DNA from: a virus
Lineage: Duplodnaviria; Caudoviricetes
Direction: 5' to 3' (one strand)
DNA length: 64,000 bases
IMG/VR virus record: IMGVR_UViG_3300008259_003073
Shown here: positions 1 through 64,000 of the stretch, piece after piece
Layout of the letters: each line of letters begins with the position of its first letter
Position numbering within the stretch: the first letter of the stretch is position 1
Notes under the pieces: generated by a model
What the model saw: only the letters and a program-made list of their open reading frames with translations
The model's database searches: none
Told to the model about the DNA's origin: nothing
Program-made: the position numbers and the translations under genes

Positions 1-696
1 CAACCCTACATTAAATACTTGTCCTTTATATTTTTCGTAATTTATAATCATAAATAAAAATGTAAATGCTACATCTTGAATATGAATAAAATTTCTCTTA
101 AAGTTTTTCTCAAATACTACAATGTATTTATCAGTAATTGCTTTATAAACAAAATCGTTTACCAATAAATCGGTTCTCATACGAGGTGATACACCAAATA
201 CAGTTGCCAATCTAAATGTAATTGCCGATGTGGTTGCTCTTAAAAAAGTTTCAGCATCACACTTTGTTTGTCCATACACTGATATAGGTGTTAAAGGTGA
301 ATCTTCGGTGCATTCAGTTTGTCCAACTCCAATACCATAACCACTATTTGTATTTGGATATAAAATTTTTTTATCCTTTGCAAATTTTACTATGTTACAT
401 ATTTGGTCAAAATTGATTTCCCTTGCCAGCTTTGGGTCTGCTGCGCAAGCTGGGAACCCAACAATTGCAGCTAATGGAATTATTACATCAGCTTCATTAC
501 ACAACTTTTCTAAAAGAGATTCATTACGAACATCTCCATATATGAATTTGAATTTAGGATTTGAAGTATATTGTAATAATGAGGTTTGATTAAATAATAG
601 TTTATCCAATACTACTACCTTATAGTTTTGTTCCAATAACATACCAACTAATACAGAACCCAAATAACCTGCACCACCTGTAATTAATACTTTCAT
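1..696 (-). CDS. NAD-dependent epimerase/dehydratase (extended SDR), 3' end runs off window
   Basis: Not in ORF track; hand translation from ATG at 696 gives MKVLITGGAGYLGS (GxxGxxG), later PLAAIVG and YGQTK (YxxxK); open to position 1. Confidence 0.9.
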   Translation of the reverse strand, partial: MKVLITGGAGYLGSVLVGMLLEQNYKVVVLDKLLFNQTSLLQYTSNPKFKFIYGDVRNESLLEKLCNEADVIIPLAAIVGFPACAADPKLAREINFDQICNIVKFAKDKKILYPNTNSGYGIGVGQTECTEDSPLTPISVYGQTKCDAETFLRATTSAITFRLATVFGVSPRMRTDLLVNDFVYKAITDKYIVVFEKNFKRNFIHIQDVAFTFLFMIINYEKYKGQVFNVGL

Positions 697-700
697 AATT

Positions 701-1480
701 TTAAAAATAAATGTTCTTTTCTATGTAAAATTGTGGATAGTTTCCACTAAAACTAACATCCCATACTTTATATCTATTGTAATGGTTAAAATCACATAAA
801 AATGCAAAATTATTTCTATATGGATAATCGTAATTTAATTTTCGTAAATCATTAAAAACTATATGTGAATACTGTTTTTCATAATTATCAATAAAATCTT
901 GAATTTCTTCAATTTTTAATTTTTTGTTTAATACAAACGCCATTTCAAATTCAAAATCTCCAATATGTTGATGTTCCTCTGGTCCAATCATACTACCACA
1001 TCCGAACCAATAGAAAGAATTTTCGTATTTCACTTTTTCACCATCTTCAAATTCAATAATTCCTACCAACTTTCCATTTTTATAGCATTTAATATTTCTT
1101 TCCAAAAAATGGTCACAAATCATAGCGTACTCATTGAATTCATTAGTTTCTTCTGGTAATAATCCGGTAAAAATTTGTTTTGAATACATTTCTGTTTTAC
1201 CATCTATTTCTTTTGAAAACCAATATGTAAATGCAATTGAAACAATTCCCAAATTATCTTTATAAGCAGAAATACCAGAATGCATTCCATTTCTGGCAAT
1301 AGCAAATGATTCTTTATTTTGAGCTACAGTATCAGGAAATATTTTAAACTTTAAGAATAAAGAAAAATCTTCATCCATATGTTTATCAATTCTAGATGAT
1401 ACGGAGTATCTACTTTCCGGCAAAACGAAAAATATATTATCTTTGTTTACTCTTAAACTCATATTTTTATTGTTGAACAA
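701..1480 (-). CDS. Hypothetical protein with probable LamG/concanavalin-like beta-sandwich
   Basis: ORF track 259 aa; FSLFLKFK, KCYKNGKLVG, YFWFGCG-like stretch (SFYWFGCG), LCDFN..VWDVSFSGN resemble Laminin_G_3 elements also seen in neighbours. Confidence 0.55.
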   Translation of the reverse strand: MFNNKNMSLRVNKDNIFFVLPESRYSVSSRIDKHMDEDFSLFLKFKIFPDTVAQNKESFAIARNGMHSGISAYKDNLGIVSIAFTYWFSKEIDGKTEMYSKQIFTGLLPEETNEFNEYAMICDHFLERNIKCYKNGKLVGIIEFEDGEKVKYENSFYWFGCGSMIGPEEHQHIGDFEFEMAFVLNKKLKIEEIQDFIDNYEKQYSHIVFNDLRKLNYDYPYRNNFAFLCDFNHYNRYKVWDVSFSGNYPQFYIEKNIYF

Positions 1481-2874
1481 AAGTTATAAAATTCTTCTAA
1501 TTCAGGAAATGTTTTACAAAAATCAGTTCCTCTACGTTTATCGTGGTTTGAAAAATATTGATAAAAACTATATCTATTTTTCATTTGTTGAGTCGCATCC
1601 TGTGGAGAAATCATCCAATCATAAATTCTTTTTACTTTTTGAACCTCAACATCGGAGTAACCAATGTGTTTTGGGTCAAATGATGGAGCTGCGTAGTAAG
1701 TGATTAATTTAGCCTGGTCAGTTATATATTTAGCATAATCAAATGGAAGTACTTGGACAGTTTGATGTAAAGGGTATCGTAGATATGATGAATCTAAAAA
1801 CACTGCAGAATTCCAATATCTATCAGTGGATGCGTATACATCTTTTAATGTGTAAATATTATGAATTAATTGTTCATAATTAAAAACACTTAACGCATTA
1901 TATGTCGACATGAATGTTATAATAGTTCTTGGGCATTTTGTAAGAATTTTATTTACATTATCCCAAAATTTATTAAATTCTAATCCAGTACGAATGTATT
2001 CTGCTTGCTCTCCCCATGTATCAACCGATGTAAATATGACAATTTCTTTTGCTCTACCTTCATCTTCTATTTTTTGTATCTTTTCGATTAATTTATCTAT
2101 CAACTTATCTGGAACTCCCAAATTAGAATTAATAGCCAGTTTCAATTCAGTATTTGGATTTGGATGTTCTATGATATAATCAAGTACTCCCCAAGTATCT
2201 TTACTCATAAGAGGTTCTCCGCCTGTGATTCTAAATGTATGAAGGTCTCTATACAAATCAGGCCACCATTTCCAAAATGCTTCTACATATGGATTATGTT
2301 CTTTATTTGGAATTGGTAATTTATCTTCGTTTTTCATCCAATCAACGGAATTAAAATTATCCAAAGTTGGGTATGCACCATGCTTTTCAATTTCTTCCAT
2401 CCACGCCGAACTATACGCAGGACCACAATATGAACATTTGAAATTACACGCATTACTAAATGCAACTTCTACATATTTTGGATTAAAATCATCTCTCCAA
2501 TCAGATTGAATAATGTCATTGATAAATGGATAAGACCAACTTTCACCAGATTTAAATATTCTATCCGAAAATCTATCCGAATTATCTTCTACATTCCAAC
2601 AATAATCACATTCAGAAGGTCTTGCTCCCTGTAACATTTCCTTTCTACGAAGTTTCTTATATCTCGTATTATGAAGTGCTGATGGGTTTCTAGCAATTTC
2701 AGTTTCTGAAATTTTATGTGTTTTGGGGTGGTGACATGAATGATTATGTCCACTTTGTAATTGTAGTGTAACTTGCGTCCATTTGGCAGCACACATACCA
2801 GGACCAACCACATTTAACTCGTCTTTAACGCGTAAATAAATTGGATTTTCACTATAAGTTTTATCTTCTGCCAT
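1459..2874 (-). CDS. Radical SAM protein with N-terminal Cys-rich (twitch/SPASM-like) region
   Basis: CNFKCSYC (CxxxCxxC), ITGGEPLM, extra Cys in MCAAKW..SCHHP and CDYCW. Confidence 0.9.
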   Translation of the reverse strand: MAEDKTYSENPIYLRVKDELNVVGPGMCAAKWTQVTLQLQSGHNHSCHHPKTHKISETEIARNPSALHNTRYKKLRRKEMLQGARPSECDYCWNVEDNSDRFSDRIFKSGESWSYPFINDIIQSDWRDDFNPKYVEVAFSNACNFKCSYCGPAYSSAWMEEIEKHGAYPTLDNFNSVDWMKNEDKLPIPNKEHNPYVEAFWKWWPDLYRDLHTFRITGGEPLMSKDTWGVLDYIIEHPNPNTELKLAINSNLGVPDKLIDKLIEKIQKIEDEGRAKEIVIFTSVDTWGEQAEYIRTGLEFNKFWDNVNKILTKCPRTIITFMSTYNALSVFNYEQLIHNIYTLKDVYASTDRYWNSAVFLDSSYLRYPLHQTVQVLPFDYAKYITDQAKLITYYAAPSFDPKHIGYSDVEVQKVKRIYDWMISPQDATQQMKNRYSFYQYFSNHDKRRGTDFCKTFPELEEFYNFCSTIKI

Positions 2875-2878
2875 ATTT

Positions 2879-4345
2879 TTATTTTAAACAATGAACATTT
2901 ATTAATTTGTGTTTATCAAAAATGATTTTAGTACTGATATGTTTATACTTCATATTATTTATACCATCTTTTTTATAATCAATTTTACCTTGCTGCATTT
3001 CTAATACATATCTTCTTTCGTTTCTTGCAGTGGTTTCACCTTTAGCCCATTTTTCAATACCACCTTCTTTAATTAAACCTTCAGTTTCATGTGGTAAACA
3101 GAAAAATTTACCATCTCTTCTATGTGGTAGTATTACATGGGGTATTTGTATTTCTCTTTCTTCAATACCAACATTATACAATACACCATCGTTTAATTCG
3201 GCCTGGTCTATTACAAATTTATCATCAACTATTTCATCAAAGTTATAGTGTAATACCAAACTATCGGTTGAATACTGCTTATGTAATAAATTAACTTCTT
3301 CACCAGTTAACGCTCTATCCCACATTTTAATATCAGCTATTTCACCTTTAAAAAATGCGTTTGGTTCAAATGGTTCAACCGTTGTCGTATGCCCTACATA
3401 AAATGGTTCATTTCCATATCGTTTTAAGTTATACTGATATTCAAACGGTGATTGCGTACCCGTTCCATTTCTAGCATCACTTTCATTTCCATTTAGATAA
3501 AAATGCATTTTCTTTTCCAAATCATCAATTACCATCGTAACCCACGTCCATTCTCCCTCATACCTTTTAAACCATTGGTAGATATGTTCTCTATGAGCAT
3601 TCCATAACATACCAGTATATGCCCTACTATTGTTAAATGATAATCCCCAATCATAACCTGGTTTTCTGAATATAGGATATTCTACGAATTTTCTGTTTGA
3701 ATCACCAATTAACCAAATAGGGACTTTTTCTATTTGTTGGTCTGCCTTTACTAATACAGAAATTGTATGTGAATTGGATATTGCTATTCTATTTTTTTCA
3801 GAAGATGGTATTTTGATGTATGAACTTTTACCATCAAATACTGCTACATTTTTTACTTTAGCGAAATCAATAGTTTGTTTATTAACATATCCTTCCATCA
3901 CACATCTCCAAAACAAATCATCATCTTCCATGCCCCAATCCCAATAATCATTTGAATAACCATTGGTTGCTAAAACTTGCTCTTTTGTAAAAACAACCGC
4001 ACCACCAAAGTATTCCTGATATTTTAATTGGTAATCCGATTGTGAGATACGAACTGCAATGTGTTGTGGATTTTCCATAGGATATGAATAATCACAACTA
4101 TCATCTTCGGGTACCATATCAATATCATGCCAAACTATGTAATCACATCCATCATCAATTGCATGTTTTGCAGCAATGTTTTTCATCAATCCTCTATTGA
4201 ATAGATATTCATCACACTGATGTGCAATATAAATGGTGTGGTCAATTCCTTTCTTTGTTAAGAAATTAGTAACCCAAGGAACAAATTGATTCATATGTTC
4301 CTCTCTGTTTCTATATGGTACGCAGACCCCTAACTTATGCCCCAT
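2879..4345 (-). CDS. GT7 (beta-1,4-galactosyltransferase-like) glycosyltransferase with inserted LamG domain
   Basis: VPYRNREEH, FNRGLMKN, HDIDMVP, YFGG, NGYSNDYWDWGMEDDD; LamG FKGEIADIKMWDRAL; GT7 C-terminus resumes at GKFFCLPH..DGINNMKY. Confidence 0.9.
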   Translation of the reverse strand: MGHKLGVCVPYRNREEHMNQFVPWVTNFLTKKGIDHTIYIAHQCDEYLFNRGLMKNIAAKHAIDDGCDYIVWHDIDMVPEDDSCDYSYPMENPQHIAVRISQSDYQLKYQEYFGGAVVFTKEQVLATNGYSNDYWDWGMEDDDLFWRCVMEGYVNKQTIDFAKVKNVAVFDGKSSYIKIPSSEKNRIAISNSHTISVLVKADQQIEKVPIWLIGDSNRKFVEYPIFRKPGYDWGLSFNNSRAYTGMLWNAHREHIYQWFKRYEGEWTWVTMVIDDLEKKMHFYLNGNESDARNGTGTQSPFEYQYNLKRYGNEPFYVGHTTTVEPFEPNAFFKGEIADIKMWDRALTGEEVNLLHKQYSTDSLVLHYNFDEIVDDKFVIDQAELNDGVLYNVGIEEREIQIPHVILPHRRDGKFFCLPHETEGLIKEGGIEKWAKGETTARNERRYVLEMQQGKIDYKKDGINNMKYKHISTKIIFDKHKLINVHCLK

Positions 4346-4346
4346 T

Positions 4347-5777
4347 TTACAATAATACTGATAGATGATGATAGTTATTCATTGATACATCATTTAATAC
4401 CTGATATAAACAATTGTTTAAACCATCCTTATCTGTGTTATATAATTTAGTTTTAATTTGATTTAAAAATCTTAATTGGTTTATACGAGTTTCTCTATGA
4501 ACCCAGTTTTTCTCATTCCAACTATTTGTTTTATGAGATAATAATTTAAATAAAGATTTTCTTCTATACGGAACCGTCATTTCTCTACCTAATGATTCAT
4601 GTGATTTTATGAAATGGCAATTATTAATTTCACCATTATTACCGTTAAAAGATAAATCTAATAGAGTATTTTCTTTGTAGAATTTAAAATCATAATATAA
4701 TTTTAAATGTTCCGCCGATTTATACGCTCTAAAATTTTCTAATAAAGAATTTTCCAAAACATTATCTGCTAATATAGAAATTTCTTTATCTTTCAATTTA
4801 CAATCGTATATTGCAAATTCAGAAATCATTCCATAAAAAAAGTTTGGGTTAGAATCCCTTTCAGGTGAACCAACGCCTAAATAAAAGTATTCTTCATCTG
4901 AATAATCCTTTGGAGCATTCTTTAGTTTTTCTGTACCTACTAATTCACCATCTTTATAAAAAGAAATTTCATTTTTTTTATAATCAAAAGTTAAACAAAT
5001 TTGAGTAAAATGATTAGTTAGTATTTCTGAATTAATAGAAGTGCAATCATCGGTATCATCCCAAAAATCTACTTTATATCTTCTAAAAGAATTATAACTT
5101 ATATTCGTATCGTATCCAGGTATTGAAAATACAGTATATTCATCATAATCATTATTTGGATTTGATATTATTTCATCAGGTTTAAATGTAATTATTATTG
5201 ATGTATCTTTTTCAAAATCTAATAAGTCTTTCTTTAGTATCCTGATGTAAGAATCATTTCCACTAAAAGATAACCCATATAATTTTTTGGTTTCATTTTT
5301 ACCAATAATTTTTGAATCCAATGGAATGCTCTTTTGATTAACCCTAAATAAAAGGTCATCATCTTCAAACCCCCATCCCCAATATAAATTAGAATATCCA
5401 TTTACTCTTTCAAATGTATCAGAACTAAACATAGTTACACCTCCAAAATAATCATCAAATGATAAGTTTTTGGATTTATCATATTCTAATTCAAAATTGG
5501 TTGCAAGGTGCATGGGTAATTCAGAATAAGAATAATCAACCTCAATTGGTAGCATATCCACATCGTGAAATACAATATATCCACATCCTAATTCTTTTGC
5601 TTTGATATACCCAATATTTAATAACTTCCCTCTATTAAACGGTTTATCATCGGTCTGTTCAACTACGATAATCTCGTGTTTAATTTTTTTGGATTTTAAA
5701 TATGAAGACATAGTTTCACCGAATCGTGCTAAATGCGATTCTCTATCTCTGTATGGTACAATTATTCCTAACTTCAT
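4347..5777 (-). CDS. GT7 glycosyltransferase with inserted LamG domain (paralog 2)
   Basis: VPYRDRESH, FNRGKLLNIG, FHDVDMLP, YFGG, NGYSNLYWGWGFEDDD; LamG FYGMISEFAIYD; C-terminal FKLLSH..DGLNNCLY. Confidence 0.9.
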   Translation of the reverse strand: MKLGIIVPYRDRESHLARFGETMSSYLKSKKIKHEIIVVEQTDDKPFNRGKLLNIGYIKAKELGCGYIVFHDVDMLPIEVDYSYSELPMHLATNFELEYDKSKNLSFDDYFGGVTMFSSDTFERVNGYSNLYWGWGFEDDDLLFRVNQKSIPLDSKIIGKNETKKLYGLSFSGNDSYIRILKKDLLDFEKDTSIIITFKPDEIISNPNNDYDEYTVFSIPGYDTNISYNSFRRYKVDFWDDTDDCTSINSEILTNHFTQICLTFDYKKNEISFYKDGELVGTEKLKNAPKDYSDEEYFYLGVGSPERDSNPNFFYGMISEFAIYDCKLKDKEISILADNVLENSLLENFRAYKSAEHLKLYYDFKFYKENTLLDLSFNGNNGEINNCHFIKSHESLGREMTVPYRRKSLFKLLSHKTNSWNEKNWVHRETRINQLRFLNQIKTKLYNTDKDGLNNCLYQVLNDVSMNNYHHLSVLL

Positions 5778-5782
5778 TTAGA

Positions 5783-6124
5783 TTATACTTTTTCTATATC
5801 TTTTTTAGGTCTTGCTCTACGAGGTGGCGGTAATTCTGCATCATTTTCAATTTGAGCAGGTTCGGTGGGAATACTTCCTTTAAAAGATGTTTCTGAACTA
5901 GATGATGACCCATTTTCTTTTGCAATGTTGTAGAATTCATAAAGATAATACGCAACTCTATCACTCCATTCTGATTTGTTAATTTCTTCAAACCAAATAG
6001 TAAGTGCATCTAAAGAATTGGCAATTTTTTCCAATGCTTTAACTTTTCTAGTTTCCAATACTACCGATTCCAAATTTTGTTCAGGTGTAGTTGTTGTGTC
6101 AGATTGTAACTTAACTTTCGCCAT
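5783..6124 (-). CDS. Hypothetical protein
   Basis: ORF track 113 aa, tightly packed in operon; helical core with low-complexity C-terminus. Confidence 0.7.
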   Translation of the reverse strand: MAKVKLQSDTTTTPEQNLESVVLETRKVKALEKIANSLDALTIWFEEINKSEWSDRVAYYLYEFYNIAKENGSSSSSETSFKGSIPTEPAQIENDAELPPPRRARPKKDIEKV

Positions 6125-6130
6125 TTATTT

Positions 6131-7588
6131 TTATATTTTAATTTGATGCTTATAAACTCCTGTTTTAATTTCTTCTGTTGATACTAAATCATATGATAAT
6201 GTATTTAATCCAAATTTATCAGTATCTAATATATCAGTTGCAATTTCATAAAAGAAAATACCTTCATTTTCTTCAAAAATATCATCTTTTACTTTCCAAC
6301 TATAATTTTGTAATTTAGTGAATTTTTTTGAATTTTCCAAGATTTGAAACCGTCCATTTGATTGTTCTGGCATATCAAATTCATAAGACAGGTTTAATTG
6401 TTCAGAATACAATTCCTGATGTAACCCAGTTGATACTATTCTTGGATTTGAAAATGTTTTAGAATCATCTACATAAAAATCTCCAAACTTTTTATCAAAT
6501 GGTACATTTATAACTGCTTCAAAATTTGTAGTTATTGTATCATTTATTGTTTTATACCCATCGGTGTATAGTTTTAATATTTCGGATTCTGCCAATGGGT
6601 AATCGAATAATAATAGGTTAGATATTTTGCCATTAAATGAATTTTTAAATGCCAAACTACCAATCCACAAATCTTTTCCTTTAAAGTCCATTAAATAATT
6701 TGGTAATCCATCCAGTGCTTGTACAAGTTTGCCATCAATGTATAGACCGGCTTTTTTCTTATCCATATCAACCTTTAATGACAGGTTTATCCATTGATTG
6801 ACATGTGCTTTGTGTGAATACCACATTTGATGTAAACTCTTATTATCATCCCACAATTGAACTACAATTGCATCGTTTTTCATAATAAAAATTCCCATAT
6901 CATAACCTTGTTTCCCAATAATACACGCATCGTTTGATTGATTATCGTTAATGAAAACATTCATTGATATTGTAAATGAATCTTCAAAAATATAATCGGT
7001 TGTTTTGCTTGCTCTTATAAACACACAATTATTTTCATTTGAATCAAAAGGATATATTGTTTTTTTAATATATTTATTTACCTCTTTTACATCTGTTAAA
7101 ACATGCGGTTTATATATATTTTTAGTAAAAAATCTCTTTGCAGATAATAATTTGTGTTTTTTTAATCTATATAAGAAATCTATCCAATGAAAAGAACCTC
7201 CCCAATAATCGTTACTGAACCCGTTTGCTTCGAAGAAATTTTCTTTTGTAATTTTAAAAGCTCCGCCTATCCAATGAGGATACGGTTTTAAATTTGCGGC
7301 TAAATGTGTTGGGTAGTATTCAAAATCATAATTACACGATTCTTGTCTTGGTAGAATATCAATATCGTGGAATATATAATAATCGGAACGATTTTGTGTT
7401 ATATCCGCACCAATATTACACAGTTTTCCATAATTAAAATAAACATCCGCATCTATTTGTTCGATGAAATGTATTTCGTAATCTATTTTATCTTTTAAAA
7501 AGTATTCCATGTGACCCACAAAGGTATACAGGTCTTGTAAACGATTGGAGTACGGTACTATAATTGATAACTTTTTACTATTCGCCAT
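6131..7588 (-). CDS. GT7-LamG paralog 3, catalytic motifs degenerate
   Basis: VPYSNR, FNYGKLCNIG, FHDIDILP retained; WGWGxEDDD replaced by WGGSFHWID; LamG FNGKISNLLLFD; C-terminal FGLNTLSY. Confidence 0.8.
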   Translation of the reverse strand: MANSKKLSIIVPYSNRLQDLYTFVGHMEYFLKDKIDYEIHFIEQIDADVYFNYGKLCNIGADITQNRSDYYIFHDIDILPRQESCNYDFEYYPTHLAANLKPYPHWIGGAFKITKENFFEANGFSNDYWGGSFHWIDFLYRLKKHKLLSAKRFFTKNIYKPHVLTDVKEVNKYIKKTIYPFDSNENNCVFIRASKTTDYIFEDSFTISMNVFINDNQSNDACIIGKQGYDMGIFIMKNDAIVVQLWDDNKSLHQMWYSHKAHVNQWINLSLKVDMDKKKAGLYIDGKLVQALDGLPNYLMDFKGKDLWIGSLAFKNSFNGKISNLLLFDYPLAESEILKLYTDGYKTINDTITTNFEAVINVPFDKKFGDFYVDDSKTFSNPRIVSTGLHQELYSEQLNLSYEFDMPEQSNGRFQILENSKKFTKLQNYSWKVKDDIFEENEGIFFYEIATDILDTDKFGLNTLSYDLVSTEEIKTGVYKHQIKI

Positions 7589-7602
7589 CTTAATAACCTA
7601 TT

Positions 7603-8451
7603 TTATATAGATATAATTTTTTTAAATAATTGTTTCCATTTTGAGTATCCTGAATAATGATAAGTTGGTGATAATTCGAATCCAAATCTCACATCATCCA
7701 ATGGTAATTTAAATCTAAATTTTGCCAATTCTCTATACATTTTTCGATATTCTTCTGAATATGAGTAATCTTTATTTATGTTTGCAACTGCTCTAATTCT
7801 TTCTCCACAAGTACTATCCCATTTAAAATGATGTACTTGCACACTGCATTTGTTAATTGGTGCAATCAGTGGATGATTCCAACCTTGCCATTTCCAAGTA
7901 GTATGTCCGTCTATTTTTGCATAATGCTGTCCGTTTGTAATTTCAACATACCCCTTTGCTATACAAATTTTATTAGGATTAGCACCACTTAACGGAAATC
8001 TAAAAAATCCTGCGTATGGAAACTTTTCAAATATGTCATCCGTATCTAATAATTCAACAAATTCACCATCCTCTCCAATTCTATCTATAAATCCACCTCT
8101 TACCATTTCCCATCCATTTACATCACAATTTGATGTGATACTTCGTAATGAATCCGAATAGACATGGAACTCATCATCATCGGATATTACCCACCAATCG
8201 TTTGGATGAGTTGATTTTACTTCATTGTAAAGTCTTGTTACCTTTTCCCAATTATACTTCTCTTCAATTACCGTTTTTACAATTTTAGCATTTGGAAATT
8301 GAGATACTATGGTTTTAACTTCTGATAAATTAGATTGCTCTTCCCAATCATATACAACAATATACATTTCATCCACTTTATCTTTGTAGTGGTTTAACAT
8401 ATGTTTTAATGTTGTTGTTCTAGAACCTGTTACCGTAACTAATCTAATCAT
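7603..8451 (-). CDS. GT-A fold glycosyltransferase (family 2/92-like)
   Basis: LKHMLNHY..VDEMYIV, WWVISDDDEF (DxD), NKICI, VHHFKW. Confidence 0.75.
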   Translation of the reverse strand: MIRLVTVTGSRTTTLKHMLNHYKDKVDEMYIVVYDWEEQSNLSEVKTIVSQFPNAKIVKTVIEEKYNWEKVTRLYNEVKSTHPNDWWVISDDDEFHVYSDSLRSITSNCDVNGWEMVRGGFIDRIGEDGEFVELLDTDDIFEKFPYAGFFRFPLSGANPNKICIAKGYVEITNGQHYAKIDGHTTWKWQGWNHPLIAPINKCSVQVHHFKWDSTCGERIRAVANINKDYSYSEEYRKMYRELAKFRFKLPLDDVRFGFELSPTYHYSGYSKWKQLFKKIISI

Positions 8452-9206
8452 TTTCTTTTAACTAATGTTAATCCAGTTGATGATGGTTTATTTTTTACTA
8501 TTCCAAAATTGAATAAATCAAATGTTTCCCACTTTGGATTATCTTTAAGTTCTTTAGCAAATGTAATTGGTCCATGCCAATCATCAAAATCACCTCTATC
8601 TTTTACTTCGTTTGTAACAATGTAACTATCTGCATAATTAGGGTCCGTATCGTGGATAGAAATGATACCATTTGGAGAAAGTAACTGCGAATATAGTTCA
8701 AAATCCTCTTTTACATTCTCATAACTATGACCAGCATCTATATGTAAATAATCTATCTGAATATCATTAAGAATAAAGTAATTATGAAAAGCGTCTTCTG
8801 TTGTTTTATTAATAATTCGTGGATGAAATGTTCTTCTGAAAAATGATTCTTCTCTAAACCAATTTACATGTCCACCAATACCGTTCATAGCATCAACAAC
8901 ATAAGTAACACCAATATCTCCCCAATTTAAATCAGAATTTCCTTCAAAAATGCCTTGTTTATGTAAATCGTAACGAGCCTGTGTCATTAATCTAGGTACA
9001 AATCCTCCACCTGAACCTAAACATACACAAGTTTTTGCTCTCATATACTGAATAAGAGAATAGATTATTAAACCATCTCCTAAATGATTATCAGTTGCTC
9101 CATGTGACCATCTATACGGAACTGGAACTTCTTCTTGCTCCTGATATTCGTTATATTCTAAATTGTTTGTTAGATAATTCTTTAAGTATTGTAAATCTTG
9201 TAGCAT
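8448..9206 (-). CDS. Class I SAM-dependent methyltransferase (Methyltransf_24-like)
   Basis: VCLGSGGG, IDYLHIDAGHSYENVKEDF..LSPNGIISIHD. Confidence 0.85.
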   Translation of the reverse strand: MLQDLQYLKNYLTNNLEYNEYQEQEEVPVPYRWSHGATDNHLGDGLIIYSLIQYMRAKTCVCLGSGGGFVPRLMTQARYDLHKQGIFEGNSDLNWGDIGVTYVVDAMNGIGGHVNWFREESFFRRTFHPRIINKTTEDAFHNYFILNDIQIDYLHIDAGHSYENVKEDFELYSQLLSPNGIISIHDTDPNYADSYIVTNEVKDRGDFDDWHGPITFAKELKDNPKWETFDLFNFGIVKNKPSSTGLTLVKRK

Positions 9207-9233
9207 TAGATTAGTTGATAAAGTAAAGTGAAT

Positions 9234-9264
9234 ACAATATACTAAAAAAAATCTAAATTTACAA
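9234..9264 (-). promoter_or_regulatory. Bacteroidota-type primary-sigma promoter
   Basis: Minus strand TTG-N20-TATATTGT upstream of methyltransferase. Confidence 0.65.
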
Positions 9265-9268
9265 CACT

Positions 9269-10156
9269 TTATTCATTTATTTTAGTATGATATTTTTCTA
9301 CATCATCTTTAATTTTTGGCCATAGGAAATTTGTAAAGAAATCAATTGATTGTTCTTTTGATGGATGAAACCAACCACCCAACATTGTTTGATTTTTGTT
9401 GGCAAAGTATTCCAATATACCACCTCCAAATCCTTTTATCCTAACATCATCGGTAAATATAAATTTATCAAAATCAATTTTTTCTAATAGTTCTGGTATT
9501 ATATCTGCTTCAAACCAAGAATTTTCAAATGGTTCTAATTTATCAAATAAACTTTCTGTTTTTAATGTAGCGTAATTTCCTGTATCCACATCAGCTCTTT
9601 TTTGAAGATTATATAATTTGTCTACCGCAACATCCATTTGAAACAAATTACCAATTGTAATCATTTTATATGGTATATTTTTTTCTTTAAAATACTGTTG
9701 AGTGTGATATATACTTTCTAATGTTTGTAATATAGCACCATATATTGAATAATAATTTTCAAAAAATTCTTTCCCATACCCAAATATATCAGTTCCATTT
9801 AACATATAGTTTATTTTACCAATTCTTTCAGGATGCATACTCATTCTTGGAAAATTTTTTGCTCTATCTTCGTTTACAAATACAGGATAATCCCATCTAT
9901 CGATTGTAGACCATTGAACTATTGCATAATCTACATTCGAGTGTGGTTTAGTTGGATTTTTGTAATGTGGTGAATTTAAAAATCTGAATACCTTTCTTCG
10001 CATTATATCATTTCCAGAACCACCACATGCTGCATTATACACATCAAACGGGTCTGATGTTTTTTTTGGATTAAATAAGGAATATCCTTCCATTTCAAAC
10101 CCAATAGGCCAGTTTTCATCTCCTGCAGTAAAAGAGCATCCGTTTATTAATATCAT
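9269..10156 (-). CDS. SGNH/GDSL-like protein
   Basis: ILINGCSFTAG, ACGGSGND, VQWSTIDR, C-terminal HPSKEQ. Confidence 0.65.
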   Translation of the reverse strand: MILINGCSFTAGDENWPIGFEMEGYSLFNPKKTSDPFDVYNAACGGSGNDIMRRKVFRFLNSPHYKNPTKPHSNVDYAIVQWSTIDRWDYPVFVNEDRAKNFPRMSMHPERIGKINYMLNGTDIFGYGKEFFENYYSIYGAILQTLESIYHTQQYFKEKNIPYKMITIGNLFQMDVAVDKLYNLQKRADVDTGNYATLKTESLFDKLEPFENSWFEADIIPELLEKIDFDKFIFTDDVRIKGFGGGILEYFANKNQTMLGGWFHPSKEQSIDFFTNFLWPKIKDDVEKYHTKINE

Positions 10157-11475
10157 AGCAATTTATTTATATTATTCATTATATTACAATAATGTGTTAT
10201 TAATTTTTGTTTGTTTTCTCGTAATATTACTGTATTTTTTATAAAAACATTTTTAATGTTATCTACATTTTTATCTTTTAAAAAATTCACTATCATATCG
10301 ATTTGTTCTAATTCATTTTTATTTTCAATTCCATTTAATCCAAAATCTTCTAAAAATAAATTTATACCTATTCTATTATATTCTTCATATACTTTATTTG
10401 AACCAAATATTAATGCAAACTTTTCAGATAATACTGGTTTTATTGATTTTTCTGTAAAGAATCCATATTTTAAATTAAAAATACAATGAGTTTCTCCAAC
10501 CACTTCAAAATATGATAAATCGTATTCTTTTTCTCTAAAATAATAAAGTAAATGGTCAAATTCAAATGGAGCATTTAATGGTGTAACATTTATTTCATTT
10601 CGTAAAGATTTGAGTTTATCAAAATTTTTAGTTGTAAAGTATTTTATATGATTATCGGTATGTGTTTTAGTATGGTCTGTGTATATATGCCCTTCACTAA
10701 CCATTTGTGAGTATTCTAATAAAAATTTTTCATTTATACAATTCAAACCTGTTTTTAATATATCAAATTCTTTTGCTTTTAACAAAAATTGAACTCTGTG
10801 AAATCTCGGTTTCAATGCCTGACTAGAATATACATATGGTTTTTCAGCATTATGTGTTATATTGAGATTTTTAAACACATCAGAAAAATTGTTATTATAC
10901 GGTAATTTACCATTAGTATGATGTGGAAATAAAAAATGTGTAAATTGTCCCTCCGCCATTAAATGAAACATACAATAGAATGAATCATAGTGAAAGTTTT
11001 TACCTTCATTAAATAATTCATAGTCTGTTATTTTAATATAATTAAATTTAAAATCATATCTAAAATATTTTTCATCTATTTCATATTCGTTTGCTTCTAA
11101 AAATGCAAAATTGAATAAAACTTTTGTGTTTCTTTCAACATATAATTTTTCCAATTTATCAAATTCAATTGGATTTTTTTTCATCAATGGTAAATAGAAT
11201 TCACTCCATATTTTTCTATCAACCACAATTATTAAATTATCAATTGGGTTTGAATACAATAAATCAAAAGTAGTTATACCATCAAATGATTTTAAATGAT
11301 TTAATATATTATATGGGTTTTGTATATAATGATGTATTTCAATTTCTTCACCACCATTATTTATAACAATTTTATGATGCTTTTCTATTTCTATTACATT
11401 TACAGAAATTAAATTTGCTTCTGGAAACAAATTTTGTAACTCATTATATGTTGCTAATATATTTAGTGACCTCAT
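10153..11475 (-). CDS. Putative GT-B glycosyltransferase with GT10-like nucleotide-sugar motif
   Basis: YFEVVGETH..FFTEKSIKPVLSEKFALIFG resembles alpha-1,3-fucosyltransferase motif FENS..YITEK..PVV.G. Confidence 0.5.
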   Translation of the reverse strand: MRSLNILATYNELQNLFPEANLISVNVIEIEKHHKIVINNGGEEIEIHHYIQNPYNILNHLKSFDGITTFDLLYSNPIDNLIIVVDRKIWSEFYLPLMKKNPIEFDKLEKLYVERNTKVLFNFAFLEANEYEIDEKYFRYDFKFNYIKITDYELFNEGKNFHYDSFYCMFHLMAEGQFTHFLFPHHTNGKLPYNNNFSDVFKNLNITHNAEKPYVYSSQALKPRFHRVQFLLKAKEFDILKTGLNCINEKFLLEYSQMVSEGHIYTDHTKTHTDNHIKYFTTKNFDKLKSLRNEINVTPLNAPFEFDHLLYYFREKEYDLSYFEVVGETHCIFNLKYGFFTEKSIKPVLSEKFALIFGSNKVYEEYNRIGINLFLEDFGLNGIENKNELEQIDMIVNFLKDKNVDNIKNVFIKNTVILRENKQKLITHYCNIMNNINKLL

Positions 11476-12427
11476 TTATCCAATTTTGTTTGTTTGTATA
11501 AAAATATAATCTTGTTGATAGTTTATGAAATTCAGAACTAACTATATCCATATCATCTTCTAAAATTTGTAAATACATTTGATGAAATTCTCCTTTACTA
11601 TTTGCCCTATATTTGTAATCGATGTGTGGCATCCAATCGGTATGTATAATTGGAATTTTACCATTATCAACTGCGTCAAAAATTGCATATCCAAATGGTT
11701 CTTTTGTATAACATCCGTGAAATATTTGAAAATTACTTTCAAAAAACTTTTGATGGAATCGATAATCGAATTCTATAAACCTATGGTAATCTGAATTGAT
11801 TTTAGAACCTTCTAACATTCGTTTGTAATCATATTTGTTTGAAAATATAATTGATGGAATGTAATCTAAATAATGTGCGTTTTTTCTGGTTTCACATCTA
11901 GCAGCATATCCAATTTTGTTAGATATAACGCCTGTAAATGGTTTTTTATTTTTCCATTCGTAATAATTTGTGATTGTAATGGTATTTGGATACATTTTAT
12001 GCATAGTATCGTTTTCATATCCAATCCAAACTATATTATCGGAATTATCTAGTATTTCTTTTTGCCATTTCCAATCCACTTTAGTCATTAGATTTTCATA
12101 CTCATCGTTCAATCCTAACATATCAGGAATAAAAGCATGCACAAAAGTAGTATGAATTTTGTGTAAATAATCTTTCAGTAAATCGTATGGTTTGTAGGGG
12201 TGATGTAAGATTACAATTTTATCACATTGTTGAAAAATTTTACGAACTTCATTATCGTTTTCGTAAGTATAAACCGCACCTTCTTCTCTAATCAAAGGTC
12301 TGCCAACTACAACTATTTTGTAATCTTCTTTTACTAATGGCAATATATTTTCTACAAAGTTATTGCACCAAATATCTGAACCACCAATAATGTTTTTACC
12401 ATAACCTGTTGTGATAAATACTATCAT
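11444..12427 (-). CDS. GT-B glycosyltransferase (GT4-like)
   Basis: IIGGSDIW near N-terminus, HTTFVH, EPFGYAIFDAVDNGKIPII (E-x-F-G..A..G.P). Confidence 0.7.
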   Translation of the reverse strand: MIVFITTGYGKNIIGGSDIWCNNFVENILPLVKEDYKIVVVGRPLIREEGAVYTYENDNEVRKIFQQCDKIVILHHPYKPYDLLKDYLHKIHTTFVHAFIPDMLGLNDEYENLMTKVDWKWQKEILDNSDNIVWIGYENDTMHKMYPNTITITNYYEWKNKKPFTGVISNKIGYAARCETRKNAHYLDYIPSIIFSNKYDYKRMLEGSKINSDYHRFIEFDYRFHQKFFESNFQIFHGCYTKEPFGYAIFDAVDNGKIPIIHTDWMPHIDYKYRANSKGEFHQMYLQILEDDMDIVSSEFHKLSTRLYFYTNKQNWINEVTKYISNI

Positions 12428-12462
12428 ATATAACCACTAATCAATAACTTTTTAATTTCAGA

Positions 12463-12639
12463 TTATTCTGCAGATTCTACGGGAATTAAAATGTATTTGT
12501 GAGTATCACCACATTCGTTTGGTTCATCAAAAATTTCTTGATGTTCGGCAATCCATTCCATTGCTTGCTCATTAGTTAATGATTCACAACCTTCAATGGG
12601 TGTATCTGTTCCTGATAATACTATTTTCCAAAGTTCCAT
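12463..12639 (-). CDS. Small acidic hypothetical protein (58 aa)
   Basis: Hand translation MELWKIVLSGTDTPIEGCES...IPVESAE*; fills gap, preceded by late motif at 12659-12667. Confidence 0.65.
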   Translation of the reverse strand: MELWKIVLSGTDTPIEGCESLTNEQAMEWIAEHQEIFDEPNECGDTHKYILIPVESAE

Positions 12640-12691
12640 AATTGTTAGTTTTATTTAGTATAAATATAATATTTTTTTGATAAAAGTGATA

Positions 12692-13792
12692 TTAGTTCAA
12701 CAGTTTCTTAAAAGTGGTTTCCATTTCCGAATAATCATTTAGGTATTCTATCAACTTATATCTATTTTCTATAGATTTTTCTAAAGAATGATTATATCTT
12801 TCTTCTATTTCATCATCTGATGTATTATATAACCATTCTGAAAACAGATTTATACTTCTTTCCACATCTTGGGCATTTGTTATATTTTGTACAAAATCAA
12901 AATTTAATAAATAAAATCCCATATTTTTAAGTTCATTTAATGTTTCACTACATGCTACTAAAATTATCGGTTTTCCAAAAAATAAACCCTTATATATTTT
13001 TTCTGTAATAAATCTTTCTGGATTATTTCTATAATCCAATGTCTCAAATATTAAATTATAATTACAATATACATAATCATTTATTGCTTCGAAATGTTTG
13101 TACTTTGGATATAACAAATCATACGCATCGTTTGCAGAATCTTTTGGATTTAACATTTTTTCAATTAAAGGATTATTATTAAGAATATCCATTCTCCAGC
13201 TACCAGTACGATGTGCTCTTATATATGAAAATAACTTTGATTTAGATTTATCATATTTAGGTAATGATATATTATTTACCAATTCTTCTAAATAATAATA
13301 TCCAATATAGTATCTGAAATATCTAAATGGAAATAACAAATCAAAATAAAAATTAGATTCCGTTTCCAGTATTGGTCTTTTTGACCCCGAAAGGATTAAA
13401 TCATAATTAATTTCCTGTACTCTTTTTACAAATGCAATATCAAATACTTCACCATAATGCCATATAAATACTTTTTTTATGTTTATATGATTGGTGTTTA
13501 ACTCAAATAGTTTATCCTCTAATAATTTATTTTCTAATTCTCCTGCAAATACTATACATCTATTAAATTTTTTAAAAAATTCAATTGGTTCTTTTATAAA
13601 ATTACTTAAATTGTTGTAAAAATATATTTTACTGTTTAGTTCTTTATGATAGTATATTTGCTTTTCAGAATTATCAAATTTTGTTGCATCAAATTCAGAT
13701 AAATAATCTACATTTTCTTTACCGAACATACCAAGCATTATTGGTAATTGGTTTGAATAAGTTATAAAAACCATTAGATTTTCCTCTATCAT
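12692..13792 (-). CDS. Putative GT-B glycosyltransferase with GT10-like motif (paralog)
   Basis: YNLIFETL..FITEKIYKGLFFGKPIILV..LKNMGF. Confidence 0.55.
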   Translation of the reverse strand: MIEENLMVFITYSNQLPIMLGMFGKENVDYLSEFDATKFDNSEKQIYYHKELNSKIYFYNNLSNFIKEPIEFFKKFNRCIVFAGELENKLLEDKLFELNTNHINIKKVFIWHYGEVFDIAFVKRVQEINYDLILSGSKRPILETESNFYFDLLFPFRYFRYYIGYYYLEELVNNISLPKYDKSKSKLFSYIRAHRTGSWRMDILNNNPLIEKMLNPKDSANDAYDLLYPKYKHFEAINDYVYCNYNLIFETLDYRNNPERFITEKIYKGLFFGKPIILVACSETLNELKNMGFYLLNFDFVQNITNAQDVERSINLFSEWLYNTSDDEIEERYNHSLEKSIENRYKLIEYLNDYSEMETTFKKLLN

Positions 13793-14517
13793 ATTCCTCC
13801 TCCTCCTGAATCTGCTTCAATAAAATGGACAAATATTGCTTGTACATTATTAATATCGTTCCAAGGTATAGTTATTGTCAAATCGGAAACAGTTCCACCA
13901 TCAGAAAAATAAGTATTAAAACTATTAACTGGAGTCCCATCTGGTCCGTTTCCATTGATACTACAATTTTCTATTGTTGGAGATACACCACATTGGTCGG
14001 ATATTCCTCTATATCTTCCACTCGATTTACTATTAACTACAATTTCAAAACCACTTGAATAATTATTTGAGTAATCCCAATAGATATCAAATCTACCACA
14101 CCCACCCAAGCTATTATCATTACCAAGAACTCCTGCCAACGAACGAGGATTAAATGAACCACAATTGGAAACATAAATTGATGTGTAATTGTTATGAATT
14201 TTACTTCTTGGGATTTTTATTTCACCATAAGTATAGGCAAGACTATCTACCATAAAAGCTTGAATTCCACCTGCTAATCCAATGTTGGTTTCAAAATCAA
14301 AAAATAAAGAATTACCAAATCCACTTACATCTTGTGTTTGGTCATTAGCAGAAAATTGTGTCAAATCAGGAATATATTGATTTTCTGCTATATTAGGCCA
14401 ACGAATTTCAATTGGAAAAAATGCGTACGGAGTTGATGAGGTAGGTAAAACAGCACCTTGTCCTGATAAGTGATGTTTTAATTGTATTCTCGATGTTGGT
14501 ATTGTTATAGCTGACAT
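13789..14517 (-). CDS. Hypothetical, probably virion-associated protein
   Basis: 242 aa, G/S/N-rich beta-type composition, 1 nt downstream of tail fibre gene. Confidence 0.5.
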   Translation of the reverse strand: MSAITIPTSRIQLKHHLSGQGAVLPTSSTPYAFFPIEIRWPNIAENQYIPDLTQFSANDQTQDVSGFGNSLFFDFETNIGLAGGIQAFMVDSLAYTYGEIKIPRSKIHNNYTSIYVSNCGSFNPRSLAGVLGNDNSLGGCGRFDIYWDYSNNYSSGFEIVVNSKSSGRYRGISDQCGVSPTIENCSINGNGPDGTPVNSFNTYFSDGGTVSDLTITIPWNDINNVQAIFVHFIEADSGGGGI

Positions 14518-14518
14518 A

Positions 14519-17500
14519 TTACCTATTTAATAACTTTTTAATTGATATTATTTCATTTTTTAATTCAACAATTTCACTATTTTGTTCTTTTATTCCCTCA
14601 ATCAATAAAGCAATTATCTTTTCATAATCAACTCCTAAATACCCATCTCCTTTTTCTCTTACAACTTCTGGTAAAACTTCTTGAATTTCTTGTGCTAAAA
14701 CCCCAACCTCTTGAATATTTTTTGGTTTGTTAGAAATACCGTTCCAATTAAAAGTATATCCTCCAATTTTTTTAATCTTATCCATTGGGTTTGAAATGGG
14801 AATAATATTTTCTTTTAATCTTTTATCAGAACTAGATAGTGCGTACATATCACCAGTTGCTCTAATATCACCATTAATAGTTAATACCCCACTTGATATT
14901 GAGATTTCACCAACTGATAAATTTGTTATTGCACCATTTGTTGCACTTAATGTTGAGAATGTACTCAAACCTGTAAAGTTTGATGACCCTTTTACTGTCA
15001 GAAAATTGGTAGAAGATAAACTGGTATCAACTTTGAATTGGTTTGACCCATACAAAGATTGTAAACCTGCTTGGCAAATTTCAACACTTCTTGGAGCACT
15101 ACCTACCACTGCGTTAACACCACTAAAGTTTGGTGTTTTTAATGTTATACTTTCACCACTAACTAAATAATTTACACCAATTTGATGTTTTATTCTAACA
15201 TCATATGTTCCGCCTGAAGGGATTATTATGGATGCTCCACCAGTAGAAGTTATACTTCTTTCATAATTTGGATTATTATAAAAAACATATCCAGATGCAA
15301 TTAACGCTTCCCCTACACCTACAACTTCCAAACTTATCCAATGATAGGTCTGAACGTAAGTAGCAGTAGATATTTGCATTAAGTACGAAGTACCAAGAGA
15401 GTTTGAAATCATTGCCGATATTTCCGCATCTGTCATAGAAACCTCTGTTCCAGCTGCAACAACACCCGTTGATACGGTATTTGAATTAAAAGTAGTACTC
15501 GCTTCAGCTTGTAAGTTTTGTCCAAATACAGGACCGTTTCTTGTTGTTGAACTTGTGCCACTAAAATCGGATAAAGCGGATGTAGAACTTGCTATTCTAA
15601 ATGAAGTATCATCCGTCATAATTACTGCGTTTCTAGACCCATCTTTTATGAAGAATCCTAAATCGGATGAATTTATTTCAATTGTACCAGTACTAGTTTT
15701 ACTTATCTTATCATTAGAAATTGACCAACCTCCAATTGTAGCACCTAATGCGGATAATTCACTTACTGTTATTTTATTAGCGGTTACCGCGCCAGCTGCT
15801 ATTGTGGTTGCGGTTACTGCGTCAGCTGCAATTTTACCTGCAATAATTGCACCAGCTGCTATTGTGGTTGCAGTTACTGCGTCAGCTGCAATTTTACCTG
15901 CAACTATTGCATTTGCAACTATTTTACCAGAAGTAACTGCATCTGCTGCTATTTTACCTTCCGTTACTGCATTAGCCGCTAATTCTGCATTTGTTACGGT
16001 ACTTAAAGTTGCCAATCCACCTAATCCAGTAACTTGTCCAGTTGATACGGTGTTTTGAGTTGCTAATGTTCCAAGACCAGTAACTTGACCAGTTGTAACA
16101 CTATTTGCAGTTGCTAATGTTCCCAATCCAGTTACTACAGTATTTGGAACTGTACTACCAACACTTAAATTACCAACTATGTTTAGATTTGTTCCATCCC
16201 AAGTTAAAGAATTTGTTGCAGATTTTAAAGAAAGTTTGGAAACTCCACTATCTTGACCTAAAAATATACCAGTATTATTAAACCCTTGAGAGGATTGTCC
16301 AATCGAAATATAAGGATTTGTAGAACCACCCGCTATAGTTATATTTGCCGAACTTAATGTGGTTGAAGTCGTACCAATGTTTATTGTATTTTGAACAAAT
16401 GAATCTTCAAATATACCTATTTTAGCTGCAACAAAGAAATCTTGTGCACCCAATGATATCCAACCCGTTTGTGATGATTGATGTGGTGCACCATCCGCGA
16501 CGTTTCCTGTAGCTGAAAGATGTTGTCTAGTGGTTGCGTAGTAAGTATTATACGGTGGTGAGCCAGTTGAACTCCATAGAACAGTATCTCTTCTACCTGT
16601 CCCAGTTGTTAACCCATCTGAAAATTGGTATGTTCTACCACTTGTCCAAACTCCAGTATGAACTACACCAGGTCCAGTTTGGCCATTGGCACCATTTGCA
16701 CCATTTGCTCCCGTTGCTCCCGTTGCTCCCGTTGCTCCGGTATTACCGATTCCACTTACTCCAACTTCAAAATCAATAGTTCTGCCAGTAAATGCAGTAC
16801 CTTCAGAGTTTCTGTAAGAAATAGTTATTACACCACTTGTACCACTAATACTAGTTGGAGTGTTTGGGGTGATTGTACCATTGCCATTATTTGTAGCGTT
16901 TGTGACACCAGTTATATTAAAAGTATTTGCTCCACTTGTATTGTATGTATAATTTGACCCACCTTCGTTTACTACAACGGTTACATTACTAGGTGTCCCT
17001 ATACCAACTAACGAACCACTAACTACGGTTTGTGATTGTGGATTTGCAGAAATGTTTACAACGGGTGCAGAACTTCTTACTCTAGAAATCGTAGCAGTTA
17101 CATTCTTTGTACCTGAAACACCTTCACTATCGGTGAAATTGACAGGAATTGTTACTGTTCCACTATCGGATGTCATCGAAGATGCATTACTTGAAAACAC
17201 TATTGTATTAGAAGAAACACTACCCGCTAATCCATTTGTATAAGTAGGTGTTCCTAATGATGTAAATCTACTTATACCACCTTCTAATGCAGTTACAGTT
17301 AGGGTTTGTGGTGTAGCTGAACCACTACCACGAGAATTTGATTGGATTGATTGTGCAGTTGGTGAAACTGAAACTTCCACATTTGGTACTCCTCTCTTAC
17401 TTTTTGAATAGGTTACCACCTTTGTTACATCAGTTGTATCTCCTGCTCCATCTTTATATCTTACTAATAACGTTAAAGAACCACTATCGGCAGTTAAAGT

Positions 17501-19759
17501 AGTAATACCATAAGTTGCATCATCAGGTGTTGAATCGTTTGCAATACAATTCACAGCAGTTGCAGAAATTACATCAAATCTATTATTTGTTGATAATCCT
17601 TCCTCTCTTGTAATATCTTCTCCACCAACTTTAACACTTACCGAACCACTTGTTGCTGCAAATGAAGCACTTGCTACAAATCCAGTTGATAATGCTGGTA
17701 ATGTTGCGTTCTCATTTGTAAGATTTACCGATAATCCATCTAATATTTTTACAGGAGTTACTTTTATAGCATCTGAAAATTGATTACCAAATTGGTCTGA
17801 ACCCGAAATGAAGTATGTAGTTTCGCCTGTTAAAAATGGATAAGATGCACCCGATAATGTGTAGGTATCTACTCCGTTTGTCGCATTTGTATCTACAAAT
17901 GTTAACGGTGGTTTACCACTACCCGAATTTACGGTCAATGGAGTTGTTGCCGATGCTAAATTCTTACGTTTAGCTTCGATTGTTATTATTTGACCTACTG
18001 GGTTTAAAGATAAATCAGTTGCTTTATAAATGAATTGGTTTGTATTAGATGTTACAAATAATCCAGGTGCATTTTCACCATCTTCAAATCTGTATACAGT
18101 TTCAAATTGTTCCAATCCCTCACAAGATGCAGTATATACAATTGAACCAACTAATACTGATGATATACTACCACTAAAATTTGCAATAGTTAGTGTTGCA
18201 CCCGCATCACTTACATTTGTTAATGTTCCAGGATAAGTTCCTCCGTATGATGATGGGTCTATGTAATTTCCTAAAGTGTCAAACGCAGACCTACCGTATG
18301 TAACAGAACCTGTTAAATTTGATTTTGAAACCTTAAATCCCAATTGTTGAAAAGCAGGATTACCAAATGAACCACTAGAAAATCTAAATGCAGTTCTATC
18401 CGAATCAAATGTTAATAATTTAGTGGTTATTCCTGCAGTTCCACCTGTAAAATTTGCACTTTGTGTTACCGATACTGGAACAAAATTATTGTTCACATCG
18501 TAAAATTCAAATTTAAAATTATATGTTTCATTACCAATAACTGTAGGCATTGTTGTAATAAACGAAATCTCATCTGGTGAAAATGCGGTATCTTCGGAAA
18601 GTCTTAAACTTATATTTCCAACATGCCATTCTCCTTGTGATTGAGAAAAATATAAAGAACCACTTTCAAAATCAGAATCTACTTTAAAAGGAACTACTGT
18701 ATCTAATAAATTTTTTGTAGGAGTTATTCCATTTAATGTAGTAATTAAAACATCACCCCCATCGGACCCACTTATGTATATTCCTAAATTACTTGCAGTA
18801 GATGATGAATAGAACGCATCCAAATTTAACTCGTAAGTATTTGATGCTTTTATATTCAATGATTGTGAATAAGTTAATAATCCACTTCCATTCAATTTCA
18901 ATCCACCCTCAACTCTACTAGATGTTAATTCAGTGGTTAATGAACCAGTGTTCCAAAATAAAGGCAATACTTCGGATGTAAATGTACCAGTGTTACCTAT
19001 AACACTTCCACTTAATTGTGTAGTTGTTAATAATTCTTTTGATTCTACTAATATATCTTGTATTAAATTAAAATCAGAAATATCTCCTTCAGAAGTTCTA
19101 AATACTTTTACTCTTTTTACATCACCCGCGAATGTTTCTAAATTTGAAAGTTTTATATCAGCAAATGATTGATTTACTCCAGAATCAACTTTTGAACCAC
19201 TTTCTATTCTGTATATTGGGGATAGTATTTCGTTAATAGTGGCAGTTGGTCTTTTATAAAAACGAATTTTGGTAGTATTTGCTAATGTAGGATTAACATT
19301 AACAGTTCTTTGCCACTTTACATTGTAAGTACCCTGCCAATCAATTGGTATAGGTGTTAATAACCCGTTGCCATCATAGTATGAACTTAATTCACCTAGT
19401 ATTGTAATTGTACATGGACCATACGCGGTTGTATCTGGATAAACATATACTGCTACAACTTTTGATACTCCTTCGTAGTATTCTGTAACAAATGTTTCAC
19501 CATCTATGGAAGAGGATACTATACCTTCTCCAGGTTCGTGATATATAGTATTTCCCGCAGCATCTTTAATTTCAATTTTAACTAAAGTATCGGCTACCAA
19601 TTCTTTTGAACCTGCTATTAAAAATGCGTTTTTACCACCAGTAAATGCATCAGGTATTTCTGTTACATTGAAGTAAGTACTGTTTGGAGCACTATCTACT
19701 ACGAATGTATTATACTTGTCTAAATTTTCAGCAAAAAGCGTTTTCTTTATTACGGCCAT
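14519..19759 (-). CDS. Tail fibre protein with collagen-like and helical repeats and C-terminal Peptidase_S74 intramolecular chaperone
   Basis: SSDKRLKENI..GYTFNWN..GVLAQEIQEVLPEVV..VDYEKIIALLIEGIKE; (G-X-Y)n; 10-aa AADAVTxxKI repeats. Confidence 0.88.
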   Translation of the reverse strand: MAVIKKTLFAENLDKYNTFVVDSAPNSTYFNVTEIPDAFTGGKNAFLIAGSKELVADTLVKIEIKDAAGNTIYHEPGEGIVSSSIDGETFVTEYYEGVSKVVAVYVYPDTTAYGPCTITILGELSSYYDGNGLLTPIPIDWQGTYNVKWQRTVNVNPTLANTTKIRFYKRPTATINEILSPIYRIESGSKVDSGVNQSFADIKLSNLETFAGDVKRVKVFRTSEGDISDFNLIQDILVESKELLTTTQLSGSVIGNTGTFTSEVLPLFWNTGSLTTELTSSRVEGGLKLNGSGLLTYSQSLNIKASNTYELNLDAFYSSSTASNLGIYISGSDGGDVLITTLNGITPTKNLLDTVVPFKVDSDFESGSLYFSQSQGEWHVGNISLRLSEDTAFSPDEISFITTMPTVIGNETYNFKFEFYDVNNNFVPVSVTQSANFTGGTAGITTKLLTFDSDRTAFRFSSGSFGNPAFQQLGFKVSKSNLTGSVTYGRSAFDTLGNYIDPSSYGGTYPGTLTNVSDAGATLTIANFSGSISSVLVGSIVYTASCEGLEQFETVYRFEDGENAPGLFVTSNTNQFIYKATDLSLNPVGQIITIEAKRKNLASATTPLTVNSGSGKPPLTFVDTNATNGVDTYTLSGASYPFLTGETTYFISGSDQFGNQFSDAIKVTPVKILDGLSVNLTNENATLPALSTGFVASASFAATSGSVSVKVGGEDITREEGLSTNNRFDVISATAVNCIANDSTPDDATYGITTLTADSGSLTLLVRYKDGAGDTTDVTKVVTYSKSKRGVPNVEVSVSPTAQSIQSNSRGSGSATPQTLTVTALEGGISRFTSLGTPTYTNGLAGSVSSNTIVFSSNASSMTSDSGTVTIPVNFTDSEGVSGTKNVTATISRVRSSAPVVNISANPQSQTVVSGSLVGIGTPSNVTVVVNEGGSNYTYNTSGANTFNITGVTNATNNGNGTITPNTPTSISGTSGVITISYRNSEGTAFTGRTIDFEVGVSGIGNTGATGATGATGANGANGANGQTGPGVVHTGVWTSGRTYQFSDGLTTGTGRRDTVLWSSTGSPPYNTYYATTRQHLSATGNVADGAPHQSSQTGWISLGAQDFFVAAKIGIFEDSFVQNTINIGTTSTTLSSANITIAGGSTNPYISIGQSSQGFNNTGIFLGQDSGVSKLSLKSATNSLTWDGTNLNIVGNLSVGSTVPNTVVTGLGTLATANSVTTGQVTGLGTLATQNTVSTGQVTGLGGLATLSTVTNAELAANAVTEGKIAADAVTSGKIVANAIVAGKIAADAVTATTIAAGAIIAGKIAADAVTATTIAAGAVTANKITVSELSALGATIGGWSISNDKISKTSTGTIEINSSDLGFFIKDGSRNAVIMTDDTSFRIASSTSALSDFSGTSSTTRNGPVFGQNLQAEASTTFNSNTVSTGVVAAGTEVSMTDAEISAMISNSLGTSYLMQISTATYVQTYHWISLEVVGVGEALIASGYVFYNNPNYERSITSTGGASIIIPSGGTYDVRIKHQIGVNYLVSGESITLKTPNFSGVNAVVGSAPRSVEICQAGLQSLYGSNQFKVDTSLSSTNFLTVKGSSNFTGLSTFSTLSATNGAITNLSVGEISISSGVLTINGDIRATGDMYALSSSDKRLKENIIPISNPMDKIKKIGGYTFNWNGISNKPKNIQEVGVLAQEIQEVLPEVVREKGDGYLGVDYEKIIALLIEGIKEQNSEIVELKNEIISIKKLLNR
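15792..15910. repeat. Near-perfect 60-bp tandem duplication inside tail fibre
   Basis: ccagctgctattgtggttgc(g/a)gttactgcgtcagctgcaattttacctgcaa.. occurs twice with 60-nt period. Confidence 0.9.
16672..16750. repeat. Collagen-like G-X-Y repeat (9-bp units)
   Basis: GNTGATGATGATGANGANGANGQTGPG; ttgctcccg repeated. Confidence 0.9.
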
Positions 19760-19775
19760 TATATAATATCTTTAC

Positions 19776-19813
19776 TATAAATATCCTTAAAAAATAAATC
19801 TAACATATTTATA
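19776..19813. promoter_or_regulatory. Divergent pair of ATATTTATA late-type motifs
   Basis: Minus-strand copy 19776-19784 before tail fibre; plus-strand copy 19805-19813 before RHH gene. Confidence 0.6.
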
Positions 19814-19820
19814 TAAAGAA

Positions 19821-19860
19821 AACTAATAAATACTTTAATAAACTAAAGATAACTAAAGAG
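19821..19860 (+). repeat. Four phased 10-bp direct repeats, putative operator
   Basis: AACTAATAAA TACTTTAATA AACTAAAGAT AACTAAAGAG ending 2 nt before ATG. Confidence 0.6.
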
Positions 19861-19862
19861 TT

Positions 19863-20036
19863 ATGAAATACGCAATGTTACAAATCAAAAAAGAAACCCA
19901 CGAACTTCTCAAAAATTATTGTGAAGAACATGGATTTAAAATGGGAAGTTTAGTTGAAAACTTAATTAAGAAACATGTTGGTGTTCCTAAAATTCAAAAC
20001 GGTGTGTTAAAAGCAGATAAAATTAAATCTTTTTAA
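19863..20036 (+). CDS. Ribbon-helix-helix (CopG/Arc-like) DNA-binding protein, 57 aa
   Basis: Hand translation MKYAMLQIKKETHELLKNYCEEHGFKMGSLVENLIKK..; beta-strand then two helices with G turn. Confidence 0.7.
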   Translation: MKYAMLQIKKETHELLKNYCEEHGFKMGSLVENLIKKHVGVPKIQNGVLKADKIKSF

Positions 20037-20746
20037 TCCTCGTGTGAGTAGAATGATACTATATTATATTTAATATCATTCTTTACTTTTTCAACTTCAT
20101 GGAATAAATTTTTATCAGAATCTAATACTACAAAATTAGGAAAAATTGGATTTACTTTAATATCATTTCCATTTAAATCATGTAATATCAAATGCCCACC
20201 GTTTGATTCACCCCATTCATTATTTAAAAAATACAAAAATACACATATTCTGTTGTTAGGTTGTCCATCATCGTGTAATTTTATTTCGCAACCTTCATTG
20301 TAAAATTGCAGTTTTGTATTTTCAGTAAATCTACCAAACGATTTTTCAGGATAGTATTTTTTTACAAAGTTTTTTTGAAAATTTCTTAATACTTCATTGT
20401 TTATTTTTCCATTTATTTCTGAATTCATAGAGGTACCAAATACCCAAGTTGGATAAAATCCACATTCTTCAATTTTTTTCAATTGATATTGATGTGCTTT
20501 ATTATAAACATAATCGGCAGTATTTAAATCTTTATCATTTTTTAAATACCCATCATACACCAATTCTTCCATATATGATTGGTCGTTGTATTTAAACCAA
20601 TAATCATATCTAGAATGTCTTACAAAATTTGTATTATCTATATAATCTTTTATTTGTTTAAACCCATCTAAATCGATTAGTTCGGAATAATCTTCCAACT
20701 TACCGTAAATGTATCCACTATTTCTGTAATTTTCTATACTTTCCAT
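20033..20746 (-). CDS. 2OG-Fe(II) oxygenase
   Basis: KLHDDG (HxD), FLYFLNNEW..NGGHL, LFHEVEKV. Confidence 0.85.
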   Translation of the reverse strand: MESIENYRNSGYIYGKLEDYSELIDLDGFKQIKDYIDNTNFVRHSRYDYWFKYNDQSYMEELVYDGYLKNDKDLNTADYVYNKAHQYQLKKIEECGFYPTWVFGTSMNSEINGKINNEVLRNFQKNFVKKYYPEKSFGRFTENTKLQFYNEGCEIKLHDDGQPNNRICVFLYFLNNEWGESNGGHLILHDLNGNDIKVNPIFPNFVVLDSDKNLFHEVEKVKNDIKYNIVSFYSHED

Positions 20747-23700
20747 TAGAAATTAATTTTACTATATCCATTTTCTTTTTTAATTTCAATCAATCCATCT
20801 ACTATATCTCTCATTTGTTCTAAATGGGAAATTATCCATATAAAATCAAATTGAGTTTTAAGATATTGCATCATCATAAATAGTGATGATAAATTATCTG
20901 AATCCAATGTGCCAAATCCTTCATCGATTACCAAAAAATTTGGACGAGGTAAGTTACACACATTGATAAGAGCAACTCTAATTGCCAATCCACTAACAAA
21001 TTTTTCCATACCACTACACATCTCCAATGGCCATTCTTGGTCATCATAAACAATTTTGGCATTGATTGATTTTCCATCCATCTCCATCGTAACTCCAAAA
21101 TCAACTACTTGTGCCAAAATATTATTTACCTCATTCTCAATTACAGGTAATGCTTTTGAAATTAACTCATATGGGATTCCATCTCTCTTTACTGAATCCA
21201 AATAATAGGTATACAGGCGGTTCTTTTCTTCCAATGCCTTAACATCATTCATCTTCTGTTTTATGTCCTCTATAAACGAAGATATGGATGTAATAGAACC
21301 ATTTAAATTTGTTATATCTTTATTTAATTTACTAATATCATTTGCAATAGTATTTTTTGCTTTATTTAATTCAGAAATTTCACTTTCTATTTCTTTATTT
21401 CTAGAAATAGTATCTTCATTTTCATAATACTTATCTATATTTTCATCAATTGTATCTAATTGATTTTGTAATAATTGTTCTTTAGTTTTTAAAGCACTTA
21501 ATTCTATTTGTGTTTTTTCTAAAATAATTTTACTTCTAGAGTATTTGTTTTTTAGTTCATTCCACTCATTATATTGCTCTTCAACTCCATTTAAGGAATC
21601 TAAAACACAATTGATTGCAGCAACTTCATTAAAAGTATGCTCTACTGATATTTGCAATCCTTCTAAATCTGATTTTGCTTTTACTGCATCTTTCACAAAT
21701 TCATTATCACAACAGAATTTACAATTAGGGTCATATTGGTGATTATTTAAATGTCCAATCTTTTCTTCAGCTACTTCTAATTGTTGTTTTGCTTTTTGGT
21801 ATACTTTTTCTGCTTCAACTAAATCTTTGGATTGTTTTACAAAATCGTTATGAGCAATTTCTATATCAACTTCATTGTCATCTATTGTGAATTTACATTT
21901 TTCAAATAGGGATTGTGAAACTTCGGTAAGTAAAATTTTATGTTGTTCAATTTTACTTTCTTTTAATTCATAATCAGTTTCTGCATCTTCAATCTGTTTC
22001 GATATAGAGTTTCTTTTTGATTCTAATAAAGATAAATCAAGATTAGAATCAATTGGAGTTAATTCTCTACTTAAATTTACAATTTTATCATTTAATTCAC
22101 TTACTTCCGTATTTTTATCACTTAATAATACTTCTAATCCCTTTAATTGTGATTTTTTTTCCAATAATTCCTTACCCTTTTCGGCAAGTTCTGTTGTAAA
22201 ATCTGTTTTCTTAAAGTTTTTAATCAATACGGAAACTTCTCTAATATCTTCAGTTGCAGTATCATATAGTTTATCAAAAATAGTTAAACCCATAAATTGT
22301 GCAAGAAGGTCTTTCCTTTCTGATTGTGATTTATCAATAAAAAGGGCATTATTACCTTGCAGTGATAGTGCAGTTAGTACAAAATCTTCATATTTTCCAA
22401 CATATTGTTCAATAATTTGGTTTGTATCTCTTCTTTCGGTTCCATTTAGTGATGTTTTAGTATCACCATCTTGTCTCCAAAATTGAACATCTACTTTTAC
22501 ATTTTTTCCTTTGTTAATCGTTTTAGCAGTTCTCTGAATACCATATTCTACCCCATCTATTTGAAAATATAGTGTACAATCAAAATCCGTTTTACGATTA
22601 TTTAAGATATTAGATGCTTTATATGCTCTACTACTCTTATCATATAAACAAAACGATACTGCATCAAATAAAGAAGATTTGCCCGCTGCATTTGGGGCAA
22701 ATAATCCAACTAATCCGTTTAATTTTGTAAAATCAATTTTGTTACTTTCTCCATAACTAAACATATTTGAAAACTCAAAACGAATTGGTTTCCATTGAAT
22801 GTTGCGTTGGATGTCATCTTGAACGATTCTACTATTTATATCTCTGTTAATCAATTCTAGCCCTTTTAAATCTTCAGGAACTACAAAAGGCATCATTCTC
22901 TCAATATACTCATTTATAAGTGAGTTTTGATAATTGATGTCTGAAATATCTTCAAAGTCTAATTTGTTTAATCTATCACCTGTTTTAGATTTAGAAAGGG
23001 AATCGGTTCTAATAATTGTAAAATCCTCAACACCATATCTCATTTTAATTTCAGCCATTACTCTTTTAGTATCAGCGGAATCGGTATTAGATAAACGAAC
23101 TCTCAAACGAGGTTTCTTTGGCATATCGGATACGATAGGAACTTTCCCATTATCAATATCCATAGTATAATACCCATAATCGTTTTGGATATCAACTGCT
23201 TCGTAAGTAAAAGTATCCAAATCCCAAACGAGGAACCCATGTTTATCTAGGGTTTCACCAAAGTTTTGTTGAATAAGAGAACCAGCATAGACAACCTTAC
23301 AACCTTTTGGAGAAATCATCTCTTGTCGTTTGTGAATATCACCTAATAAGGCTAAATCGTATCCATCAAACATATCAGTTGTAAAATGACGAGATGAAAC
23401 GGTGTATCCAATATCTGTTTGAGAATTATCAACTGGCCCGTGAAATAAAGCAATCTTTTTGTTTCCAAATATAGTATTTGCTTTTGGCCAATTTGCTTTA
23501 TTATCAAAGATACTGAATACCGCAAAATCTATTCCACCAATACCATACACTTGAGTATCTTTGAGATATGTAAAGTTTGGTAAGTTTAAAGCATCTACAA
23601 TTGGAGTAAGAACATCCAATCTATCAGAGTTATTCATATTACAATCGTGATTACCTGTAATAAGGATTGTTTCACAATGTTTAGAACACTCCGTAAATAA

Positions 23701-23904
23701 CCAACTAATCTCCCTAACTAATTCAGGAGATAATTCTAATTTAGCATGAGCAATATCACCTGCTAAATAAATGATTGAATCATCCGTACCTCTTTTACGA
23801 ATCTCCTCAAACATCTTTTCAAAAACCTGTCTGTACTCATTGTGTCTTTTCACATTACGGATGTGTATATCTGCAATATGATAAATCTTTTTCAATCTAC
23901 TCAT
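20746..23904 (-). CDS. Fused Mre11/SbcD nuclease - Rad50/SbcC ATPase (gp47-gp46-like fusion)
   Basis: ADIH, GDIAH, GNHD, GDIH phosphoesterase motifs; APNAAGKSS Walker A, coiled coil with CKFC hook, CSGMEK signature, IDEGFGTLD Walker B/D-loop, ISH. Confidence 0.93.
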   Translation of the reverse strand: MSRLKKIYHIADIHIRNVKRHNEYRQVFEKMFEEIRKRGTDDSIIYLAGDIAHAKLELSPELVREISWLFTECSKHCETILITGNHDCNMNNSDRLDVLTPIVDALNLPNFTYLKDTQVYGIGGIDFAVFSIFDNKANWPKANTIFGNKKIALFHGPVDNSQTDIGYTVSSRHFTTDMFDGYDLALLGDIHKRQEMISPKGCKVVYAGSLIQQNFGETLDKHGFLVWDLDTFTYEAVDIQNDYGYYTMDIDNGKVPIVSDMPKKPRLRVRLSNTDSADTKRVMAEIKMRYGVEDFTIIRTDSLSKSKTGDRLNKLDFEDISDINYQNSLINEYIERMMPFVVPEDLKGLELINRDINSRIVQDDIQRNIQWKPIRFEFSNMFSYGESNKIDFTKLNGLVGLFAPNAAGKSSLFDAVSFCLYDKSSRAYKASNILNNRKTDFDCTLYFQIDGVEYGIQRTAKTINKGKNVKVDVQFWRQDGDTKTSLNGTERRDTNQIIEQYVGKYEDFVLTALSLQGNNALFIDKSQSERKDLLAQFMGLTIFDKLYDTATEDIREVSVLIKNFKKTDFTTELAEKGKELLEKKSQLKGLEVLLSDKNTEVSELNDKIVNLSRELTPIDSNLDLSLLESKRNSISKQIEDAETDYELKESKIEQHKILLTEVSQSLFEKCKFTIDDNEVDIEIAHNDFVKQSKDLVEAEKVYQKAKQQLEVAEEKIGHLNNHQYDPNCKFCCDNEFVKDAVKAKSDLEGLQISVEHTFNEVAAINCVLDSLNGVEEQYNEWNELKNKYSRSKIILEKTQIELSALKTKEQLLQNQLDTIDENIDKYYENEDTISRNKEIESEISELNKAKNTIANDISKLNKDITNLNGSITSISSFIEDIKQKMNDVKALEEKNRLYTYYLDSVKRDGIPYELISKALPVIENEVNNILAQVVDFGVTMEMDGKSINAKIVYDDQEWPLEMCSGMEKFVSGLAIRVALINVCNLPRPNFLVIDEGFGTLDSDNLSSLFMMMQYLKTQFDFIWIISHLEQMRDIVDGLIEIKKENGYSKINF

Positions 23905-24842
23905 AAACTATTTATTTTATTTAATAGTAATTCTTCCGAAGTAAACTCTTTAGTTTTATTTAGTTCTTCGTAGAATTTTTCATACCCCATATCAGCGGCA
24001 TCTTTATCTTTCAAATACATCATCTTAACTTGAATTCCATTCTTTCTAAAGTATTCCGCAGCTTTTAATGCTTCATTCATCGCATCGTTATCTAATGAAA
24101 TTACAATATCACTAACTCCACTCATAAAGATTTTCTCAACCAATTGTTTGGATGGAAACTTACCTAAAAGTGGAATTGCATTTCTTTTGATTGTGATTGC
24201 ATCAAATACACCCTCACATAGTATAATTGGTTCATTCCAATTAACCTGTGATTCTAAACAAATTATATTTTTACTGATTGGAGGGTTTTTGTATTTCATC
24301 TTCTCATCTGGATAATAAGAACGAGAAACAAAATAGTTTAGTAAACCATCCGAACTGTACGATGGTATAATTATTCTCCTACTATACAACCCATCTTTGC
24401 AATAACCAATGTTATATTTAACAATTTCCTTTATACCAATTCCTCTTTGAGAAAGATAGAACATAGCATGTTTATATTCTGGATTGAATCCAGTTGGTTC
24501 ATCTGCTAATGAAATAAATTCCTTTGGGAGTTGTATAAATACTCTAGTTTCAGCATCTTCTTGTTGAGGTGTCCAATTACTATCTCCGTAGATTTGTCTA
24601 ATTATGGATATAGTTTGTCTATCCACATCCAACTTACGAAGTAGAGATGTAAGTTTTTTACCACCACTATTACAATTCCAACAATGCCATTTCTGACTTT
24701 CTGTATTTACTTGCAATTTAGGTTTGTGGTGGTTACAGAAAGGGCAATAAAAGGCCAATTCATTACCTTTTAAATAATTGTATGTACCCAACACATTTGA
24801 TAGTGTGGATGTAACGAGATTTTTATCAGTTTGATTCAACAC
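23901..24842 (-). CDS. DNA primase (zinc finger + TOPRIM), GTG start
   Basis: CPFCNHH..WHCWNC, LCEGVFDA, ISLDNDA. Confidence 0.9.
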   Translation of the reverse strand: MLNQTDKNLVTSTLSNVLGTYNYLKGNELAFYCPFCNHHKPKLQVNTESQKWHCWNCNSGGKKLTSLLRKLDVDRQTISIIRQIYGDSNWTPQQEDAETRVFIQLPKEFISLADEPTGFNPEYKHAMFYLSQRGIGIKEIVKYNIGYCKDGLYSRRIIIPSYSSDGLLNYFVSRSYYPDEKMKYKNPPISKNIICLESQVNWNEPIILCEGVFDAITIKRNAIPLLGKFPSKQLVEKIFMSGVSDIVISLDNDAMNEALKAAEYFRKNGIQVKMMYLKDKDAADMGYEKFYEELNKTKEFTSEELLLNKINSL

Positions 24843-24846
24843 AAAT

Positions 24847-24877
24847 CAAAGATAGTATAAATATTTTAGATTTACAA
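24847..24877 (-). promoter_or_regulatory. Primary-sigma promoter with nested late motif
   Basis: TTG-N20-TATCTTTG (perfect TAnnTTTG); ATATTTATA at 24856-24864 inside the spacer. Confidence 0.75.
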
Positions 24878-24882
24878 GTCTT

Positions 24883-25287
24883 TTAAAACCAATCCTCTGG
24901 AATAATCTTATCAGAGTATTTGAATCCGTTTTTATCACACCAATCTCCATACGAAGTTTTAGAGCTTTTTGTGATTTTGTTTTTTGAATTAGAAAATACG
25001 AATCTTATATCCAGTTCTGGATTTTGAGATTTAACTAACAGATGCTTTTTCCTATCAGCTGCAACAAATCTACCTTTAGTTTCTACAAAAATACCATTAG
25101 GTAATTTGAAATCAGGATTATAAGTGTGGTTCGAAGCGGGTATGATGTAAGGAATCTTTTCAGATTCATATTTAACATCAATACCCCTCTCTTTGATTTG
25201 GCTTGAAATAGTTTCTTCAAGACCAGATTTGAATCCGTGTTTTCTAGCAACCCAACTTTTAGACTTCTTTGTAACTTTTTTAGCCAT
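24883..25287 (-). CDS. T7 gp3-like endonuclease I (Holliday junction resolvase)
   Basis: FKSGLEETI, YNPDFKLPNGIFVETKGRF..DRKKHLLVK..ELDIRFVF..KTSYGDWCDKNGF. Confidence 0.92.
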   Translation of the reverse strand: MAKKVTKKSKSWVARKHGFKSGLEETISSQIKERGIDVKYESEKIPYIIPASNHTYNPDFKLPNGIFVETKGRFVAADRKKHLLVKSQNPELDIRFVFSNSKNKITKSSKTSYGDWCDKNGFKYSDKIIPEDWF

Positions 25288-25293
25288 TAAAAA

Positions 25294-25503
25294 TTATCGT
25301 TTTACTGATTCCGAATACTTTGCAAAGTTCTTTTCACCACCTCTACCTGTTTTGAATTTTGTAGCAGTTAAAACTTGCTCATCTGCTTTTTTCAAATCAT
25401 TTGTAGAATATGGAGTGTTTGCAGCTTTTCCAGCTTCGAATGAAATCTTATCAACACCTAGTGATGTTTGTTGTGCTTTGTATAATTCTTCTAATGTTGC
25501 CAT
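25294..25503 (-). CDS. Hypothetical protein
   Basis: 69 aa, own late motif at 25521-25529. Confidence 0.7.
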   Translation of the reverse strand: MATLEELYKAQQTSLGVDKISFEAGKAANTPYSTNDLKKADEQVLTATKFKTGRGGEKNFAKYSESVKR

Positions 25504-25533
25504 TTGTTTTGTAGTTTAAGTATAAATATAAGA

Positions 25534-26706
25534 TTATGTGTCAAATCGTATAATAAAGTTAACCGGAATATCTCTTTCTGATTTAATTGGTTGAGGAAGT
25601 TTAGCTACTGCAACTAAATCACAATTATCATCATATAAACCAATTGTTGTAATGAATGGTGTTAAGAAAGAACCAGTTGAATCAATAGAACTACTTAAAT
25701 CGTAATGTTCAAATCCTGCAAAGTGAGTTGAAGAACTTACGGATGATGTATAACGATAATCCAAAGTATTTCCATTTTCTAATACAGATTTTTTACGAAT
25801 ATATTTAACAGGTTGTTTAGAGTATACTCTATGTGTGTTTCCAGAAGAGTCAACAAATGATTCGTATTCACCACCTTCCGTTACAACTGCGGATGGGTTT
25901 TGTGAAACATTGAATTCATCTTCATTAACAATTAGCAGATATTCATGCTCATAAATTGTTTTTGTAGATTTGAATGATACCTCCCAATTAGATATTAATA
26001 CATCATTAAGTGCACGAGTGATTACAATCAAACCTTGAGTATAAAATATATTACCAATTGAATTTGTTCCTGCTGCGCCTGATAAGAATGGTATATTATC
26101 TACTACCATTACACCACTTTCAATGTTAAAACTAACAATGTTCATATCATAATTCACACCATTATAAACTAAATTGAATGTTTCTGATTGAATATCAAAA
26201 TCACCAACTGCAGTTTGGAAAGAAGCAGTATATGGAGAAGAAGCCAAGTCTGTAAATATGATTTCATTATCTTGAATATCTACAGATACTATAGTAATAG
26301 TATCACCTGCCGAATCTATTAAATTTCCAAAGGTATCATCTATATATGTTTTACCATTATCCAATAAACTGATTGAACCTTTTTTGATTCCCTCACCAAC
26401 ATATATCTGTGGAATAGAAATTACTTTTGCAGACCCACTTAAAAATCTATCTCTACCTGAATCAGAGGTTTCGTATGTATTATTTTTGGAACCAAATCTC
26501 AAAAATGGATTATCTTCTAAACCATTATAAAATTGCGCTCTTAATTGTCCGTATATAGAGTTTTTAGGATACCCGTTTGATAATTCAGATGATGATATAT
26601 TGGCTTCTAAAAAAGTAATTTGATTGGAACCACTGGAAAAGTTCCATTCTTTGTAGGCTTTGAAAGGCCTAATACTAATATCCGATTTTGGTATTCGTTT
26701 TAACAT
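25534..26706 (-). CDS. Virion structural protein (tail/baseplate), paralog A
   Basis: C-terminal FITTIGLYDDNCDLVAVAKLPQPIK; late motif 26713-26721. Confidence 0.65.
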   Translation of the reverse strand: MLKRIPKSDISIRPFKAYKEWNFSSGSNQITFLEANISSSELSNGYPKNSIYGQLRAQFYNGLEDNPFLRFGSKNNTYETSDSGRDRFLSGSAKVISIPQIYVGEGIKKGSISLLDNGKTYIDDTFGNLIDSAGDTITIVSVDIQDNEIIFTDLASSPYTASFQTAVGDFDIQSETFNLVYNGVNYDMNIVSFNIESGVMVVDNIPFLSGAAGTNSIGNIFYTQGLIVITRALNDVLISNWEVSFKSTKTIYEHEYLLIVNEDEFNVSQNPSAVVTEGGEYESFVDSSGNTHRVYSKQPVKYIRKKSVLENGNTLDYRYTSSVSSSTHFAGFEHYDLSSSIDSTGSFLTPFITTIGLYDDNCDLVAVAKLPQPIKSERDIPVNFIIRFDT

Positions 26707-26729
26707 ATCACATATAAATATAAAGAAAT

Positions 26730-26755
26730 AAAAAACCCCATATTACTATGGGGTT
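26730..26755 (-). terminator. Rho-independent terminator
   Basis: AACCCCATA-GTAA-TATGGGGTT followed by T-run on minus strand. Confidence 0.85.
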
Positions 26756-26805
26756 GAAACTCCAACGAGTCGGTCCTACGAGTCTATCATAGGAGTGGTA
26801 ATTTA

Positions 26806-28041
26806 TTAGAAATCTAATTTTACTTTTATAGCTACCTCTTTATCAAATGATTTAGCAATTGGTTTAGAAGTTTTTGCTACTGCTAATAATTCGTTTGCGT
26901 CATTATACAAACCAACGGTTGTAATATATACATGCGGGTCTCTCTCAAACAAAGGTTGTACAAATGCACCTACTGAACCAGTTACGAATGTAGGATTGTT
27001 AGAGAAGTTAAATTCTCTATTGTTTGCTCTTACAAAGTAATGAGATGTAGAAACATTTTCAGTTCTACGAGCTTGGAAATCAGCTCCTTTCTTCAATGCA
27101 TCATATAATTTCAATGAACCAGATACTGAACCTGATTGATGATATAATGCGGTTGTTGAACCCGCTGCTGCTGATAATTCACCACCAACCGATGCAGAAA
27201 GTGCAGTTGGGTTTAATAAGATGATACCCATATCAGGATAGAATAAACCGTATCCTTGTTGTGTATATGTATCGGAATACTGTGCAATTGAAGCAGTTAA
27301 AGATGTTCCAATGTTTAATGCACCACTAACCATATTATAAACTCTACCCGCAGTTGTTACATTTTCACCAGTTCCACCTGAATCATCAATTAAGGTGATA
27401 TATCCAGCTGAACCTGATAGTGCAATTTGTATATTTCCTGGGTCTAATTTTTCTTTATATCTAGCTCTATTAATGTTAAGTACATAGAATGATGATAAAT
27501 CATGTCCTCCTGCAGTTGAACCAGTATAAACACTAAAATATGCATCAGCTGCATCTAACAATACATTCTTAAATTGGTTATAAACCGCAGTTGTTTGTAA
27601 ATTTGAATCATCATTTTGAGATAATGTAGGTGTTCCTTTTCCATCTACATCACCATACGCAATTGAGAATTGAACCTCTGCGGAAGTGGATGATGTTGCA
27701 AGATTGTATACATCCAAATAGTATTTACCACTTACAGAGTTCAACTGTGTCGATGATGTGAAAAAATTAGTTAATGAACCCTCATCACCACTCCATATTC
27801 CAGAAGTTACAATTTCTGTTCTGTTGGTTACCTTATCAATTGCTCCAAATTTCTTATATATACCATTTGTAATGGTGGTTATATCCGAACTAATCTGTTC
27901 ACCCTGACCTAAAAATTGGTTTACAATGCTAACTAATTCATTTGTATCGATAGGAGTACCTGCTACATTTGACTGTCCTGCCAAGTATTGAGCTATATTA
28001 CTTGCTAAAAGGGCTCCTCTATTGTCTCTAATTAATGCCAT
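26806..28041 (-). CDS. Virion structural protein (tail/baseplate), paralog B
   Basis: C-terminal YITTVGLYNDANELLAVAKTSKPIAK; shares internal motifs with 25534-26706. Confidence 0.65.
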   Translation of the reverse strand: MALIRDNRGALLASNIAQYLAGQSNVAGTPIDTNELVSIVNQFLGQGEQISSDITTITNGIYKKFGAIDKVTNRTEIVTSGIWSGDEGSLTNFFTSSTQLNSVSGKYYLDVYNLATSSTSAEVQFSIAYGDVDGKGTPTLSQNDDSNLQTTAVYNQFKNVLLDAADAYFSVYTGSTAGGHDLSSFYVLNINRARYKEKLDPGNIQIALSGSAGYITLIDDSGGTGENVTTAGRVYNMVSGALNIGTSLTASIAQYSDTYTQQGYGLFYPDMGIILLNPTALSASVGGELSAAAGSTTALYHQSGSVSGSLKLYDALKKGADFQARRTENVSTSHYFVRANNREFNFSNNPTFVTGSVGAFVQPLFERDPHVYITTVGLYNDANELLAVAKTSKPIAKSFDKEVAIKVKLDF

Positions 28042-28049
28042 AGTTTATT

Positions 28050-28673
28050 TTATTGAACGTAAGTTATCGTTACTGGTATTGTTTGTGAACCACCAGTTTC
28101 GTTACCATAAACTGTAATTGTAGTTTTGATAGTCGAAGTTAATGATGGGTTTGGAATAAATTTAAATGTCAATCCTTTTGCAATTGCCGCAGTTGCAGAT
28201 ACATCATCACCAATAAATACTGGTACTGAACCTACATCGGAAGTCACACCTTCACCTACAATATCACCTGCGTTTTTGTTAGAAAGAACAATAGTATATC
28301 CTAAACTTCTATTTCCAGCTGGGGATGTAGTTGGAGATAATGATACCTCACCACTTCTTTGATTAACCGAAATAGTTGGTATACCGAACTCTACAACAGG
28401 AATACGAGTTGTGTTTTTAGGTAATGTTACTAATTTGTATTTCATTACTTGAGTTTCATCAGGATTAGCTTCCAATACTGGCATACCCTTAATAGCTGCA
28501 TCATAATATGCAGAACCAAGTGGGTGTGCTGGTTCGTATAAAGTGTAATCAATCTCATCATCTGCTAACGCAAATTGAGTGATGTTTAATCCTTGACCTG
28601 ATGCTAATTTTTCTCTACCCTTTTTAGTAAGAATTGCATCGACAGTTAATTCGCTATTACTTAAATATCCCAT
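28050..28673 (-). CDS. Virion structural protein
   Basis: AILTKKGREKLA..ITQFALADDEIDY resembles N-terminus of tail-collar/fibre attachment domains; late motif 28696-28704. Confidence 0.6.
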   Translation of the reverse strand: MGYLSNSELTVDAILTKKGREKLASGQGLNITQFALADDEIDYTLYEPAHPLGSAYYDAAIKGMPVLEANPDETQVMKYKLVTLPKNTTRIPVVEFGIPTISVNQRSGEVSLSPTTSPAGNRSLGYTIVLSNKNAGDIVGEGVTSDVGSVPVFIGDDVSATAAIAKGLTFKFIPNPSLTSTIKTTITVYGNETGGSQTIPVTITYVQ

Positions 28674-28722
28674 AATATTTTATTATTCTTTTGTTTATAA
28701 ATATAATAATTTTTAAATTTCG

Positions 28723-31700
28723 TTATTCTACTTCCAAAATAGGTTCGGAAGAATCTCTACCAGTCTTATTTACTCTTAATGTATTTGGATTAGATGTAAA
28801 TGTTTCAATAGGTGAACTTCCATCCAATGTAGTTGCCGAAGTATTTTTAGAACCTCTAAAGAAACTATTTTGCAATCCTCTTGTTAAATCGGATGTAAAT
28901 TTATTATGTGTTGGTAAATAACCATCTACATTTTTTACTTCTATTATATTACCTTTAACAGTGGGTACGGTAGAACCACTAAATGGTTGTATATTTAATT
29001 TTGTTTCAGTATATGTTTCAATATCCGAAACATAACCACCACGAGGGTCACCCAATCCGTTAGCCGAAGCAGTTATTGCAAATTTCTGTATAATTCTTTC
29101 TTTTTCTTCCGTAACCAATTGTACTCTAACTCTTTCTTTTACTACTCTGTTATCCTTATTAAAATATGTTCTAATTGCGGAGCCACTCTGTGCATAAATA
29201 CCAAACCCAATTGTTTCAAATTCAGTTTGTCCTATAATTTGATTTGAATTTGAACTAACAATTTCACTTACAATTGTAGGGTCTCCCAATTCTGCATCTA
29301 TAGTAATTTCTTTTTGGTAATAATCCGAATTAAAAACAAAATTAGAATTCATATCAATAGTAGAATCCTGTTGATAGTTTTCGGCCAATAAATTATTTAC
29401 CGATGCAGTTGAAATTAATGCTTCATACTGATTATTTTCTGCCGTTAAATTTTGTGATATATTGGCATCTATTAATGTTTCTTTTTGAATATCTTCAAAT
29501 GAAATAACACTAGTATCAGATAATTTTATTTCAGTTTCTTTCTGATAATCATCTGCAGTAGGTTTTTTGTGAACAACTTTACTTCTTTCTAAAAAGTGTG
29601 GTTCTATTAATAGACCAGTGGTTGCTTTAACCCTTGCAGGTAACATTTTCTTTAAATCTTCAAACATAGATTTCTCATATAGTTTGATTAGATTTATATA
29701 AGAATAAATATCTCTATTATCAAATCTTTGGAAATAATAATTTCTTAAATTATCCAATGATTTGTAATTTGGTTTATAATCATCTGATGGGTCCCCAATA
29801 TAATTATCGATATTCAATCCACCAAAAGTTTTGGCAATATCCATATTCAACTCTTTTGTAGGAGAAAAGAATAAACCAACCCTGTTAGAATCGGTTGGAG
29901 ATTGGTCAAATGCCTTTTTAGTTGCTCTACTTTTTATTGATAAATCTACACCGACACTTCCGGATATTTTTTGATTAGTTAGAGTATATTGGTCTTCAAA
30001 TCTAATCTTATTAGTTGAGAACCTACTCGCTCCACCATCTGGATATTCCATCACAATCGTTCTATCAATTACTTCAAATTGGAATGGGTATTCACTTACA
30101 GATGGAAAACCAATTGCTGATGCGGATAATAATGGTGTAAGGTTTACTGAATATAATGAAGCGGTAGTTCCGTTTTCATAATGATTTCTAGTCAAACCAT
30201 TTTCAAAATAAATGTTAGTATCAACATTTATTAACGAAGATGTTTCTGCTAAATTTTTAGGATATTCAAAATCTAAACGGAAATATAAATCATCGGTTGA
30301 AGATGAAACACTATTTCCATTAATCATTTCAGGGAATGAAACGTGTTCGTAGAATTTTTCAGTATCCAATACTTCAGACCATAAACGAAATTCATCCACA
30401 CTACCAATATAGTTTCCACCCAATTTAATCGTAGAACCATTATTCCAATTTGTATAATTAGAAGATGATATTGATTCTTGGAATATAGTTCTTTCTTTAT
30501 CGGCTTGTCTTACATCTAATTTTAATCCAGCGGAACCACTACTTACGGATATACCAAAAAACTTACCATTAAATATTGGTAATGTTGAAGTTTCTATTGA
30601 TAGTGAACCACTATAATTAAATTTAACTTTACCATAATCACTATTTGTAGAACCACTTAAATTTACATTCCAACCACTACCACTTATTAAAGTATATTGG
30701 GATGATTCTAATGGTTTTACAAATAACTCAATCGTATTTGGTTTAAGACTAGAAGTATTATTTGTTTGTTTCCACTCCATCTCTATTGATGAAGTTAATG
30801 TCATATTAAGACCTGTAGTGATATTATCTAATACCAACTTACTTTTGGATGTATCACCTACTTCAGGACCTCCAAATTCTAAAATTGAAAGATTAGATGA
30901 TGGAATTCCATAACATGCCATTAAAGCATGTATACCTCTTCTAGTACCTTTATGTTTAAGTAAATATGGTAAGTTGTTTACAATTCTTCTCCAAACTTCG
31001 TTAGTTCTTTGTTTTGCTGGGTTTGATTCCCTATCATTACCTTCTTTATCTTTACCAAACACATAACTCCACAAATCAGCATCTGCTGCTAAATTTTTAG
31101 CGTCCCAACTAAATGATTTTAATGTATCAAAAAGTAATTTGTCAGAAATACCATCTTTCGATTTATATCCTAATCCCCTACTTTTTTCAATTGATTTGGT
31201 ATGGAAATAGATATTATCAAAATGATGTCCAATCATTGAAAAGAATAATAATAAACTTTCATTTTCATTATTATTAACAATGTATTGAGGTATATTGTTT
31301 AATACATAATTTGAATTATTGGCATCATATATATTTGCAAGTTCTTCTATATTACTGTACCAATTAGAAACTTCATTAGATGTACTCAATCTTCGAGTCG
31401 CTCCGTTATAAGGCCAACTTAAAGAAGATGATGTGTATAAGAATTTTTCAAATCCATCAAATCCGTTTACTAATTGATTTTTCTTTAATTGTTGTCTTTC
31501 TGCTTCCTGTATAGATGGTAACGAACCACTATGTGCCTGTGATGCGTTAGCTGCTGCTAAAGCAGTTTCATACACTTCAATGAGTTGAACTTTATAAACA
31601 AAATTAGCAATACGTTCATTTGCAGAACTAAAATGAACAAAATTTTCCCATAAATAAGTAGAACCAGATGAGTATTCGATATTTAATTCATCCGTAGTTA

Positions 31701-33699
31701 TTAACGATGAACTTAAATATAGTGATATTAACTCATTAGAAGATGTAGAACTATCTAGTATTATATTATCTAATGATTCATAATTAGTAGATTGTCCTTT
31801 TACAAAATCTACATCAATTGTAAAATTAGGTCCTTTTATTGGTGGACAACTTACATCATTATTTTCCGTTAATACAACCGTTTCAATTAAAGGATTACTC
31901 ATTAATTTTGTAATCCAGAATGTTGAATTATTCTGTATATTAGCAGGTAATGGTGAATATAATTTTAATATAATTGAATTAACAACATCATTTGGAGCAA
32001 CAAACGTATTACCTAAATTATCCGTAGATTTTTTAGATAATGTAAAATCATCGGTTTCCCATGATGAAATTATAATTTGTTCATCGTTTCCAAAATTAGC
32101 AAGGTGAGTTAAATACTTACTTTCTTTTGAAGGTTCATCAATTTTTAATTTTTCAGAAAAAGCATTAAATAAAGCGTTAGTAATTATATCTTCATTTAAT
32201 GAAAGTGTTGGAAGTGTTAATTTTGTCAACACTTCGTATTCATTACCAATTAACTCCTCTGCTCCACTTCGATTATATGGTTTTAGTATTAATGTTATAT
32301 TGTCACTACCAACCCAATTTGGATAATTTTCTCTTAATTTTTTAAGATTAATTTTTATAGAACCGTTTGGTGGTTGATTACTTAATAATCCAATTTTACT
32401 GCCATCTTTTTGTTTTAACCAAACATCAACCGATGAAACTGCAAAAGAGGAATATGAAACTTCATAATCAATGTTAAAATCAGAAAATGATGGTACATCA
32501 ATTGATTCTGCATATATAACCTCCGTAATAGCAGGGAAATCATTTATTGCAGTAAATGTTACAATTGCTTCTACTCTAGTGCCTGTTCCGAATTTATTAC
32601 TGGTTGGAACAAAAAATATCTTTTTAGAACCGTAAACCTCATTGAAATCTTTTTGAAAGAATAAGGTTACTTCTTTATCTGAAGCTGGAATTTCTAAAAC
32701 TTTATCAGCTGAAAGATATACTAAAACAGAATCTGCAAATTCAGTATTAAATGGAATTGCTATACTTTTTTCTGTATCAGAATCTTTTACGTTAACATTA
32801 TATTGTATTTGATTTAATACTACTACAGGTGCTTCTGATTTAACTTCTTTTTCCGCTTCGATTACAACTCCTAATCCAGAATTTAGTAATGATGCTGGTA
32901 ATTGGAATGCATAATTTTGTTTTGTTAATCTATCGTAATTAACTGAATCTGAACCAAATTGTTGAGTAGTTCCTGAATATATGTTTTTAATAAAAATGCC
33001 ATCGGGTACATTACCTTTAATTTCAAAATTAACAACAGCACTATCTAAAACATTTTTAGGTATACTTCCAATCTGATTATTAGATAATTGCAATTCTCCA
33101 TCTACACCTATGTTACCTTCAAATACAATTTGATATTTTAAACTTAAAGTAGTTAATTCTTTTATATTTGAATCAAACAAAATTTCATATCCAACCATCG
33201 GATTATCAACGGTTACCACATCTGCAGGAGGTGGAGGTGGAGTTTGTGTTCGTCTTGCTACTTCTGTTTTAAATCTTAAACTTATAGTTCCAAAATTGAA
33301 ATTTTGAGTTTGTTGTTCTTCCCATACATCATCTATTAATGAGTATTCAGTTACACCAATTCCTTCAACTATTTCATTTGCATATTGTAGTTGTTTGGTA
33401 TTAATTATAAATTTAGATAATACTTTACCATTATCTAAATTTGCAGTATAAGTTTTGGGACCATTAAATTGTAAAGATGAATTATATACAATATCAACAG
33501 ATTTACCATATCCAGTAGATACACCTTCTTCAAAAAACTCTAAATCATTAGTTTCACTTACTAAATAAATTTTTAAACTAGAGGGAGGACTACTTGGTCT
33601 ATATGTGGGGGCATTAAAAGGAGCCTCTCCATTGCTAGATGGGATTCCTGCGTTATTAGTAAAATCAGGATAGGAGTATAGACCGTTTTGTTCTGCCAT
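28723..33699 (-). CDS. Large baseplate wedge protein (gp7/P2 gpI-like motif) with LamG domain
   Basis: LPYLLKHKGTRRGIHALMACYG (K-G-T motif of gpI/gp7 family); YIGSVDEFRLWSEVL LamG motif; variant late motif 33717-33725. Confidence 0.65.
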   Translation of the reverse strand: MAEQNGLYSYPDFTNNAGIPSSNGEAPFNAPTYRPSSPPSSLKIYLVSETNDLEFFEEGVSTGYGKSVDIVYNSSLQFNGPKTYTANLDNGKVLSKFIINTKQLQYANEIVEGIGVTEYSLIDDVWEEQQTQNFNFGTISLRFKTEVARRTQTPPPPPADVVTVDNPMVGYEILFDSNIKELTTLSLKYQIVFEGNIGVDGELQLSNNQIGSIPKNVLDSAVVNFEIKGNVPDGIFIKNIYSGTTQQFGSDSVNYDRLTKQNYAFQLPASLLNSGLGVVIEAEKEVKSEAPVVVLNQIQYNVNVKDSDTEKSIAIPFNTEFADSVLVYLSADKVLEIPASDKEVTLFFQKDFNEVYGSKKIFFVPTSNKFGTGTRVEAIVTFTAINDFPAITEVIYAESIDVPSFSDFNIDYEVSYSSFAVSSVDVWLKQKDGSKIGLLSNQPPNGSIKINLKKLRENYPNWVGSDNITLILKPYNRSGAEELIGNEYEVLTKLTLPTLSLNEDIITNALFNAFSEKLKIDEPSKESKYLTHLANFGNDEQIIISSWETDDFTLSKKSTDNLGNTFVAPNDVVNSIILKLYSPLPANIQNNSTFWITKLMSNPLIETVVLTENNDVSCPPIKGPNFTIDVDFVKGQSTNYESLDNIILDSSTSSNELISLYLSSSLITTDELNIEYSSGSTYLWENFVHFSSANERIANFVYKVQLIEVYETALAAANASQAHSGSLPSIQEAERQQLKKNQLVNGFDGFEKFLYTSSSLSWPYNGATRRLSTSNEVSNWYSNIEELANIYDANNSNYVLNNIPQYIVNNNENESLLLFFSMIGHHFDNIYFHTKSIEKSRGLGYKSKDGISDKLLFDTLKSFSWDAKNLAADADLWSYVFGKDKEGNDRESNPAKQRTNEVWRRIVNNLPYLLKHKGTRRGIHALMACYGIPSSNLSILEFGGPEVGDTSKSKLVLDNITTGLNMTLTSSIEMEWKQTNNTSSLKPNTIELFVKPLESSQYTLISGSGWNVNLSGSTNSDYGKVKFNYSGSLSIETSTLPIFNGKFFGISVSSGSAGLKLDVRQADKERTIFQESISSSNYTNWNNGSTIKLGGNYIGSVDEFRLWSEVLDTEKFYEHVSFPEMINGNSVSSSTDDLYFRLDFEYPKNLAETSSLINVDTNIYFENGLTRNHYENGTTASLYSVNLTPLLSASAIGFPSVSEYPFQFEVIDRTIVMEYPDGGASRFSTNKIRFEDQYTLTNQKISGSVGVDLSIKSRATKKAFDQSPTDSNRVGLFFSPTKELNMDIAKTFGGLNIDNYIGDPSDDYKPNYKSLDNLRNYYFQRFDNRDIYSYINLIKLYEKSMFEDLKKMLPARVKATTGLLIEPHFLERSKVVHKKPTADDYQKETEIKLSDTSVISFEDIQKETLIDANISQNLTAENNQYEALISTASVNNLLAENYQQDSTIDMNSNFVFNSDYYQKEITIDAELGDPTIVSEIVSSNSNQIIGQTEFETIGFGIYAQSGSAIRTYFNKDNRVVKERVRVQLVTEEKERIIQKFAITASANGLGDPRGGYVSDIETYTETKLNIQPFSGSTVPTVKGNIIEVKNVDGYLPTHNKFTSDLTRGLQNSFFRGSKNTSATTLDGSSPIETFTSNPNTLRVNKTGRDSSEPILEVE

Positions 33700-33732
33700 C
33701 GATTACTTTTGTTTTATATAAGTATTTTAATA

Positions 33733-35037
33733 TTATTTTATTGCCCCACGAGGTCTTTTAGTTGTTACCAATCCAGCTGCTTCATCTCTAAACGAAATTT
33801 CACCAGGTGTGAACACATCAACAGTTCCTTCACCCATTGTTACAGTTTGTTCACCAGTTCCTCCGCCTGTTGTTACAACTGGTGGTTCAAAAACAGGCTC
33901 TGGCATTGTTACAGGAGCCTTCTCTTCTACTACAGGTATTTTCGGAGGAGGTTGTAATGCAGGTGGTTGTGGTGGTATAACTTCAACTGGTGTGGGTGGA
34001 GTTACATTTGAGATACCTTCAAATGATACTGCTACCAATTCTGGGGAATACACATTTCTTACAATTTCTACTTTAGTATCATAAGCTTCCACTAAATTTT
34101 GAATTTCTTTTTTAACTTCTTCTACTCCAAATTCAATAGGTAACTTTTCATATTTTACAACCCTTCTACTTAATGTTTTTATATTAAATGTTATAGAATT
34201 ATTTAAAATATTTTTTATTTCATTTAATAAATAATTGAAATCATATTGTTCACAATCATCAAATCGTTTCTCCGATGGAGAACCAAATGTAGATTGAGCA
34301 ATATCATAATTTTTATTGTTTAACCAATAATTAACACTATCTCTGAAATCTGTAAATATTTTAGTTTTAAATGCATTAAAGTTACTTAATCCAAAATCTT
34401 TTTTAAGAACTGATTGAAAATCATTTCCAAATTTTGCTGTCAATGCATCATCTATAGATTGTAAAGATGTTCTTTCAAACGAATCCAATCCATCTAATAT
34501 ATTTTTTTTATAGTATTTAAAATCTCTATTTAGATTGTTTAAGTTTAAAAATTGTTTAGTATTAGTTGCGTTTATTTCAGGACTGTTAGTTTTTAATGGT
34601 ATAATACGAAGTTCTGCTCTTGATGGGGATATTTCATGTATCCAAACTCTTTCTAGTTCGTTTTCACTACCAATTCTACTACGAACAAAGTTTATATTAA
34701 CTTTAAGGATTCCGTTTGTAAATCCTAAATCATTCAATAATTTTTCAATATTAATAGCAAGTTCTTTTTTACCTAATGTATTAGTAAGTGAATACATATA
34801 TGAACCTATATTATTTTTTTTTATATATGCTACATTTTTTCCTGATTTTTGGGGTAAGAGTATATTGTTAATATCATATACAGATACTTCCATTACATCA
34901 TATTTACATTCACCAAATTCGGCTTCCTCTGTTTGATTTTTAGTAACAATAAATAAATCTTCAGCAACGAGAAATTGTCCTTCATTGGTTGAATTTGAAT
35001 TTATGCTATCAAAATTTGTATATTTTCTAATACTCAT
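33733..35037 (-). CDS. Hypothetical structural protein
   Basis: 434 aa in baseplate operon, Pro-rich C-terminal linker. Confidence 0.55.
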   Translation of the reverse strand: MSIRKYTNFDSINSNSTNEGQFLVAEDLFIVTKNQTEEAEFGECKYDVMEVSVYDINNILLPQKSGKNVAYIKKNNIGSYMYSLTNTLGKKELAINIEKLLNDLGFTNGILKVNINFVRSRIGSENELERVWIHEISPSRAELRIIPLKTNSPEINATNTKQFLNLNNLNRDFKYYKKNILDGLDSFERTSLQSIDDALTAKFGNDFQSVLKKDFGLSNFNAFKTKIFTDFRDSVNYWLNNKNYDIAQSTFGSPSEKRFDDCEQYDFNYLLNEIKNILNNSITFNIKTLSRRVVKYEKLPIEFGVEEVKKEIQNLVEAYDTKVEIVRNVYSPELVAVSFEGISNVTPPTPVEVIPPQPPALQPPPKIPVVEEKAPVTMPEPVFEPPVVTTGGGTGEQTVTMGEGTVDVFTPGEISFRDEAAGLVTTKRPRGAIK

Positions 35038-35047
35038 AATTTATATA

Positions 35048-36196
35048 TTAATACGAACCCGGATTTGCTTTTACAATATTACATGGGTATTCTTTAAATT
35101 CAGTTGTACCATCTTTTTTAGTTGCAATAACTTTTATAGTTCCTTTATATTCGGTAGTAGACCCCCAACCAATAAATTTGGATTCGGATTCAGCACTTTT
35201 TGGTACTGCGTTAGCTTTTATTTTAAATTCTATAGTTTCATTTCCACCACCAGCTAAATCAAAATTATTCTTTGGTATAATTAACCAATTCCAATTGTTT
35301 GCCAATTTAACTTGAAATGTTATGTTTACAGGTTGAGTATCGTTGTTTGTTATAGCCAATTGACCACCTGCTTCCCATTTAGTTGCATTGTAATCTTTTG
35401 CATTAATTTTACCAGCTAATCCCTTTGTTATATCAGTTCTAGTTGTTGCGCCTGACCACTTAATGATTGTGGTTTTAACTAAAATATCACCACCACTTGC
35501 TAATGCGGTATTGGATGCAGATTGTTGTATGGCCTGTTGTTGTTGAACTGCTCCTAATTGAGATTGTAATCCTTCAATTATGGAATTCAACGAATCAATT
35601 TGTTTAATTAGGGCTTCAATTTGTGCTTTAAATCCTGCATTTTGAGATTGTAATGATGCTCTTAAAATGGATTCATCTACTGATTTTTGTACTGCAGATT
35701 GTATCTGTGTTGCAAATTGTTCAATCACTTTTGATAACGCATCCAACTGATTAGCCAATATATCATTGGTTTGCTCTATTGCTAATCTTTTATTAGTTTC
35801 AGATAACACTTGTGATGTTAAAGTGTTGATTTCAGCATTTAAAACTTCAATATCCGTTGTTAATTTTTGAACCTGTTTTCTTAAATCCGCATTAGTAAGA
35901 ACTTCAGCGTCGTATAATGGTTTAGGTACTAAATCAAGATTTACTGTAGGGATATTTGGTTTTAATTCCTTAACTTCAGTATCAATTGCTTTTAAAAGTT
36001 CAACATCATCTAATTTAGATTTAACCAATGGTTTGAATATCAAAGATGATGCGATATTATCTTCACTAACTACGGTTACACCATATTCATTTTTAGAAAC
36101 AGCAGCAGACCCTGATACTTTTAGAATGTTTTCTAAATCAGTGTTTCTTTTTTCTTCTAATTTTAATGCAATTGCTTCTAATGATGTTAATGCCAT
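35048..36196 (-). CDS. Coiled-coil structural protein with C-terminal Ig-like domain
   Basis: Long heptad region aa ~90-230, then beta-rich tail. Confidence 0.55.
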   Translation of the reverse strand: MALTSLEAIALKLEEKRNTDLENILKVSGSAAVSKNEYGVTVVSEDNIASSLIFKPLVKSKLDDVELLKAIDTEVKELKPNIPTVNLDLVPKPLYDAEVLTNADLRKQVQKLTTDIEVLNAEINTLTSQVLSETNKRLAIEQTNDILANQLDALSKVIEQFATQIQSAVQKSVDESILRASLQSQNAGFKAQIEALIKQIDSLNSIIEGLQSQLGAVQQQQAIQQSASNTALASGGDILVKTTIIKWSGATTRTDITKGLAGKINAKDYNATKWEAGGQLAITNNDTQPVNITFQVKLANNWNWLIIPKNNFDLAGGGNETIEFKIKANAVPKSAESESKFIGWGSTTEYKGTIKVIATKKDGTTEFKEYPCNIVKANPGSY

Positions 36197-36198
36197 TG

Positions 36199-37260
36199 TT
36201 ATACTATTTGAAATGTTAATTTATCATCAATTATAGTAGATATTTCACCATCAATTATTTTTAATTTTAATCGGTATGTTCTATACAATGGTAATGTATT
36301 TAAATCTAAAATAAAATAATTAGATGTGTTATCACATGAAATTTTAGTGTATTCTCCAAATGGAAATATAACATCGTTTGTGATATAATCTTCTAATTGA
36401 TAATATGATGTTGTAGGTAAATACTTTGATTGGTCGTATTCAAATGTTGTTGAAAATGACTTTAAAGGAAACATATCTCTACCTTTAATTCTAATTTTTA
36501 TTCTACTATCTTTAGTATATTCCGTTTTTAAATTGGTAATAACTACCTTATAATCATCTTCAGCATAGCCAGTTACTGGTAATAAACTTCCAGTTGCAAA
36601 GGATGTGTCATTCCAAACTACCTCTAATTTTGGTTCATATATCGTATTGGTTTCTTTAGAAAAGAATTTTAATACACCATAATCTAATGTATTTTCTTCG
36701 TTTTCTAATCCATGATGTACGATAAACCCATTATTTGGTATAGAACCACTTAACCATCCATTAACTATACCTGTCACATTGATTCTAATATCTGCATCTT
36801 CGTAGTTGTAAGATTGAGATGCCTGTGATGCCGTATACCATGTACCACCTTCCGCATTTGCAGAACCAGTTGTACCCGGTGTAAACACTGCGGTTCCTGC
36901 CGTAACATTATCTTGCCAAGTATTAACACCATTTCTGTATTTCCAACTTACACCATCTGATGTAATGTTATCGAATTTAGTACCAGTACCCATTGACCAA
37001 CTCTGTGATATTGCGTTAGCGTGTATCGTATATTCTAAAGGAATTTCTTCCGCTTGGGAGGATTTTAGATTTAAATATACAATAGAACCACTTGGGATTC
37101 CCATATTAGCTACATCAAATTTTATTAAAGTTCTAGCTATATCTTTACTAGAACCATAATACAATTTACCAACCTCTAATATCTCATCTCTACCTGCATT
37201 TTGGTCTGGTTGTTGTAAGTAAATACTGGCATCGAACGATGATGTGAATAATTTATGCAT
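36199..37260 (-). CDS. DNRLRE-like domain structural protein
   Basis: RTLIKFD, QSWSMGTG..W, INVTGIVNGWL..NNGFIV, FFSKET..PKLEVVW. Confidence 0.6.
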   Translation of the reverse strand: MHKLFTSSFDASIYLQQPDQNAGRDEILEVGKLYYGSSKDIARTLIKFDVANMGIPSGSIVYLNLKSSQAEEIPLEYTIHANAISQSWSMGTGTKFDNITSDGVSWKYRNGVNTWQDNVTAGTAVFTPGTTGSANAEGGTWYTASQASQSYNYEDADIRINVTGIVNGWLSGSIPNNGFIVHHGLENEENTLDYGVLKFFSKETNTIYEPKLEVVWNDTSFATGSLLPVTGYAEDDYKVVITNLKTEYTKDSRIKIRIKGRDMFPLKSFSTTFEYDQSKYLPTTSYYQLEDYITNDVIFPFGEYTKISCDNTSNYFILDLNTLPLYRTYRLKLKIIDGEISTIIDDKLTFQIV

Positions 37261-37261
37261 A

Positions 37262-39289
37262 TTATAAAGCTCTTCCTTTTATATCTTTGTTAGGGTATCT
37301 TACTTCGAAAACACAAGGGTCTAATGATGGGTATACCACTTTACCTCTAGTTGCTTCATCGATATTGTATTTATTTGGTGAATAATTTCCATCTCCACCA
37401 CATAAGTTTGAAATCTTAACAGATGGAACACTCATGACTCCTTCTACATTTGCAAGTATTAATTCTAATTCAGAAATGTTTATTGGTTTATTGAATGTCC
37501 AATTATCTATATTAAAATAATCTTGTATTTTAACTAAACAATTAGCAACCACTTCTCTTTTATTGTAATTTGAATAACATATTACATCAAAGTCAACACC
37601 TATGTTTACAATGAATCCATCAATCATATTTACCGCATCGGTAATCAATCGATATTCACCTAAATAAGTTTTAAGATTTTGTTTAACTGCTTGATTTAAA
37701 TTTACCAAATGTTTGTTAGAATCATACCCCAAAACATACATATTGATAGCAAATGGATTATTTACTTCATTTAATGATGATTTTTTAGTTGAAAGGTATT
37801 TAATTAATTGTCCTTGAATATCCGATTTACTCATACCCTTAAATCCATCTACTAAATTAGTAAATTCTGCAATAGATGCTGGGCTAGATAAAATAGATGC
37901 AGGTGAATTGTTGTCTATCTCTCCATCTTGAGATACATACACCTTCGCAACTGAACCATATCTTTCTGGCAATGATAATGCTCTTACTATATAATCCTGT
38001 TTAGTTACTGCTCTGTTTTGTGAACCAAATGTTGCTAAAGCGTTTTGTCTGATTTCTTCAATAGATTCTGCCCCTCTACCACCTATTGCAGGTTCTAAAT
38101 TTTCTACTGCAATTGATGATTTGAATGAGTTATACATACCAACAATGTCCGTTGGGATAGCCAGTAAATCATCATCGAATTCAATTTTTTGAATTTTTGT
38201 TAAATCACCAACATTAACATTTGATGCAATTCCTCCACCTGTTAAGTATTTTATACTCAACACTTGCCCAGCAGGTGCTATGCCAAATGTGTTTGTTTTT
38301 AAAAAGTTAGATGGGTCAATTCCTTGATTCAATCTATTAATAGAATTTGCCAAACCTAATCCTATATTTTTTGTATTAGGTAGTATTTGCTCATCTCTTA
38401 AATTAACATCACCACTACCAAATTGTATTTCAGTTGTATTATCCGAATTAATTTTTACAGAAAATCTACGAGGTACTTTTTGTACTTCTAAAATATATGG
38501 TACTGAACCAGAATACTGTGATAAATCATTCACATTGGGTTGTTCTACAAATATACTTTCTTGAGCCAAATATGGAACTTCATAATATCTGTTGTTATTG
38601 GAATCAGTTATTGATACTATTTGTATGATATTAGTTTCGGATAATTGAATAGATGGGTAATCAGTATCACTACCCAATGTAATAGCAGTAGTATTTTCTT
38701 TAGCTGAAATGGCTTTAATTTTTTTGGATACTAAATATTGAGTAGGGGTACCAGTTGTAGCATCCCTTTCGTATACTTCAATTGTTCTATCCGTTGGATT
38801 TTCAAAATCGATTGCATCGGTAGTTATAAAAGATACATTACTATTTGTGGAGGATTGTACCTCAAATCCAGCTTTTATTTTAAAATAAAATCTACTATCT
38901 GCGGAATAATTAACACCACCATTTTCAACTTCAAAAACCGATGGTATTAATTGATAAACAGTCAGTGTGGTTATAGCGGGTGAAGTTACTTTAGGTTTAT
39001 ATCCCATAGATTGAGCCAATGAAACCACATTTTTACGTTCCGTAGCATGGGATAACATTGATTCTTTTAATTGAGTATCTTGGTAAAATGAAAGAACATC
39101 TCCAATTGCAGCAGCCTGTTCAATAAACACCATACCAGGTGATGCTTCATTAAAATCTGAATATGTATTTGGGAAATAGGTTTTAGTAAAATCTATTAAA
39201 TTTTGCTTAAACGTGGCAAAATCTTTACCAATGTAATTGATGTTTTTAGTATCACTACCCCAACTTTTGTTTGATGGATTAATTGCCAT
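37262..39289 (-). CDS. Baseplate wedge subunit (T4 gp6 / baseplate J-like)
   Basis: YIGKDFATFKQNL, DFNEASPGMVFIE, GGRGAESIEEIR..QNRAVTKQDY. Confidence 0.88.
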   Translation of the reverse strand: MAINPSNKSWGSDTKNINYIGKDFATFKQNLIDFTKTYFPNTYSDFNEASPGMVFIEQAAAIGDVLSFYQDTQLKESMLSHATERKNVVSLAQSMGYKPKVTSPAITTLTVYQLIPSVFEVENGGVNYSADSRFYFKIKAGFEVQSSTNSNVSFITTDAIDFENPTDRTIEVYERDATTGTPTQYLVSKKIKAISAKENTTAITLGSDTDYPSIQLSETNIIQIVSITDSNNNRYYEVPYLAQESIFVEQPNVNDLSQYSGSVPYILEVQKVPRRFSVKINSDNTTEIQFGSGDVNLRDEQILPNTKNIGLGLANSINRLNQGIDPSNFLKTNTFGIAPAGQVLSIKYLTGGGIASNVNVGDLTKIQKIEFDDDLLAIPTDIVGMYNSFKSSIAVENLEPAIGGRGAESIEEIRQNALATFGSQNRAVTKQDYIVRALSLPERYGSVAKVYVSQDGEIDNNSPASILSSPASIAEFTNLVDGFKGMSKSDIQGQLIKYLSTKKSSLNEVNNPFAINMYVLGYDSNKHLVNLNQAVKQNLKTYLGEYRLITDAVNMIDGFIVNIGVDFDVICYSNYNKREVVANCLVKIQDYFNIDNWTFNKPINISELELILANVEGVMSVPSVKISNLCGGDGNYSPNKYNIDEATRGKVVYPSLDPCVFEVRYPNKDIKGRAL

Positions 39290-39291
39290 TA

Positions 39292-39729
39292 CTAATTATT
39301 TATGTTTATTTGTACTGATTCTGTTAAATTTGGATTTGATGCTAAAGAAAATTGAATGTCCAATGATATTCTGTTTGTATCAATATCATTATCATCGTAA
39401 TCAAATACTATTGAAGTTAAACTTAAATATGGTAACCAAGTATCAACTGCATCTACAATAGATGTTTCAATTCTTGACTCAATAGTAGCACCGTCCATCT
39501 GTTCAAATAACACCAACCAAACATCACACCCAAATTCAGGATTCATTAATCTTTCTCCTTTTTTTGTTAGGATTAGGTTTTTTAAATTATCTTTTGCTTG
39601 AGTTAGAGTAGTATAATTTGTAGAAAATACACCATTAGAATTTGAAGATTTGTTTATCCCAATTCCTAATACTTTATAATCATTTTCAGCTAAATCCGCT
39701 ACTTTTACATTACCTAACTCTATTGCCAT
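39292..39729 (-). CDS. Baseplate wedge subunit (gp25/GPW-like)
   Basis: QAKDNLKNLILTKKGERLMNPEFGC. Confidence 0.9.
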   Translation of the reverse strand: MAIELGNVKVADLAENDYKVLGIGINKSSNSNGVFSTNYTTLTQAKDNLKNLILTKKGERLMNPEFGCDVWLVLFEQMDGATIESRIETSIVDAVDTWLPYLSLTSIVFDYDDNDIDTNRISLDIQFSLASNPNLTESVQININN

Positions 39730-40253
39730 TATTTAAATCTTTTTACTAATTCTGAATAATCTCTTGATAATGCCTTTATTGTAGCATCTTGTAATCCATC
39801 ACCCGTAGATTCAAAGTTTGGAACATTAGATGGTACATTTACCTCTCTAAAATCCATAGTTTCCCATTCACTCTCATCAACTCTTAATTCAGGTTTAATC
39901 ATATCTAATACACTCCCAACTGCTTGAGCACCTTCCTTACGTTGTTCTGATGAAAATGGTTGGGTCATATTTAGAATCTCATTTATCATCGGGTCTTTTG
40001 AAAATTCCTTTTTGATTTGAGGTTTTTGTTGAGGTTGTACCACCTTTCTACTTTGTTGTAAAGCATTATTCGCAGCTGCAAATGGGTCTACTGATTTAAT
40101 AGCCTCCTTTAAAGTAGGTGCGGTTGATGCTTTAGGTAAATTTGGAGTAACTGCACCAGATTTGATAAGTTTAGCAACTTCCTCTTTTACTTGTGCTTTT
40201 ACTTCATTCTTAACCACTTCTTTAATTAGTGATACTAAAATGTCTGATTTCAT
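39729..40253 (-). CDS. Hypothetical protein
   Basis: 174 aa; late-like motif ATATTTATT at 40276-40284. Confidence 0.65.
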   Translation of the reverse strand: MKSDILVSLIKEVVKNEVKAQVKEEVAKLIKSGAVTPNLPKASTAPTLKEAIKSVDPFAAANNALQQSRKVVQPQQKPQIKKEFSKDPMINEILNMTQPFSSEQRKEGAQAVGSVLDMIKPELRVDESEWETMDFREVNVPSNVPNFESTGDGLQDATIKALSRDYSELVKRFK

Positions 40254-40307
40254 AAAAATTATTGTTCTGTTTGTTAATAAATATAATAAGTTAAAATTTA
40301 CACCGAT

Positions 40308-41294
40308 TTATCTTGAGGCAAGTAGTGTAGATGATTCTATTAGTTCTGCTTCATCTCCATATATTATAGATTTTATAGCTGCTGCGATTTCTGGTTCTTG
40401 AGTTTGCTCACCTTCTATAAATCCTTTAGCGATAGCAGTTCCAATTGCAGAAAGTGTATCAGTTTGATTTTCCGTTTGAGTTATAGCACTCGTTGCATCT
40501 AATGCAGTATCTACACCAACTATTGCTATACCACCCGCGAGTGATACCATATCTTTAAAATCTAAAGAAGATAATGGACTACCACTAAATGGTTTAACAA
40601 AATAACCAGCCCATGGTAAAACTCCAGGAGCAGGTGGGGCAGGTGGAGGGTATGTACAATTACAAGTAAATAATCCACCTACCGTTAGTAAATGTACTGA
40701 TGCGGATATTATAAAATTTAATAAAAATGGTGAAATACTAGCCATTGGTGGTACAACAATTGGTGTCCATATTCCAGGAGATAAATTCAAACCAGTATTT
40801 GTTGTTAAATTTGCAACTGCACCAATACATGGTATATTTGGAACAGGTATTTTAGCAGAAGTTGCACCTAACCAATATGCCTGAATCGCAGGTCCAATAT
40901 CTCTTAACAAATCTCCAGTTTTACTTAATGTAGTTGTATTCAAAATTAAAAGTAAAGTTGACTCCATTAAAGCAACATTGCCTCCTGTGAATGGAACACC
41001 TCCTATCAAAGTTTTACCACCTCGTATAGCTTTATCATATTCTTCGGTTAAAGATTGAGCGAATGAGTAGTTGTTTGCTATATTATTTAAATCTGTTTCA
41101 GGGAAAAAATCACCAATAACACCAGTATCACCCAATACAGAAGTACCTCCCACAACCGAAGAAGCTACCGCTGCTATTTTAGATTTAGCAACATTTTCTG
41201 CCATTTCTAATGACATATTTAAATAAAAGTCCGACCAACTATTAGAAATTCCTCCTTTAAAAAGTTGTTTTGCCGCATTTAAATTTATAGCCAT
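40308..41294 (-). CDS. Hypothetical baseplate-region protein, Pro-rich
   Basis: 328 aa, translationally coupled to spike gene; YPPPAPPAPGVLPW. Confidence 0.55.
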   Translation of the reverse strand: MAINLNAAKQLFKGGISNSWSDFYLNMSLEMAENVAKSKIAAVASSVVGGTSVLGDTGVIGDFFPETDLNNIANNYSFAQSLTEEYDKAIRGGKTLIGGVPFTGGNVALMESTLLLILNTTTLSKTGDLLRDIGPAIQAYWLGATSAKIPVPNIPCIGAVANLTTNTGLNLSPGIWTPIVVPPMASISPFLLNFIISASVHLLTVGGLFTCNCTYPPPAPPAPGVLPWAGYFVKPFSGSPLSSLDFKDMVSLAGGIAIVGVDTALDATSAITQTENQTDTLSAIGTAIAKGFIEGEQTQEPEIAAAIKSIIYGDEAELIESSTLLASR

Positions 41295-42538
41295 TAGGTT
41301 TTACTTAAATAATTATTAGCAGATAATATGGTTTTTAATTGTGAGTTTATTGATTGAAATGCTGCAGCGTTTTCTGGACCAACTTTCGATGGACCAGATG
41401 GTGTTAAGTAATTTTGTTGTAAAATCGCACTTATTAAATCTTTTAATATCTTAACAAGTTCCCCACCCAATACCATTTGTTGTACAGCCGCTCCTTCTTG
41501 TCCTACTCCACTATTCTTTCCTATAAATACTTTACCACTATCGGAATTAAGAAATATCTGATTAGAACCTTTTGAGTGTAATGTTATATTTTTATTATTG
41601 TGAATATAAACTTCTTGCTCTGCATCAACTGTAAAATTACCATCAGTTAGTATTCCAGTATTTCCTTTTCCAAATATAATAAATTCACTTGCTTTTGATG
41701 AAAGGATTATTCTATCTGAATTTATAAATAATTGGTCACCTTTTAACGAATCGGATGATGGATATCCTTTGAATGCAGTTTTAGTTTTAGCTACGGTTTC
41801 TTTAAAAGGTACTTTAACTTTATTAGAAGTTATATAAATTGATGTACCATCTTTGTTAATATCTTCATCTACTAATTCACCTATTTTTTTTGAATCTAAT
41901 TCTGGATTCTGTTTATTACGAATGAATATAGATGGGGATGATGTTTTACTATCTTCAGTTAAAAAAAACTCACTAAAACGAATTGTGTTGCCAACTCTAC
42001 CACTTATAATAGTATCACCGTTTGATGGTTTTAAAAATTTAATTTTTTCATTTACCGAATACTCGTTTTTATCTTTAGTTTTAGTTTTTGCATTTGTCTT
42101 ACCACCAGTAGCAGCAGTATTAGCCATAGAACCACCACCTTGTTTTCCAGCAGGCACTTCTACATCTTCCTCTAACGTAGCGTAATAGGTTGTGTAATCT
42201 CTTCTATAATTTGAATAAGGAGTATTGGTATATGGTAGATAAAATGATTGATTGTGTAATTTTACTATCACTACCGTTTCTCCTTTGATTGGAAATGTAA
42301 AATTATTTTTATCAAATGGAAATGCGTAATCATCTACTTTGATATTACTTTCTCTTCGATAAGTAATGGCACCGTACATTCTAGCATCTTTGTCAGAAAA
42401 TGCTTTATTATCGTTGTATACCGAAATAGCATCAAGTCCAGCTTCACCTGCTTCTTTAGTTAATAATTCGGTTGTTGTACCATATACATTATCTACTGTT
42501 GCTAAAAATCCAAATATGTTACTTTGGGTATCTGCCAT
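41294..42538 (-). CDS. Baseplate hub/central spike protein (gp5/gpV-like)
   Basis: FTFPIKGETVVIV OB-fold-like motif, GDTIISGRVGNTIRF, beta-repeat C-terminus, LGGELVKIL..LTPSGPS. Confidence 0.65.
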   Translation of the reverse strand: MADTQSNIFGFLATVDNVYGTTTELLTKEAGEAGLDAISVYNDNKAFSDKDARMYGAITYRRESNIKVDDYAFPFDKNNFTFPIKGETVVIVKLHNQSFYLPYTNTPYSNYRRDYTTYYATLEEDVEVPAGKQGGGSMANTAATGGKTNAKTKTKDKNEYSVNEKIKFLKPSNGDTIISGRVGNTIRFSEFFLTEDSKTSSPSIFIRNKQNPELDSKKIGELVDEDINKDGTSIYITSNKVKVPFKETVAKTKTAFKGYPSSDSLKGDQLFINSDRIILSSKASEFIIFGKGNTGILTDGNFTVDAEQEVYIHNNKNITLHSKGSNQIFLNSDSGKVFIGKNSGVGQEGAAVQQMVLGGELVKILKDLISAILQQNYLTPSGPSKVGPENAAAFQSINSQLKTILSANNYLSKT

Positions 42539-42942
42539 TATAATTTAGTTTTTATCTCTTCAATTTCGACCTGAATATCTAATAACTTTTCATCGTTCTT
42601 CTTGTCCAATTCATTTACCGTATCTTCTAATTCGGTAAGCAATTGAGCCTTTTCATGTTCACTCAACCAACCATCTTCACCTATACCTTTAGCTTCAGCC
42701 TGTGCCAATCTCTGTGCAATTGTAGCCAACTTAATTAAATGGTCATCATTCTTAATGGATGAATCGATTAGGTCTCTAATAATGGGAGCTATTACAGTTG
42801 CTTCACCTACACTTTTAATTAACTTACGAAGTGATTCAATCATTTCTGAAATGTTCTTCTTCTTTACTTGTTGATTATCGTAAATATCTTTGAATAGTGA
42901 TGATAAGTTTTTACCATCAAATAATTGAAATTCTGCGCTCAT
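42538..42942 (-). CDS. Hypothetical helical protein
   Basis: 134 aa coiled-coil character; ATAATTATA motif at 42962-42970. Confidence 0.65.
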   Translation of the reverse strand: MSAEFQLFDGKNLSSLFKDIYDNQQVKKKNISEMIESLRKLIKSVGEATVIAPIIRDLIDSSIKNDDHLIKLATIAQRLAQAEAKGIGEDGWLSEHEKAQLLTELEDTVNELDKKNDEKLLDIQVEIEEIKTKL

Positions 42943-43001
42943 ATTATGTTGTTCTTTACTATATAATTATAAAGTTATTCACTTATTAGATTGTATTCGT
43001 A

Positions 43002-44699
43002 TTATATCTTACTTATTATGTAATTACCAATAACTAAATAATCCATATCACAATTTTTAAATGTGTTAACCGCAGTGTACGGGTCATTAACCATTGTTTG
43101 TCCTCTTAAATTAAAAGATGTATTCAATAGTATAGGTGTTCCACTTACTTTTTCAAATGCTTTTAACAATTCATAATACAGAGGATTTTGTTGACTTTTT
43201 ACCGTTTGAATTCGTGCACTATTATCTACATGAGTTACGGATGGGATTGGTATTTCGGAAATTACTTGTACAACCTGATTCATGTATGGAACATCTTCTT
43301 CTGATTTAAAGTATTGTTGATAATCTTCGTGAGTTACGGATGGAGCAAATGGTCTAAACATTTCCCTCTTTTTGACAACCTTATTTATCCTATCTCTAAC
43401 ATCTGGTAAATGTGGATTGGCTAAAATAGAACGATTACCTAATGCTCTTGCACCGAATTCAGTTCTACCTTGAAACCATCCTATGATATTACCTTCATTG
43501 ATTAACTCTGCGGTTTTATTTAATAACTCATCTGAATTTTTATAGTATTTAAACGATATATCTCCGATTCTATCTATAATGTTTAATACATATTCTTTAC
43601 TAAATTCGGGTCCTAAATATGGGGATTGGTTATCACCACCTTTTACTTTAGGATTTCCAATTACATCATGCCACACATATAAACATGCTCCAATTGCAGA
43701 ACCCGCATCAGATGGTGCGTATGGAATCCAAACATTTTTTATTGCACAATGTTTTTTTATTTTACCATTAGCAGTTCCATTATATGCACATCCTCCACCT
43801 AATACTAAATTTGAATTATCGGAATGACTGCATGAGTTATTGATAATATAATACAAACATCTCTCATACCATCGTTGTAAAGCAGCAGCTAAATCCATAT
43901 GATGTTGTTCTAATTTAGATTCAGGTTCACGTGGTTCAAATCCTATCAATTTAACCAAATCCAATGTAAACATATCCGTATTAGAATACTCCCATGTAAA
44001 ATACTTCTGATTTATATCAACCAAATTAACAGTATCCAATGATGCGAATGTATCAAATAATTCGTTATATTTTGAAGAATCTCCGTATGGAGCCAATCCC
44101 ATTACTTTGTACTCACCACTATTTGGTTTAAATCCCAAATATGAAGTTATAGTTGAATATATTAATCCCAATGAATTTGGGAATTTGACTGTTTTAATTT
44201 CAATAATACCATTTGAATTACATTCTGCAATGGATATGGTATCCCATTCACCAACCCCATCAATTGAAATTCCAATAGCTTTATCAAAAGGTGAGGTATA
44301 AAAAGATAAAGCCAAATGAGATAAGTGATGTTTTGTAAATGTAATTACTCCATCGTATCCAATAGCATCTTTTATATATTTTTTTAAATTACCTTGAGTT
44401 GCTTTAAATTCTTTTTTAAATTTATTCCAAGTTTTGAAATACTTAATCCATCTCTTTCCTAATGTCTTACTAACTCTATCATATTTGATATTTGGTACTT
44501 CATACCAACACACCATATCAACTTCATCTATTGTAATTTGTGCATGAGATAGACATGCTTCTATGGCCTTAAACGGAAAAGAGTTGTCGTGCTTTATACC
44601 CGACAACTTCTCTTCTTCTATTGCAAATACTACCTTACCATCTATAACTAATGCCGCAGCTGAATCGTGGTAAAATGCTGATAATCCTAATTGAATCAT
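43002..44699 (-). CDS. Carbamoyltransferase (NodU/CmcH family)
   Basis: YHDSAAAL, HHLSH, IDGVGE, EYKVMGLAPYG, GGCAYN, DAGSAIGA, EFGARALGNRS, FRPFAPSV, HVDNSARIQTV, LNTSFN. Confidence 0.95.
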   Translation of the reverse strand: MIQLGLSAFYHDSAAALVIDGKVVFAIEEEKLSGIKHDNSFPFKAIEACLSHAQITIDEVDMVCWYEVPNIKYDRVSKTLGKRWIKYFKTWNKFKKEFKATQGNLKKYIKDAIGYDGVITFTKHHLSHLALSFYTSPFDKAIGISIDGVGEWDTISIAECNSNGIIEIKTVKFPNSLGLIYSTITSYLGFKPNSGEYKVMGLAPYGDSSKYNELFDTFASLDTVNLVDINQKYFTWEYSNTDMFTLDLVKLIGFEPREPESKLEQHHMDLAAALQRWYERCLYYIINNSCSHSDNSNLVLGGGCAYNGTANGKIKKHCAIKNVWIPYAPSDAGSAIGACLYVWHDVIGNPKVKGGDNQSPYLGPEFSKEYVLNIIDRIGDISFKYYKNSDELLNKTAELINEGNIIGWFQGRTEFGARALGNRSILANPHLPDVRDRINKVVKKREMFRPFAPSVTHEDYQQYFKSEEDVPYMNQVVQVISEIPIPSVTHVDNSARIQTVKSQQNPLYYELLKAFEKVSGTPILLNTSFNLRGQTMVNDPYTAVNTFKNCDMDYLVIGNYIISKI

Positions 44700-44703
44700 A
44701 ATC

Positions 44704-45393
44704 TTAAATTTTTATGTCACCATCTCTTTCGAACTCATTATATAGTTCCATTTGTCTTTCTCTCATCTTATTAACAACTTTAGTAATATAATGAGTTGGG
44801 TGTCCTGTCATTTCTCTAATAAGTAGATATAATGATTTTTTATTAAAATTTTCTATGTATTCTGCTCTTCTAAATAATTCCAATACGGAATCTGCTATTT
44901 GTAAATCTCTTTTTTTAGGAAAGAAGTTTTCCAAATGTTTATCCCAATAGTTCAACATTACTACATTAAAAGTTCTATGGTCATCATTACGAACTTCTTC
45001 TGTAAAATTGTTTTCAGTATCCCAATGGTCTGGCATTGCAGACATTATATCGGTATCTTTGTATCTTTTGTAATTTGCGTTGTTATTTAAAATTAAATAA
45101 TTCCTAGCAACAATTGTAAAATACGAAAAGGCTTTACCCTTTCCATTTTTATACATATGAATCTTCTCAATCATAAACGCAACTACTTCACACATCACAT
45201 CCTGTGGGTCATCATCGAAATATGAAAACTTCCATTTGTTATAAACTATTTCTGCTAGTTTATCAAATGCAGGTTTAATTCTATCTCTATATAATAAATC
45301 TTTAACACGCTGATTATCCGATAGATTATATTCGATAATAGCTTGTTCCGTATCTGATGTAAAGTATTGTTTATTTTTGGCTTTTCTAGGCAT
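44704..45393 (-). CDS. Late-transcription sigma factor (T4 gp55-like)
   Basis: YFTSDTEQAIIEYN, AFDKLAE..KFSY, KAFSYFTIVARNYL parallels NPFAYFTQI region 2 of gp55-like proteins. Confidence 0.65.
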   Translation of the reverse strand: MPRKAKNKQYFTSDTEQAIIEYNLSDNQRVKDLLYRDRIKPAFDKLAEIVYNKWKFSYFDDDPQDVMCEVVAFMIEKIHMYKNGKGKAFSYFTIVARNYLILNNNANYKRYKDTDIMSAMPDHWDTENNFTEEVRNDDHRTFNVVMLNYWDKHLENFFPKKRDLQIADSVLELFRRAEYIENFNKKSLYLLIREMTGHPTHYITKVVNKMRERQMELYNEFERDGDIKI

Positions 45394-45394
45394 T

Positions 45395-45637
45395 TTAATT
45401 AAATTGTTTGAATCTTTCGATAGTTTCTTTTATTTGATAAAATATAGAACCTACTTCATCATCCTTCTCAAACATTTCACGACTATCAATTTGTCGTAAT
45501 GCCTCCAGTAATGCTTCGTTTCTTTGAGTTTCTATTTCTACAAACTCTTCGTATTTTTCTAACTTTTTTAATAAGTTAAAAATAATGTAAATACATAATA
45601 CGAATAATAAGGTGATTATAAATAAAGCTATTTCCAT
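45395..45637 (-). CDS. Small membrane-anchored protein
   Basis: N-terminal hydrophobic helix, charged coiled tail. Confidence 0.65.
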   Translation of the reverse strand: MEIALFIITLLFVLCIYIIFNLLKKLEKYEEFVEIETQRNEALLEALRQIDSREMFEKDDEVGSIFYQIKETIERFKQFN

Positions 45638-45639
45638 AA

Positions 45640-46287
45640 TTACACTATTTCATATCCTTGTAAAAAATAATTATTTGCTTTTTTGTATTTAACCTCAACC
45701 AGTTCACCAGTTGGTGATTTCATTACAATTTTATCATTTCTACCATAATTATTTTTCTTTACGATAGTTGTAGAATAAACCCTATCTTTAATAGTTATTC
45801 CATCTAAATGGTCAATTTCATGCTGAACGATAACAGTCATCATTGTTTCAATTGAAACTCTTTCATCAGCTTTATCTCCTTCTGGATTGATTTCAAATTC
45901 CAATTCTCCCAAATTATCAGTTTGAACTTTAATTTTACAAGACCTAATAGTTCGTAATGGGTTTTCAATGGTTTTAGGAATGGATAAACATCCTTCATAA
46001 AAAAGAAATCCTTCTTTAGACCGTTCTGTAATAACGGGATTCACTAAAAATAGTTCTCTACTATCTTCATCGTACCCAAACTTAATATAACATGCTCTTT
46101 TTTTAATACCCAATTGAGTTGCAGATATACCTAATCCTGGGTATTCGTTTAATCCATCTTTCAGAGTTTGTTCTAATTCATCTGCTTCTTTAGCAGTAAT
46201 TTCGGTTTTGGGGACGCGTGTTAAAAGAAACTCGCTAAATTCTTTAGATTGTAATCCGTTTGATGCTTTGTCTGTAATTAATTTCAT
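45640..46287 (-). CDS. def: Peptide deformylase with C-terminal extension
   Basis: GLGISATQ, EGCLS, QHEIDHLDG. Confidence 0.93.
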   Translation of the reverse strand: MKLITDKASNGLQSKEFSEFLLTRVPKTEITAKEADELEQTLKDGLNEYPGLGISATQLGIKKRACYIKFGYDEDSRELFLVNPVITERSKEGFLFYEGCLSIPKTIENPLRTIRSCKIKVQTDNLGELEFEINPEGDKADERVSIETMMTVIVQHEIDHLDGITIKDRVYSTTIVKKNNYGRNDKIVMKSPTGELVEVKYKKANNYFLQGYEIV

Positions 46288-46291
46288 ATTT

Positions 46292-46501
46292 TTATTTATT
46301 TTTAAGTCCGTATTTTATAAATTTATACCATATTCTTTCATGTAGAAAGTATTGTATGGGTTTGTACACTAATTCAACCACTCCGAAAGCAGCACCTATT
46401 TTAATAGAACCACTTATCCACCACATTATTAAGAATCCAATTAAAGTACTTACAATGCGGTATGAGATGGTTTTAGCTATGTGTCTTTTTACCTGTGGCA
46501 T
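46292..46501 (-). CDS. DUF2061-like small membrane protein
   Basis: RHIAKTISYRIVST..YFLHERIW. Confidence 0.8.
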   Translation of the reverse strand: MPQVKRHIAKTISYRIVSTLIGFLIMWWISGSIKIGAAFGVVELVYKPIQYFLHERIWYKFIKYGLKNK

Positions 46502-46838
46502 CTATTTCTCCATTTCTGATTGCAGTTCCACTAATTTCGGCTATATTTGTGGGTGGTTCGTGATAAATTACATCATACCCTACTCCTCTACCATAATTTA
46601 CTGATTCAATATCAGGAATAATTGATATATGAATTTTATCCCAATTATCAATAAAAAAAGATTCTTTAGTTAAATCTATCATAACCTGTTGAGCAGTTTT
46701 TGGATTATTCTCATCTGTTGGAACATCTCTAATTGCTAACCAAACATTTTTACCCTTTTCTAATTGTTGATTGATTAACCACTCATGTCCTTTGTGCCAA
46801 TTCTGCCATCTTCCGATGTATAGTGCGTATTTTTTCAT
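46473..46838 (-). CDS. Cytidylyltransferase-like (HIGH) nucleotidyltransferase
   Basis: IGRWQNWHKGH (HxGH), YGRGVGY, ISGTAIR (SxT/SxxR). Confidence 0.8.
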   Translation of the reverse strand: MKKYALYIGRWQNWHKGHEWLINQQLEKGKNVWLAIRDVPTDENNPKTAQQVMIDLTKESFFIDNWDKIHISIIPDIESVNYGRGVGYDVIYHEPPTNIAEISGTAIRNGEIDATGKKTHS

Positions 46839-47734
46839 AACATTATTTTTATAAAAGGTAAAATTGCTAATTCTTTTCCTTTTGCTTCAACCATAATGTC
46901 CAAATCCAACTCGTATGTATTGGGGAGGGCATTAATAAGATAGGAATGTGCTTGCGGTTTTTCTTTTGGGTTGTTTTCATGTAATGCCTTCGATTCTGAA
47001 TAATGAACTTCTTGCGTAATACCTTTTGGCCAAGTAGTTGCTGCTAATTTAAGAGCTTCTTCTTCCGTTAATCCACCTGTACAAAATTGGTGGTGGTGAT
47101 AATCGAAAACAATAGGAATACCAGTATGTTCGTGGATATACATCAAATCTTTAACAGAGTACATAGATGCTTTATCATCATTCTCCAATGTCAATCGTTT
47201 TTGTACGCTTGGTGAGAGTCTTTTGAAGTTTTGTATCAATCTATCCATTGCAGACTTTTTATCTCCGTAGACACCATTACAATGGATATTTATATTGTTG
47301 TAATGTGTTTTTGATAACCCCATCATATCAAAAATCTTACCATGTAGTTCCAAATCGGCAAAAGTCTTTTGAATAACTTCTTCGTTTGGAGATGGTAATA
47401 CATTAAATGGACCTGGATGTGAATTAATACGGATATTATGAAATTTAGCAAAATCACCTGCTTTTTTAAGCTCTGATTTGATTTCTTTGTAATCCTTTAA
47501 TTGAGTAATGTCGAAATTATCACCCCACGGAATGATAGTAGATGAAAGACGGAAGAACTTAATACCATTCATCCTATTCCACTCTAAAATCTTAATAACA
47601 TCCTTTGCATTGAGTAATGCAAGTTCGGAAACGTAATCTAAACCTTTTTGATTGAAGGTTTTTTTGACCATTGTACGATTAGTGGTAATTTTCTTACCTA
47701 CGGTCATATTAATACATGCATATCCTATATTCAT
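46835..47734 (-). CDS. uvsE: UV damage endonuclease
   Basis: GYACIN, FFRLSS, HPGPFNVL, INIH, LENDD, FDYHHH, HYSES, MVEAKGKE. Confidence 0.93.
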   Translation of the reverse strand: MNIGYACINMTVGKKITTNRTMVKKTFNQKGLDYVSELALLNAKDVIKILEWNRMNGIKFFRLSSTIIPWGDNFDITQLKDYKEIKSELKKAGDFAKFHNIRINSHPGPFNVLPSPNEEVIQKTFADLELHGKIFDMMGLSKTHYNNINIHCNGVYGDKKSAMDRLIQNFKRLSPSVQKRLTLENDDKASMYSVKDLMYIHEHTGIPIVFDYHHHQFCTGGLTEEEALKLAATTWPKGITQEVHYSESKALHENNPKEKPQAHSYLINALPNTYELDLDIMVEAKGKELAILPFIKIML

Positions 47735-47738
47735 ATGT

Positions 47739-47769
47739 TAAATATAAGAAAATTATTTCGTATTTACAA
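47739..47769 (-). promoter_or_regulatory. Primary-sigma promoter
   Basis: TTG-N20-TATATTTA immediately upstream of uvsE. Confidence 0.65.
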
Positions 47770-47773
47770 GCGT

Positions 47774-48856
47774 TTAGTAAATTTTGATGTTTTCATCCTC
47801 TGTGCGGAATCTAGCTAAATCTCTAACATTCCCTTTTTTAGTATTTAACCAATAATTTACCGCTTTTGGATTATTTATCCACAATTTACGATTATTCCAT
47901 GGAAATTCTGGATGCATATACTCTTCCCATTTTAAATTCGGTAATTCTTCTTCTTCTTTAGGGGGATTTTCTACTATATCTTCATTTACCGTTGGTTTAT
48001 CTTCCAATCCGTCGTTCAAAATTACATCCCAATCATCATACAGACCATCTTTCTCATCTGCTTGTATGATTTCTTTAAGAAGTTCTCTTTGTTTTTCTTT
48101 ATCACCGTATACTTCGTATTCTTTTTCTTTTTTATCAGAAATTAATCCGTTAAATGCGATAATTAGAGCAACTGCGAGTGGGTCAAAGACAATTACAATC
48201 AAAAATATGAAGAATTTTACTACATTTTTCAATTCTATATCAAATGCCTCTGCTACAAATCGAAATCCACCCACTTCTTTCTCTAAATCTAGGTTAGTAA
48301 CCTTAATTTCGTTAATTTTTTCGGTTTCGGCTGCATTTTCTTCTTGTAAAATTGAAATTTTATCATTAATTTTACTGATTTCTTTATCTCTAGCATCAAT
48401 TGAACGCAGTAAACGAGAATTTACCGTACCTCCATCGATAATTTTACCTTGATTAGTATTAAATTCACTAATTTGAGTAGAAAGTTGAGTGATTTGAGCA
48501 GTGTTTTGGTCAATTTTAGTTTGATGAACTTCAATTTCTCTATCTACCTGTTGTAACTGAAGAGATTGTGCCTGAAAAGCATTAGAAAGGTATCCGAAAA
48601 TACCTGCAGAGGTGATTAACATAAGAACTCCTACTGAAAGTGTAAGATACCATTTGTTAAATCCACCAATTACATCCCATTTTTGTTTTAAGTATGTTGC
48701 AGCAACTAATTTAGCTAACTCCAACGAAGATGCCATCACTATAACAGATGTAGATGCTCCTGCAAAAAGAACACCTAATCCAGTTACAGAGAAATAAGCA
48801 GCACATCCGGCTATAATAATAGCAGATAACCCCACTAATACTTTTAGCCAATTCAT
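47774..48856 (-). CDS. Membrane protein with coiled-coil (3 N-terminal TM, coiled coil, 1 TM)
   Basis: AAYFSVTGLGVLF, SSLELAKLV, IFLIVIVFDPLAVALII. Confidence 0.7.
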   Translation of the reverse strand: MNWLKVLVGLSAIIIAGCAAYFSVTGLGVLFAGASTSVIVMASSLELAKLVAATYLKQKWDVIGGFNKWYLTLSVGVLMLITSAGIFGYLSNAFQAQSLQLQQVDREIEVHQTKIDQNTAQITQLSTQISEFNTNQGKIIDGGTVNSRLLRSIDARDKEISKINDKISILQEENAAETEKINEIKVTNLDLEKEVGGFRFVAEAFDIELKNVVKFFIFLIVIVFDPLAVALIIAFNGLISDKKEKEYEVYGDKEKQRELLKEIIQADEKDGLYDDWDVILNDGLEDKPTVNEDIVENPPKEEEELPNLKWEEYMHPEFPWNNRKLWINNPKAVNYWLNTKKGNVRDLARFRTEDENIKIY

Positions 48857-48857
48857 A

Positions 48858-49034
48858 TTATCGATTTATTCTGGATAATTCTGCTACGCGTTCTACTAAC
48901 ATTCTAGCATCTGCTAATGTAGCATGTGCTTCAGATGGTGATAAATGTTGTGCACCACTAATTCCATTCTGTAAAATTCTCAATTTACCATCAATGGCTT
49001 CCAATAGGTTTTTTATTTTTTCGTCGTATATCAT
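48858..49034 (-). CDS. Small hypothetical protein (58 aa)
   Basis: Hand translation MIYDEKIKNLLEAIDGKLRILQNG...SRINR*; ATACTTATT motif at 49038-49046. Confidence 0.65.
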   Translation of the reverse strand: MIYDEKIKNLLEAIDGKLRILQNGISGAQHLSPSEAHATLADARMLVERVAELSRINR

Positions 49035-49052
49035 AGTAATAAGTATTTTTAA

Positions 49053-49085
49053 ATAAAAAAAGGTGGTAAGTTTACCCTACCACCT
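49053..49085 (-). terminator. Rho-independent terminator after Hsp20
   Basis: AGGTGGTAGG-GTAAA-CTTACCACCT then T-run. Confidence 0.85.
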
Positions 49086-49109
49086 ATAAATATACAAAAA
49101 ATAATTCAC

Positions 49110-49490
49110 TTAATCAACTTTAATTGAAATTGATTTTGATTTCCTTTCGTCTTTCTTATCAATTGTTAAAGTAAGTAACCCATTAGTGAATTTTGCCTCC
49201 GTTTTAGTTCCATCATAATCTTTGCCTACACTGAATGTGGAATCGATGTCCTGTACTAACGGAGAACTACCTTCTTGCTTTTTTGCTTTAATTGTTACCT
49301 TATCTTCGGTAACTTCTAATTTAATGTTTTTAACATCATGCCCTAATACATTAAATGTTAATTGTTGTTTACCATCCTCCAACTGCGTTACATCGTAATC
49401 TGCCGCAAATGTATTGTAATTAGTTGTGGTAGTGTACCAGTTTGGAGAATTAAATAAATTTACTAATTTTTTTAAATCTGAATTGTACAT
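49110..49490 (-). CDS. Small heat shock protein (Hsp20/alpha-crystallin)
   Basis: LTFNVLGHDVKNIKLEV, EAKFTNGLLTLTI; ATG at 49490 preferred over track start 49553, which lies in the regulatory region. Confidence 0.85.
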   Translation of the reverse strand: MYNSDLKKLVNLFNSPNWYTTTTNYNTFAADYDVTQLEDGKQQLTFNVLGHDVKNIKLEVTEDKVTIKAKKQEGSSPLVQDIDSTFSVGKDYDGTKTEAKFTNGLLTLTIDKKDERKSKSISIKVD

Positions 49491-49560
49491 AGTTAATTTG
49501 TTTAAGTTTTTGAAATAATTTAAATTCATATTATCCAATACTATACCAACCAAATTAATA

Positions 49561-49605
49561 TGACAAAGTGTCAGTATTCTTTAATAAATATCTGACACAA
49601 TGTCT
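49561..49605. promoter_or_regulatory. Two TGACA-N3-TGTC(A/T) palindromes upstream of Hsp20
   Basis: TGACAAAGTGTCA 49561-49573 and TGACACAATGTCT 49593-49605, 32 bp apart. Confidence 0.55.
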
Positions 49606-49608
49606 GTA

Positions 49609-50262
49609 TTATTTAGATTTATTGTAATTTTGTCTTTCAATAACAGTACTCATATGGTCTGCCCAATGCATTATATACTGAATGTTTGATTTAAGATACT
49701 TGGATACATCAAATACTTTATAGTATTTTACATTATCCTCATCATACATACCATCTGTAAGTTTAATACCAAAGTATTCATTTTCATTATACTGAATACC
49801 ATACCTATTAAGTAAGAAGAAAGTTCTATCAGTAATAGCCATATACGAGTTCTTACTATTTCTAGTATAGACTTCACCTTTATTTTTTACATGCCAATCT
49901 GATTCATTAGGATGATAATGTAATTCTTCTTTGGTTCCTAACTTACCTAAATCATGATGTAGTGCTACAAAAATTAATTCTTCATCTGTAAAATCAGGTT
50001 CACCACCTTGTGATGTAAATAGATTTTTTACAGCAAGTGCATTCTTGCAAACATTAAAAATATGGTCGATATAACCACCTGGATATGCATTATGAAAATT
50101 TAAATTACCAGAAGCTGGTGAAATCATAAGGTTACCACCTAATTCTGATTCAGAATACATATGAAGAAGTTTTTCTAATCTTTCACCTGTGAAGTACTTT
50201 TCTAGGATTTTGAGAAACTTTTCGTAATTTGCTTTTAATTCTTGTTCTGTTTTTTGCTTCAT
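49609..50262 (-). CDS. HD-domain phosphohydrolase (YhaM-like HD region)
   Basis: FHNAYPGGYIDH, ALHHDLGKLG, MHWADHMS. Confidence 0.85.
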   Translation of the reverse strand: MKQKTEQELKANYEKFLKILEKYFTGERLEKLLHMYSESELGGNLMISPASGNLNFHNAYPGGYIDHIFNVCKNALAVKNLFTSQGGEPDFTDEELIFVALHHDLGKLGTKEELHYHPNESDWHVKNKGEVYTRNSKNSYMAITDRTFFLLNRYGIQYNENEYFGIKLTDGMYDEDNVKYYKVFDVSKYLKSNIQYIMHWADHMSTVIERQNYNKSK

Positions 50263-50300
50263 TTTCTTGAGTAGTAATGAGTTTAACTATTAATAATACC

Positions 50301-50331
50301 CAAACATACGAAAAATTTTCAAATTTTCCTA
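50301..50331 (-). promoter_or_regulatory. Primary-sigma promoter
   Basis: TAG-N20-TATGTTTG (perfect -7 element, variant -33). Confidence 0.65.
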
Positions 50332-50335
50332 GTCA

Positions 50336-50650
50336 TTACATAAAAAGTTTTTTCTTTGTTAGGATTTCATACAGAATTTCAACTTCTTCTTCAGTAGTTA
50401 ATTCAGGTAAATCATCATCAAATAATCGAACGGTGTAGATTGTGTTTCCGTTTTCATCAAAAAATTCATCAGATTCGGAACTGAATAATACTGGAGCAAA
50501 TTCTATATTTTCTATATCATCTTCATCTATATCTACCAATGGTATGACGTAATAATGGTAGGAATCTATACCATCTTCTACTTCTATTTTATGACACTTC
50601 CATCTATTGAAGCTATTTTCGGTTATTGGATTCTGCGGTAATATAATCAT
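50336..50650 (-). CDS. Acidic hypothetical protein
   Basis: 104 aa; promoter TTG-N20-TATATTTA at 50669-50699. Confidence 0.65.
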   Translation of the reverse strand: MIILPQNPITENSFNRWKCHKIEVEDGIDSYHYYVIPLVDIDEDDIENIEFAPVLFSSESDEFFDENGNTIYTVRLFDDDLPELTTEEEVEILYEILTKKKLFM

Positions 50651-50668
50651 AATTAAAATTTTTACAAG

Positions 50669-50699
50669 TAAATATAGTAAAAAAATATGAATTTTACAA
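50669..50699 (-). promoter_or_regulatory. Primary-sigma promoter
   Basis: TTTG-N20-TATATTTA. Confidence 0.65.
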
Positions 50700-50710
50700 A
50701 TTACCGTTTC

Positions 50711-51361
50711 TTATAATAATTTTTTACCATCTTCATTAAATAATGATGAGTATACATAATTAGCGAATTGTTTATGCCCAAGAAAACTTAAATGGTAATC
50801 TTCCATTTTACCTTTGGTAGCATCTTTTATATTCTGTGCGTGTGAATCCTCCCAAATAGTTTGTGTATAAAATTCAAAATATTTATAACATTTTATTATA
50901 GATTTTAAAAAATCATATCGTTTCTCGTGACGTTTACGATATACATCGTGTCCACTAAAGTAATATGAAAAATTAACAATAGTTTCATATTTTTCTTTAT
51001 TTTCAATTGTGGTCTTATAACCAGTATCGGATTTAATAACCTCACCACATACATTATAAAATTCATCTGGATTATGAGATGGTATATCAAATCTATATGA
51101 AAAAGTTTTATTAACAATTACAATATCGTTTTCCGAAATTGAATGATAATTATCTATTATCTTATCAAATATATAATCGTTAGATGCTCCACATTTTCCT
51201 AAATTATTTAATTTATAACCTAATTTATTAGCCAATATAACAGGCCAAATCAAATCATCATCTGATTTTTTATATTTTTTATAGTATTCATCTCCCTCAT
51301 AATTTGGTACACACCCGTGTCCAAAGGTCATTGAATCACCAAAAGTCCAAAGTGTTGCCAT
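50711..51361 (-). CDS. SGNH/GDSL-like protein
   Basis: WTFGDSMTFG, GKCGASN, DYHLSFLGH (DxH). Confidence 0.75.
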   Translation of the reverse strand: MATLWTFGDSMTFGHGCVPNYEGDEYYKKYKKSDDDLIWPVILANKLGYKLNNLGKCGASNDYIFDKIIDNYHSISENDIVIVNKTFSYRFDIPSHNPDEFYNVCGEVIKSDTGYKTTIENKEKYETIVNFSYYFSGHDVYRKRHEKRYDFLKSIIKCYKYFEFYTQTIWEDSHAQNIKDATKGKMEDYHLSFLGHKQFANYVYSSLFNEDGKKLL

Positions 51362-51364
51362 TAT

Positions 51365-52414
51365 TTAAATTAAAGGTTTTTCAGTTGTATATAAATGATG
51401 AAAATTATGTATTACATTTGGAATATTTTTAACTTTATCCAATTCTAACAAAAACGAATTATATTCAGCATGGTCTGGATTTGCTACATTTTTAATTTTA
51501 AATTCAGCTTCACTAAATGTACCCCAATCAGAAATCACATTGGTTCTAATATCCCATTTTACTTTAGTTTCTCTTTTATCCATATATGATTTAATCATTT
51601 TATAAAAATCGTACATTTCTTTATAATTAGTATCTTGCACTACAAATGAAAAAATATATTCTTTTATAGTTGGTATTTTTGTTATAAACTTTAAATTTTC
51701 ATGCAACACATCCCAATTACCTCCAATTCTAGTTTTAGTTTCGTATGTTTCTTTTGTAGCAGCATCTATTGAAATCTCACAAGTATTAACATAACGATGT
51801 ATACCATTCATTTTCTCCCACATTTCAGGAGTCCATAATGAACCATTTGTATGTAAATGAATTGATTTTAATTTTTTAAATCTATTTGAATCCAATGTAA
51901 TAAGAAACTGTCTGAATGATTTTGAGAAAAATGGGTCAGCTGAACCACTTAATACCAATCGTTCAACGAACGGTGATATTTCATCGTTAATTTCAGTTAG
52001 TTTTTTTTCTACGGATATTCGTTTACTACCTTTATAATTTATTAATTCAACCCTACAAGATGGGCATTGAAAATTACAGCTTCTATCAAATGTAAAATTA
52101 ATTATTTTAGGCCCCTTTGTTTTATGTAAATAATCAACATTTTCGGATGTATTGGGTATGAATTTAGAAGGTATTCTATTACTTTTAAAACTTGCTAAAT
52201 ATGGACACAAAAATTCATTACAGTATTTGTAACTACCATCAGTTACACTATCTCTTATTTTTTCAGAAATTTCAGAATTAAAACTATCCAATATCCCTTT
52301 ACCACTATTAATATCCGTACTTAACCAAGATGGACAACATAAAAATTGTTTATTATCTTCTACCTCTGTAAAGAAGAATGGAGTTGTGCATATATATTTT
52401 GATTTATCAATCAT
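51365..52414 (-). CDS. Radical SAM protein with N-terminal Cys cluster
   Basis: CNFQCPSC, SGSADPF, LHTNGSL; ICTTPF..LCCPSW. Confidence 0.88.
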   Translation of the reverse strand: MIDKSKYICTTPFFFTEVEDNKQFLCCPSWLSTDINSGKGILDSFNSEISEKIRDSVTDGSYKYCNEFLCPYLASFKSNRIPSKFIPNTSENVDYLHKTKGPKIINFTFDRSCNFQCPSCRVELINYKGSKRISVEKKLTEINDEISPFVERLVLSGSADPFFSKSFRQFLITLDSNRFKKLKSIHLHTNGSLWTPEMWEKMNGIHRYVNTCEISIDAATKETYETKTRIGGNWDVLHENLKFITKIPTIKEYIFSFVVQDTNYKEMYDFYKMIKSYMDKRETKVKWDIRTNVISDWGTFSEAEFKIKNVANPDHAEYNSFLLELDKVKNIPNVIHNFHHLYTTEKPLI

Positions 52415-52893
52415 ACTAATTTATTCTTTAATAAATCTTTACTTAAAAATGCAATTAGAGACCATCGTTCACCACTAGTAACCTCTGTTACTTCGTGTAA
52501 TCTACTACCATAAAAGGTATAGATATTTCCGGCAATTTTAGGTACAATAAATTTTGGATTATAGCAAATGAGTTCTCCTCCTTGATAATCATCATTTAAA
52601 CAAGCACCTATGTTATATAAACTATGTTTATCAATATGAGGTTCAAATTTATTTCCCTTTTGTACATTTTGTAAATGAATCACATTGAGTGGTTTATTCA
52701 ATGTGATGTTTGTATTCATTTTAAGATAGTTTAACAATCGTTCAAATATCCATTCAGTTATTTCATTTCTTTCTATATGCCAAGCAAAATAAATAGTTTC
52801 ATTACTTTCCCACCATTCATTTGATAAATGTTTTTGAAATAAATTTGATAATGATATTATTTCGTTACATTCTTCTTTTGTAAAGTTTATCAT
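52411..52893 (-). CDS. 2OG-Fe(II) oxygenase (prolyl-4-hydroxylase-like)
   Basis: FEPHID, LNDDYQGGEL, HEVTEVTSGERWSL. Confidence 0.88.
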   Translation of the reverse strand: MINFTKEECNEIISLSNLFQKHLSNEWWESNETIYFAWHIERNEITEWIFERLLNYLKMNTNITLNKPLNVIHLQNVQKGNKFEPHIDKHSLYNIGACLNDDYQGGELICYNPKFIVPKIAGNIYTFYGSRLHEVTEVTSGERWSLIAFLSKDLLKNKLV

Positions 52894-52929
52894 TATAAAA
52901 ATTATTTTTTTATTAAGTCAATCAGAACA

Positions 52930-53463
52930 CTATATTAGTGATTTATTTAATGCGAAATTATCAATTGATAACCAAAAAACAATACTATATCGTATACCAT
53001 CTTTAATTTTATTAACACTATGTTCGATAGATGAATCAAACATTATAACATTTCCAATTTCTTTTGAAGATACTATTGTATCATCATTGTGAAAAATACA
53101 TAATTCACCACCATCATAATCGGTTTCATTTGAAAGTTGTATTATTAAAGTTTTATATCTGTTTGGATATTCAATGCCTGAATCGGTATGTCTTTTGAAC
53201 TCTTGATTTTTATCATATTTCAGAATTATAAAAAAATCAGGTAAATTTTTTATTTCAAATTCTTTCAACTTTTCTAACATCATATTTGATAAATTATGTG
53301 TTAGCTCTATAGTTAACTCACTTGAAGTTCTATGTTCTGATATAACATCAATATTACTATATCCTGTTACTTTACTGCGTTTGAATGATTCATCATCAGA
53401 TAATGATTTAAAGTAATGACAATCATCTTTATTGAATAATTTTTTTTGAATAATAGATTGCAT
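52930..53463 (-). CDS. 2OG-Fe(II) oxygenase (PKHD/prolyl-4-hydroxylase-like)
   Basis: FKRHTD, QLSNETDYDGGEL, HSVNKIKDGIRYSIV. Confidence 0.88.
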   Translation of the reverse strand: MQSIIQKKLFNKDDCHYFKSLSDDESFKRSKVTGYSNIDVISEHRTSSELTIELTHNLSNMMLEKLKEFEIKNLPDFFIILKYDKNQEFKRHTDSGIEYPNRYKTLIIQLSNETDYDGGELCIFHNDDTIVSSKEIGNVIMFDSSIEHSVNKIKDGIRYSIVFWLSIDNFALNKSLI

Positions 53464-53464
53464 C

Positions 53465-53941
53465 TTACATTAATTTTGGTTCTCTAACTCTCTCGTATGC
53501 TAATATCATACCAACTAACCAATCCGATGTTAATGTATCTCTTTCGTGAAATATTTTACTTCCTTCGAATATTACCCCATCACCTTGTTCTAAAATTATT
53601 TCAACTTTTTCACCACCAATCCAAAGATATAAAGGACTTGCAATTGTATCAGATTGTTTAATTAAAACACTAATAACAAGTTCACATACATCTTTGTGCT
53701 TGTGAAGTTTTTGTCCTTTAAGTGATTTTCTAGTATACCCTAAAACGGTATTTACTTTGGTTGAATAAAATTTTTCAACTTCTATTTTTAATTTTTCGGT
53801 ATACCTATCAGATATTTCCCATTTATGTACTATATCAGAATCTTTAACTAGCCAATCTTTTTTCTTTTCTAGTTTTTCAAATTCAGAAAAAATGAATTCA
53901 CATTCATCTAACGATAAAGCATTTTTAAGTATTTTATACAT
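53465..53941 (-). CDS. 2OG-Fe(II) oxygenase
   Basis: LHKHKD, GDGVIFEGSKIFHER. Confidence 0.8.
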   Translation of the reverse strand: MYKILKNALSLDECEFIFSEFEKLEKKKDWLVKDSDIVHKWEISDRYTEKLKIEVEKFYSTKVNTVLGYTRKSLKGQKLHKHKDVCELVISVLIKQSDTIASPLYLWIGGEKVEIILEQGDGVIFEGSKIFHERDTLTSDWLVGMILAYERVREPKLM

Positions 53942-53943
53942 AA

Positions 53944-54525
53944 TTAAATTAAATCTTTATCTTCGATTTTAAAATCAACAAAAGGTTCATTTACATTAAG
54001 TAGTGTATGTATTTTTTTATACATTTCATAACACCCCTTTGGTCCAGGATGGTCATCTCGTTTTTCACCAGCACCTTCTTGCCAATTTGAACTAACTTGT
54101 ATTAAGGATACAAAATCTTCTGTACCCTTATTAAAAGTTTCATTCCAAGTAACAAATACTGGATTATACTCCTTTAGTAAAGTTTGAAGTTTTTTAAAAA
54201 ATTTTATTTCATTATTTCTCTCACCATCTAACCATCGATAGTGTTCATCTACTTTCAAACAAGCTAATTTATTTATTAAATTACCATTTGCATAAAATCG
54301 AGTAGGTATTCTACCAGGTTCGGTAAACATAATCAAAACTCTATCCCCAGGCTCAAATTCTGGTAAATCTCCTAATTGAAATATTATGGAGTTATTATCT
54401 GACCCACGCACCGCGAATTTGTAAAATTCGTAATGGTGTGACAGATAATATGTCCAATGGTATTTCGGAATATCAAAATCAACGAATGAATCTCCAAAAC
54501 AAAATAACCTAGGTTTCATAATCAT
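53944..54525 (-). CDS. SGNH/GDSL-like protein
   Basis: FCFGDSF, RGSDN, DDHPGPKG. Confidence 0.75.
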   Translation of the reverse strand: MIMKPRLFCFGDSFVDFDIPKYHWTYYLSHHYEFYKFAVRGSDNNSIIFQLGDLPEFEPGDRVLIMFTEPGRIPTRFYANGNLINKLACLKVDEHYRWLDGERNNEIKFFKKLQTLLKEYNPVFVTWNETFNKGTEDFVSLIQVSSNWQEGAGEKRDDHPGPKGCYEMYKKIHTLLNVNEPFVDFKIEDKDLI

Positions 54526-54530
54526 TTGTA

Positions 54531-54683
54531 TTACAAATGTTTTGCAATAAATAATTCAAAAAATTTATTAACTACAAGTTGAACTCTTCCCTTTTCTTCT
54601 GGTGTTAATTGAGATGTAGTTCTATTATTGACAGCATTTAATGCCTTTTTTTTGTACAACGGCGGGTGGTTGGTTATGTTCAT
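54531..54683 (-). CDS. Small basic hypothetical protein (50 aa)
   Basis: Hand translation MNITNHPPLYKKKALNAVNNRTTSQLTPEEKGRVQLVVNKFFELFIAKHL*; fills gap exactly. Confidence 0.6.
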   Translation of the reverse strand: MNITNHPPLYKKKALNAVNNRTTSQLTPEEKGRVQLVVNKFFELFIAKHL

Positions 54684-54702
54684 GATTATTTATTTTTATT
54701 TA

Positions 54703-57000
54703 TTATGCATTAATACTTGTTTGATAAAACTCTTGTCTTTTAAAAGTTTTATTTAGTAATTCATTATCTCCTAAACCGGAAACTATAAAATCCTCTACTA
54801 TAAAGTTATGTTCACTTTCAAATAAAACATCACCATCTATTTCCAAATTATAAAAGTTATCTACATATTGAATACCAAGTTCAACACCTTTTGCTTCACA
54901 AATTGGTTTCCATTCTCCATTATCATAGAATGGATGTAATCTATCGGAAATCATTCCCTTATATTTTACAACTTCAACAACATCATTGGTAGGATGTGGT
55001 ATTTTATCAGTTACAACACCTCTTACATATTCACCATTTTTATAACTCAAAACATAATCACCAATCTCAATGTCTACTATGTTTTTAAAACTACCATCTT
55101 CCATTTTTACTTTAGTATCGGCAGTGAAACACGAAGGTGGACGTAGGTTATGAACTAACACATTATTTGCAAAATAATTGTGATATGTTTCAATTTCTGA
55201 TAAGTTGTATACGATAGTAGATTCTTCTACTATATTTACATTAATCAATTTAACATCTCCATTATGTAACTTTACAACATCACCGATTTCTATTTTTTCT
55301 ACTTCTATTTTTTTAACAGGCTTAATTCCTTCAAATGAATCATCATTATATTGTTCTGGTTCACCTAAATAGTTAACCCATCCCTTATTGATGACGTAAA
55401 TTGGATGGTCTAATGTTGCTTTTAAAATACTTCCATCTGAAAATTCATATTCAACAATCTTATCAATTTGTTTAGAAAAAGTATTTAAAACTTTACTAAC
55501 TTTTGGTTCGTTATTTTTTAAATCAAATGAAACTACATAATCACCTACAACTACATCTTCGATATTTTTTGTAAGTCCATTTTCTAACAAAATTTGTGTA
55601 CCTGCAACGAAGCAAGGTGCGTTATGAGAAACTACTGAATTGAATGCAGTAGAACCACTTATAATATAGGTATCGGTATCTTCAACATCTAATTCTATAT
55701 AAGTTAAATTATTGTCGGTAGATACATAAAAATTTAATTCATCTATATCAATTAGATTACCATTGGCATCGTATAAATAATCTACTTCAGGATTTATATT
55801 ATATATTTCTTTAAATGAACTTGCATTAGAGCTAGAATCAAAAATTAAAAACGATTTTGCTATTCCAGAGAAAAGAGAATCATCATCTACTTTTAATTCA
55901 AACATACTATTATATTTTAAGTTTTCATACTTTTTATAAATTACAATAGATGATGTTAAGTATGAACCAATTGGAAACTCATTTGTTGGAAAACTATAAT
56001 TAGTATCCGTCTCCTCTTCAACAGAACGAGATATATAATAAGATTTTACATAATCACCCACAACAAACTCTGATATAGGTTTGTAAGTATTTTCATCAGT
56101 TAGTATTTGGTGAGTTGATAGTATTCCTGCTGAATCATTTTTGAATAAGTTAGTTGTAAACTCATAGTAGTGATAATCGGCTATTTTATTTGTATATTGA
56201 TTTTCAACTACTTCAGAACTTAAATCGGTTGGTAAGTCAAATATTGAACTAATTTTATAAGTATGTAAATTTACTACTTCTAAATTAGAGCCATATACTA
56301 TTCCAAAAAATCTATAAGATGTTATGTGGTTATTATCATCTACATTAGATGGGTGAAAATGATATTGCTCTATTAACTTATCTTCTGCTGCGTTTTCACT
56401 AATAAAGTTATTCCATCTATCTTCTGATGATTCGTTTTCAGTTTGAAAACCTATTTTAAAGAAATCAATTGGATTATGAATTTCATTCACATCCTTTATA
56501 GTTACATCTGGTATATTGTTTGGGTTTATCTCATTTGTAAGAGTGTTTTTTTCACCAAATGATGATGAATGATAATATGAAATAGAATAATCATTTATAG
56601 AATTATCCGTAAATAAATTAAAAACATTTAATCTATTTTTACAGTATTCACTATCAAACAGAGCAGATTCATCATACGCTAATCTCAAAATAAATTTATT
56701 ATCAGAATCCTCAACTTGTGTTGGGTATATTGTACCATTACTTTCTTTATGTAAATTTATAACGGTTGTATCTGATGATAGAGAAGATGTAAGTTGGTTT
56801 ACAAATTTTTGATGAATATCTGGTTTATAGATAATATCTAATTCAGAGATACTATTATCTACAAGTATTTGGTTAAAATCAGAAAAATCAAAATTAACTA
56901 ATTCCTGATTTATAAATCCAGTATCAGTATTTAATTCTAATAATCTCAAATTACCAGTTGAGTCTTTTACAAAATCTGCGGAAAATAGTGTTCCTTTCAT
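54703..57000 (-). CDS. Circularly permuted ATP-grasp-like domain fused to three tandem Hint domains
   Basis: N-terminal SADF..LRLLELNTDTG, VTIKD, LIEQY, SYRFF; Hint1 aa292-460 (G..HN), Hint2 aa463-618 (CF..TLDH..HN), Hint3 aa624-742 (CF..LH..SG). Confidence 0.8.
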   Translation of the reverse strand: MKGTLFSADFVKDSTGNLRLLELNTDTGFINQELVNFDFSDFNQILVDNSISELDIIYKPDIHQKFVNQLTSSLSSDTTVINLHKESNGTIYPTQVEDSDNKFILRLAYDESALFDSEYCKNRLNVFNLFTDNSINDYSISYYHSSSFGEKNTLTNEINPNNIPDVTIKDVNEIHNPIDFFKIGFQTENESSEDRWNNFISENAAEDKLIEQYHFHPSNVDDNNHITSYRFFGIVYGSNLEVVNLHTYKISSIFDLPTDLSSEVVENQYTNKIADYHYYEFTTNLFKNDSAGILSTHQILTDENTYKPISEFVVGDYVKSYYISRSVEEETDTNYSFPTNEFPIGSYLTSSIVIYKKYENLKYNSMFELKVDDDSLFSGIAKSFLIFDSSSNASSFKEIYNINPEVDYLYDANGNLIDIDELNFYVSTDNNLTYIELDVEDTDTYIISGSTAFNSVVSHNAPCFVAGTQILLENGLTKNIEDVVVGDYVVSFDLKNNEPKVSKVLNTFSKQIDKIVEYEFSDGSILKATLDHPIYVINKGWVNYLGEPEQYNDDSFEGIKPVKKIEVEKIEIGDVVKLHNGDVKLINVNIVEESTIVYNLSEIETYHNYFANNVLVHNLRPPSCFTADTKVKMEDGSFKNIVDIEIGDYVLSYKNGEYVRGVVTDKIPHPTNDVVEVVKYKGMISDRLHPFYDNGEWKPICEAKGVELGIQYVDNFYNLEIDGDVLFESEHNFIVEDFIVSGLGDNELLNKTFKRQEFYQTSINA

Positions 57001-57043
57001 AATGCTTTTTTTATATGTGTATTCTTATATAAATATGATTGTT

Positions 57044-57634
57044 TTAAATTAAACTTCTTTTTGATTTAACATCAATTACATTTCGTAATCTATTTCTATT
57101 ATCTAAAAGAGAATGAGAATTTATTTTTTGAATCCCCAAATAATGAGTTAACCTATTAATATCCTCATTACCTTGATATATGTTCTCATATGATACCATT
57201 AATTCAATTTGGGGTATATTAGATATTATCTCTTTATATTTCTGCAATCTAGATTCCTCCTCTTTGATTTCTTTTTCATTTTCTATTAACCATTGATTAG
57301 ATATTTCATAGCATTCTCTCCAAGTAATAGAATTTGAAGATAGTGCCCAATAATGTGATATTGCACACTCTTGTATATCGTTTCGTATTAACCCAATGAC
57401 CTTATCCCAATTACTCCAATTGAATGTATCTAATTCATTTTCTATTTCACTAATCAAATACTTTACTACTATATTGTTTTTATTTTTTTCCAATAACCTG
57501 ATTTTATAGATACTCAACATATCAAAATTATCTTTTGTTGGTTCATGAATAGTTTGATATTTTTTTTCTGAACCTATCCAATTAAGTAAAGAATACCCAC
57601 CACTTCTACCCATCGCGATTATTAGTATTCTCAT
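57044..57634 (-). CDS. Sulfotransferase-like P-loop protein
   Basis: ILIIAMGRSGG, IHEP, LIRNDIQECAISH, VSYENIY. Confidence 0.65.
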   Translation of the reverse strand: MRILIIAMGRSGGYSLLNWIGSEKKYQTIHEPTKDNFDMLSIYKIRLLEKNKNNIVVKYLISEIENELDTFNWSNWDKVIGLIRNDIQECAISHYWALSSNSITWRECYEISNQWLIENEKEIKEEESRLQKYKEIISNIPQIELMVSYENIYQGNEDINRLTHYLGIQKINSHSLLDNRNRLRNVIDVKSKRSLI

Positions 57635-57650
57635 ATTTACAAAATTGAAA

Positions 57651-58151
57651 TTAAATAACTGAATGTAGTATTAACTCATGTAATCCTTCAACGATTCCGT
57701 AATCTTTACTATCTACCCAAAAATGTAATTTTGAATGGCTTCCAAAGTTAGATTTCAATTTATTCTTTTCAGAATGACCCGACATTGTAATCATATCAAT
57801 GGAATTATCTACACAATACTTCGCACAATTCAATATGTTTTTTGAATTACCAGATGATGATATTAGTATTACCAATGTATCTCCTTCTACAAAATGTTCT
57901 AAAAACATCTGATATGCATTATCCCAACCGTAATCATTCGCATAACAACTCATTCTAGGTGTATCACCAAATGTAATTGTTTTAATTCCCAACATTTTAT
58001 GGTAATCTTCGGCTATGTGTAACGCAACCGCATTACTTCCACCATTACCCAATATAATGATATTACTATGATGGCGTATTAAGTTATTTAATGTTGCTAA
58101 TTTACCTGTCTCTATTTCAGCTAAACATTTTTTATATTCTTGTAAATTCAT
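57651..58151 (-). CDS. SIS-domain sugar-phosphate isomerase (GmhA-like)
   Basis: IILGNGGSNAVALHIAED, ANDYGW, ISSSGNSKNI, YGIVEGLH. Confidence 0.85.
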   Translation of the reverse strand: MNLQEYKKCLAEIETGKLATLNNLIRHHSNIIILGNGGSNAVALHIAEDYHKMLGIKTITFGDTPRMSCYANDYGWDNAYQMFLEHFVEGDTLVILISSSGNSKNILNCAKYCVDNSIDMITMSGHSEKNKLKSNFGSHSKLHFWVDSKDYGIVEGLHELILHSVI

Positions 58152-58158
58152 ATATTCT

Positions 58159-58395
58159 TTATAAATTTTCTACACTATTCCATTTTTTTAAATCACAACT
58201 ACCCATAACAGGTGTGAATATCTTTTTACCTAATGGGCATCCACACTCACCGCATATCTCTGTAAATACTACGGAAGGAGTTCTTGATGGACAAGTTTGA
58301 CAAATAGTGTATCGTTTTCCGGCTAATGTAGTTTGTTCGGGAGTTGGATTTGCCGCTCTTCTCCAACTTAAAAATATCTCTGATGCTTTATTCAT
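58159..58395 (-). CDS. Small Cys-rich (zinc-binding?) protein
   Basis: RYTICQTCP..ICGECGCPL..SCDLKKW. Confidence 0.7.
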   Translation of the reverse strand: MNKASEIFLSWRRAANPTPEQTTLAGKRYTICQTCPSRTPSVVFTEICGECGCPLGKKIFTPVMGSCDLKKWNSVENL

Positions 58396-58694
58396 AAAGA
58401 TTTCACTATATCATTGATTCGTTTACATTGCTCAAAGAGTTCAAAATCTATCATTCTCTGATGTATCCAATCTAATATCGAACTATACTCCTCCTTCTTA
58501 ACAGTAACGTATGCAGGTACTCCTTCAAATCTAAATATAACTAACTCTTTAGTTCCTTTGATTTTTTTGAAAATTTCGATTAAATCAATAATCTTAACCA
58601 TCTGCTCCGCCGTCATTTCTATTTTACAAATATAATCTTTCCAATCTAATTGGATATAACTTTTTTCTAAACTAGATAAAACCTTGGCGTTCAT
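58392..58694 (-). CDS. Hypothetical protein
   Basis: 100 aa ORF downstream of promoter 58719-58749. Confidence 0.65.
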   Translation of the reverse strand: MNAKVLSSLEKSYIQLDWKDYICKIEMTAEQMVKIIDLIEIFKKIKGTKELVIFRFEGVPAYVTVKKEEYSSILDWIHQRMIDFELFEQCKRINDIVKSL

Positions 58695-58718
58695 ACAGAT
58701 GTAAATGATTAGAGTATA

Positions 58719-58797
58719 ACAATATACTAATAATTATTAAATTTTCCAAAATAATCGATGAAATACTTGTTTTTTATTTCGGAATTTCGTACATTGT
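58719..58797. promoter_or_regulatory. Back-to-back divergent primary-sigma promoters
   Basis: Minus TTTG-N20-TATATTGT (58719-58749); plus TTG-N20-TACATTGT (58767-58797); marks the strand switch. Confidence 0.7.
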
Positions 58798-58819
58798 GAT
58801 TGTAATAAAGATACCCTAT

Positions 58820-58966
58820 ATGAAAAACGAAACAGATATTCTAATAAAAATATCAGAGTTAGAACTTGCACTCTCAAAAGAGATGAAACTCGATATCTTA
58901 CACGATATTAATATATTAAAAATACAAACTCAAATCGATACTCTTAATTGGGTATTAGAAAAATAA
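58820..58966 (+). CDS. Small hypothetical protein (48 aa)
   Basis: Hand translation MKNETDILIKISELELAL...IDTLNWVLEK*. Confidence 0.65.
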   Translation: MKNETDILIKISELELALSKEMKLDILHDINILKIQTQIDTLNWVLEK

Positions 58967-58978
58967 TTACGAAAGTAC

Positions 58979-59009
58979 TTGGAATTGCGAAAAGTTTTTC
59001 GTAGATTAG
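58979..59009 (+). promoter_or_regulatory. Early promoter
   Basis: TTG-GAATTGCGAAAAGTTTTTCG-TAGATTAG; near-identical to 59901-59931. Confidence 0.75.
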
Positions 59010-59047
59010 TAGAGTAATAAGAAATGAACCTTTAACCCCCCTTAATT

Positions 59048-59377
59048 ATGAATTACCTTATTGACCCCCAAAGTTTAGTGTTCAACTCTCATAGAGTTAG
59101 TGGTTTCACCAAAATGGTTGGTGATGAGCATATCCCACAATGGGATTTGTTGGAAGTAGCAACCGAAGTTGCTGAAGAATGGACAGATGATTGGCCTGAA
59201 GACCAAGGATTTGGTTCATCTGATGGAACTTATATGATGAAAGATTTCATCGATAATGTGATTTGGAGATATGCTAGTGGTAGATTGATGACCAAATTTA
59301 CTCCATCACTTTCGATAGTGGAGTATTCGGAAGCCGAATATCACAATAGAGTTCAACGAATGGAAAGCGGACTATAA
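59048..59377 (+). CDS. Acidic hypothetical early protein
   Basis: 109 aa ORF after promoter. Confidence 0.7.
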   Translation: MNYLIDPQSLVFNSHRVSGFTKMVGDEHIPQWDLLEVATEVAEEWTDDWPEDQGFGSSDGTYMMKDFIDNVIWRYASGRLMTKFTPSLSIVEYSEAEYHNRVQRMESGL

Positions 59378-59378
59378 T

Positions 59379-59639
59379 ATGAGAAAGACAGAATTCTTTA
59401 AAAACTATGGTGGAGCATTAGTTGCTATAACCGCCGATGATGCAGAGTATGGTGATTTCCTACTACTTCATCCAGAAGAAATAGAAATGGCAAAAGTATA
59501 TGAAAGTTTAGGTTGTACTATCGTATCCGTACATGAAATGGAAGATGGTGATGATGATATTGATATGAATCAGCCCTGTGATTATGGTAACCAACCATTT
59601 AAAATTGGATACTTTGCATTAGATAACCCAAACTTTTAA
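59379..59639 (+). CDS. Acidic hypothetical early protein
   Basis: 86 aa, 1-nt gap to previous ORF. Confidence 0.7.
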   Translation: MRKTEFFKNYGGALVAITADDAEYGDFLLLHPEEIEMAKVYESLGCTIVSVHEMEDGDDDIDMNQPCDYGNQPFKIGYFALDNPNF

Positions 59640-59661
59640 TTAACCAAATCCCCTAAATTAT

Positions 59662-59877
59662 ATGTATAATTACAGAACTCTCTCTAAATCCCAACTTATC
59701 GAATTGGTAAACGGAATTGAATCCACTCTTTCGAATTCAATCTACACTGCGGAAAAAGAAGCAAAAGAGTATTCCACCGAACTACCATCCCAACTGGCAT
59801 TTGAAGTTGGGTATTTCAAAGGGTATGTTAAAACCGTACTATCTCTAATTGAAGAATACAAAAATTGTTCAAAATAA
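59662..59877 (+). CDS. Hypothetical early protein
   Basis: 71 aa, QLAFEVGYFKG. Confidence 0.7.
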   Translation: MYNYRTLSKSQLIELVNGIESTLSNSIYTAEKEAKEYSTELPSQLAFEVGYFKGYVKTVLSLIEEYKNCSK

Positions 59878-59900
59878 TTTTAAAATATTTTCACAAACCC

Positions 59901-59931
59901 TTGGAATTACGAAAAGTTTTTCGTACATTTA
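59901..59931 (+). promoter_or_regulatory. Early promoter
   Basis: TTG-GAATTACGAAAAGTTTTTCG-TACATTTA. Confidence 0.75.
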
Positions 59932-59969
59932 TAAAGTAATAAGAGATAACCCCTAAAACCCCTAACAAA

Positions 59970-60500
59970 ATGAGTAAGAAAATCAAAATCCAAATCAGTA
60001 ACCAAACTTTCGAACTTCCTTCCAACGCATTGTGGTTCGATAAGTGGAAGAACGAACCATACATCAATATGAATGCGAAGAACACCGCATCTCTTATCAA
60101 ACAATTTGTGAAGAAAAACTTCCCTAATATAAAAGTGTGGGCAACCTCTGATGTATATAGTGGAGGTTCTTCGGTAAGAGTAAATGTTTCCAACTCCGAT
60201 GGTTCATCCGTATCGGAAAAAATTTACAAAGAAATCAAAGGATTTTCAGATTCCTTTAAAGCTGGATACTTCGATGGTATGAGTGATTGTTATGAGTACT
60301 ACGATGAGAAATTAAAAACAGATAATGGTACTTCCTTAAAATCCTTCCCCTCTTATATCTTCGTAGAGAATAAGGCAACTTGGGGTTCGGTAGAGTACTG
60401 GGTAAATGAAATTAAGAACGAGGGTAGAACCTTGGAACAAGAAATTACTTATATGAAAGCTGGTATGAAAGATAAAGTAGTAGCAGCACTTTCTATGTAA
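59970..60500 (+). CDS. LPD29-like (large polyvalent protein-associated domain) protein
   Basis: ASLIKQFVKKNFPNIKV..YSGGSSVRV..GYFDGMSDCY. Confidence 0.7.
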   Translation: MSKKIKIQISNQTFELPSNALWFDKWKNEPYINMNAKNTASLIKQFVKKNFPNIKVWATSDVYSGGSSVRVNVSNSDGSSVSEKIYKEIKGFSDSFKAGYFDGMSDCYEYYDEKLKTDNGTSLKSFPSYIFVENKATWGSVEYWVNEIKNEGRTLEQEITYMKAGMKDKVVAALSM

Positions 60501-60576
60501 TAAATAACGATTAAAACGGTGTAAGACTTCATAGGTAATGAAAGATACTCGAGCAACCGTATAGTTATTTTTTCAA

Positions 60577-60613
60577 TCGGCGGGGGTTGGGGGGCCTCCG
60601 TCGAACTTTTTTT
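60577..60613 (+). terminator. Rho-independent terminator
   Basis: TCGGCGGGGG-TTGGGGGG-CCTCCGTCGA then ACTTTTTTT. Confidence 0.8.
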
Positions 60614-60644
60614 AAGAAAAATTTTTTATATCCCAATTGATAGT

Positions 60645-61280
60645 TTATAACAATTTCACTTTGTTATTTACAACATACTCATAATACTCCCTATCTCCCC
60701 TCATTAAGGTAAGCATCCTCTCCCATTGAATTGGATATTCACTCTTTACCATTTCTACAATCCACTCTTTCGATTTCCAATCTTCAATGTGATGGAAACT
60801 ATATTCATCTTTAATATACTCTATATCCCATCCCAATTTAGCTAGGAACTCCGTAGTTTCCGTAATTTGTAGAATCTTAAACCGTTTGATATTATGGTTC
60901 TTATATAGAAAGTGTATTTTTTTAAAAAATGAACCACTCCAATGAGTAGTACCAGTAGGTGAAGCAAATTCATCCACTATTGAACTCACCTTTTCCGTAT
61001 CCGAGTAGCAACTAACCAATTCCGTATGCAATGCACTTTGTAACCATTCATACGGGTCTCTCACCACTAACCATTCTACACCCTTCCACAAATCGTAATC
61101 CTCAATTCGGGATGGTGTTCCTTCTACCGTTTGTGTAATATCCGATTGTTGGGGTAAACACGATACAATCCGTTCCATGTACCCGACTTGCCGTTCGGCC
61201 GATTTCACACATTTAGAAAAATAACGAGTTCCACATTTTGCGGGTACGGCGATATTCCTATTGAATATCTCTATTACCAT
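60645..61280 (-). CDS. Sulfotransferase-like protein (Sulfotransfer_2-type motifs)
   Basis: VPAKCGTRYF (5'-PSB-like), VVRDPYEWLQSA (3'-PB-like), HW. Confidence 0.7.
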   Translation of the reverse strand: MVIEIFNRNIAVPAKCGTRYFSKCVKSAERQVGYMERIVSCLPQQSDITQTVEGTPSRIEDYDLWKGVEWLVVRDPYEWLQSALHTELVSCYSDTEKVSSIVDEFASPTGTTHWSGSFFKKIHFLYKNHNIKRFKILQITETTEFLAKLGWDIEYIKDEYSFHHIEDWKSKEWIVEMVKSEYPIQWERMLTLMRGDREYYEYVVNNKVKLL

Positions 61281-61399
61281 CTCTTATCCCTTCGAAGTAG
61301 CCAGATGGGAAAGTATATCAACCCAGTCACGATAACTGCTCCTACCCCCAAAAGAATGAGTGTAGAGACCAATGCGAATTTAACCCAGCTTACCATCAT
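61274..61399 (-). CDS. Small single-pass membrane peptide (41 aa)
   Basis: Hand translation MMVSWVKFALVSTLILLGVGAVIVTGLIYFPIWLLRRDKRW*; ATGA overlap with upstream stop. Confidence 0.6.
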   Translation of the reverse strand: MMVSWVKFALVSTLILLGVGAVIVTGLIYFPIWLLRRDKRW

Positions 61400-62352
61400 C
61401 TCCTGCTCATACTTTCAGTTATTCTTCGATTCCTTTCTACATCTCCTATCACCCCATTTAAATCCGCTACCACTTCCGTTACGGCTAGAGATGCACTCAT
61501 AGGTGTAATGGTTTCCGTTACGGTAGTTGAATTCGGTGTTTCCACCACACTAACCGTTTCGGTTTCTTTTCTCACCGATTGTCGTGGTGCAGATTCTTGA
61601 GTATCCTCTGTAGATGCTACCCGATTTTGTATCTGAATCTTACCCTTATTGATTGGTGGTACTCCGTTATAGAATGTATCCTTAATACTATTGAAATCCT
61701 TTCTTAACTCTGTTAACCTCTCACCTAATGACCCCAAAAATTCTTTGAGTTTGGCAGTATCCAATTTGCCATCCTCCTGCGCAGTGGTTACGTTTAGTGC
61801 CTGTATAGAGTATAGAGTATCATCCCCCAAATTCATATCCCATAGAGAATAAGAATCTCCTGGCCGTTGAGCACCTTCCTTTAAAGTGTAGTTCAATTGG
61901 TTAATCAAACCTTTGGGAATTCCCATCTCCATCTCCGTTTCGTAAATGTATTCCACAGATTCAACCCCTGCGTTTAAGATTTTTTGGTCTTGCTCATCTC
62001 CACTCTTCACTAACTTCGATACATCTATCTTTATGATTGGAATGGAACTGCCTATGGGTTTGTTTTTAATCGTGCCGTTTTGTTGGAAATCCCAATGAGG
62101 GTTAGAGGATAATCCGATTCCTACATTAGTTGCTGGTGAAATCAAGTACTTATCATCAATCTGAATCACAATCCCATCAACTTCTAATACTGTATAAATC
62201 GATGAGTTGGGGATTGCCGTTCCTTCGGTTATAGTTATGGGAACAATCTCTCCGTTTACATTACCGTTGGGTGAATCCGAAACAGAGGAAACCAACCAAC
62301 CATCGTTAGTACGAATATATCTGTCTGGGTTTTGTACTGGTCTTACTTCCAT
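61396..62352 (-). CDS. Hypothetical protein
   Basis: 318 aa ORF, T/E-rich tail. Confidence 0.65.
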   Translation of the reverse strand: MEVRPVQNPDRYIRTNDGWLVSSVSDSPNGNVNGEIVPITITEGTAIPNSSIYTVLEVDGIVIQIDDKYLISPATNVGIGLSSNPHWDFQQNGTIKNKPIGSSIPIIKIDVSKLVKSGDEQDQKILNAGVESVEYIYETEMEMGIPKGLINQLNYTLKEGAQRPGDSYSLWDMNLGDDTLYSIQALNVTTAQEDGKLDTAKLKEFLGSLGERLTELRKDFNSIKDTFYNGVPPINKGKIQIQNRVASTEDTQESAPRQSVRKETETVSVVETPNSTTVTETITPMSASLAVTEVVADLNGVIGDVERNRRITESMSRR

Positions 62353-62665
62353 TTTCTTTCTTTGATTTTTTTAAGGAGTTGATGGTTTTCATCGCCTCTC
62401 TATATATAGTTAGTTCGGATATTTTCCTTTTACCCTTACTTCGTTTGATACGGTATAGTTCCCTTTGGAGGGTTTTGTATTCCCCGATTTCAATACATTC
62501 GGTTATGATTTTGTTAATCATCAAGTCGGAACTCATTCTTTTGTAGGTGGATTTATCAACCTCGCTTTTCGAATCCGTTAGAGGGGAAAACCTTACTGCG
62601 TTTGCAATACCTACGGATACTCCGAAATCGTTTGCCGTCTTTAAGTATACTTCCGTTTTTAACAT
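62306..62665 (-). CDS. Basic hypothetical protein
   Basis: 119 aa, Lys/Arg-rich C-terminus. Confidence 0.55.
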   Translation of the reverse strand: MLKTEVYLKTANDFGVSVGIANAVRFSPLTDSKSEVDKSTYKRMSSDLMINKIITECIEIGEYKTLQRELYRIKRSKGKRKISELTIYREAMKTINSLKKSKKENGSKTSTKPRQIYSY

Positions 62666-63064
62666 GCTTCGTTTTTGATTAGTTAATATCTACCTTTCTT
62701 TTCGTTAAGTAAAATGCTCGTGCTTGTCTTGCGAAGTGTGCGTTACCACATCTCGTTAGGTAATCCTCATCTGATTCTCCATCGATTCTAGCACAGGCTC
62801 TCTCAAACACTTTAATCAATAATTCCTTTAGTTTCATACTAATATATATCGAATTAGGTAAAAAGAAATCGGTTCATATAGGGGTTAATGTGTCAACATT
62901 AGTGTCAAAAAAGGGTTCCCACCACAAAAAAAGTCCCCCCGGTATTTAAACGAGTCCGACTGGGTCTTGGAGGGTTCCGCTTTTCCTAGCTACATGAAAC
63001 TCGTCAAACCCCTATTCGGATAACCGTATATTCGGATAGGCAAATATGCGAGTGTGTAGACGTG

Positions 63065-63092
63065 AAAAAACCTGCAGAGTTTCCTCCACAGG
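63065..63092 (-). terminator. Rho-independent terminator with GAAA tetraloop
   Basis: CCTGTGGAG-GAAA-CTCTGCAGG-TTTTTT. Confidence 0.85.
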
Positions 63093-63129
63093 TTGTACGA
63101 ATCTACTAGCTTTGAATGAGTTTTGTATG

Positions 63130-63321
63130 TTAAGCGAATGCCTCTTTGAGTATCCTCATTGCGGTTCGAATTTCGTTTAACCTCTCACTAGCAGCGTACT
63201 TTGGTTTACCATCTCTCATAACCCGAATCCTATTCACTAGGACAGATTCAGCTGACTCTAATACTACGAGGGCTTCATGCCTACGAGTTTCCACTTCTTG
63301 TACTTCTATAAAATTGCTCAT
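63130..63321 (-). CDS. Small hypothetical protein
   Basis: Likely start MSNFIEVQ at 63321 (track start 63354 abuts the terminator). Confidence 0.65.
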   Translation of the reverse strand: MSNFIEVQEVETRRHEALVVLESAESVLVNRIRVMRDGKPKYAASERLNEIRTAMRILKEAFA

Positions 63322-63353
63322 AATTATGTATATTATATTTTGTATGTTTTTCA

Positions 63354-63389
63354 AAAATAAAAAGGTGGGGGCCAGAAACCTCCACCTTT
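63354..63389 (-). terminator. Rho-independent terminator
   Basis: AAAGGTGGAGG-TTTCTGG-CCCCCACCTTT then TTATTTTT. Confidence 0.7.
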
Positions 63390-63459
63390 ATAGGCCTAGC
63401 TCATAGAGTAATAAGAATAGAGTATAAATCGAGAATAACCGTTTATATGAGCTAACCTT

Positions 63460-63501
63460 GAGCAGAGTGGGGAGTCGAACCCCAACTTACCTCTCTCCAC
63501 T
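63460..63501 (-). ncRNA. tRNA-like minihelix (acceptor stem + T arm, no D or anticodon arm)
   Basis: AGTGGAG-AGAGGTAAGT-TGGGG-TTCGACT-CCCCA-CTCTGCT-C. Confidence 0.5.
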
Positions 63502-63674
63502 TACTGTACTGCAGGTTCTACCACAGGGGCTTCAGCAGCGGTAGTATCTACTGTAGTCACTCCGGTAGTATCAGCTGCTACTGCAGTTGAGTCCGTAGTA
63601 CCTTCGGTAGTACCTTTACCTCCACATGCTACCATAAGAGATGCGAGGGCCAAAATTGCGATTACTTTTTTCAT
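63501..63674 (-). CDS. Small lipoprotein (57 aa), Bacteroidota-type
   Basis: Hand translation MKKVIAILALASLMVAC-GGKGTTEGTTDSTAVAADTTGVTTVDTTAAEAPVVEPAVQ*; lipobox MVAC. Confidence 0.85.
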   Translation of the reverse strand: MKKVIAILALASLMVACGGKGTTEGTTDSTAVAADTTGVTTVDTTAAEAPVVEPAVQ

Positions 63675-63740
63675 CTTTCTTTTGTTTGTGTAGTGAGTCC
63701 GTTGATATAGGTGGTACTCTTTGCCTATCTTATTGTGGTA

Positions 63741-63771
63741 TAAATATACGAAATAATTTCCATTATTCCAA
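63741..63771 (-). promoter_or_regulatory. Primary-sigma promoter with overlapping late motif
   Basis: TTG-N20-TATATTTA; ATATTTATA at 63739-63747. Confidence 0.7.
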
Positions 63772-63784
63772 GTACTTTCAAAAA

Positions 63785-64000
63785 TTAATGTCCAAGGGTA
63801 CGATTTACGTTATCTAGGTATATACCATCTATCTTGGGTTGGCTCTGGTTACTTAACCAACTACTAGCCTGTTGTTCCAGCTCTATGGCTGCCTCCATAT
63901 CCTTATGTAGGGCGGCTACTCCCTTAACTGCCTGGTATCCGTTAACTCGTAGTGCCTTCTTCTCTAGCTTCTCTCTTTCGAATGTGGAGATAAATCGGTA
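63785..64000 (-). CDS. Hypothetical protein, 5' end outside window
   Basis: Open frame ..YRFISTFEREKLEKKALRVNG..VNRTLGH* from window edge. Confidence 0.55.
   Translation of the reverse strand, partial: YRFISTFEREKLEKKALRVNGYQAVKGVAALHKDMEAAIELEQQASSWLSNQSQPKIDGIYLDNVNRTLGH

Follow-up and report, generated by a model that had tools for sequence, protein, structure and literature searches.

The closest described relatives of the enzymes considered here are the animal beta-4-galactosyltransferases B4GalT1 and B4GalT7 (CAZy family GT7; PDB 1TVY, 1NF5, 4IRQ and 3LW6), and GT7 groups with GT27 in one clade of GT-A glycosyltransferases (PMC7185993). The GT27 polypeptide GalNAc-transferases carry a C-terminal ricin-type lectin domain on a linker, and B4GalT1 associates with the separate protein alpha-lactalbumin; in both cases a non-catalytic module sets acceptor choice. 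Among phages, pelagimyophages carry glycosyltransferase and radical-SAM cassettes in a tail-fibre 'host recognition cluster', to which O-chain modification was assigned without tests (PMC7029224). Glycosylation of the virion itself has a precedent in mycobacteriophage, where the enzymes belong to families other than GT7 (Freeman et al. 2023). Neither PMC7029224 nor Freeman et al. 2023 describes GT7 enzymes or a nested LamG domain, and our literature search found no paper on the architecture reported below.

The window, the whole 64,000-nucleotide stretch of DNA that was analysed, belongs to an uncultured freshwater giant phage in which three neighbouring minus-strand genes encode proteins of the animal beta-4-galactosyltransferase type with a LamG domain. 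Glycan genes are here embedded among tail-fibre genes, as in the aquatic T4-like pelagimyophages. The relevant features are the following.

701..1480, minus strand: free-standing LamG, paralogous to the insert (~250 aa); HMM built from the inserts, hhalign
1459..2874, minus strand: twitch-domain radical SAM enzyme (P0005, 471 aa); NCBIfam NF033640 N_Twi_rSAM, E 3e-105
2879..4345, minus strand: GT7-LamG B (P0003, 488 aa), catalytic motifs intact; Pfam, motif conservation
4347..5777, minus strand: GT7-LamG A (P0002, 476 aa), catalytic motifs intact; Pfam 7N, 7C and Laminin_G_3, phmmer, model, structural alignment
4350..4571, minus strand: C-terminal GT7 segment of P0002 (residues 403-476); structural alignment to B4GalT1 residue 398, conservation
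4572..5288, minus strand: nested LamG/pentraxin-like beta-sandwich of P0002 (residues ~164-402); Pfam Laminin_G_3 at 173-334, model DSSP, structural alignment
5298..5777, minus strand: N-terminal GT7 segment of P0002 (residues 1-160) with the Rossmann-like half, DxD, G-loop and xED helix; Pfam, phmmer, model, structural alignment
5783..6124, minus strand: small conserved protein (P0004, 113 aa); alignment
6131..7588, minus strand: third GT7-LamG copy (P0001, 485 aa); Pfam, model, structural alignment, motifs, dN/dS
7603..8451, minus strand: GT2/GT92-like GT-A glycosyltransferase (282 aa); weak Pfam Glyco_tranf_2_4, language-model neighbours GT2 and Glyco_transf_92
8448..9206, minus strand: methyltransferase (252 aa); Pfam Methyltransf_24, E 3e-12
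14519..19759, minus strand: long tail fibre (1746 aa) with C-terminal S74 chaperone; Pfam Peptidase_S74, composition

The three ORFs lie exactly where the earlier note placed them. Each of the three proteins consists of Glyco_transf_7N, a truncated Glyco_transf_7C, Laminin_G_3 and a C-terminal tail. In P0001, P0002 and P0003 the Pfam scores were 53-71 bits for Glyco_transf_7N (cut-off 27) and 46-52 bits for Laminin_G_3 (cut-off 27.6), all above threshold; Glyco_transf_7C passed its cut-off of 23 bits in P0002 and P0003 (62 and 66 bits) and scored just below it in P0001 (22.5 bits). Alignment to the 7C profile (78 positions) breaks off at position 59-60, which corresponds to residue 150-153, directly past WGWGxEDDDxxxR. 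This end point and the domain order bear out, for all three paralogs, the claim of the earlier note that the GT7 sequence is broken after the acceptor-site motif by a LamG domain of about 240 residues. The last 80 residues are too short a stretch for sequence searches to recognise on their own.

The structural models address the remaining architecture. The AlphaFold model of P0002 (pLDDT 93, pTM 0.86) aligns from residue 1 to 476 with bovine B4GalT1 (1tvy_A, chain 180..398; Z 26.2, rmsd 2.4, 212 residues), and that of P0001 (pLDDT 89.7, pTM 0.79) with B4GalT7 (4irq_B, Z 26.3) over 1..485. Since these alignments run end to end, the N- and C-terminal pieces are confirmed in the models as a single GT-A fold, split by a LamG/pentraxin-like sandwich of ~240 residues (Z ~22). 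Residues 164-402 of P0002 match the LamG-like module of PAPP-A (Z 21.8), BACOVA_03559 (Z 21.8) and pentraxins (Z 17-19), and the insert of P0001 (176-402) matches PAPP-A at Z 22.8. These relatives (PDB 8A7D, 4DQA and 7ZL1) have the same beta-sandwich (Z 17-22 over ~185-207 residues), but are only 12-17% identical to the phage domain, which differs from them in being nested in an enzyme. In P0002 it joins the catalytic domain by long strands at 154-172 (exit) and 388-402 (re-entry), and the C-terminal segment beyond it contributes a strand, His415, a lid with W425, T430, R431, N433 and Q434, and the DGLN..Y motif. The whole-chain pTM values suggest that the predicted position of the LamG domain is fixed relative to the catalytic domain. 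The earlier proposals that the C-terminal segment belongs to the GT-A fold and that the insert is a LamG-type sandwich, the latter also matched by Pfam, are thus both upheld.

The similarity to the animal enzymes extends to sequence: phmmer matched P0002 to B4GalT7 in the PDB with E 1e-26, identity to B4GalT1 and B4GalT7 is 30-35% over the N-part, and the GT-A fold is common to all over ~205-212 residues (Z 25-26), as are DxD, WGWGxEDDD, the C-terminal His, DGLN..Y and the Tyr preceding FGG. Unlike B4GalT, the phage proteins lack a membrane anchor and stem, begin only with the first core strand (near residue 180 of B4GalT1), are soluble, and have 240 residues of LamG inserted after the xED helix, ahead of the strand that bears the His.

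In a scan that took one genome per prokaryote species, 109 stretches were confirmed; 80 loci were kept, and in most of these the match covers the catalytic N-part only. The bacterial loci inspected encode short uninserted proteins of 210-265 residues that pass both Pfam 7N and 7C, such as those of a Waddliaceae MAG (L089, 218 aa), Simkania (L090) and Azospirillum (L110), which to our knowledge are uncharacterised. Such homologues (213-261 aa) start at the same core strand as the phage proteins, are 37-53% identical to them over residues 2-156, and have a contiguous catalytic domain in which 7C extends to profile position 66-77; ~15 residues stand at the spot where the phage proteins carry ~245. 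The Waddliaceae protein also gave a weak, collinear second HSP (153-206 against P0002 405-455). These homologues, with the structural alignments of P0002 and P0001, show that LamG is a true insertion within the catalytic fold, as first supposed, and no terminal fusion. They also place GT7-like enzymes beyond eukaryotes, and the description of GT7 as mainly eukaryotic was an overstatement. The backbone of a tree of catalytic parts was not resolved, so the tree does not prove that the inserted forms arose only once.

Copies A and B have the conservation expected of active enzymes. HDxD, WGWGxEDDD and His415 are invariant in 65 orthologues of A, and HDxD, W(D/G)WGxEDDD and the C-terminal His in 63 orthologues of B; FNRG and Tyr110 are invariant in both sets. 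The Tyr that bars N-acetylhexosamine donors in B4GalT1 is invariant in A and B. The dN/dS is 0.08 for A and 0.05 for B. The start codon of B lies 2 nt past the stop codon of A, and the two are neighbours in essentially all of the 88 related loci, wherever the contig allows. The third copy occurs in 32 of 81 loci (~40%), which does not agree with the earlier view of the trio as a unit: the conserved unit is the A and B pair.

The pair is part of a cassette conserved across the 88 loci: methyltransferase (cluster 3, 83 loci), GT2-like enzyme (cluster 2, 85 loci), small helical protein (cluster 7, 50 loci), A, B, twitch radical-SAM enzyme (cluster 1, 79 loci, 1-6 copies each) and free-standing LamG. 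In complete genomes there is no GT7-LamG copy besides the 2-3 of the cassette. The small protein, P0004, whose ORF separates the third copy from A and does not figure in the earlier note, lies immediately upstream of A in every case, has a conserved core (LEERKVKALEKIANSLDALTIWFEEIDKxEWSxRIxYYLYEF) and a variable tail, and matched no family in Pfam or NCBIfam. The free-standing LamG had no match in a Pfam search alone, but was found with the HMM made from the inserts (E 3e-7; orthologues down to E 1e-24), and hhalign of A5 against A2 gave probability 99.4 and E 9e-22 (columns 32-238 against 188-392).

The working analogy for the insert is the acceptor-selecting module of GT27 and of alpha-lactalbumin with B4GalT1, although the phage LamG is nested where the GT27 lectin is C-terminal, and is part of the enzyme chain where alpha-lactalbumin is separate. 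The insert could instead be an assembly module and no lectin, with LamG-LamG or LamG-enzyme contacts that would join the free LamG and the radical-SAM enzyme to all three GT7-LamG copies in a single multi-enzyme complex. Insertions in the GT-A domain of plant cellulose synthase serve oligomerisation, and the cassette has up to four LamG modules, one of them free-standing, strict adjacency of A and B, and a putatively non-catalytic third copy maintained by selection. We regard this as somewhat unlikely: LamG, pentraxin and ConA-like folds are mostly ligand-binding, and in A the dN/dS of the insert (0.17-0.22) is slightly above that of the catalytic part (0.10-0.14), which a module tracking a variable ligand fits at least as well as a fixed protein interface. 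It bears on the role of the insert only and is compatible with any proposed target.

As for that target, the tail fibre at 14519..19759, upstream of the glycan island and 25% Ser+Thr, is a candidate acceptor. The cassette as a rule comes after a tail-fibre gene, and in most related loci an ORF of 1000-1766 aa precedes it by a few genes; this adjacency is absent in some (L049, L065) and largely reflects inherited synteny of related phages. Alternatively, the cassette might serve in infection to remodel the LPS O-chain, the capsule or a similar glycan of the host surface, for instance against superinfection, with GT7-LamG acting on lipid-linked or cytoplasmic glycan precursors. The glycosyltransferases of the pelagimyophage host recognition cluster were interpreted in this way (PMC7029224), and the flanking neighbours of the cassette include sugar-nucleotide genes (epimerase/dehydratase and others). 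Yet no membrane-helix-like hydrophobic 19-mer was found across the island ORFs, and no polyprenyl-phosphate transferase, flippase, polymerase or Gtr-type protein was recognised among them; moreover, the cassette is conserved in phages binned with hosts as different as Flavobacteriales, Pelagibacterales and one Firmicutes MAG, with differing surface glycans. A host glycan is an improbable target.

Modified phage DNA bases, on which the enzymes would extend a glycan like the multi-sugar ones that phage glycosyltransferases acting in sequence build on 5hmC, are a less probable target still. T4-like phages glycosylate DNA, GT-A/GT-B pathways that work in sequence and include epimerases have been described (bioRxiv 10.1101/2023.12.21.572611), and the cassette neighbour at 11444-12427 is closest in language-model features to clusters of the T4 DNA alpha-glucosyltransferase (AGT) family, a lead only, which keeps a DNA target alive. 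Against this, of three complete genomes with the cassette two have no ThyA-family hydroxymethylase candidate, the genes around the cassette are for tail fibres and not for replication, and the LamG sandwich is not known as a DNA-binding module; the lack of Tet/JBP or Pfam AGT matches is weak evidence, controls being equally silent.

The third copy is probably a pseudo-enzyme, as was suspected from the letters of P0001, which indeed read HDID, WGGSFHWID in place of WGWGxEDDD and ILENS in place of LxH. Across the family FNRG has become FNYG in all representatives (27 local and 54 from databases). The copy has also lost the xED catalytic base, the C-terminal His and the lid motif (T430, R431, Q434), and a dN/dS of 0.10-0.11 indicates purifying selection. 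Loss of the His can be offset in GT-A families (PMC7185993), which makes inactivity probable and not certain. That it is still an enzyme, through substitute residues (e.g. His138 or Glu414) or in another reaction (hydrolysis, another donor), is nevertheless very doubtful: DxD is retained in most members and both FHW and the Glu preceding the lost His are conserved, but the FNRG Arg and the lid are gone and the losses differ by sub-lineage (L016 and L017 lack DxD, two clades lack the xED Asp, and most lack the His), the pattern of a released catalytic constraint. Non-catalytic glycosyltransferase paralogues are known to partner active ones, as chondroitin polymerizing factor does chondroitin synthase and Cosmc does T-synthase. 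Like these, the third copy has a GT fold without catalytic residues and is selected beside active paralogues; unlike them, it is a putative partner only, in ~40% of cassettes.

We favour, at slightly better than even confidence, a proposal in which all three genes encode soluble, cytoplasmic GT7 enzymes of the inverting, metal-dependent GT-A type, with LamG at the tip of a beta-hairpin between the xED helix and the strand with the metal-binding His. A and B would be active enzymes and an obligate adjacent pair, and may add two successive hexoses from UDP-sugars onto a sugar acceptor while a glycan is built and tailored. The nested LamG would be a built-in recognition module for acceptor or carrier, the free-standing LamG may render an equivalent service to cassette enzymes without their own, and the third copy would have kept the fold and not the chemistry, most likely as a binding or scaffold subunit. 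The target, the least certain step, would most likely be a phage structural protein, e.g. the adjacent Ser/Thr-rich tail fibre. The nested GT7-LamG design itself is real, previously undescribed and common among uncultured phages.

The features on which this part turns are all encoded on the minus strand, as follows.

2879-4345, minus strand: P0003, GT7-LamG B, 488 aa
4347-5777, minus strand: P0002, GT7-LamG A, 476 aa
5783-6124, minus strand: small conserved protein between P0001 and P0002, 113 aa
6131-7588, minus strand: P0001, third GT7-LamG copy, 485 aa
11444-12427, minus strand: cassette neighbour, 327 aa, no Pfam match

Pfam resolves all three GT7-LamG proteins into the same order of domains, an N-terminal Glyco_transf_7N (53-71 bits; cut-off 27), then Glyco_transf_7C and then Laminin_G_3 (46.0, 51.2 and 51.7 bits across the three; cut-off 27.6), confirming the GT7 and LamG parts which the earlier note had read in each paralog. 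Glyco_transf_7C scores 62 and 66 bits in P0002 and P0003 and 22.5 bits in P0001, slightly under the cut-off of 23, and the match extends no further than profile position 59-60 of 78, near residue 150. Residues 2-151 match the solved structures of B4GalT7 and B4GalT1 (E 1e-26 to 1e-24). The C-terminal 80-90 residues as sole query gave no match with phmmer or Pfam; this segment is too short for detection by sequence, and structure was therefore needed to place it. The AlphaFold model of P0002, with 77 relatives as input, had a pLDDT of 93 and a pTM of 0.86. Foldseek, a local aligner, covered only the first 156 residues of the model, and a gap-tolerant aligner matched residues 1 to 476 with residues 180 to 398 of bovine B4GalT1 (1tvy_A; Z 26.2, rmsd 2.4, 212 residues). 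Over residues ~164-402 the structure aligns with PAPP-A (its LamG-like module), BACOVA_03559 (4dqa) and pentraxins at Z 17-22, and the P0001 model (pLDDT 89.7) aligns with B4GalT7 (4irq_B) at Z 26.3 and has an insert scoring Z 22.8. Since P0002 aligns with B4GalT1 from end to end and its residues 164-402 match LamG, the N- and C-terminal pieces are, in these models, a single GT-A domain with a LamG-type sandwich in the middle. The model alignments thus leave neither of the two readings contrary to that of the earlier note, a C-terminal segment outside the GT-A fold or an insert of another kind than LamG. The high pTM values suggest a rigid placement of the predicted sandwich relative to the catalytic domain. 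Many members of the LamG/concanavalin A-like fold are not lectins.

Domain insertions in the conserved core of GT-A glycosyltransferases are unusual, and the claim that LamG is inserted within the catalytic domain is borne out by the P0002 and P0001 model alignments and by bacterial homologues that have no insert. A scan of prokaryotes, one genome per species, confirmed 109 related stretches, and of the 80 loci retained the majority match residues 2-156 only, at 36-53% identity. The bacterial ORFs inspected are 192-332 aa long (mostly 210-265) and run contiguously from EDDDxxxR through ~15 residues to LxH...GL..L.Y. Four of them were scored with Pfam and passed for both GT7 families, their 7C match continuing unbroken to profile position 66-77, and one of them also aligned with P0002 residues 405-455 in a weak, collinear second BLAST HSP. 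When inserted and uninserted forms were put into one multiple alignment, the C-terminal segment was misplaced, and this second HSP and the structural alignment were used instead. Given these uninserted homologues, the ~245 extra residues of the phage proteins are an insertion, located at the hairpin tip between the helix of the catalytic-base motif (xED) and the strand of the metal-binding C-terminal His (C-His). On the GT-A map of Taujale et al. (PMC7185993) the site falls between the core elements xED and C-His and, by our reading, in none of the three hypervariable regions in which GT-A families mostly diversify. The same bacterial proteins correct the idea in the earlier note that GT7 is mainly eukaryotic, and enzymes of the beta-4-GalT type are not essentially so. 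A search for shorter, uninserted close relatives yielded nothing but truncated fragments of the inserted form. The backbone of a maximum-likelihood tree of the catalytic part, from which a distant third-copy clade (the type of locus L039) was left out, was not resolved, and the tree is compatible both with one origin of the inserted forms and with several.

The reaction of the GT7 family, putative for the phage proteins, is the inverting beta-1,4 transfer of UDP-bound Gal or GalNAc onto a sugar acceptor. Among the distinct A-type (65) and B-type (63) sequences, HDxD, W-x-W-G-x-E-D-D-D, the C-terminal His, FNRG and the Tyr preceding FGG are all invariant, and both groups hence keep the metal/donor site (DxD and C-terminal His) as well as the catalytic base E138-D139. 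The invariant Tyr gives only a hint of a non-acetylated hexose as donor. Consistent differences between A and B lie at acceptor-side positions (G134 vs D, residues near the His, and the lid of the C-terminal segment), and fit two distinct specificities. The A-type and B-type genes adjoin wherever the contig permits, often with an overlap of a few bases (81 loci), and the third type is found upstream of them in 32 of the 81. The conserved unit is accordingly the pair and not the trio proposed in the earlier note; the three complete genomes hold just these two to three GT7-LamG copies. A complex prediction of P0002 with P0003, run without controls, scored 0.00 and counts neither for nor against their binding.

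The third copy has decayed in a mosaic manner. P0001 keeps DxD, has Asn for the C-terminal His and, like the rest of its clade (at least 58% identity), has H-W in place of E138-D139, in agreement with the earlier observation that this paralog retains DxD, has WGGSFHWID and lacks the His. Across the clade of the window (58-96% identity) the base reads WGG.FHW.D and the His LEN/G; at 40-45% identity the motif is GGFEY.D, at 30% Asp and His are kept and Glu is lost, and two third-type sequences have lost DxD (HSPY). Replacement of FNRG by FNYG is common to all 27 local third-type sequences and to 54/54 database cluster representatives, and the lid motif is lost in every one of these proteins. The ORFs are nevertheless intact in 27 of 27 loci, the overall dN/dS is 0.10-0.11 (A 0.08, B 0.05) and 0.10 for the catalytic part in the least saturated pair, and the fold is retained despite the residue losses, as judged from the full GT7 structural alignment of P0001. 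Intact ORFs and low dN/dS are the signature of what is probably a retained non-catalytic paralogue, and the earlier designation of probable pseudo-enzyme is upheld by FNYG throughout and the lost base and His in the clade of the window. Residual or altered activity is possible, since other GT-A families compensate for a lost C-terminal His (PMC7185993).

Clustering of neighbour genes across 88 loci revealed a conserved cassette. In order, a long fibre-like ORF is followed by a GT-B-like protein (49/88 loci), a methyltransferase (83/88; 8448-9206 in the window), a GT-A protein resembling GT2/GT92 (85/88), the third copy where present, a small helical protein (50/88), A and B, and then by a twitch radical-SAM protein (NF033640; 79/88), a ~250-aa protein (60/88) and variable sugar-nucleotide genes. 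The ~250-aa protein (701-1480 in the window) is recovered by an HMM derived from the insert (E 3e-7; orthologues down to E 1e-24) and matches the insert columns in profile-profile comparison (probability 99.4%, E 9e-22); by these profiles it is a free-standing LamG paralogue of the insert. The motif YDF....D.S.NGN.G, which usually precedes Laminin_G_3 domains, ends both the nested domain (P0002 ~358-385) and the free-standing one (C-terminus), and its position may reflect a permuted sandwich common to the two. The radical-SAM gene that follows the pair (1459-2874, minus strand) occurs in 1-6 copies, with six tandem paralogues in, for example, the related locus L047. Always directly upstream of GT7-LamG A where it occurs, the small protein at 5783-6124 combines a highly conserved core, LEERKVKALEKIANSLDALTIWFEEIDK.EWS.RI.YYLYEF, with a tail that is variable and rich in Ser/Pro; it returned no family match and might serve the cassette as an adaptor or carrier. 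No membrane-type hydrophobic segment was found in any ORF of the island.

The window itself (29% G+C, densely packed, one coding strand) is from a large tailed phage, with products that include baseplate wedge proteins, an S74-chaperone tail fibre and a fused Mre11/Rad50-like nuclease. In the latter, a calcineurin-like phosphoesterase part (Mre11/gp47-like) and an SMC/Rad50 ATPase part (gp46-like) share one 1052-aa ORF (20746-23904, minus strand); T4 has a gene for each. A full-length carbamoyltransferase amid the structural genes (43002-44699, minus strand; Carbam_trans_N E 1e-59, Carbam_trans_C E 3e-66) may be a further tailoring enzyme.

P0002 has more than 2,786 matches among database proteins, nearly all of those listed with the same three Pfam domains, and relatives are encoded on 227 IMG/VR stretches, the longest contig measuring 289 kb. 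A domain insertion into the GT-A core is thus fixed in thousands of phage proteins. Several ESM Atlas clusters of this architecture carry a 100% viral label (Uroviricota). Full-length matches in 'bacterial' MAGs (Flavobacteriales, Pelagibacterales and a Firmicutes MAG) come with the same cassette, and binned phage DNA is their probable source. No match was obtained by blastn and tblastn against 50,697 deposited phage genomes. Exact copies of the stretch turn up in metagenomes of several lake and freshwater studies (2019-2025). Contigs of 94-97% relatives in one estuary metatranscriptome span the three GT7-LamG genes and were not counted as proof of expression, DNA carry-over being possible. 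On a 196 kb Spirochaetaceae MAG contig (L087) a lone, distant, B-like GT7-LamG (28% identity) lies away from the usual cassette with unrelated genes around it, possibly an outlier, cellular or prophage-borne, that could help to trace the origin. An 'unnamed protein product' of 506 aa labelled Cyprideis torosa (P0077) strings together the N-terminal GT7 segments of a phage third copy, A and B, in that order and with the LamG parts absent; this chimera is probably phage contamination or misassembly in the ostracod assembly. Literature searches for GT7 or Glyco_transf_7 together with phage or Laminin_G_3 returned no description of a nested-LamG GT7 or of a phage GT7. New here are the uninserted bacterial homologues, the pattern of a pair plus an optional third, the mosaic decay of the third copy under purifying selection, the conserved cassette and the free-standing LamG paralogue.

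In sum, the cassette encodes two GT7 proteins with intact active sites and a LamG sandwich apiece, a degenerate third copy and a free LamG, co-inherited with tailoring enzymes. A and B would transfer hexoses one after the other onto a sugar acceptor, with the LamG modules recognising the common acceptor or its carrier, by analogy with the lectin domain of GT27 enzymes and with alpha-lactalbumin on B4GalT1. A role of the LamG modules in assembly instead of recognition is a live alternative. The target we favour is a virion protein such as the fibre (25% Ser/Thr; 14519-19759, minus strand), because the enzymes are soluble, the island lies amid fibre genes and there is precedent for the glycosylation of phage virions. 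Remodelling of the host O-chain has been proposed for similar islands (PMC7029224) and is the first alternative to a virion target. Glycans on phage DNA come second. The protein at 11444-12427 has as its nearest neighbours, in language-model features, clusters of T4 DNA alpha-glucosyltransferase (AGT) and generic GT-B families, and this likeness is a lead towards DNA. The absence of a ThyA-family gene from two of the three complete genomes speaks mildly against a hydroxymethyl-pyrimidine route. Pfam searches for AGT and Tet_JBP in the three gave no match, but the control genomes were equally silent, so that these searches do not demonstrate absence.

With a virion protein as target, one may speculate that aquatic jumbo phages carry a self-contained, soluble and lectin-guided glycosylation machine (two GT7-LamG enzymes, a pseudo-glycosyltransferase, a free LamG, a radical-SAM enzyme and a methyltransferase) which places a modified glycan on their own tail fibres, altering host recognition or shielding the particle; we hold this full scenario only tentatively, as rather doubtful. 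If true, it would be a phage counterpart to the lectin-directed O-glycosylation of animals. If the nested LamG reads the acceptor, these proteins would be a compact natural example of a lectin wired into a glycosyltransferase for specificity, for which the pseudo-enzyme and the free-standing LamG would permit natural comparisons. The cassette would be a widespread, unstudied means of building glycans in abundant freshwater and marine phages. Whether its product ends up on the virion, on the host surface or on DNA, it probably matters for host range or the evasion of defence.

Follow-up and report, generated by a model that had tools for sequence, protein, structure and literature searches.

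Unrelated enzymes encoded by one group of phages end in the same short C-terminal tail, basic at first and closing with an aliphatic pair. The tail is under selection as protein sequence and was gained within that phage group, convergently on unrelated folds, and on balance we read it as a docking label carried by the tailoring enzymes of one pathway. The window analyzed was a 64,000-nt stretch of IMGVR_UViG_3300008259_003073, an uncultured water phage (Duplodnaviria; Caudoviricetes), and the tail proved to be widespread, occurring in hundreds of relatives of this phage.

A shared C-terminal tail in the window

The first-pass annotation had listed nine ORFs with a common ending, and all nine were present on the minus strand with the tails it gave (Table 1). 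The structural-gene ends that it had quoted as untagged (RFDT, KLDF, TYVQ, LEVE, NINN, KRFK, LSKT, KINF, and EDWF) were also correct. Ten of the 61 ORFs in the window, six of them consecutive genes, end in L-[ILVM], a dipeptide with an internal frequency of 1.7% in the same proteins, and nine of these ten also have K or R at −3 or −4 (internal frequency, 0.42%). The binomial P values were 7e-8 for the L-[ILVM] ends and 5e-12 when the basic residue was added; since the motif was defined post hoc, these values are upper bounds on significance. Given the independent data beyond these P values, a chance origin of the shared tails is untenable. The tenth ORF, 4347–5777, ends in LSVLL, which looks like chance because only 1 of 15 members of its family is tagged.

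Table 1. Genes of the tagged block and related ORFs, with their C-terminal ends.
Product	Coordinates	Strand	Length (aa)	C-terminus	Basis or remark
440-aa protein of the glycan island (“GT10-like” in the first-pass annotation)	10153..11475	-	440	INKLL	
104-aa protein	50336..50650	-	104	KKKLFM	KKKLFI in relatives
SGNH/GDSL-like hydrolase	50711..51361	-	216	GKKLL	N-terminal FGDS motif
Radical SAM (rSAM) enzyme	51365..52414	-	349	EKPLI	Pfam Radical_SAM
2OG-Fe(II) oxygenase	52411..52893	-	160	KNKLV	Pfam 2OG-FeII_Oxy_3
2OG-Fe(II) oxygenase	52930..53463	-	177	NKSLI	Pfam
2OG-like protein	53465..53941	-	158	EPKLM	phrog_2954 match alone
Second SGNH-like protein	53944..54525	-	193	DKDLI	N-terminal FGDS motif
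ATP-grasp-like N-domain (weak assignment) plus Hint domains	54703..57000	-	765	TSINA	Untagged; Pfam Hint families
Sulfotransferase-like protein	57044..57634	-	196	KRSLI	Language-model neighbours are Sulfotransfer_3/1
78-aa ortholog	58159..58395	-	78	VENL	Tag absent in this phage
Sulfotransferase-like protein	60645..61280	-	211	KVKLL	Language-model neighbours are Sulfotransfer_2

The enzyme names proposed earlier stood on different grounds. Those of the rSAM enzyme and two of the 2OG oxygenases were borne out by Pfam and that of the third 2OG protein by PHROG alone; the SGNH name agrees with the GDS motif and, for 50711–51361, with Lipase_GDSL/DUF6071 matches of a relative in the same cluster, and the sulfotransferase names are backed by language-model neighbours alone (0.96–0.97).

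In the related-phage orthologs checked, the tail is kept even at 24–32% identity. Orthologs of 52411–52893 end in SKLL, NKLL, KKIF, and KGLI, homologs of 52930–53463 (30–32% identity) in TKTLI and KSKLL, and a 24%-identity homolog of 60645–61280 in KVRLI, with four of the five tails of that family tagged. All five distinct tails in the family of 53944–54525 are tagged. The protein at 53465–53941 was a singleton in the clustering, and its EPKLM tail is without backing from relatives. INKLL of 10153–11475, which is retained in the single ortholog compared (G004, 85% identical), may be an instance of the tag, and KKKLFM of 50336–50650, absent from the earlier list, is likely a variant of it. The family of 58159–58395 is tagged elsewhere in 9 of 15 distinct tail forms (e.g., NKTII and KNSLI).

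Conservation, composition, and predicted structure of the tail

All 120 rSAM homologs with 50–99% identity end in [LIF][ILF], in a family with 1456 database homologs. The ending [LI][ILVMF] was found in 98 of the 102 database homologs of the SGNH family (50711–51361) and in 86 of 120 representatives of the sulfotransferase-like family (57044–57634). When positional entropy was calculated over the last ten residues of three families from large protein databases, the minimum lay at −1 and −2; in the rSAM family it was 0.41 and 0.71 bits at these two positions versus 2.0–3.1 bits at −3 to −8. Every synonymous Leu and Ile codon and all three stop codons are used at the tail. Because codons and stops vary while the residues at −1 and −2 stay the least variable, the tail is under selection as protein sequence. 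In 80 rSAM-centred loci, 509 of 1444 ORFs were tagged, and the tagged fraction per family was either ∼90–100% or ∼0%.

Among 307 distinct tails, the last residue is I in 65%, L in 21%, F in 8%, and V in 5%, and the residue two positions before it is S (24%), T (18%), K (24%), or N (12%). Lysine accounts for 45% at −4 and 25–32% at −5 to −7, after which [LI][ILF] follows. In a 2OG model (mean pLDDT, 87.5), the fold stops near residue 173, and residues 174–182 form a coil in which pLDDT falls from 64 to 42; the tail is thus predicted to be disordered and exposed outside the fold. In the rSAM family, the distance from the fold to the end is only six residues.

Distribution of the tail and its operon context

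The homologs compared outside the phage group lack the tail, in line with the earlier suggestion that one peptide was acquired convergently on unrelated folds. It is absent from all bacterial rSAM homologs compared (n = 17, 30–35% identity), from the 2OG homolog of cyanophage S-CAM7, and from all 14 2OG enzymes, the halogenase, and the carbamoyltransferases of the Pelagibacter phage HTVC008M. AT-rich codon bias fails as an explanation, since HTVC008M, at 33% GC, has 7 motif ends in 180, the same as the 3.8% seen inside its proteins. Codon bias and loss in orthologs of related phages were the two outcomes that the first-pass annotation had named as refuting, and neither was seen. Within the tagged genomes, tightly packed structural operons are without the tail, and the cofactor-supply genes of the same islands (APS kinase, its small neighbour gene, and the DUF2061 gene) are untagged. 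The gp43-like DNA polymerase of one related phage (G001), inspected for a sliding-clamp-binding motif, ends in EKFFSF, unlike the tag.

The first-pass annotation had overlooked that the tag marks a compact operon with the gene at 54703–57000, itself untagged and in the middle of the interval, as its hub. In 76 loci centred on its homologs, positions −5 to +4 were tagged at 71–100%, and genes at least eight positions away at 5–31%, mostly <25%; the ATP-grasp/Hint protein was the sole consistently untagged member of the block. The protein is encoded in 194 viral-contig stretches and in each of the four related phage genomes examined. In two of the latter (G001 and G002), tagged genes are dispersed genome-wide and do not adjoin the ATP-grasp/Hint gene, so proximity to it is not universal. 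The co-location is a correlation, the enzymes of the operon simply being the tagged class. The window encodes three 2OG-type and two sulfotransferase-like genes, and the islands of relatives add APS kinase, tryptophan halogenase, and a collagen-repeat fibre gene adjoining the block.

A 497-aa relative of the ATP-grasp/Hint protein was modelled. Its C-half matches inteins, Hedgehog, and BIL, and for its N-half the matches (Foldseek E, 7e-5 to 2e-4) are YjfC/YgiC, peptide-spermidine ligases whose targets are peptide C-termini (PMC12568646). The ATP-grasp assignment is weak because the model is of medium quality (pLDDT, 69) and the TM-scores are modest (TMq, 0.27–0.30; TMt, 0.33–0.37). The family shares an invariant E-x-N motif and many invariant charged residues, and the Cys/Trp-rich tail of the protein ends in K-[LIV]-COOH, sometimes as SKL.

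Proposed function and alternative explanations

We lean towards a docking role for the tail. In this reading, K/N-x-[LI]-[ILF]-COOH, mostly preceded by more lysines, would be a short linear motif at a free C-terminus that labels a compact operon of peptide- or protein-modifying enzymes: 2OG oxygenases, radical SAM enzymes, SGNH hydrolases, sulfotransferases, and, in relatives, tryptophan halogenase. Each tail would sit on a flexible linker beyond the enzyme fold, and a pocket on one common partner would read the terminal carboxylate together with both aliphatic side chains, so that otherwise dissimilar enzymes would be gathered at one place or substrate. The likeliest candidate for this partner is the ATP-grasp-like/Hint protein, the sole untagged protein of the operon, whose N-domain resembles ligases that grip peptide C-termini. 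The annotation had considered a common scaffold, a compartment, the capsid interior, or a PDZ-type partner, and the search for a PDZ gene came up empty: PF13180 (PDZ_2, the single PDZ model used) was unmatched in the four related phage genomes (G001–G004), while control genomes were positive. If the tail is a docking label, it would represent a new mode of organizing multi-enzyme pathways, offer a four-residue handle for enzyme recruitment in engineered systems, and make pathway membership readable from sequence in uncultured phages; it is simple enough to be tested with peptides and point mutants.

A bolder form of the docking reading, which we regard as speculative, is a reversed leader-peptide system in which the tag is the enzyme-side half. 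The ATP-grasp-like domain would bind K-x-L-I-COOH, and some ten unrelated tailoring enzymes would thereby collect around the Hint-flanked C-terminal peptide of the same protein, which is rich in Cys, Trp, Tyr, and Pro. As with a RiPP leader peptide and its RRE, several tailoring enzymes would be brought to one precursor, but with the polarity reversed: the short peptide would be on the enzymes and the large domain on a hypothetical precursor-like protein. If true, this would be a phage-encoded, self-scaffolding factory for peptide modification.

Among the alternatives, the tail is unlikely to be a C-terminal degron through which a host AAA+ protease limits enzyme lifetime, whether ClpXP, as with the “C-motif 2” of MuA, or FtsH/Lon, which favour apolar ends. 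The MuA-type motif, which Flynn et al. are said to have described in 2003, reportedly reads RRKKAI-COOH, and the phage consensus, with lysines from −4 to −7 and an aliphatic pair at the end, recalls its KKAI ending; the predicted disorder and exposure would also suit a degron, as would the ClpP encoded by one of the four related phages. Against this, it is hard to see why instability should be limited to late-pathway enzymes and spare their cofactor-supply neighbours, and Leu at −2 is conserved far beyond what a generic apolar end would require. ClpP is absent from both complete genomes, and no gene for a tail-specific (S41) protease was found in the four.

It is improbable that the tail is instead a substrate, each terminal carboxylate being activated by the ATP-grasp ligase of the operon and joined to an amine (a polyamine, an amino acid, or a lysine of another protein). 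The resemblance to YjfC/YgiC, the invariant E-x-N motif and charged residues, and the K-[LIV]-COOH end of the protein itself all fit such a reaction. We see no precedent, however, for a ligase acting on ten different enzymes encoded in the same operon as itself, and here the fold assignment is weak and the ligase activity putative.

Just as improbably, the lysine-rich stretch and the two aliphatic residues could form a weak anchor to the inner membrane face, or to another negative surface, near a lipid-linked or envelope substrate. The order of basic and then hydrophobic residues would suit an anchor, as would the small DUF2061 membrane protein of the island and the tag on a GT9 heptosyltransferase-like protein. 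Among the sulfotransferase-like homologs, the tag is replaced in one by a C-terminal transmembrane helix, and a second is a fusion with a sequence that looks like bactofilin by eye. The transmembrane replacement is, however, 1 case in 363 homologs, two residues offer a very small hydrophobic surface, the six residues beyond the rSAM fold leave no room for an amphipathic helix, and the strict placement of the last two residues points to a protein pocket that recognizes the carboxylate.

A purely DNA-level origin of the tail, as an AT-rich translational-coupling junction or cassette-boundary recombination scar that codes for K, L, and I by accident, is largely refuted and very improbable: many tagged genes overlap the next start (ATGA), as 52411–52893 does with the rSAM gene, and tail codons lean somewhat towards those ending in A (ATA, 67% vs. 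42%; TTA, 72% vs. 59%), but the full use of synonymous and stop codons, the tagged fractions by distance to the next gene (overlap, 45%; within 5 nt, 42%; 6–30 nt, 29%; and still 42% at 31–100 nt), the tag on 60645–61280, which is convergent with its neighbour and so has no start codon after its stop, the untagged tight structural operons, and the untagged HTVC008M, comparable in GC content and gene packing, all speak against it.

Comparison with known systems

Short C-terminal address tags on unrelated proteins are known from eukaryotes, in the form of PTS1, KDEL, and the CIA tripeptide. To our knowledge, bacterial and phage biosynthetic pathways have so far yielded no comparable address tag, and no publication on this C-terminal motif was found in the literature searched. 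PTS1 (SKL-COOH), KDEL, encapsulin cargo-loading peptides, and dockerin modules follow the same logic of one C-terminal address for many unrelated enzymes, but none of their consensus sequences fits the phage tail, and the tagged genes have no link to a peroxisome, ER, encapsulin shell, or cohesin partner. Specifically, PTS1 ([SAC]-[KRH]-[LM]-COOH, read by the TPR protein Pex5) was rejected because −2 is L/I and −1 is mostly I in the phage tails, and the Gly/Ser-rich encapsulin peptide of the L-x-I-G-S-L-K type because the tails lack that pattern; Pfam/NCBIfam scans of a subset of the proteins of the block returned no encapsulin family. Class I PDZ ligands (x-[S/T]-x-hydrophobic-COOH) share with the phage tails a free C-terminus and an aliphatic last residue. 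This candidate was also rejected, as S/T occurs two before the last residue in only 42% and K or N is about equally frequent; moreover, bacterial PDZ proteins are mostly periplasmic, whereas the tagged enzymes need cytoplasmic cofactors.

The nearest resemblance in sequence to K-K-x-L-I is the ClpX C-motif 2 of MuA, and the phage tails do share its basic residues ahead of a small or aliphatic terminal dipeptide. MuA-type tails lead to unfolding or degradation, and Leu at −2 and an operon-wide distribution are features of the phage tag that are not known from that class. In eukaryotic cytosolic Fe-S proteins, the targeting complex recognizes the C-terminal tripeptide [LIM]-[DES]-[WF]-COO- (PMC10245660). 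This CIA tripeptide likewise takes up only the last few residues, is common to unrelated enzymes, and is read by one complex. It is, however, acidic then aromatic, eukaryotic, and has a known reader, whereas the phage tag is basic then aliphatic, and the tagged proteins, unlike the clients of the CIA tripeptide, include non-metalloenzymes (SGNH hydrolases and sulfotransferases).

Phage and bacterial arrays of dioxygenase, tryptophan halogenase, sulfotransferase, and PAPS-synthesis genes beside tail-collar or collagen-like proteins have been reported (Iyer et al., 2010; PMC2938197), and a shared C-terminal motif is absent from that account. The cultured phages of this array type that we compared, HTVC008M and S-CAM7, are without the tag. 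The likeness lies in the enzyme repertoire and in the predicted role, the modification of peptides or collagen-like fibre proteins: the window and its relatives together contain several unrelated 2OG dioxygenases, sulfotransferases, PAPS supply, and fibre or collagen-like genes.

The C-terminal tail in the window

The window is AT-rich (about 30% GC) and comes from an uncultured phage of the myovirus type, whose baseplate wedge protein is ~40% identical to those of Microcystis phage Mel-JY01, Flavobacterium phage immuto and a 484-kb metagenomic phage. ORFs were taken as the longest open reading frames, without a trained gene finder; whichever start codon is chosen, the C-terminus stays the same. 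This simple call recovered every ORF and C-terminal pentapeptide on which the first-pass annotation had based its proposal of a shared tag, and it also confirmed the structural ends without a tag. Ten of the 61 window ORFs ended in L-[ILVM], nine of them with K or R at position -3 or -4. Within the same proteins, the internal frequencies were 1.7% for L-[ILVM] and 0.42% with the basic residue. The binomial P values were 7e-8 and 5e-12, respectively, but the motif was defined post hoc on the same data, and hence independent sequences are the real test.

Terminal I or L occurred in 23 of the 61 ORFs overall, and [KSN]-I ends were frequent among the untagged ones. A second, weaker preference (K-[IL]-COOH) may therefore exist; the relatives of the central ATP-grasp-like/Hint protein likewise end in K-[LIV]. 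The KKLLN(R) end of the fibre gene, which was checked together with that of ORF 12692-13792, was rejected as a tag because it belongs to the chaperone domain. The deformylase and the SIS-domain protein both lack a K-x-L-I tail, and we regard the deformylase end, which has no lysine, as matching the loose dipeptide by chance. One member of a usually tagged small-protein family is untagged in the window; evidently, one lineage on its own can shed the tag.

Coordinates of the features discussed (window positions unless another sequence is named)
Position	Strand	Feature	C-terminus	Remark
1459-2874		Untagged ORF	STIKI	[KSN]-I-type end
6131-7588		Untagged ORF	HQIKI	[KSN]-I-type end
7603-8451		Untagged ORF	KIISI	[KSN]-I-type end
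11444-12427		Untagged ORF	YISNI	[KSN]-I-type end
12692-13792		ORF	KKLLN(R)-type	
14519-19759		Tail-fibre protein, 1746 aa	KKLLN(R)	C-terminal Peptidase_S74 intramolecular chaperone domain
43002-44699		Untagged ORF	IISKI	[KSN]-I-type end
44704-45393		Untagged ORF	GDIKI	[KSN]-I-type end
45640-46287 and 57651-58151		Peptide deformylase and SIS-domain (sugar isomerase-like) protein	GYEIV and HSVI	Adjoin tagged block
46292-46838		~120-aa and DUF2061 proteins		
50711-54525	-	Six consecutive tagged genes		
51365-52414	-	Radical SAM enzyme	EKPLI	
54703-57000	-	ATP-grasp-like/Hint protein		Between tagged sulfotransferase-like gene and six-gene run
57044-57634				Homologs P0225 and P0318
58159-58395		Small protein	VENL	Family usually tagged
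60645-61280		Tagged gene		
L044:6469-7962		Relative of ATP-grasp-like/Hint protein		Bears ~30-aa peptide
G003:C1:106334-106861 (L121)		ClpP-family protease, full-length		E 5e-58

Conservation of the tail in related phages

In nine related viral contigs, the orthologs kept the ending, as the proposal of a tag required, though the rest of the tail had diverged. The radical SAM (rSAM) tail varied from EKPLI to EKTLI and KSPLI, and that of the 2OG-Fe(II) oxygenase (2OG) from KNKLV to SKLL, NKLL and KGLI. Even 2OG homologs of 30-32% identity (TKTLI, KSKLL) and a sulfotransferase-like homolog of 24% identity (KVRLI) were tagged. Close relatives in IMG/VR carry rSAM orthologs at 90-99% identity.

Large protein collections were next searched for homologs of three families. 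An [LIF][ILF] end was found in 120 of the 120 rSAM proteins among the matches listed (50-99% identity; LI in 93). By the pattern [LI][ILVMF], 98 of 102 SGNH homologs were tagged, as were 86 of 120 full-length sulfotransferase-like representatives with at most 50% mutual identity, many of the others ending in VI, FI or MI. In all three families the positional entropy was lowest at the last two residues; for rSAM it was 0.41 and 0.71 bits there, compared with 2.0-3.1 bits at -3 to -8. Among 307 distinct tails, position -1 was I (65%), L (21%) or F (8%), and position -2, where the collection criterion admitted nothing but L or I, was L (70%) or I (30%). S, K, T or N occupied -3, and K accounted for 45% at -4 and 25-32% at -5 to -7. 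The tag was distributed bimodally: among the 70 families that had four or more members, 23 were tagged in at least 50% of members and 42 in under 10%.

In whole related genomes, tag ends were 2- to 2.7-fold above background. A six-residue scoring matrix, trained on loci overlapping the scored genomes, gave a 4- to 7-fold excess (10 vs 1.4 expected in G004, 18 vs 3.2 in G001). The Pelagibacter phage HTVC008M, used as a control, showed no excess with either the dipeptide count or the matrix.

Acquisition of the tail by unrelated folds

The tagged proteins belong to unrelated folds, namely double-stranded beta-helix oxygenases, radical SAM enzymes, SGNH hydrolases, sulfotransferase-like proteins, a flavin-dependent Trp halogenase and a GT9-like transferase. 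The ending was absent from all 17 bacterial rSAM homologs (30-35% identity; Brocadia, Mesorhizobium, Phenylobacterium and others), the 2OG homolog of cyanophage S-CAM7 ends in GPELR, and in HTVC008M fourteen 2OG oxygenases, a halogenase and two carbamoyltransferases are all untagged. These outside homologs rule out an inherited family feature and bear out the earlier suggestion of convergent addition. Together with the diversity of folds, they indicate that many families gained the tail inside a single group of uncultured phages.

No match to the rSAM, sulfotransferase-like or ATP-grasp/Hint proteins was found by tblastn among 50,697 deposited phage records, and tag-like ends in the first 50 kb of Flavobacterium phage immuto (3/84) were at background. 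A tractable isolate with the tag system was not found in these two sources.

Operon layout

Across the relatives, tagged genes are grouped in a conserved operon. Its first three products are all untagged: an APS kinase, a small protein of cytidylyltransferase type and a DUF2061 membrane protein. Two 2OG enzymes come next, then a Trp halogenase, two 2OG-like proteins, a sulfotransferase and a protein of roughly 100 aa. The product after these, of about 497 aa, is untagged; it precedes one SGNH hydrolase, one 2OG enzyme, one sulfotransferase-like protein and rSAM. Beyond rSAM lie genes for glycosyl- and methyltransferases and for a fibre with collagen repeats. In 76 loci centered on the 497-aa protein and collected independently of rSAM, 71-100% of the genes at positions -5 to +4 were tagged (70/70 at -3, 74/74 at -2), and at a distance of eight genes or more the fraction dropped to 5-31% and was mostly below 25%.

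The APS kinase, the ~120-aa, weakly cytidylyltransferase-like protein and the 70-aa DUF2061 protein accompany the rSAM gene (contigs L017, L020 and L044), even in phages without the large tagged block. The APS kinase was not found in the window.

The central ATP-grasp/Hint protein

The central protein occurs in all four related phage genomes searched (G001-G004). Searching its sequence against those of solved structures gave nothing significant (a TPR-like match had E=0.46). In the model of the 497-aa form (pLDDT 69), the N-terminal half matched the E. coli ATP-grasp proteins YjfC/YgiC (Foldseek E 7e-5 to 2e-4), and the C-terminal half matched inteins, Hedgehog and BIL domains (E about 1e-7). 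YjfC/YgiC are peptide-spermidine ligases (as cited in PMC12568646). In most relatives (among L044 and L141-L217), a VMHN|C junction is followed by a peptide of some 30 aa rich in Cys, Trp, Tyr and Pro, with the layout CWCPWNYCGHWCNSxYCPxC, a variable Gly/Pro stretch and K-[LIV]-COOH; this peptide resembles a precursor or core peptide. The window copy lacks this peptide and ends after additional Hint domains.

Possible roles of the tail

The enzyme set matches the dioxygenase/halogenase/sulfotransferase arrays for which Iyer et al. (PMC2938197) predicted a role in modifying peptides or collagen-like fibre proteins; the pathway function and substrate suggested here are putative. The window fibre protein is a candidate substrate, and the corresponding fibre of L044 has collagen repeats. 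The shared tail is mentioned neither by Iyer et al. (PMC2938197) nor in the paper on the pelagimyophage host-recognition cluster (PMC7029224).

The cofactor-supply enzymes of the same island are untagged, and the tail fits a C-terminal recognition label on enzymes acting late in one tailoring pathway. We lean towards docking, in which the tag would hold these enzymes on one common, putative partner; the CIA tripeptide, as outlined in PMC10245660, may serve as an analogy. In a 2OG model built with the family alignment (pLDDT 87.5), the fold ends near residue 173 and the last nine residues are modeled as coil (pLDDT 64 falling to 42), as would be expected of an exposed linear motif. The PDZ-type partner looked for on the earlier suggestion did not appear, PDZ_2 being absent from G001-G004. 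The 41 ortholog groups common to G001, G002 and G004 and absent from HTVC008M are mostly structural and too many to single out one reader gene. Should an operon gene encode the reader, no candidate other than the central protein is left, since it alone lacks the tag there and it belongs to a fold class that handles peptide C-termini. When a tagged 2OG enzyme (A3) was co-folded with the ATP-grasp-like domain of the central protein (residues 1-325 of alignment A2), the score was 0.20 with the mark at 0.32, which gives no verdict and was counted neither for nor against such a partner.

The tail could also be a protease degron. MuA ends in KKAI, which the tag resembles by analogy; among G001-G004, the tail-specific protease family Peptidase_S41 is absent and ClpP occurs in one genome. 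Alternatively, it may be a substrate motif for the ATP-grasp ligase, or a weak membrane or electrostatic anchor, a role suggested by a single sulfotransferase-like homolog in which a C-terminal transmembrane helix replaces the tag. That homolog is one of the pair P0225 and P0318, both homologs of 57044-57634; the other is fused to a sequence resembling bactofilin by eye, and each is a single case. A clamp-binding tail was rejected, as the polymerase's clamp-type tail is unlike the tag.

Codon usage and gene spacing

A by-product at the DNA level (AT bias, translational coupling or a recombination scar) is largely excluded by diverse codons, independence of gap length and control genomes at background, so that neither AT bias nor coupling explains the pattern. 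AT-rich codon bias had been named by the first-pass annotation itself as one of the findings that would refute the tag. All six Leu codons (TTA, TTG, CTT, CTA, CTC and CTG), every Ile codon and all three stop codons were used at the tail; a mild shift towards A-ending codons is expected where the stop overlaps the next start (ATGA). In HTVC008M, with 33% GC and similar gene packing, 7 of 180 ends were of this type, equal to the internal background. The tagged fraction was 45% for genes overlapping the next one, 42% where the gap was no more than 5 nt, 29% where it was 6-30 nt and 42% where it was 31-100 nt, and the gene at 60645-61280 is tagged although the next gene is convergent.

Follow-up and report, generated by a model that had tools for sequence, protein, structure and literature searches.

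The window analysed here is a 64-kb stretch of DNA from a lake-water phage, and its genes point to a large myovirus-like phage. The region has a low GC content (about 30%), and nearly all genes are situated on the minus strand. A baseplate wedge protein encoded in the window has distant similarity to proteins of the Flavobacterium phage immuto and the Microcystis phage Mel-JY01. Close to one end of the window, the sequence predicts a compact minus-strand unit composed of a promoter, a 57-aa lipoprotein ORF, a tRNA or tRNA-like minihelix depending on the phage, a conserved structured RNA of ~100 nt, and a terminator. In the window, which carries the minihelix, the features are as follows.

63739–63771, minus strand: promoter-like motif TTGGAAT-N13-TCGTATATTTATA, unique in the window (0 expected)
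63501–63674, minus strand: lipoprotein ORF of 57 aa from the ORF list, with a signal peptide, the lipobox LMVAC, and a Thr/Ala/Val-rich tail
63501–63461, minus strand: whole minihelix, a 7-bp acceptor-like stem, a 10-nt linker, and a 5-bp T stem with the loop TTCGACT
63501–63495, minus strand: 5' strand of the acceptor-like stem, AGTGGAG, from sequence reading; 100% paired across 8 variants
63494–63485, minus strand: purine-rich linker of 10 nt, AGAGGTAAGT, from the alignment of variants
63484–63468, minus strand: T arm, a TGGGG/CCCCA stem with a TTCGACT loop, from sequence reading and the variant alignment
63484–63480 and 63472–63468, minus strand: T-stem strands TGGGG and CCCCA, respectively
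63479–63473, minus strand: T loop TTCGACT
63467–63461, minus strand: 3' strand of the acceptor-like stem, CTCTGCT, whose last T is the former discriminator U73
63460–63458, minus strand: CAA trailer directly after the minihelix
63393–63457, minus strand: hairpin RNA just downstream of the minihelix, from RNAalifold on 15 lineages
63353–63389, minus strand: intrinsic-terminator-like stem-loop AAAGGTGGAGG...CCCCCACCTTT followed by a T run, from covariation

The TTGGAAT-N13 promoter-like motif is also located upstream of the lipoprotein gene in the related contigs L003 and L012, and the second box in the relatives fits the Bacteroidota -7 pattern TAnnTTTG. From these sequences, we infer that TTGGAAT-N13-TCGTATATTTATA is a promoter of the Bacteroidota type. 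The lipoprotein gene encodes 51–58 aa in all relatives, carries DST/DTT motifs in its tail, and is always the first gene in the unit that contains the tRNA or the minihelix. In L003, the closest of the long relatives, an extra gene of ~133 aa with its own promoter motif (61–460) is situated upstream of the lipoprotein gene; the window does not possess it.

Downstream of the minihelix, the hairpin possesses an 8-bp closing stem, which can be extended, around a sequence-conserved interior of ~46 nt (GGTTATTCTCGATTTA ... TTATTAC). Within this interior, the stretches GGTTATTCTC(T)GATTTA and TTATTAC are near-invariant. Across 15 lineages with either the full tRNA or the minihelix, RNAalifold recovers 8 pairs in the closing stem, 5 of them with compensatory changes, and the hairpin also folds in the window RNA. 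In every lineage, it starts at most 6 nt past the discriminator. The terminator stem contains 13 covarying pairs and is followed by a T run in 15 of 15 lineages; a simple terminator scanner makes no call on the window, since one A.C mismatch interrupts the stem. Together, the hairpin and terminator region forms a conserved structured RNA of ~100 nt (63353–63457, minus strand; 1971–2069 in L012), which follows the tRNA or the minihelix in every lineage and matches no Rfam family. The next small gene downstream, of 63 aa, starts at 63321.

Structure and class of the minihelix

The TAA stop codon of the lipoprotein gene is located at 63503–63501, and its last A (63501) simultaneously serves as the first base of the acceptor-like stem. 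The pairs of this stem are, in order, A-U, G-C, U-G, G-U, G-C, A-U, and G-C, including two G-U pairs. By homology with the GCGGAGG of the full tRNA-Gly described below, tRNA position 1 is G63500, and A63501 pairs with the former discriminator U. The linker stands at the former site of the D arm, the anticodon arm, and the variable loop. A first-pass annotation of the letters alone had described the same stems, linker, and loop, down to the two G-U pairs and the CAA after them, and this description is exact on sequence reading. The D and anticodon arms, which it reported as absent, are indeed replaced by the 10 nt that separate the acceptor and T stems. ARAGORN calls no tRNA or tmRNA in the entire 64-kb window, as the same annotation had expected, and it calls no tRNA at the minihelix in the close relatives.

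The minihelix is more than a chance likeness: its 23-mer is unique within the 64-kb window, with 0 occurrences expected, and homologous copies occupy the same place in related contigs. A covariance model built from 8 variants was searched with filters off against the window and the related loci. The window copy scores 67 bits and the next best match in the 64-kb window 9.9 bits, so that no second copy exists there; in 90 kb of related loci, no further copies are found beyond the homologous site and weak T-arm/acceptor matches in full tRNAs. A 34-aa ORF with a GTG start at 63396–63500 is rejected as coding, the variants differing in length (38, 40, 41, and 67 nt).

With regard to known families, the minihelix possesses the 7-bp acceptor stem, the 5-bp T stem, and the loop T54-T55-C56-R57-A58 of a canonical tRNA, but not the D arm or the anticodon arm with its 7-nt loop. 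It shares the genomic position and similar ends with a tRNA-Gly(UCC) gene, as a descendant of that gene should. On sequence, it also combines a tRNA-like fold with the motif GGTTCRANYCC inside an mRNA precursor, as in t-elements; the motif is matched by GGTTCGACTCC at 63481–63471, between the stop codon and the terminator of the unit. In the Rfam scan of the window, the only match is to the mascRNA model RF01684, at a sub-threshold 20.5 bits against a cut-off of 42.5 (E = 0.27). The RF00005 tRNA model gives the L003 copy 21.3 bits, under its 29-bit cut-off. The tRNA-like domain of a tmRNA, with its tag frame and pseudoknots, is rejected as a candidate, as there is neither an ARAGORN tmRNA nor an Rfam tmRNA match at E up to 10. 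By the criteria of these families themselves, the minihelix is outside the tRNA, mascRNA, and tmRNA families.

A blastn search of the 1.2-kb region against GenBank phages gives no match. The exact 21-mer of the minihelix has no match in IMG/VR, because loop position 59 and the 3' strand differ in the relatives, and a degenerate pattern recovers only the contig of L003. Against the genomes of 185,579 species, the exact 21-mer matches no tRNA, and its single match is a non-tRNA stretch in a high-GC Chloroflexota MAG. In temperate phages, attP cores frequently include a tRNA's T arm together with its 3' acceptor strand, and the minihelix might be such a core, copying the 3' end of a host tRNA gene. 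This origin is extremely unlikely given the lack of any tRNA match in those genomes. Furthermore, the 5' acceptor strand is present as well, the 145-kb relative encodes no tyrosine integrase (PF00589), the genes are those of a large myovirus-like phage, and relatives carry a complete, transcribed-looking tRNA gene at the site.

Descent from a tRNA-Gly gene

Relatives were collected via homologues of the downstream 63-aa protein (97 clusters) and of a 318-aa protein encoded nearby, and further ones via an unbiased pattern on the loop of the downstream hairpin, giving a total of about 55 contigs from lake metagenomes. In 15 of them, a full tRNA-Gly(UCC) of 70–71 nt, called by ARAGORN, occupies the same place (loci L012–L018, L020, L021, L049, and L053–L058), between the lipoprotein gene and the hairpin (loop GGTTATTCTC(T)GATTTA) with its terminator. 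It occurs as 7 sequence variants, plus an aberrant copy in L022. The anticodon stems are TCTGG/CCAGA, CCTGG/CTAGG, CCTAT/ATAGG, ACTGG/CCAGT, and CCTAG/CTAGG; since both the anticodon and the T stems covary, the full tRNA-Gly qualifies as a working gene. A GC-rich spacer hairpin, GCCGGTCC...GGACCGGT, separates the lipoprotein stop from the full tRNA and is missing from all loci in which stop codon and minihelix are fused. In L016, L018, and L053, the full tRNA (70 nt) is missing one T-stem base, and the L022 copy (893–962) has a rearranged anticodon arm and receives no ARAGORN call.

The minihelix state is found in about 40 contigs, as 9 sequence variants. All variants but one are fused directly to the TAA. 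The exception, variant G (L038, 1287–1361, and L039), has a 4-nt spacer, GTTA, after the stop, so that fusion to the stop codon is common, not obligatory. Variant G also contains 28 inserted nt that separate the acceptor 5' strand from the linker and form an extra arm; the resulting three-armed tRNA-like fold has a z-score of -3.2 and no ARAGORN call. Variant A, that of the window, is common to L024, L026, L028, and L062. It is the most derived: compared with the commonest form (variant B), it carries two G-U pairs and one change each in the loop and the linker. The two G-U pairs are specific to variant A, the 3' strand being CTCCACT in most relatives.

The two states agree at both ends. The 5' strand is GCGGAG(G) in the full tRNA and G(C/T)GGAG in the minihelix, the 3' end ...CGC-T-CAA of the full tRNA agrees with that of the minihelix, and both retain the discriminator T and the CAA trailer. 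By position and sequence, the phage tRNA-Gly(UCC) (RF00005) is the direct ancestor of the minihelix and shares with it the acceptor strand, the T arm, the discriminator U, and the CAA trailer; compared with this ancestor, the minihelix has neither anticodon nor D arm and cannot decode. On these sequence comparisons, the minihelix is almost certainly a former tRNA-Gly gene without positions ~8–42, which comprise the D arm and the anticodon arm.

In the tree of the 318-aa protein, a single branch with support of 99/97 splits 17 minihelix loci from 9 full-tRNA loci, and 98% of the bootstrap trees need a single state change. Meanwhile, the 119-aa and 318-aa proteins of the minihelix phages with variants E and F are 50–62% identical to those of the window, compared with 37–47% for the full-tRNA lineages. 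The root would lie on the full-tRNA side, because a 40-nt stub cannot regrow a covarying cloverleaf. One old deletion appears to be the simplest history compatible with these sequences. A net of about 30 nt, comprising the D and anticodon arms, would have gone with it, and the spacer hairpin before the tRNA would have been lost in the same event. Microhomology was considered as the cause of the deletion and dropped, as the junction could not be convincingly rebuilt from the sequences.

Variants E and F form the sister group of all other minihelix phages, yet they have the gene order of the full-tRNA phages. In both groups, a gene of 133–136 aa is located between the terminator and a gene of 59–69 aa (L012, 2097–2504; L040, 334–735; L045, 1096–1497), and it is absent from the window's branch. 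Two independent origins of the minihelix, with E/F set apart by this extra gene, are rejected on the 318-aa tree and the protein identities; the tree of the 133-aa protein itself is unresolved. Since a single origin is preferred, the extra gene was probably lost later, after the tRNA truncation, in the window's branch.

Conservation of the minihelix

Between distant members of the clade, the minihelix is more conserved than its surroundings. The window and variant D are 85% identical over the minihelix, compared with 66–70% over the flanks and 41–47% at four-fold sites (binomial P = 7e-7). For variants B and D, the identity is 90% over the minihelix and 66–69% over the flanks (binomial P = 1e-8, with a four-fold identity of 0.47 adopted for the test and not computed for that pair). 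The window and variants E/F are 73–76% identical over the minihelix, 60–70% over the flanks, and about 40–46% at four-fold sites (binomial P = 1e-5). Synonymous sites in the minihelix clade are near saturation, and the minihelix is not.

The substitutions also respect the structure. The acceptor helix is 100% paired in the 8 variants, pair 2:71 being U-A, U-G, or C-G, and G-C/G-U exchanges occur at two further acceptor pairs. The T stem is TGGGG/CCCCA or GTGGG/CCCAC (with an extra U-A) according to the group and is paired in both, and an A.A mismatch exists at the outer T-stem pair in variant D. The T loop is TTCGA-N-T in all variants, with 6 of 7 positions invariant and position 59 occupied by C, A, T, or G. 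Most variation is found in the linker, which is 8–10 nt long in the relatives and partly conserves the pattern A.RGG...G. By automatic count, only 1 pair is fully compensatory among the 8 variants, and 26 of 500 shuffles reach the covariation score; because the 5-bp and 6-bp T stems do not fit a common register in the MAFFT alignment, this count understates T-stem pairing in E/F. As independent substitutions are few, the comparison with synonymous sites and flanks carries most of the case, and by that comparison the minihelix has very probably been retained under selection. Conservation demonstrates constraint and leaves the constrained function unspecified.

The first-pass annotation had also allowed for a decayed tRNA remnant. 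The full tRNA-Gly(UCC) of the relatives confirms the remnant; the decay is contradicted by pair-preserving changes and by conservation far above that of synonymous sites. A dead tRNA fragment, functionless and not yet decayed or deleted, is unlikely, although several observations speak for it. Relatives possess the full tRNA, and decay is seen elsewhere at the locus, as in the T-stem deletion of L016, L018, and L053 and the aberrant anticodon arm of L022. Furthermore, among close relatives, the minihelix is no more conserved than the flanks: the window copy differs from the commonest form at 4 of 40 positions, and at such a short distance it is no better conserved than its surroundings. The window copy also folds poorly. 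Against a functionless relic, the minihelix stays 73–90% identical, with the acceptor pairs and the T-loop consensus kept, while the proteins have diverged to 50–62% identity and four-fold sites approach saturation; the substitutions fall mainly within the linker and on position 59 of the loop.

The folding energy of the window copy has a z-score of -0.2 to -0.4, and thermodynamics alone does not single out the minihelix. Its minimum free energy fold is in a shifted register, with GAGAGAG pairing with CUCU.GC. The minihelix fold has -12.7 kcal/mol, compared with -13.8 kcal/mol for the minimum (a gap of 1.1 kcal/mol), and accounts for 3.5% of the ensemble, compared with 59% in variant B, the commonest among the relatives. 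Owing to the two G-U pairs, the linker can compete for the 3' strand in the window copy, which is the weakest folder among the variants. Variant A may be tolerated, helped by a protein, or starting to decay.

A possible processing signal between message and structured RNA

From its position in the unit, its sequence, and its analogy with known systems, we slightly favour the reading (probability roughly 0.55) that the minihelix acts as an RNase P or RNase Z signal that parts the lipoprotein mRNA from the downstream structured RNA. RNase P measures the stack of acceptor and T stems and needs the T loop, the D loop being dispensable (PMC4919913). In variants E and F, the helix contains 12 continuous pairs, 6 from the acceptor and 6 from the T stem; in the window's group, 6 and 5 pairs give 11, and the pair between the A of the stop codon and U73 supplies the twelfth. 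RNase Z and the CCA-adding enzyme also accept acceptor/T-arm minihelices.

In the phages with the full tRNA, the host RNase P and a 3' endonuclease would have to excise the tRNA, and the latter is probably RNase Z, since no CCA is encoded. Such excision would at once give the lipoprotein mRNA its 3' end and the downstream RNA its 5' end. In the window's clade, the decoding half would have become dispensable and been lost, and the enzyme-recognised half, a stack of about 12 bp capped by the T loop, would have been kept under purifying selection. The minihelix would then punctuate the transcript, separating the message from the RNA behind it and/or giving the mRNA 3' end a tRNA-like cap. Cutting by RNase P or RNase Z at the minihelix, and cutting as the reason for its retention, are presumed in this scheme. 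Bacterial RNase P might cut less efficiently or at a displaced site, given that A(-1) pairs with U73 and that no CCA is encoded.

A tRNA mimic for processing of the mRNA and release of the downstream RNA had been proposed in the first-pass annotation. The proposal is favoured by the conservation and by the covarying downstream hairpin, and the element originated as a tRNA gene. A full tRNA in relatives had been named beforehand as evidence against such a mimic. It is indeed present and decides the origin; the retention of the truncated form nevertheless favours a processing signal, because this form is old, apparently of single origin, conserved above synonymous sites, and pair-preserving, with an invariant T loop.

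Alternatively, the minihelix may be purely a 3' stabiliser, which replaces the spacer hairpin and blocks 3' exonucleases without recognition by tRNA enzymes. The absence of the spacer hairpin GCCGGTCC...GGACCGGT wherever the minihelix is fused to the stop agrees with such a replacement. A stabiliser, however, has no need for an invariant TTCGA-N-T loop or for a helix of ~12 bp interrupted at the tRNA 7/49 junction, and the unit is already closed by a strong terminator hairpin; this role is rather improbable.

A further candidate for the product is the excised minihelix of ~40 nt itself, as a CCA-tailed and possibly glycylated top half that binds or titrates host factors. Its partners might include tRNA-targeting toxins, defence nucleases, enzymes that use aminoacyl-tRNA, and EF-Tu, and processing would be only the route of making it. 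In its favour, the conservation constrains the RNA itself, beyond two cut sites, and the A.RGG...G pattern of the linker is partly kept. Variants E and F retain G1:C72, C2:G71, G3:C70, and U73, which we take to be the acceptor-end identity elements of bacterial tRNA-Gly. The window's clade, however, has U2:A71 or U2:G71 in place of C2:G71, so the glycine identity set is not conserved. Without an anticodon loop, the minihelix cannot decoy anticodon nucleases, one copy exists per genome, and the 145-kb relative (estimated to be 77% complete) encodes neither a CCA-adding enzyme nor any other tRNA gene. A function of the excised RNA is thus doubtful, and it is inseparable from the processing signal on the present data. 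A decoy for host defences, which the first-pass annotation had raised as well, finds neither support nor contradiction in these sequences. It is very unlikely that the excised minihelix is CCA-tailed and charged by a host synthetase, acting as a non-decoding aminoacyl carrier or an acceptor-end decoy besides marking the cut; if so, it would be a half-tRNA that the phage makes for a separate task, outliving the useless decoding half.

For the favoured processing signal, the closest likeness is found in the t-elements of plant mitochondria, which carry GGTTCRANYCC and whose positions match those of mRNA ends (Forner et al. 2007, PMC1920247). Both t-elements and the minihelix are tRNA-like, non-decoding, and part of mRNA precursors, contain GGTTCRANYCC, and are located next to or inside coding regions. 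The t-elements are believed to guide RNase P or RNase Z to the sites where mRNA termini arise (Hanic-Joyce et al. 1990; Forner et al. 2007), and canonical tRNAs do this job at other mitochondrial genes, as the full tRNA-Gly may in the phage relatives. The two differ in their setting, which is an organelle whose processing enzymes are protein-only or of eukaryote type for the t-elements and a phage of a bacterium for the minihelix; t-elements are mostly imperfect cloverleaves, compared with the two arms of the minihelix, and share no descent with it. In addition, t-element cleavage has been mapped, whereas the minihelix is known here from its sequence. By this comparison, the minihelix is best regarded as an analogue of the t-elements, not a family member.

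The mascRNA / MEN-beta RNA (RF01684) likewise possesses a tRNA-like structure at the 3' end of a longer transcript. There, an RNase P cut at the 5' side makes the 3' end of the upstream RNA, and the released small RNA receives CCA; however, this RNA is nuclear and eukaryotic, folds into a full cloverleaf-like shape, and has no homology to the minihelix. Synthetic acceptor/T-arm minihelices are reportedly substrates of RNase P, RNase Z, the CCA-adding enzyme, and some synthetases, in work attributed to McClain, Guerrier-Takada and Altman in 1987 and to the Schimmel laboratory. They comprise the same two tRNA domains, with about 12 stacked bp closed by a canonical T loop. Compared with them, the natural minihelix has a bulge of 9–10 nt between the 5' strands, no encoded CCA, and a -1 base able to pair with 73.

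Phage tRNA genes are usually discussed only as decoders, and a full-text literature search found no paper on such minihelix elements in phages of bacteria. The sister lineages constitute a natural experiment, in which one group holds a working tRNA-Gly and the other only the enzyme-recognised half, kept through synonymous saturation. This suggests that the processing role of a tRNA gene in an operon can be what selection holds, comparable to mitochondrial 'tRNA punctuation' and the plant t-elements. Such a signal would define the 5' end of the conserved, unannotated structured RNA of ~100 nt. Annotators also have grounds here to keep tRNA fragments even where tRNA finders turn them down.

Two minor observations concern the surroundings of the unit. 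The IMG/VR contigs L002 (21.9 kb) and L003 (145 kb) both break near the locus, one beginning 6 nt past the minihelix and the other ~730 nt upstream, where the repeated promoter motif occurs; the breaks could be due to repeats or to a nearby genome end. Meanwhile, the GC content reaches 39–40% at 60001–64000, compared with about 27–33% over most of the window, which suggests that the last 4 kb represent a module with a different history or different constraints.
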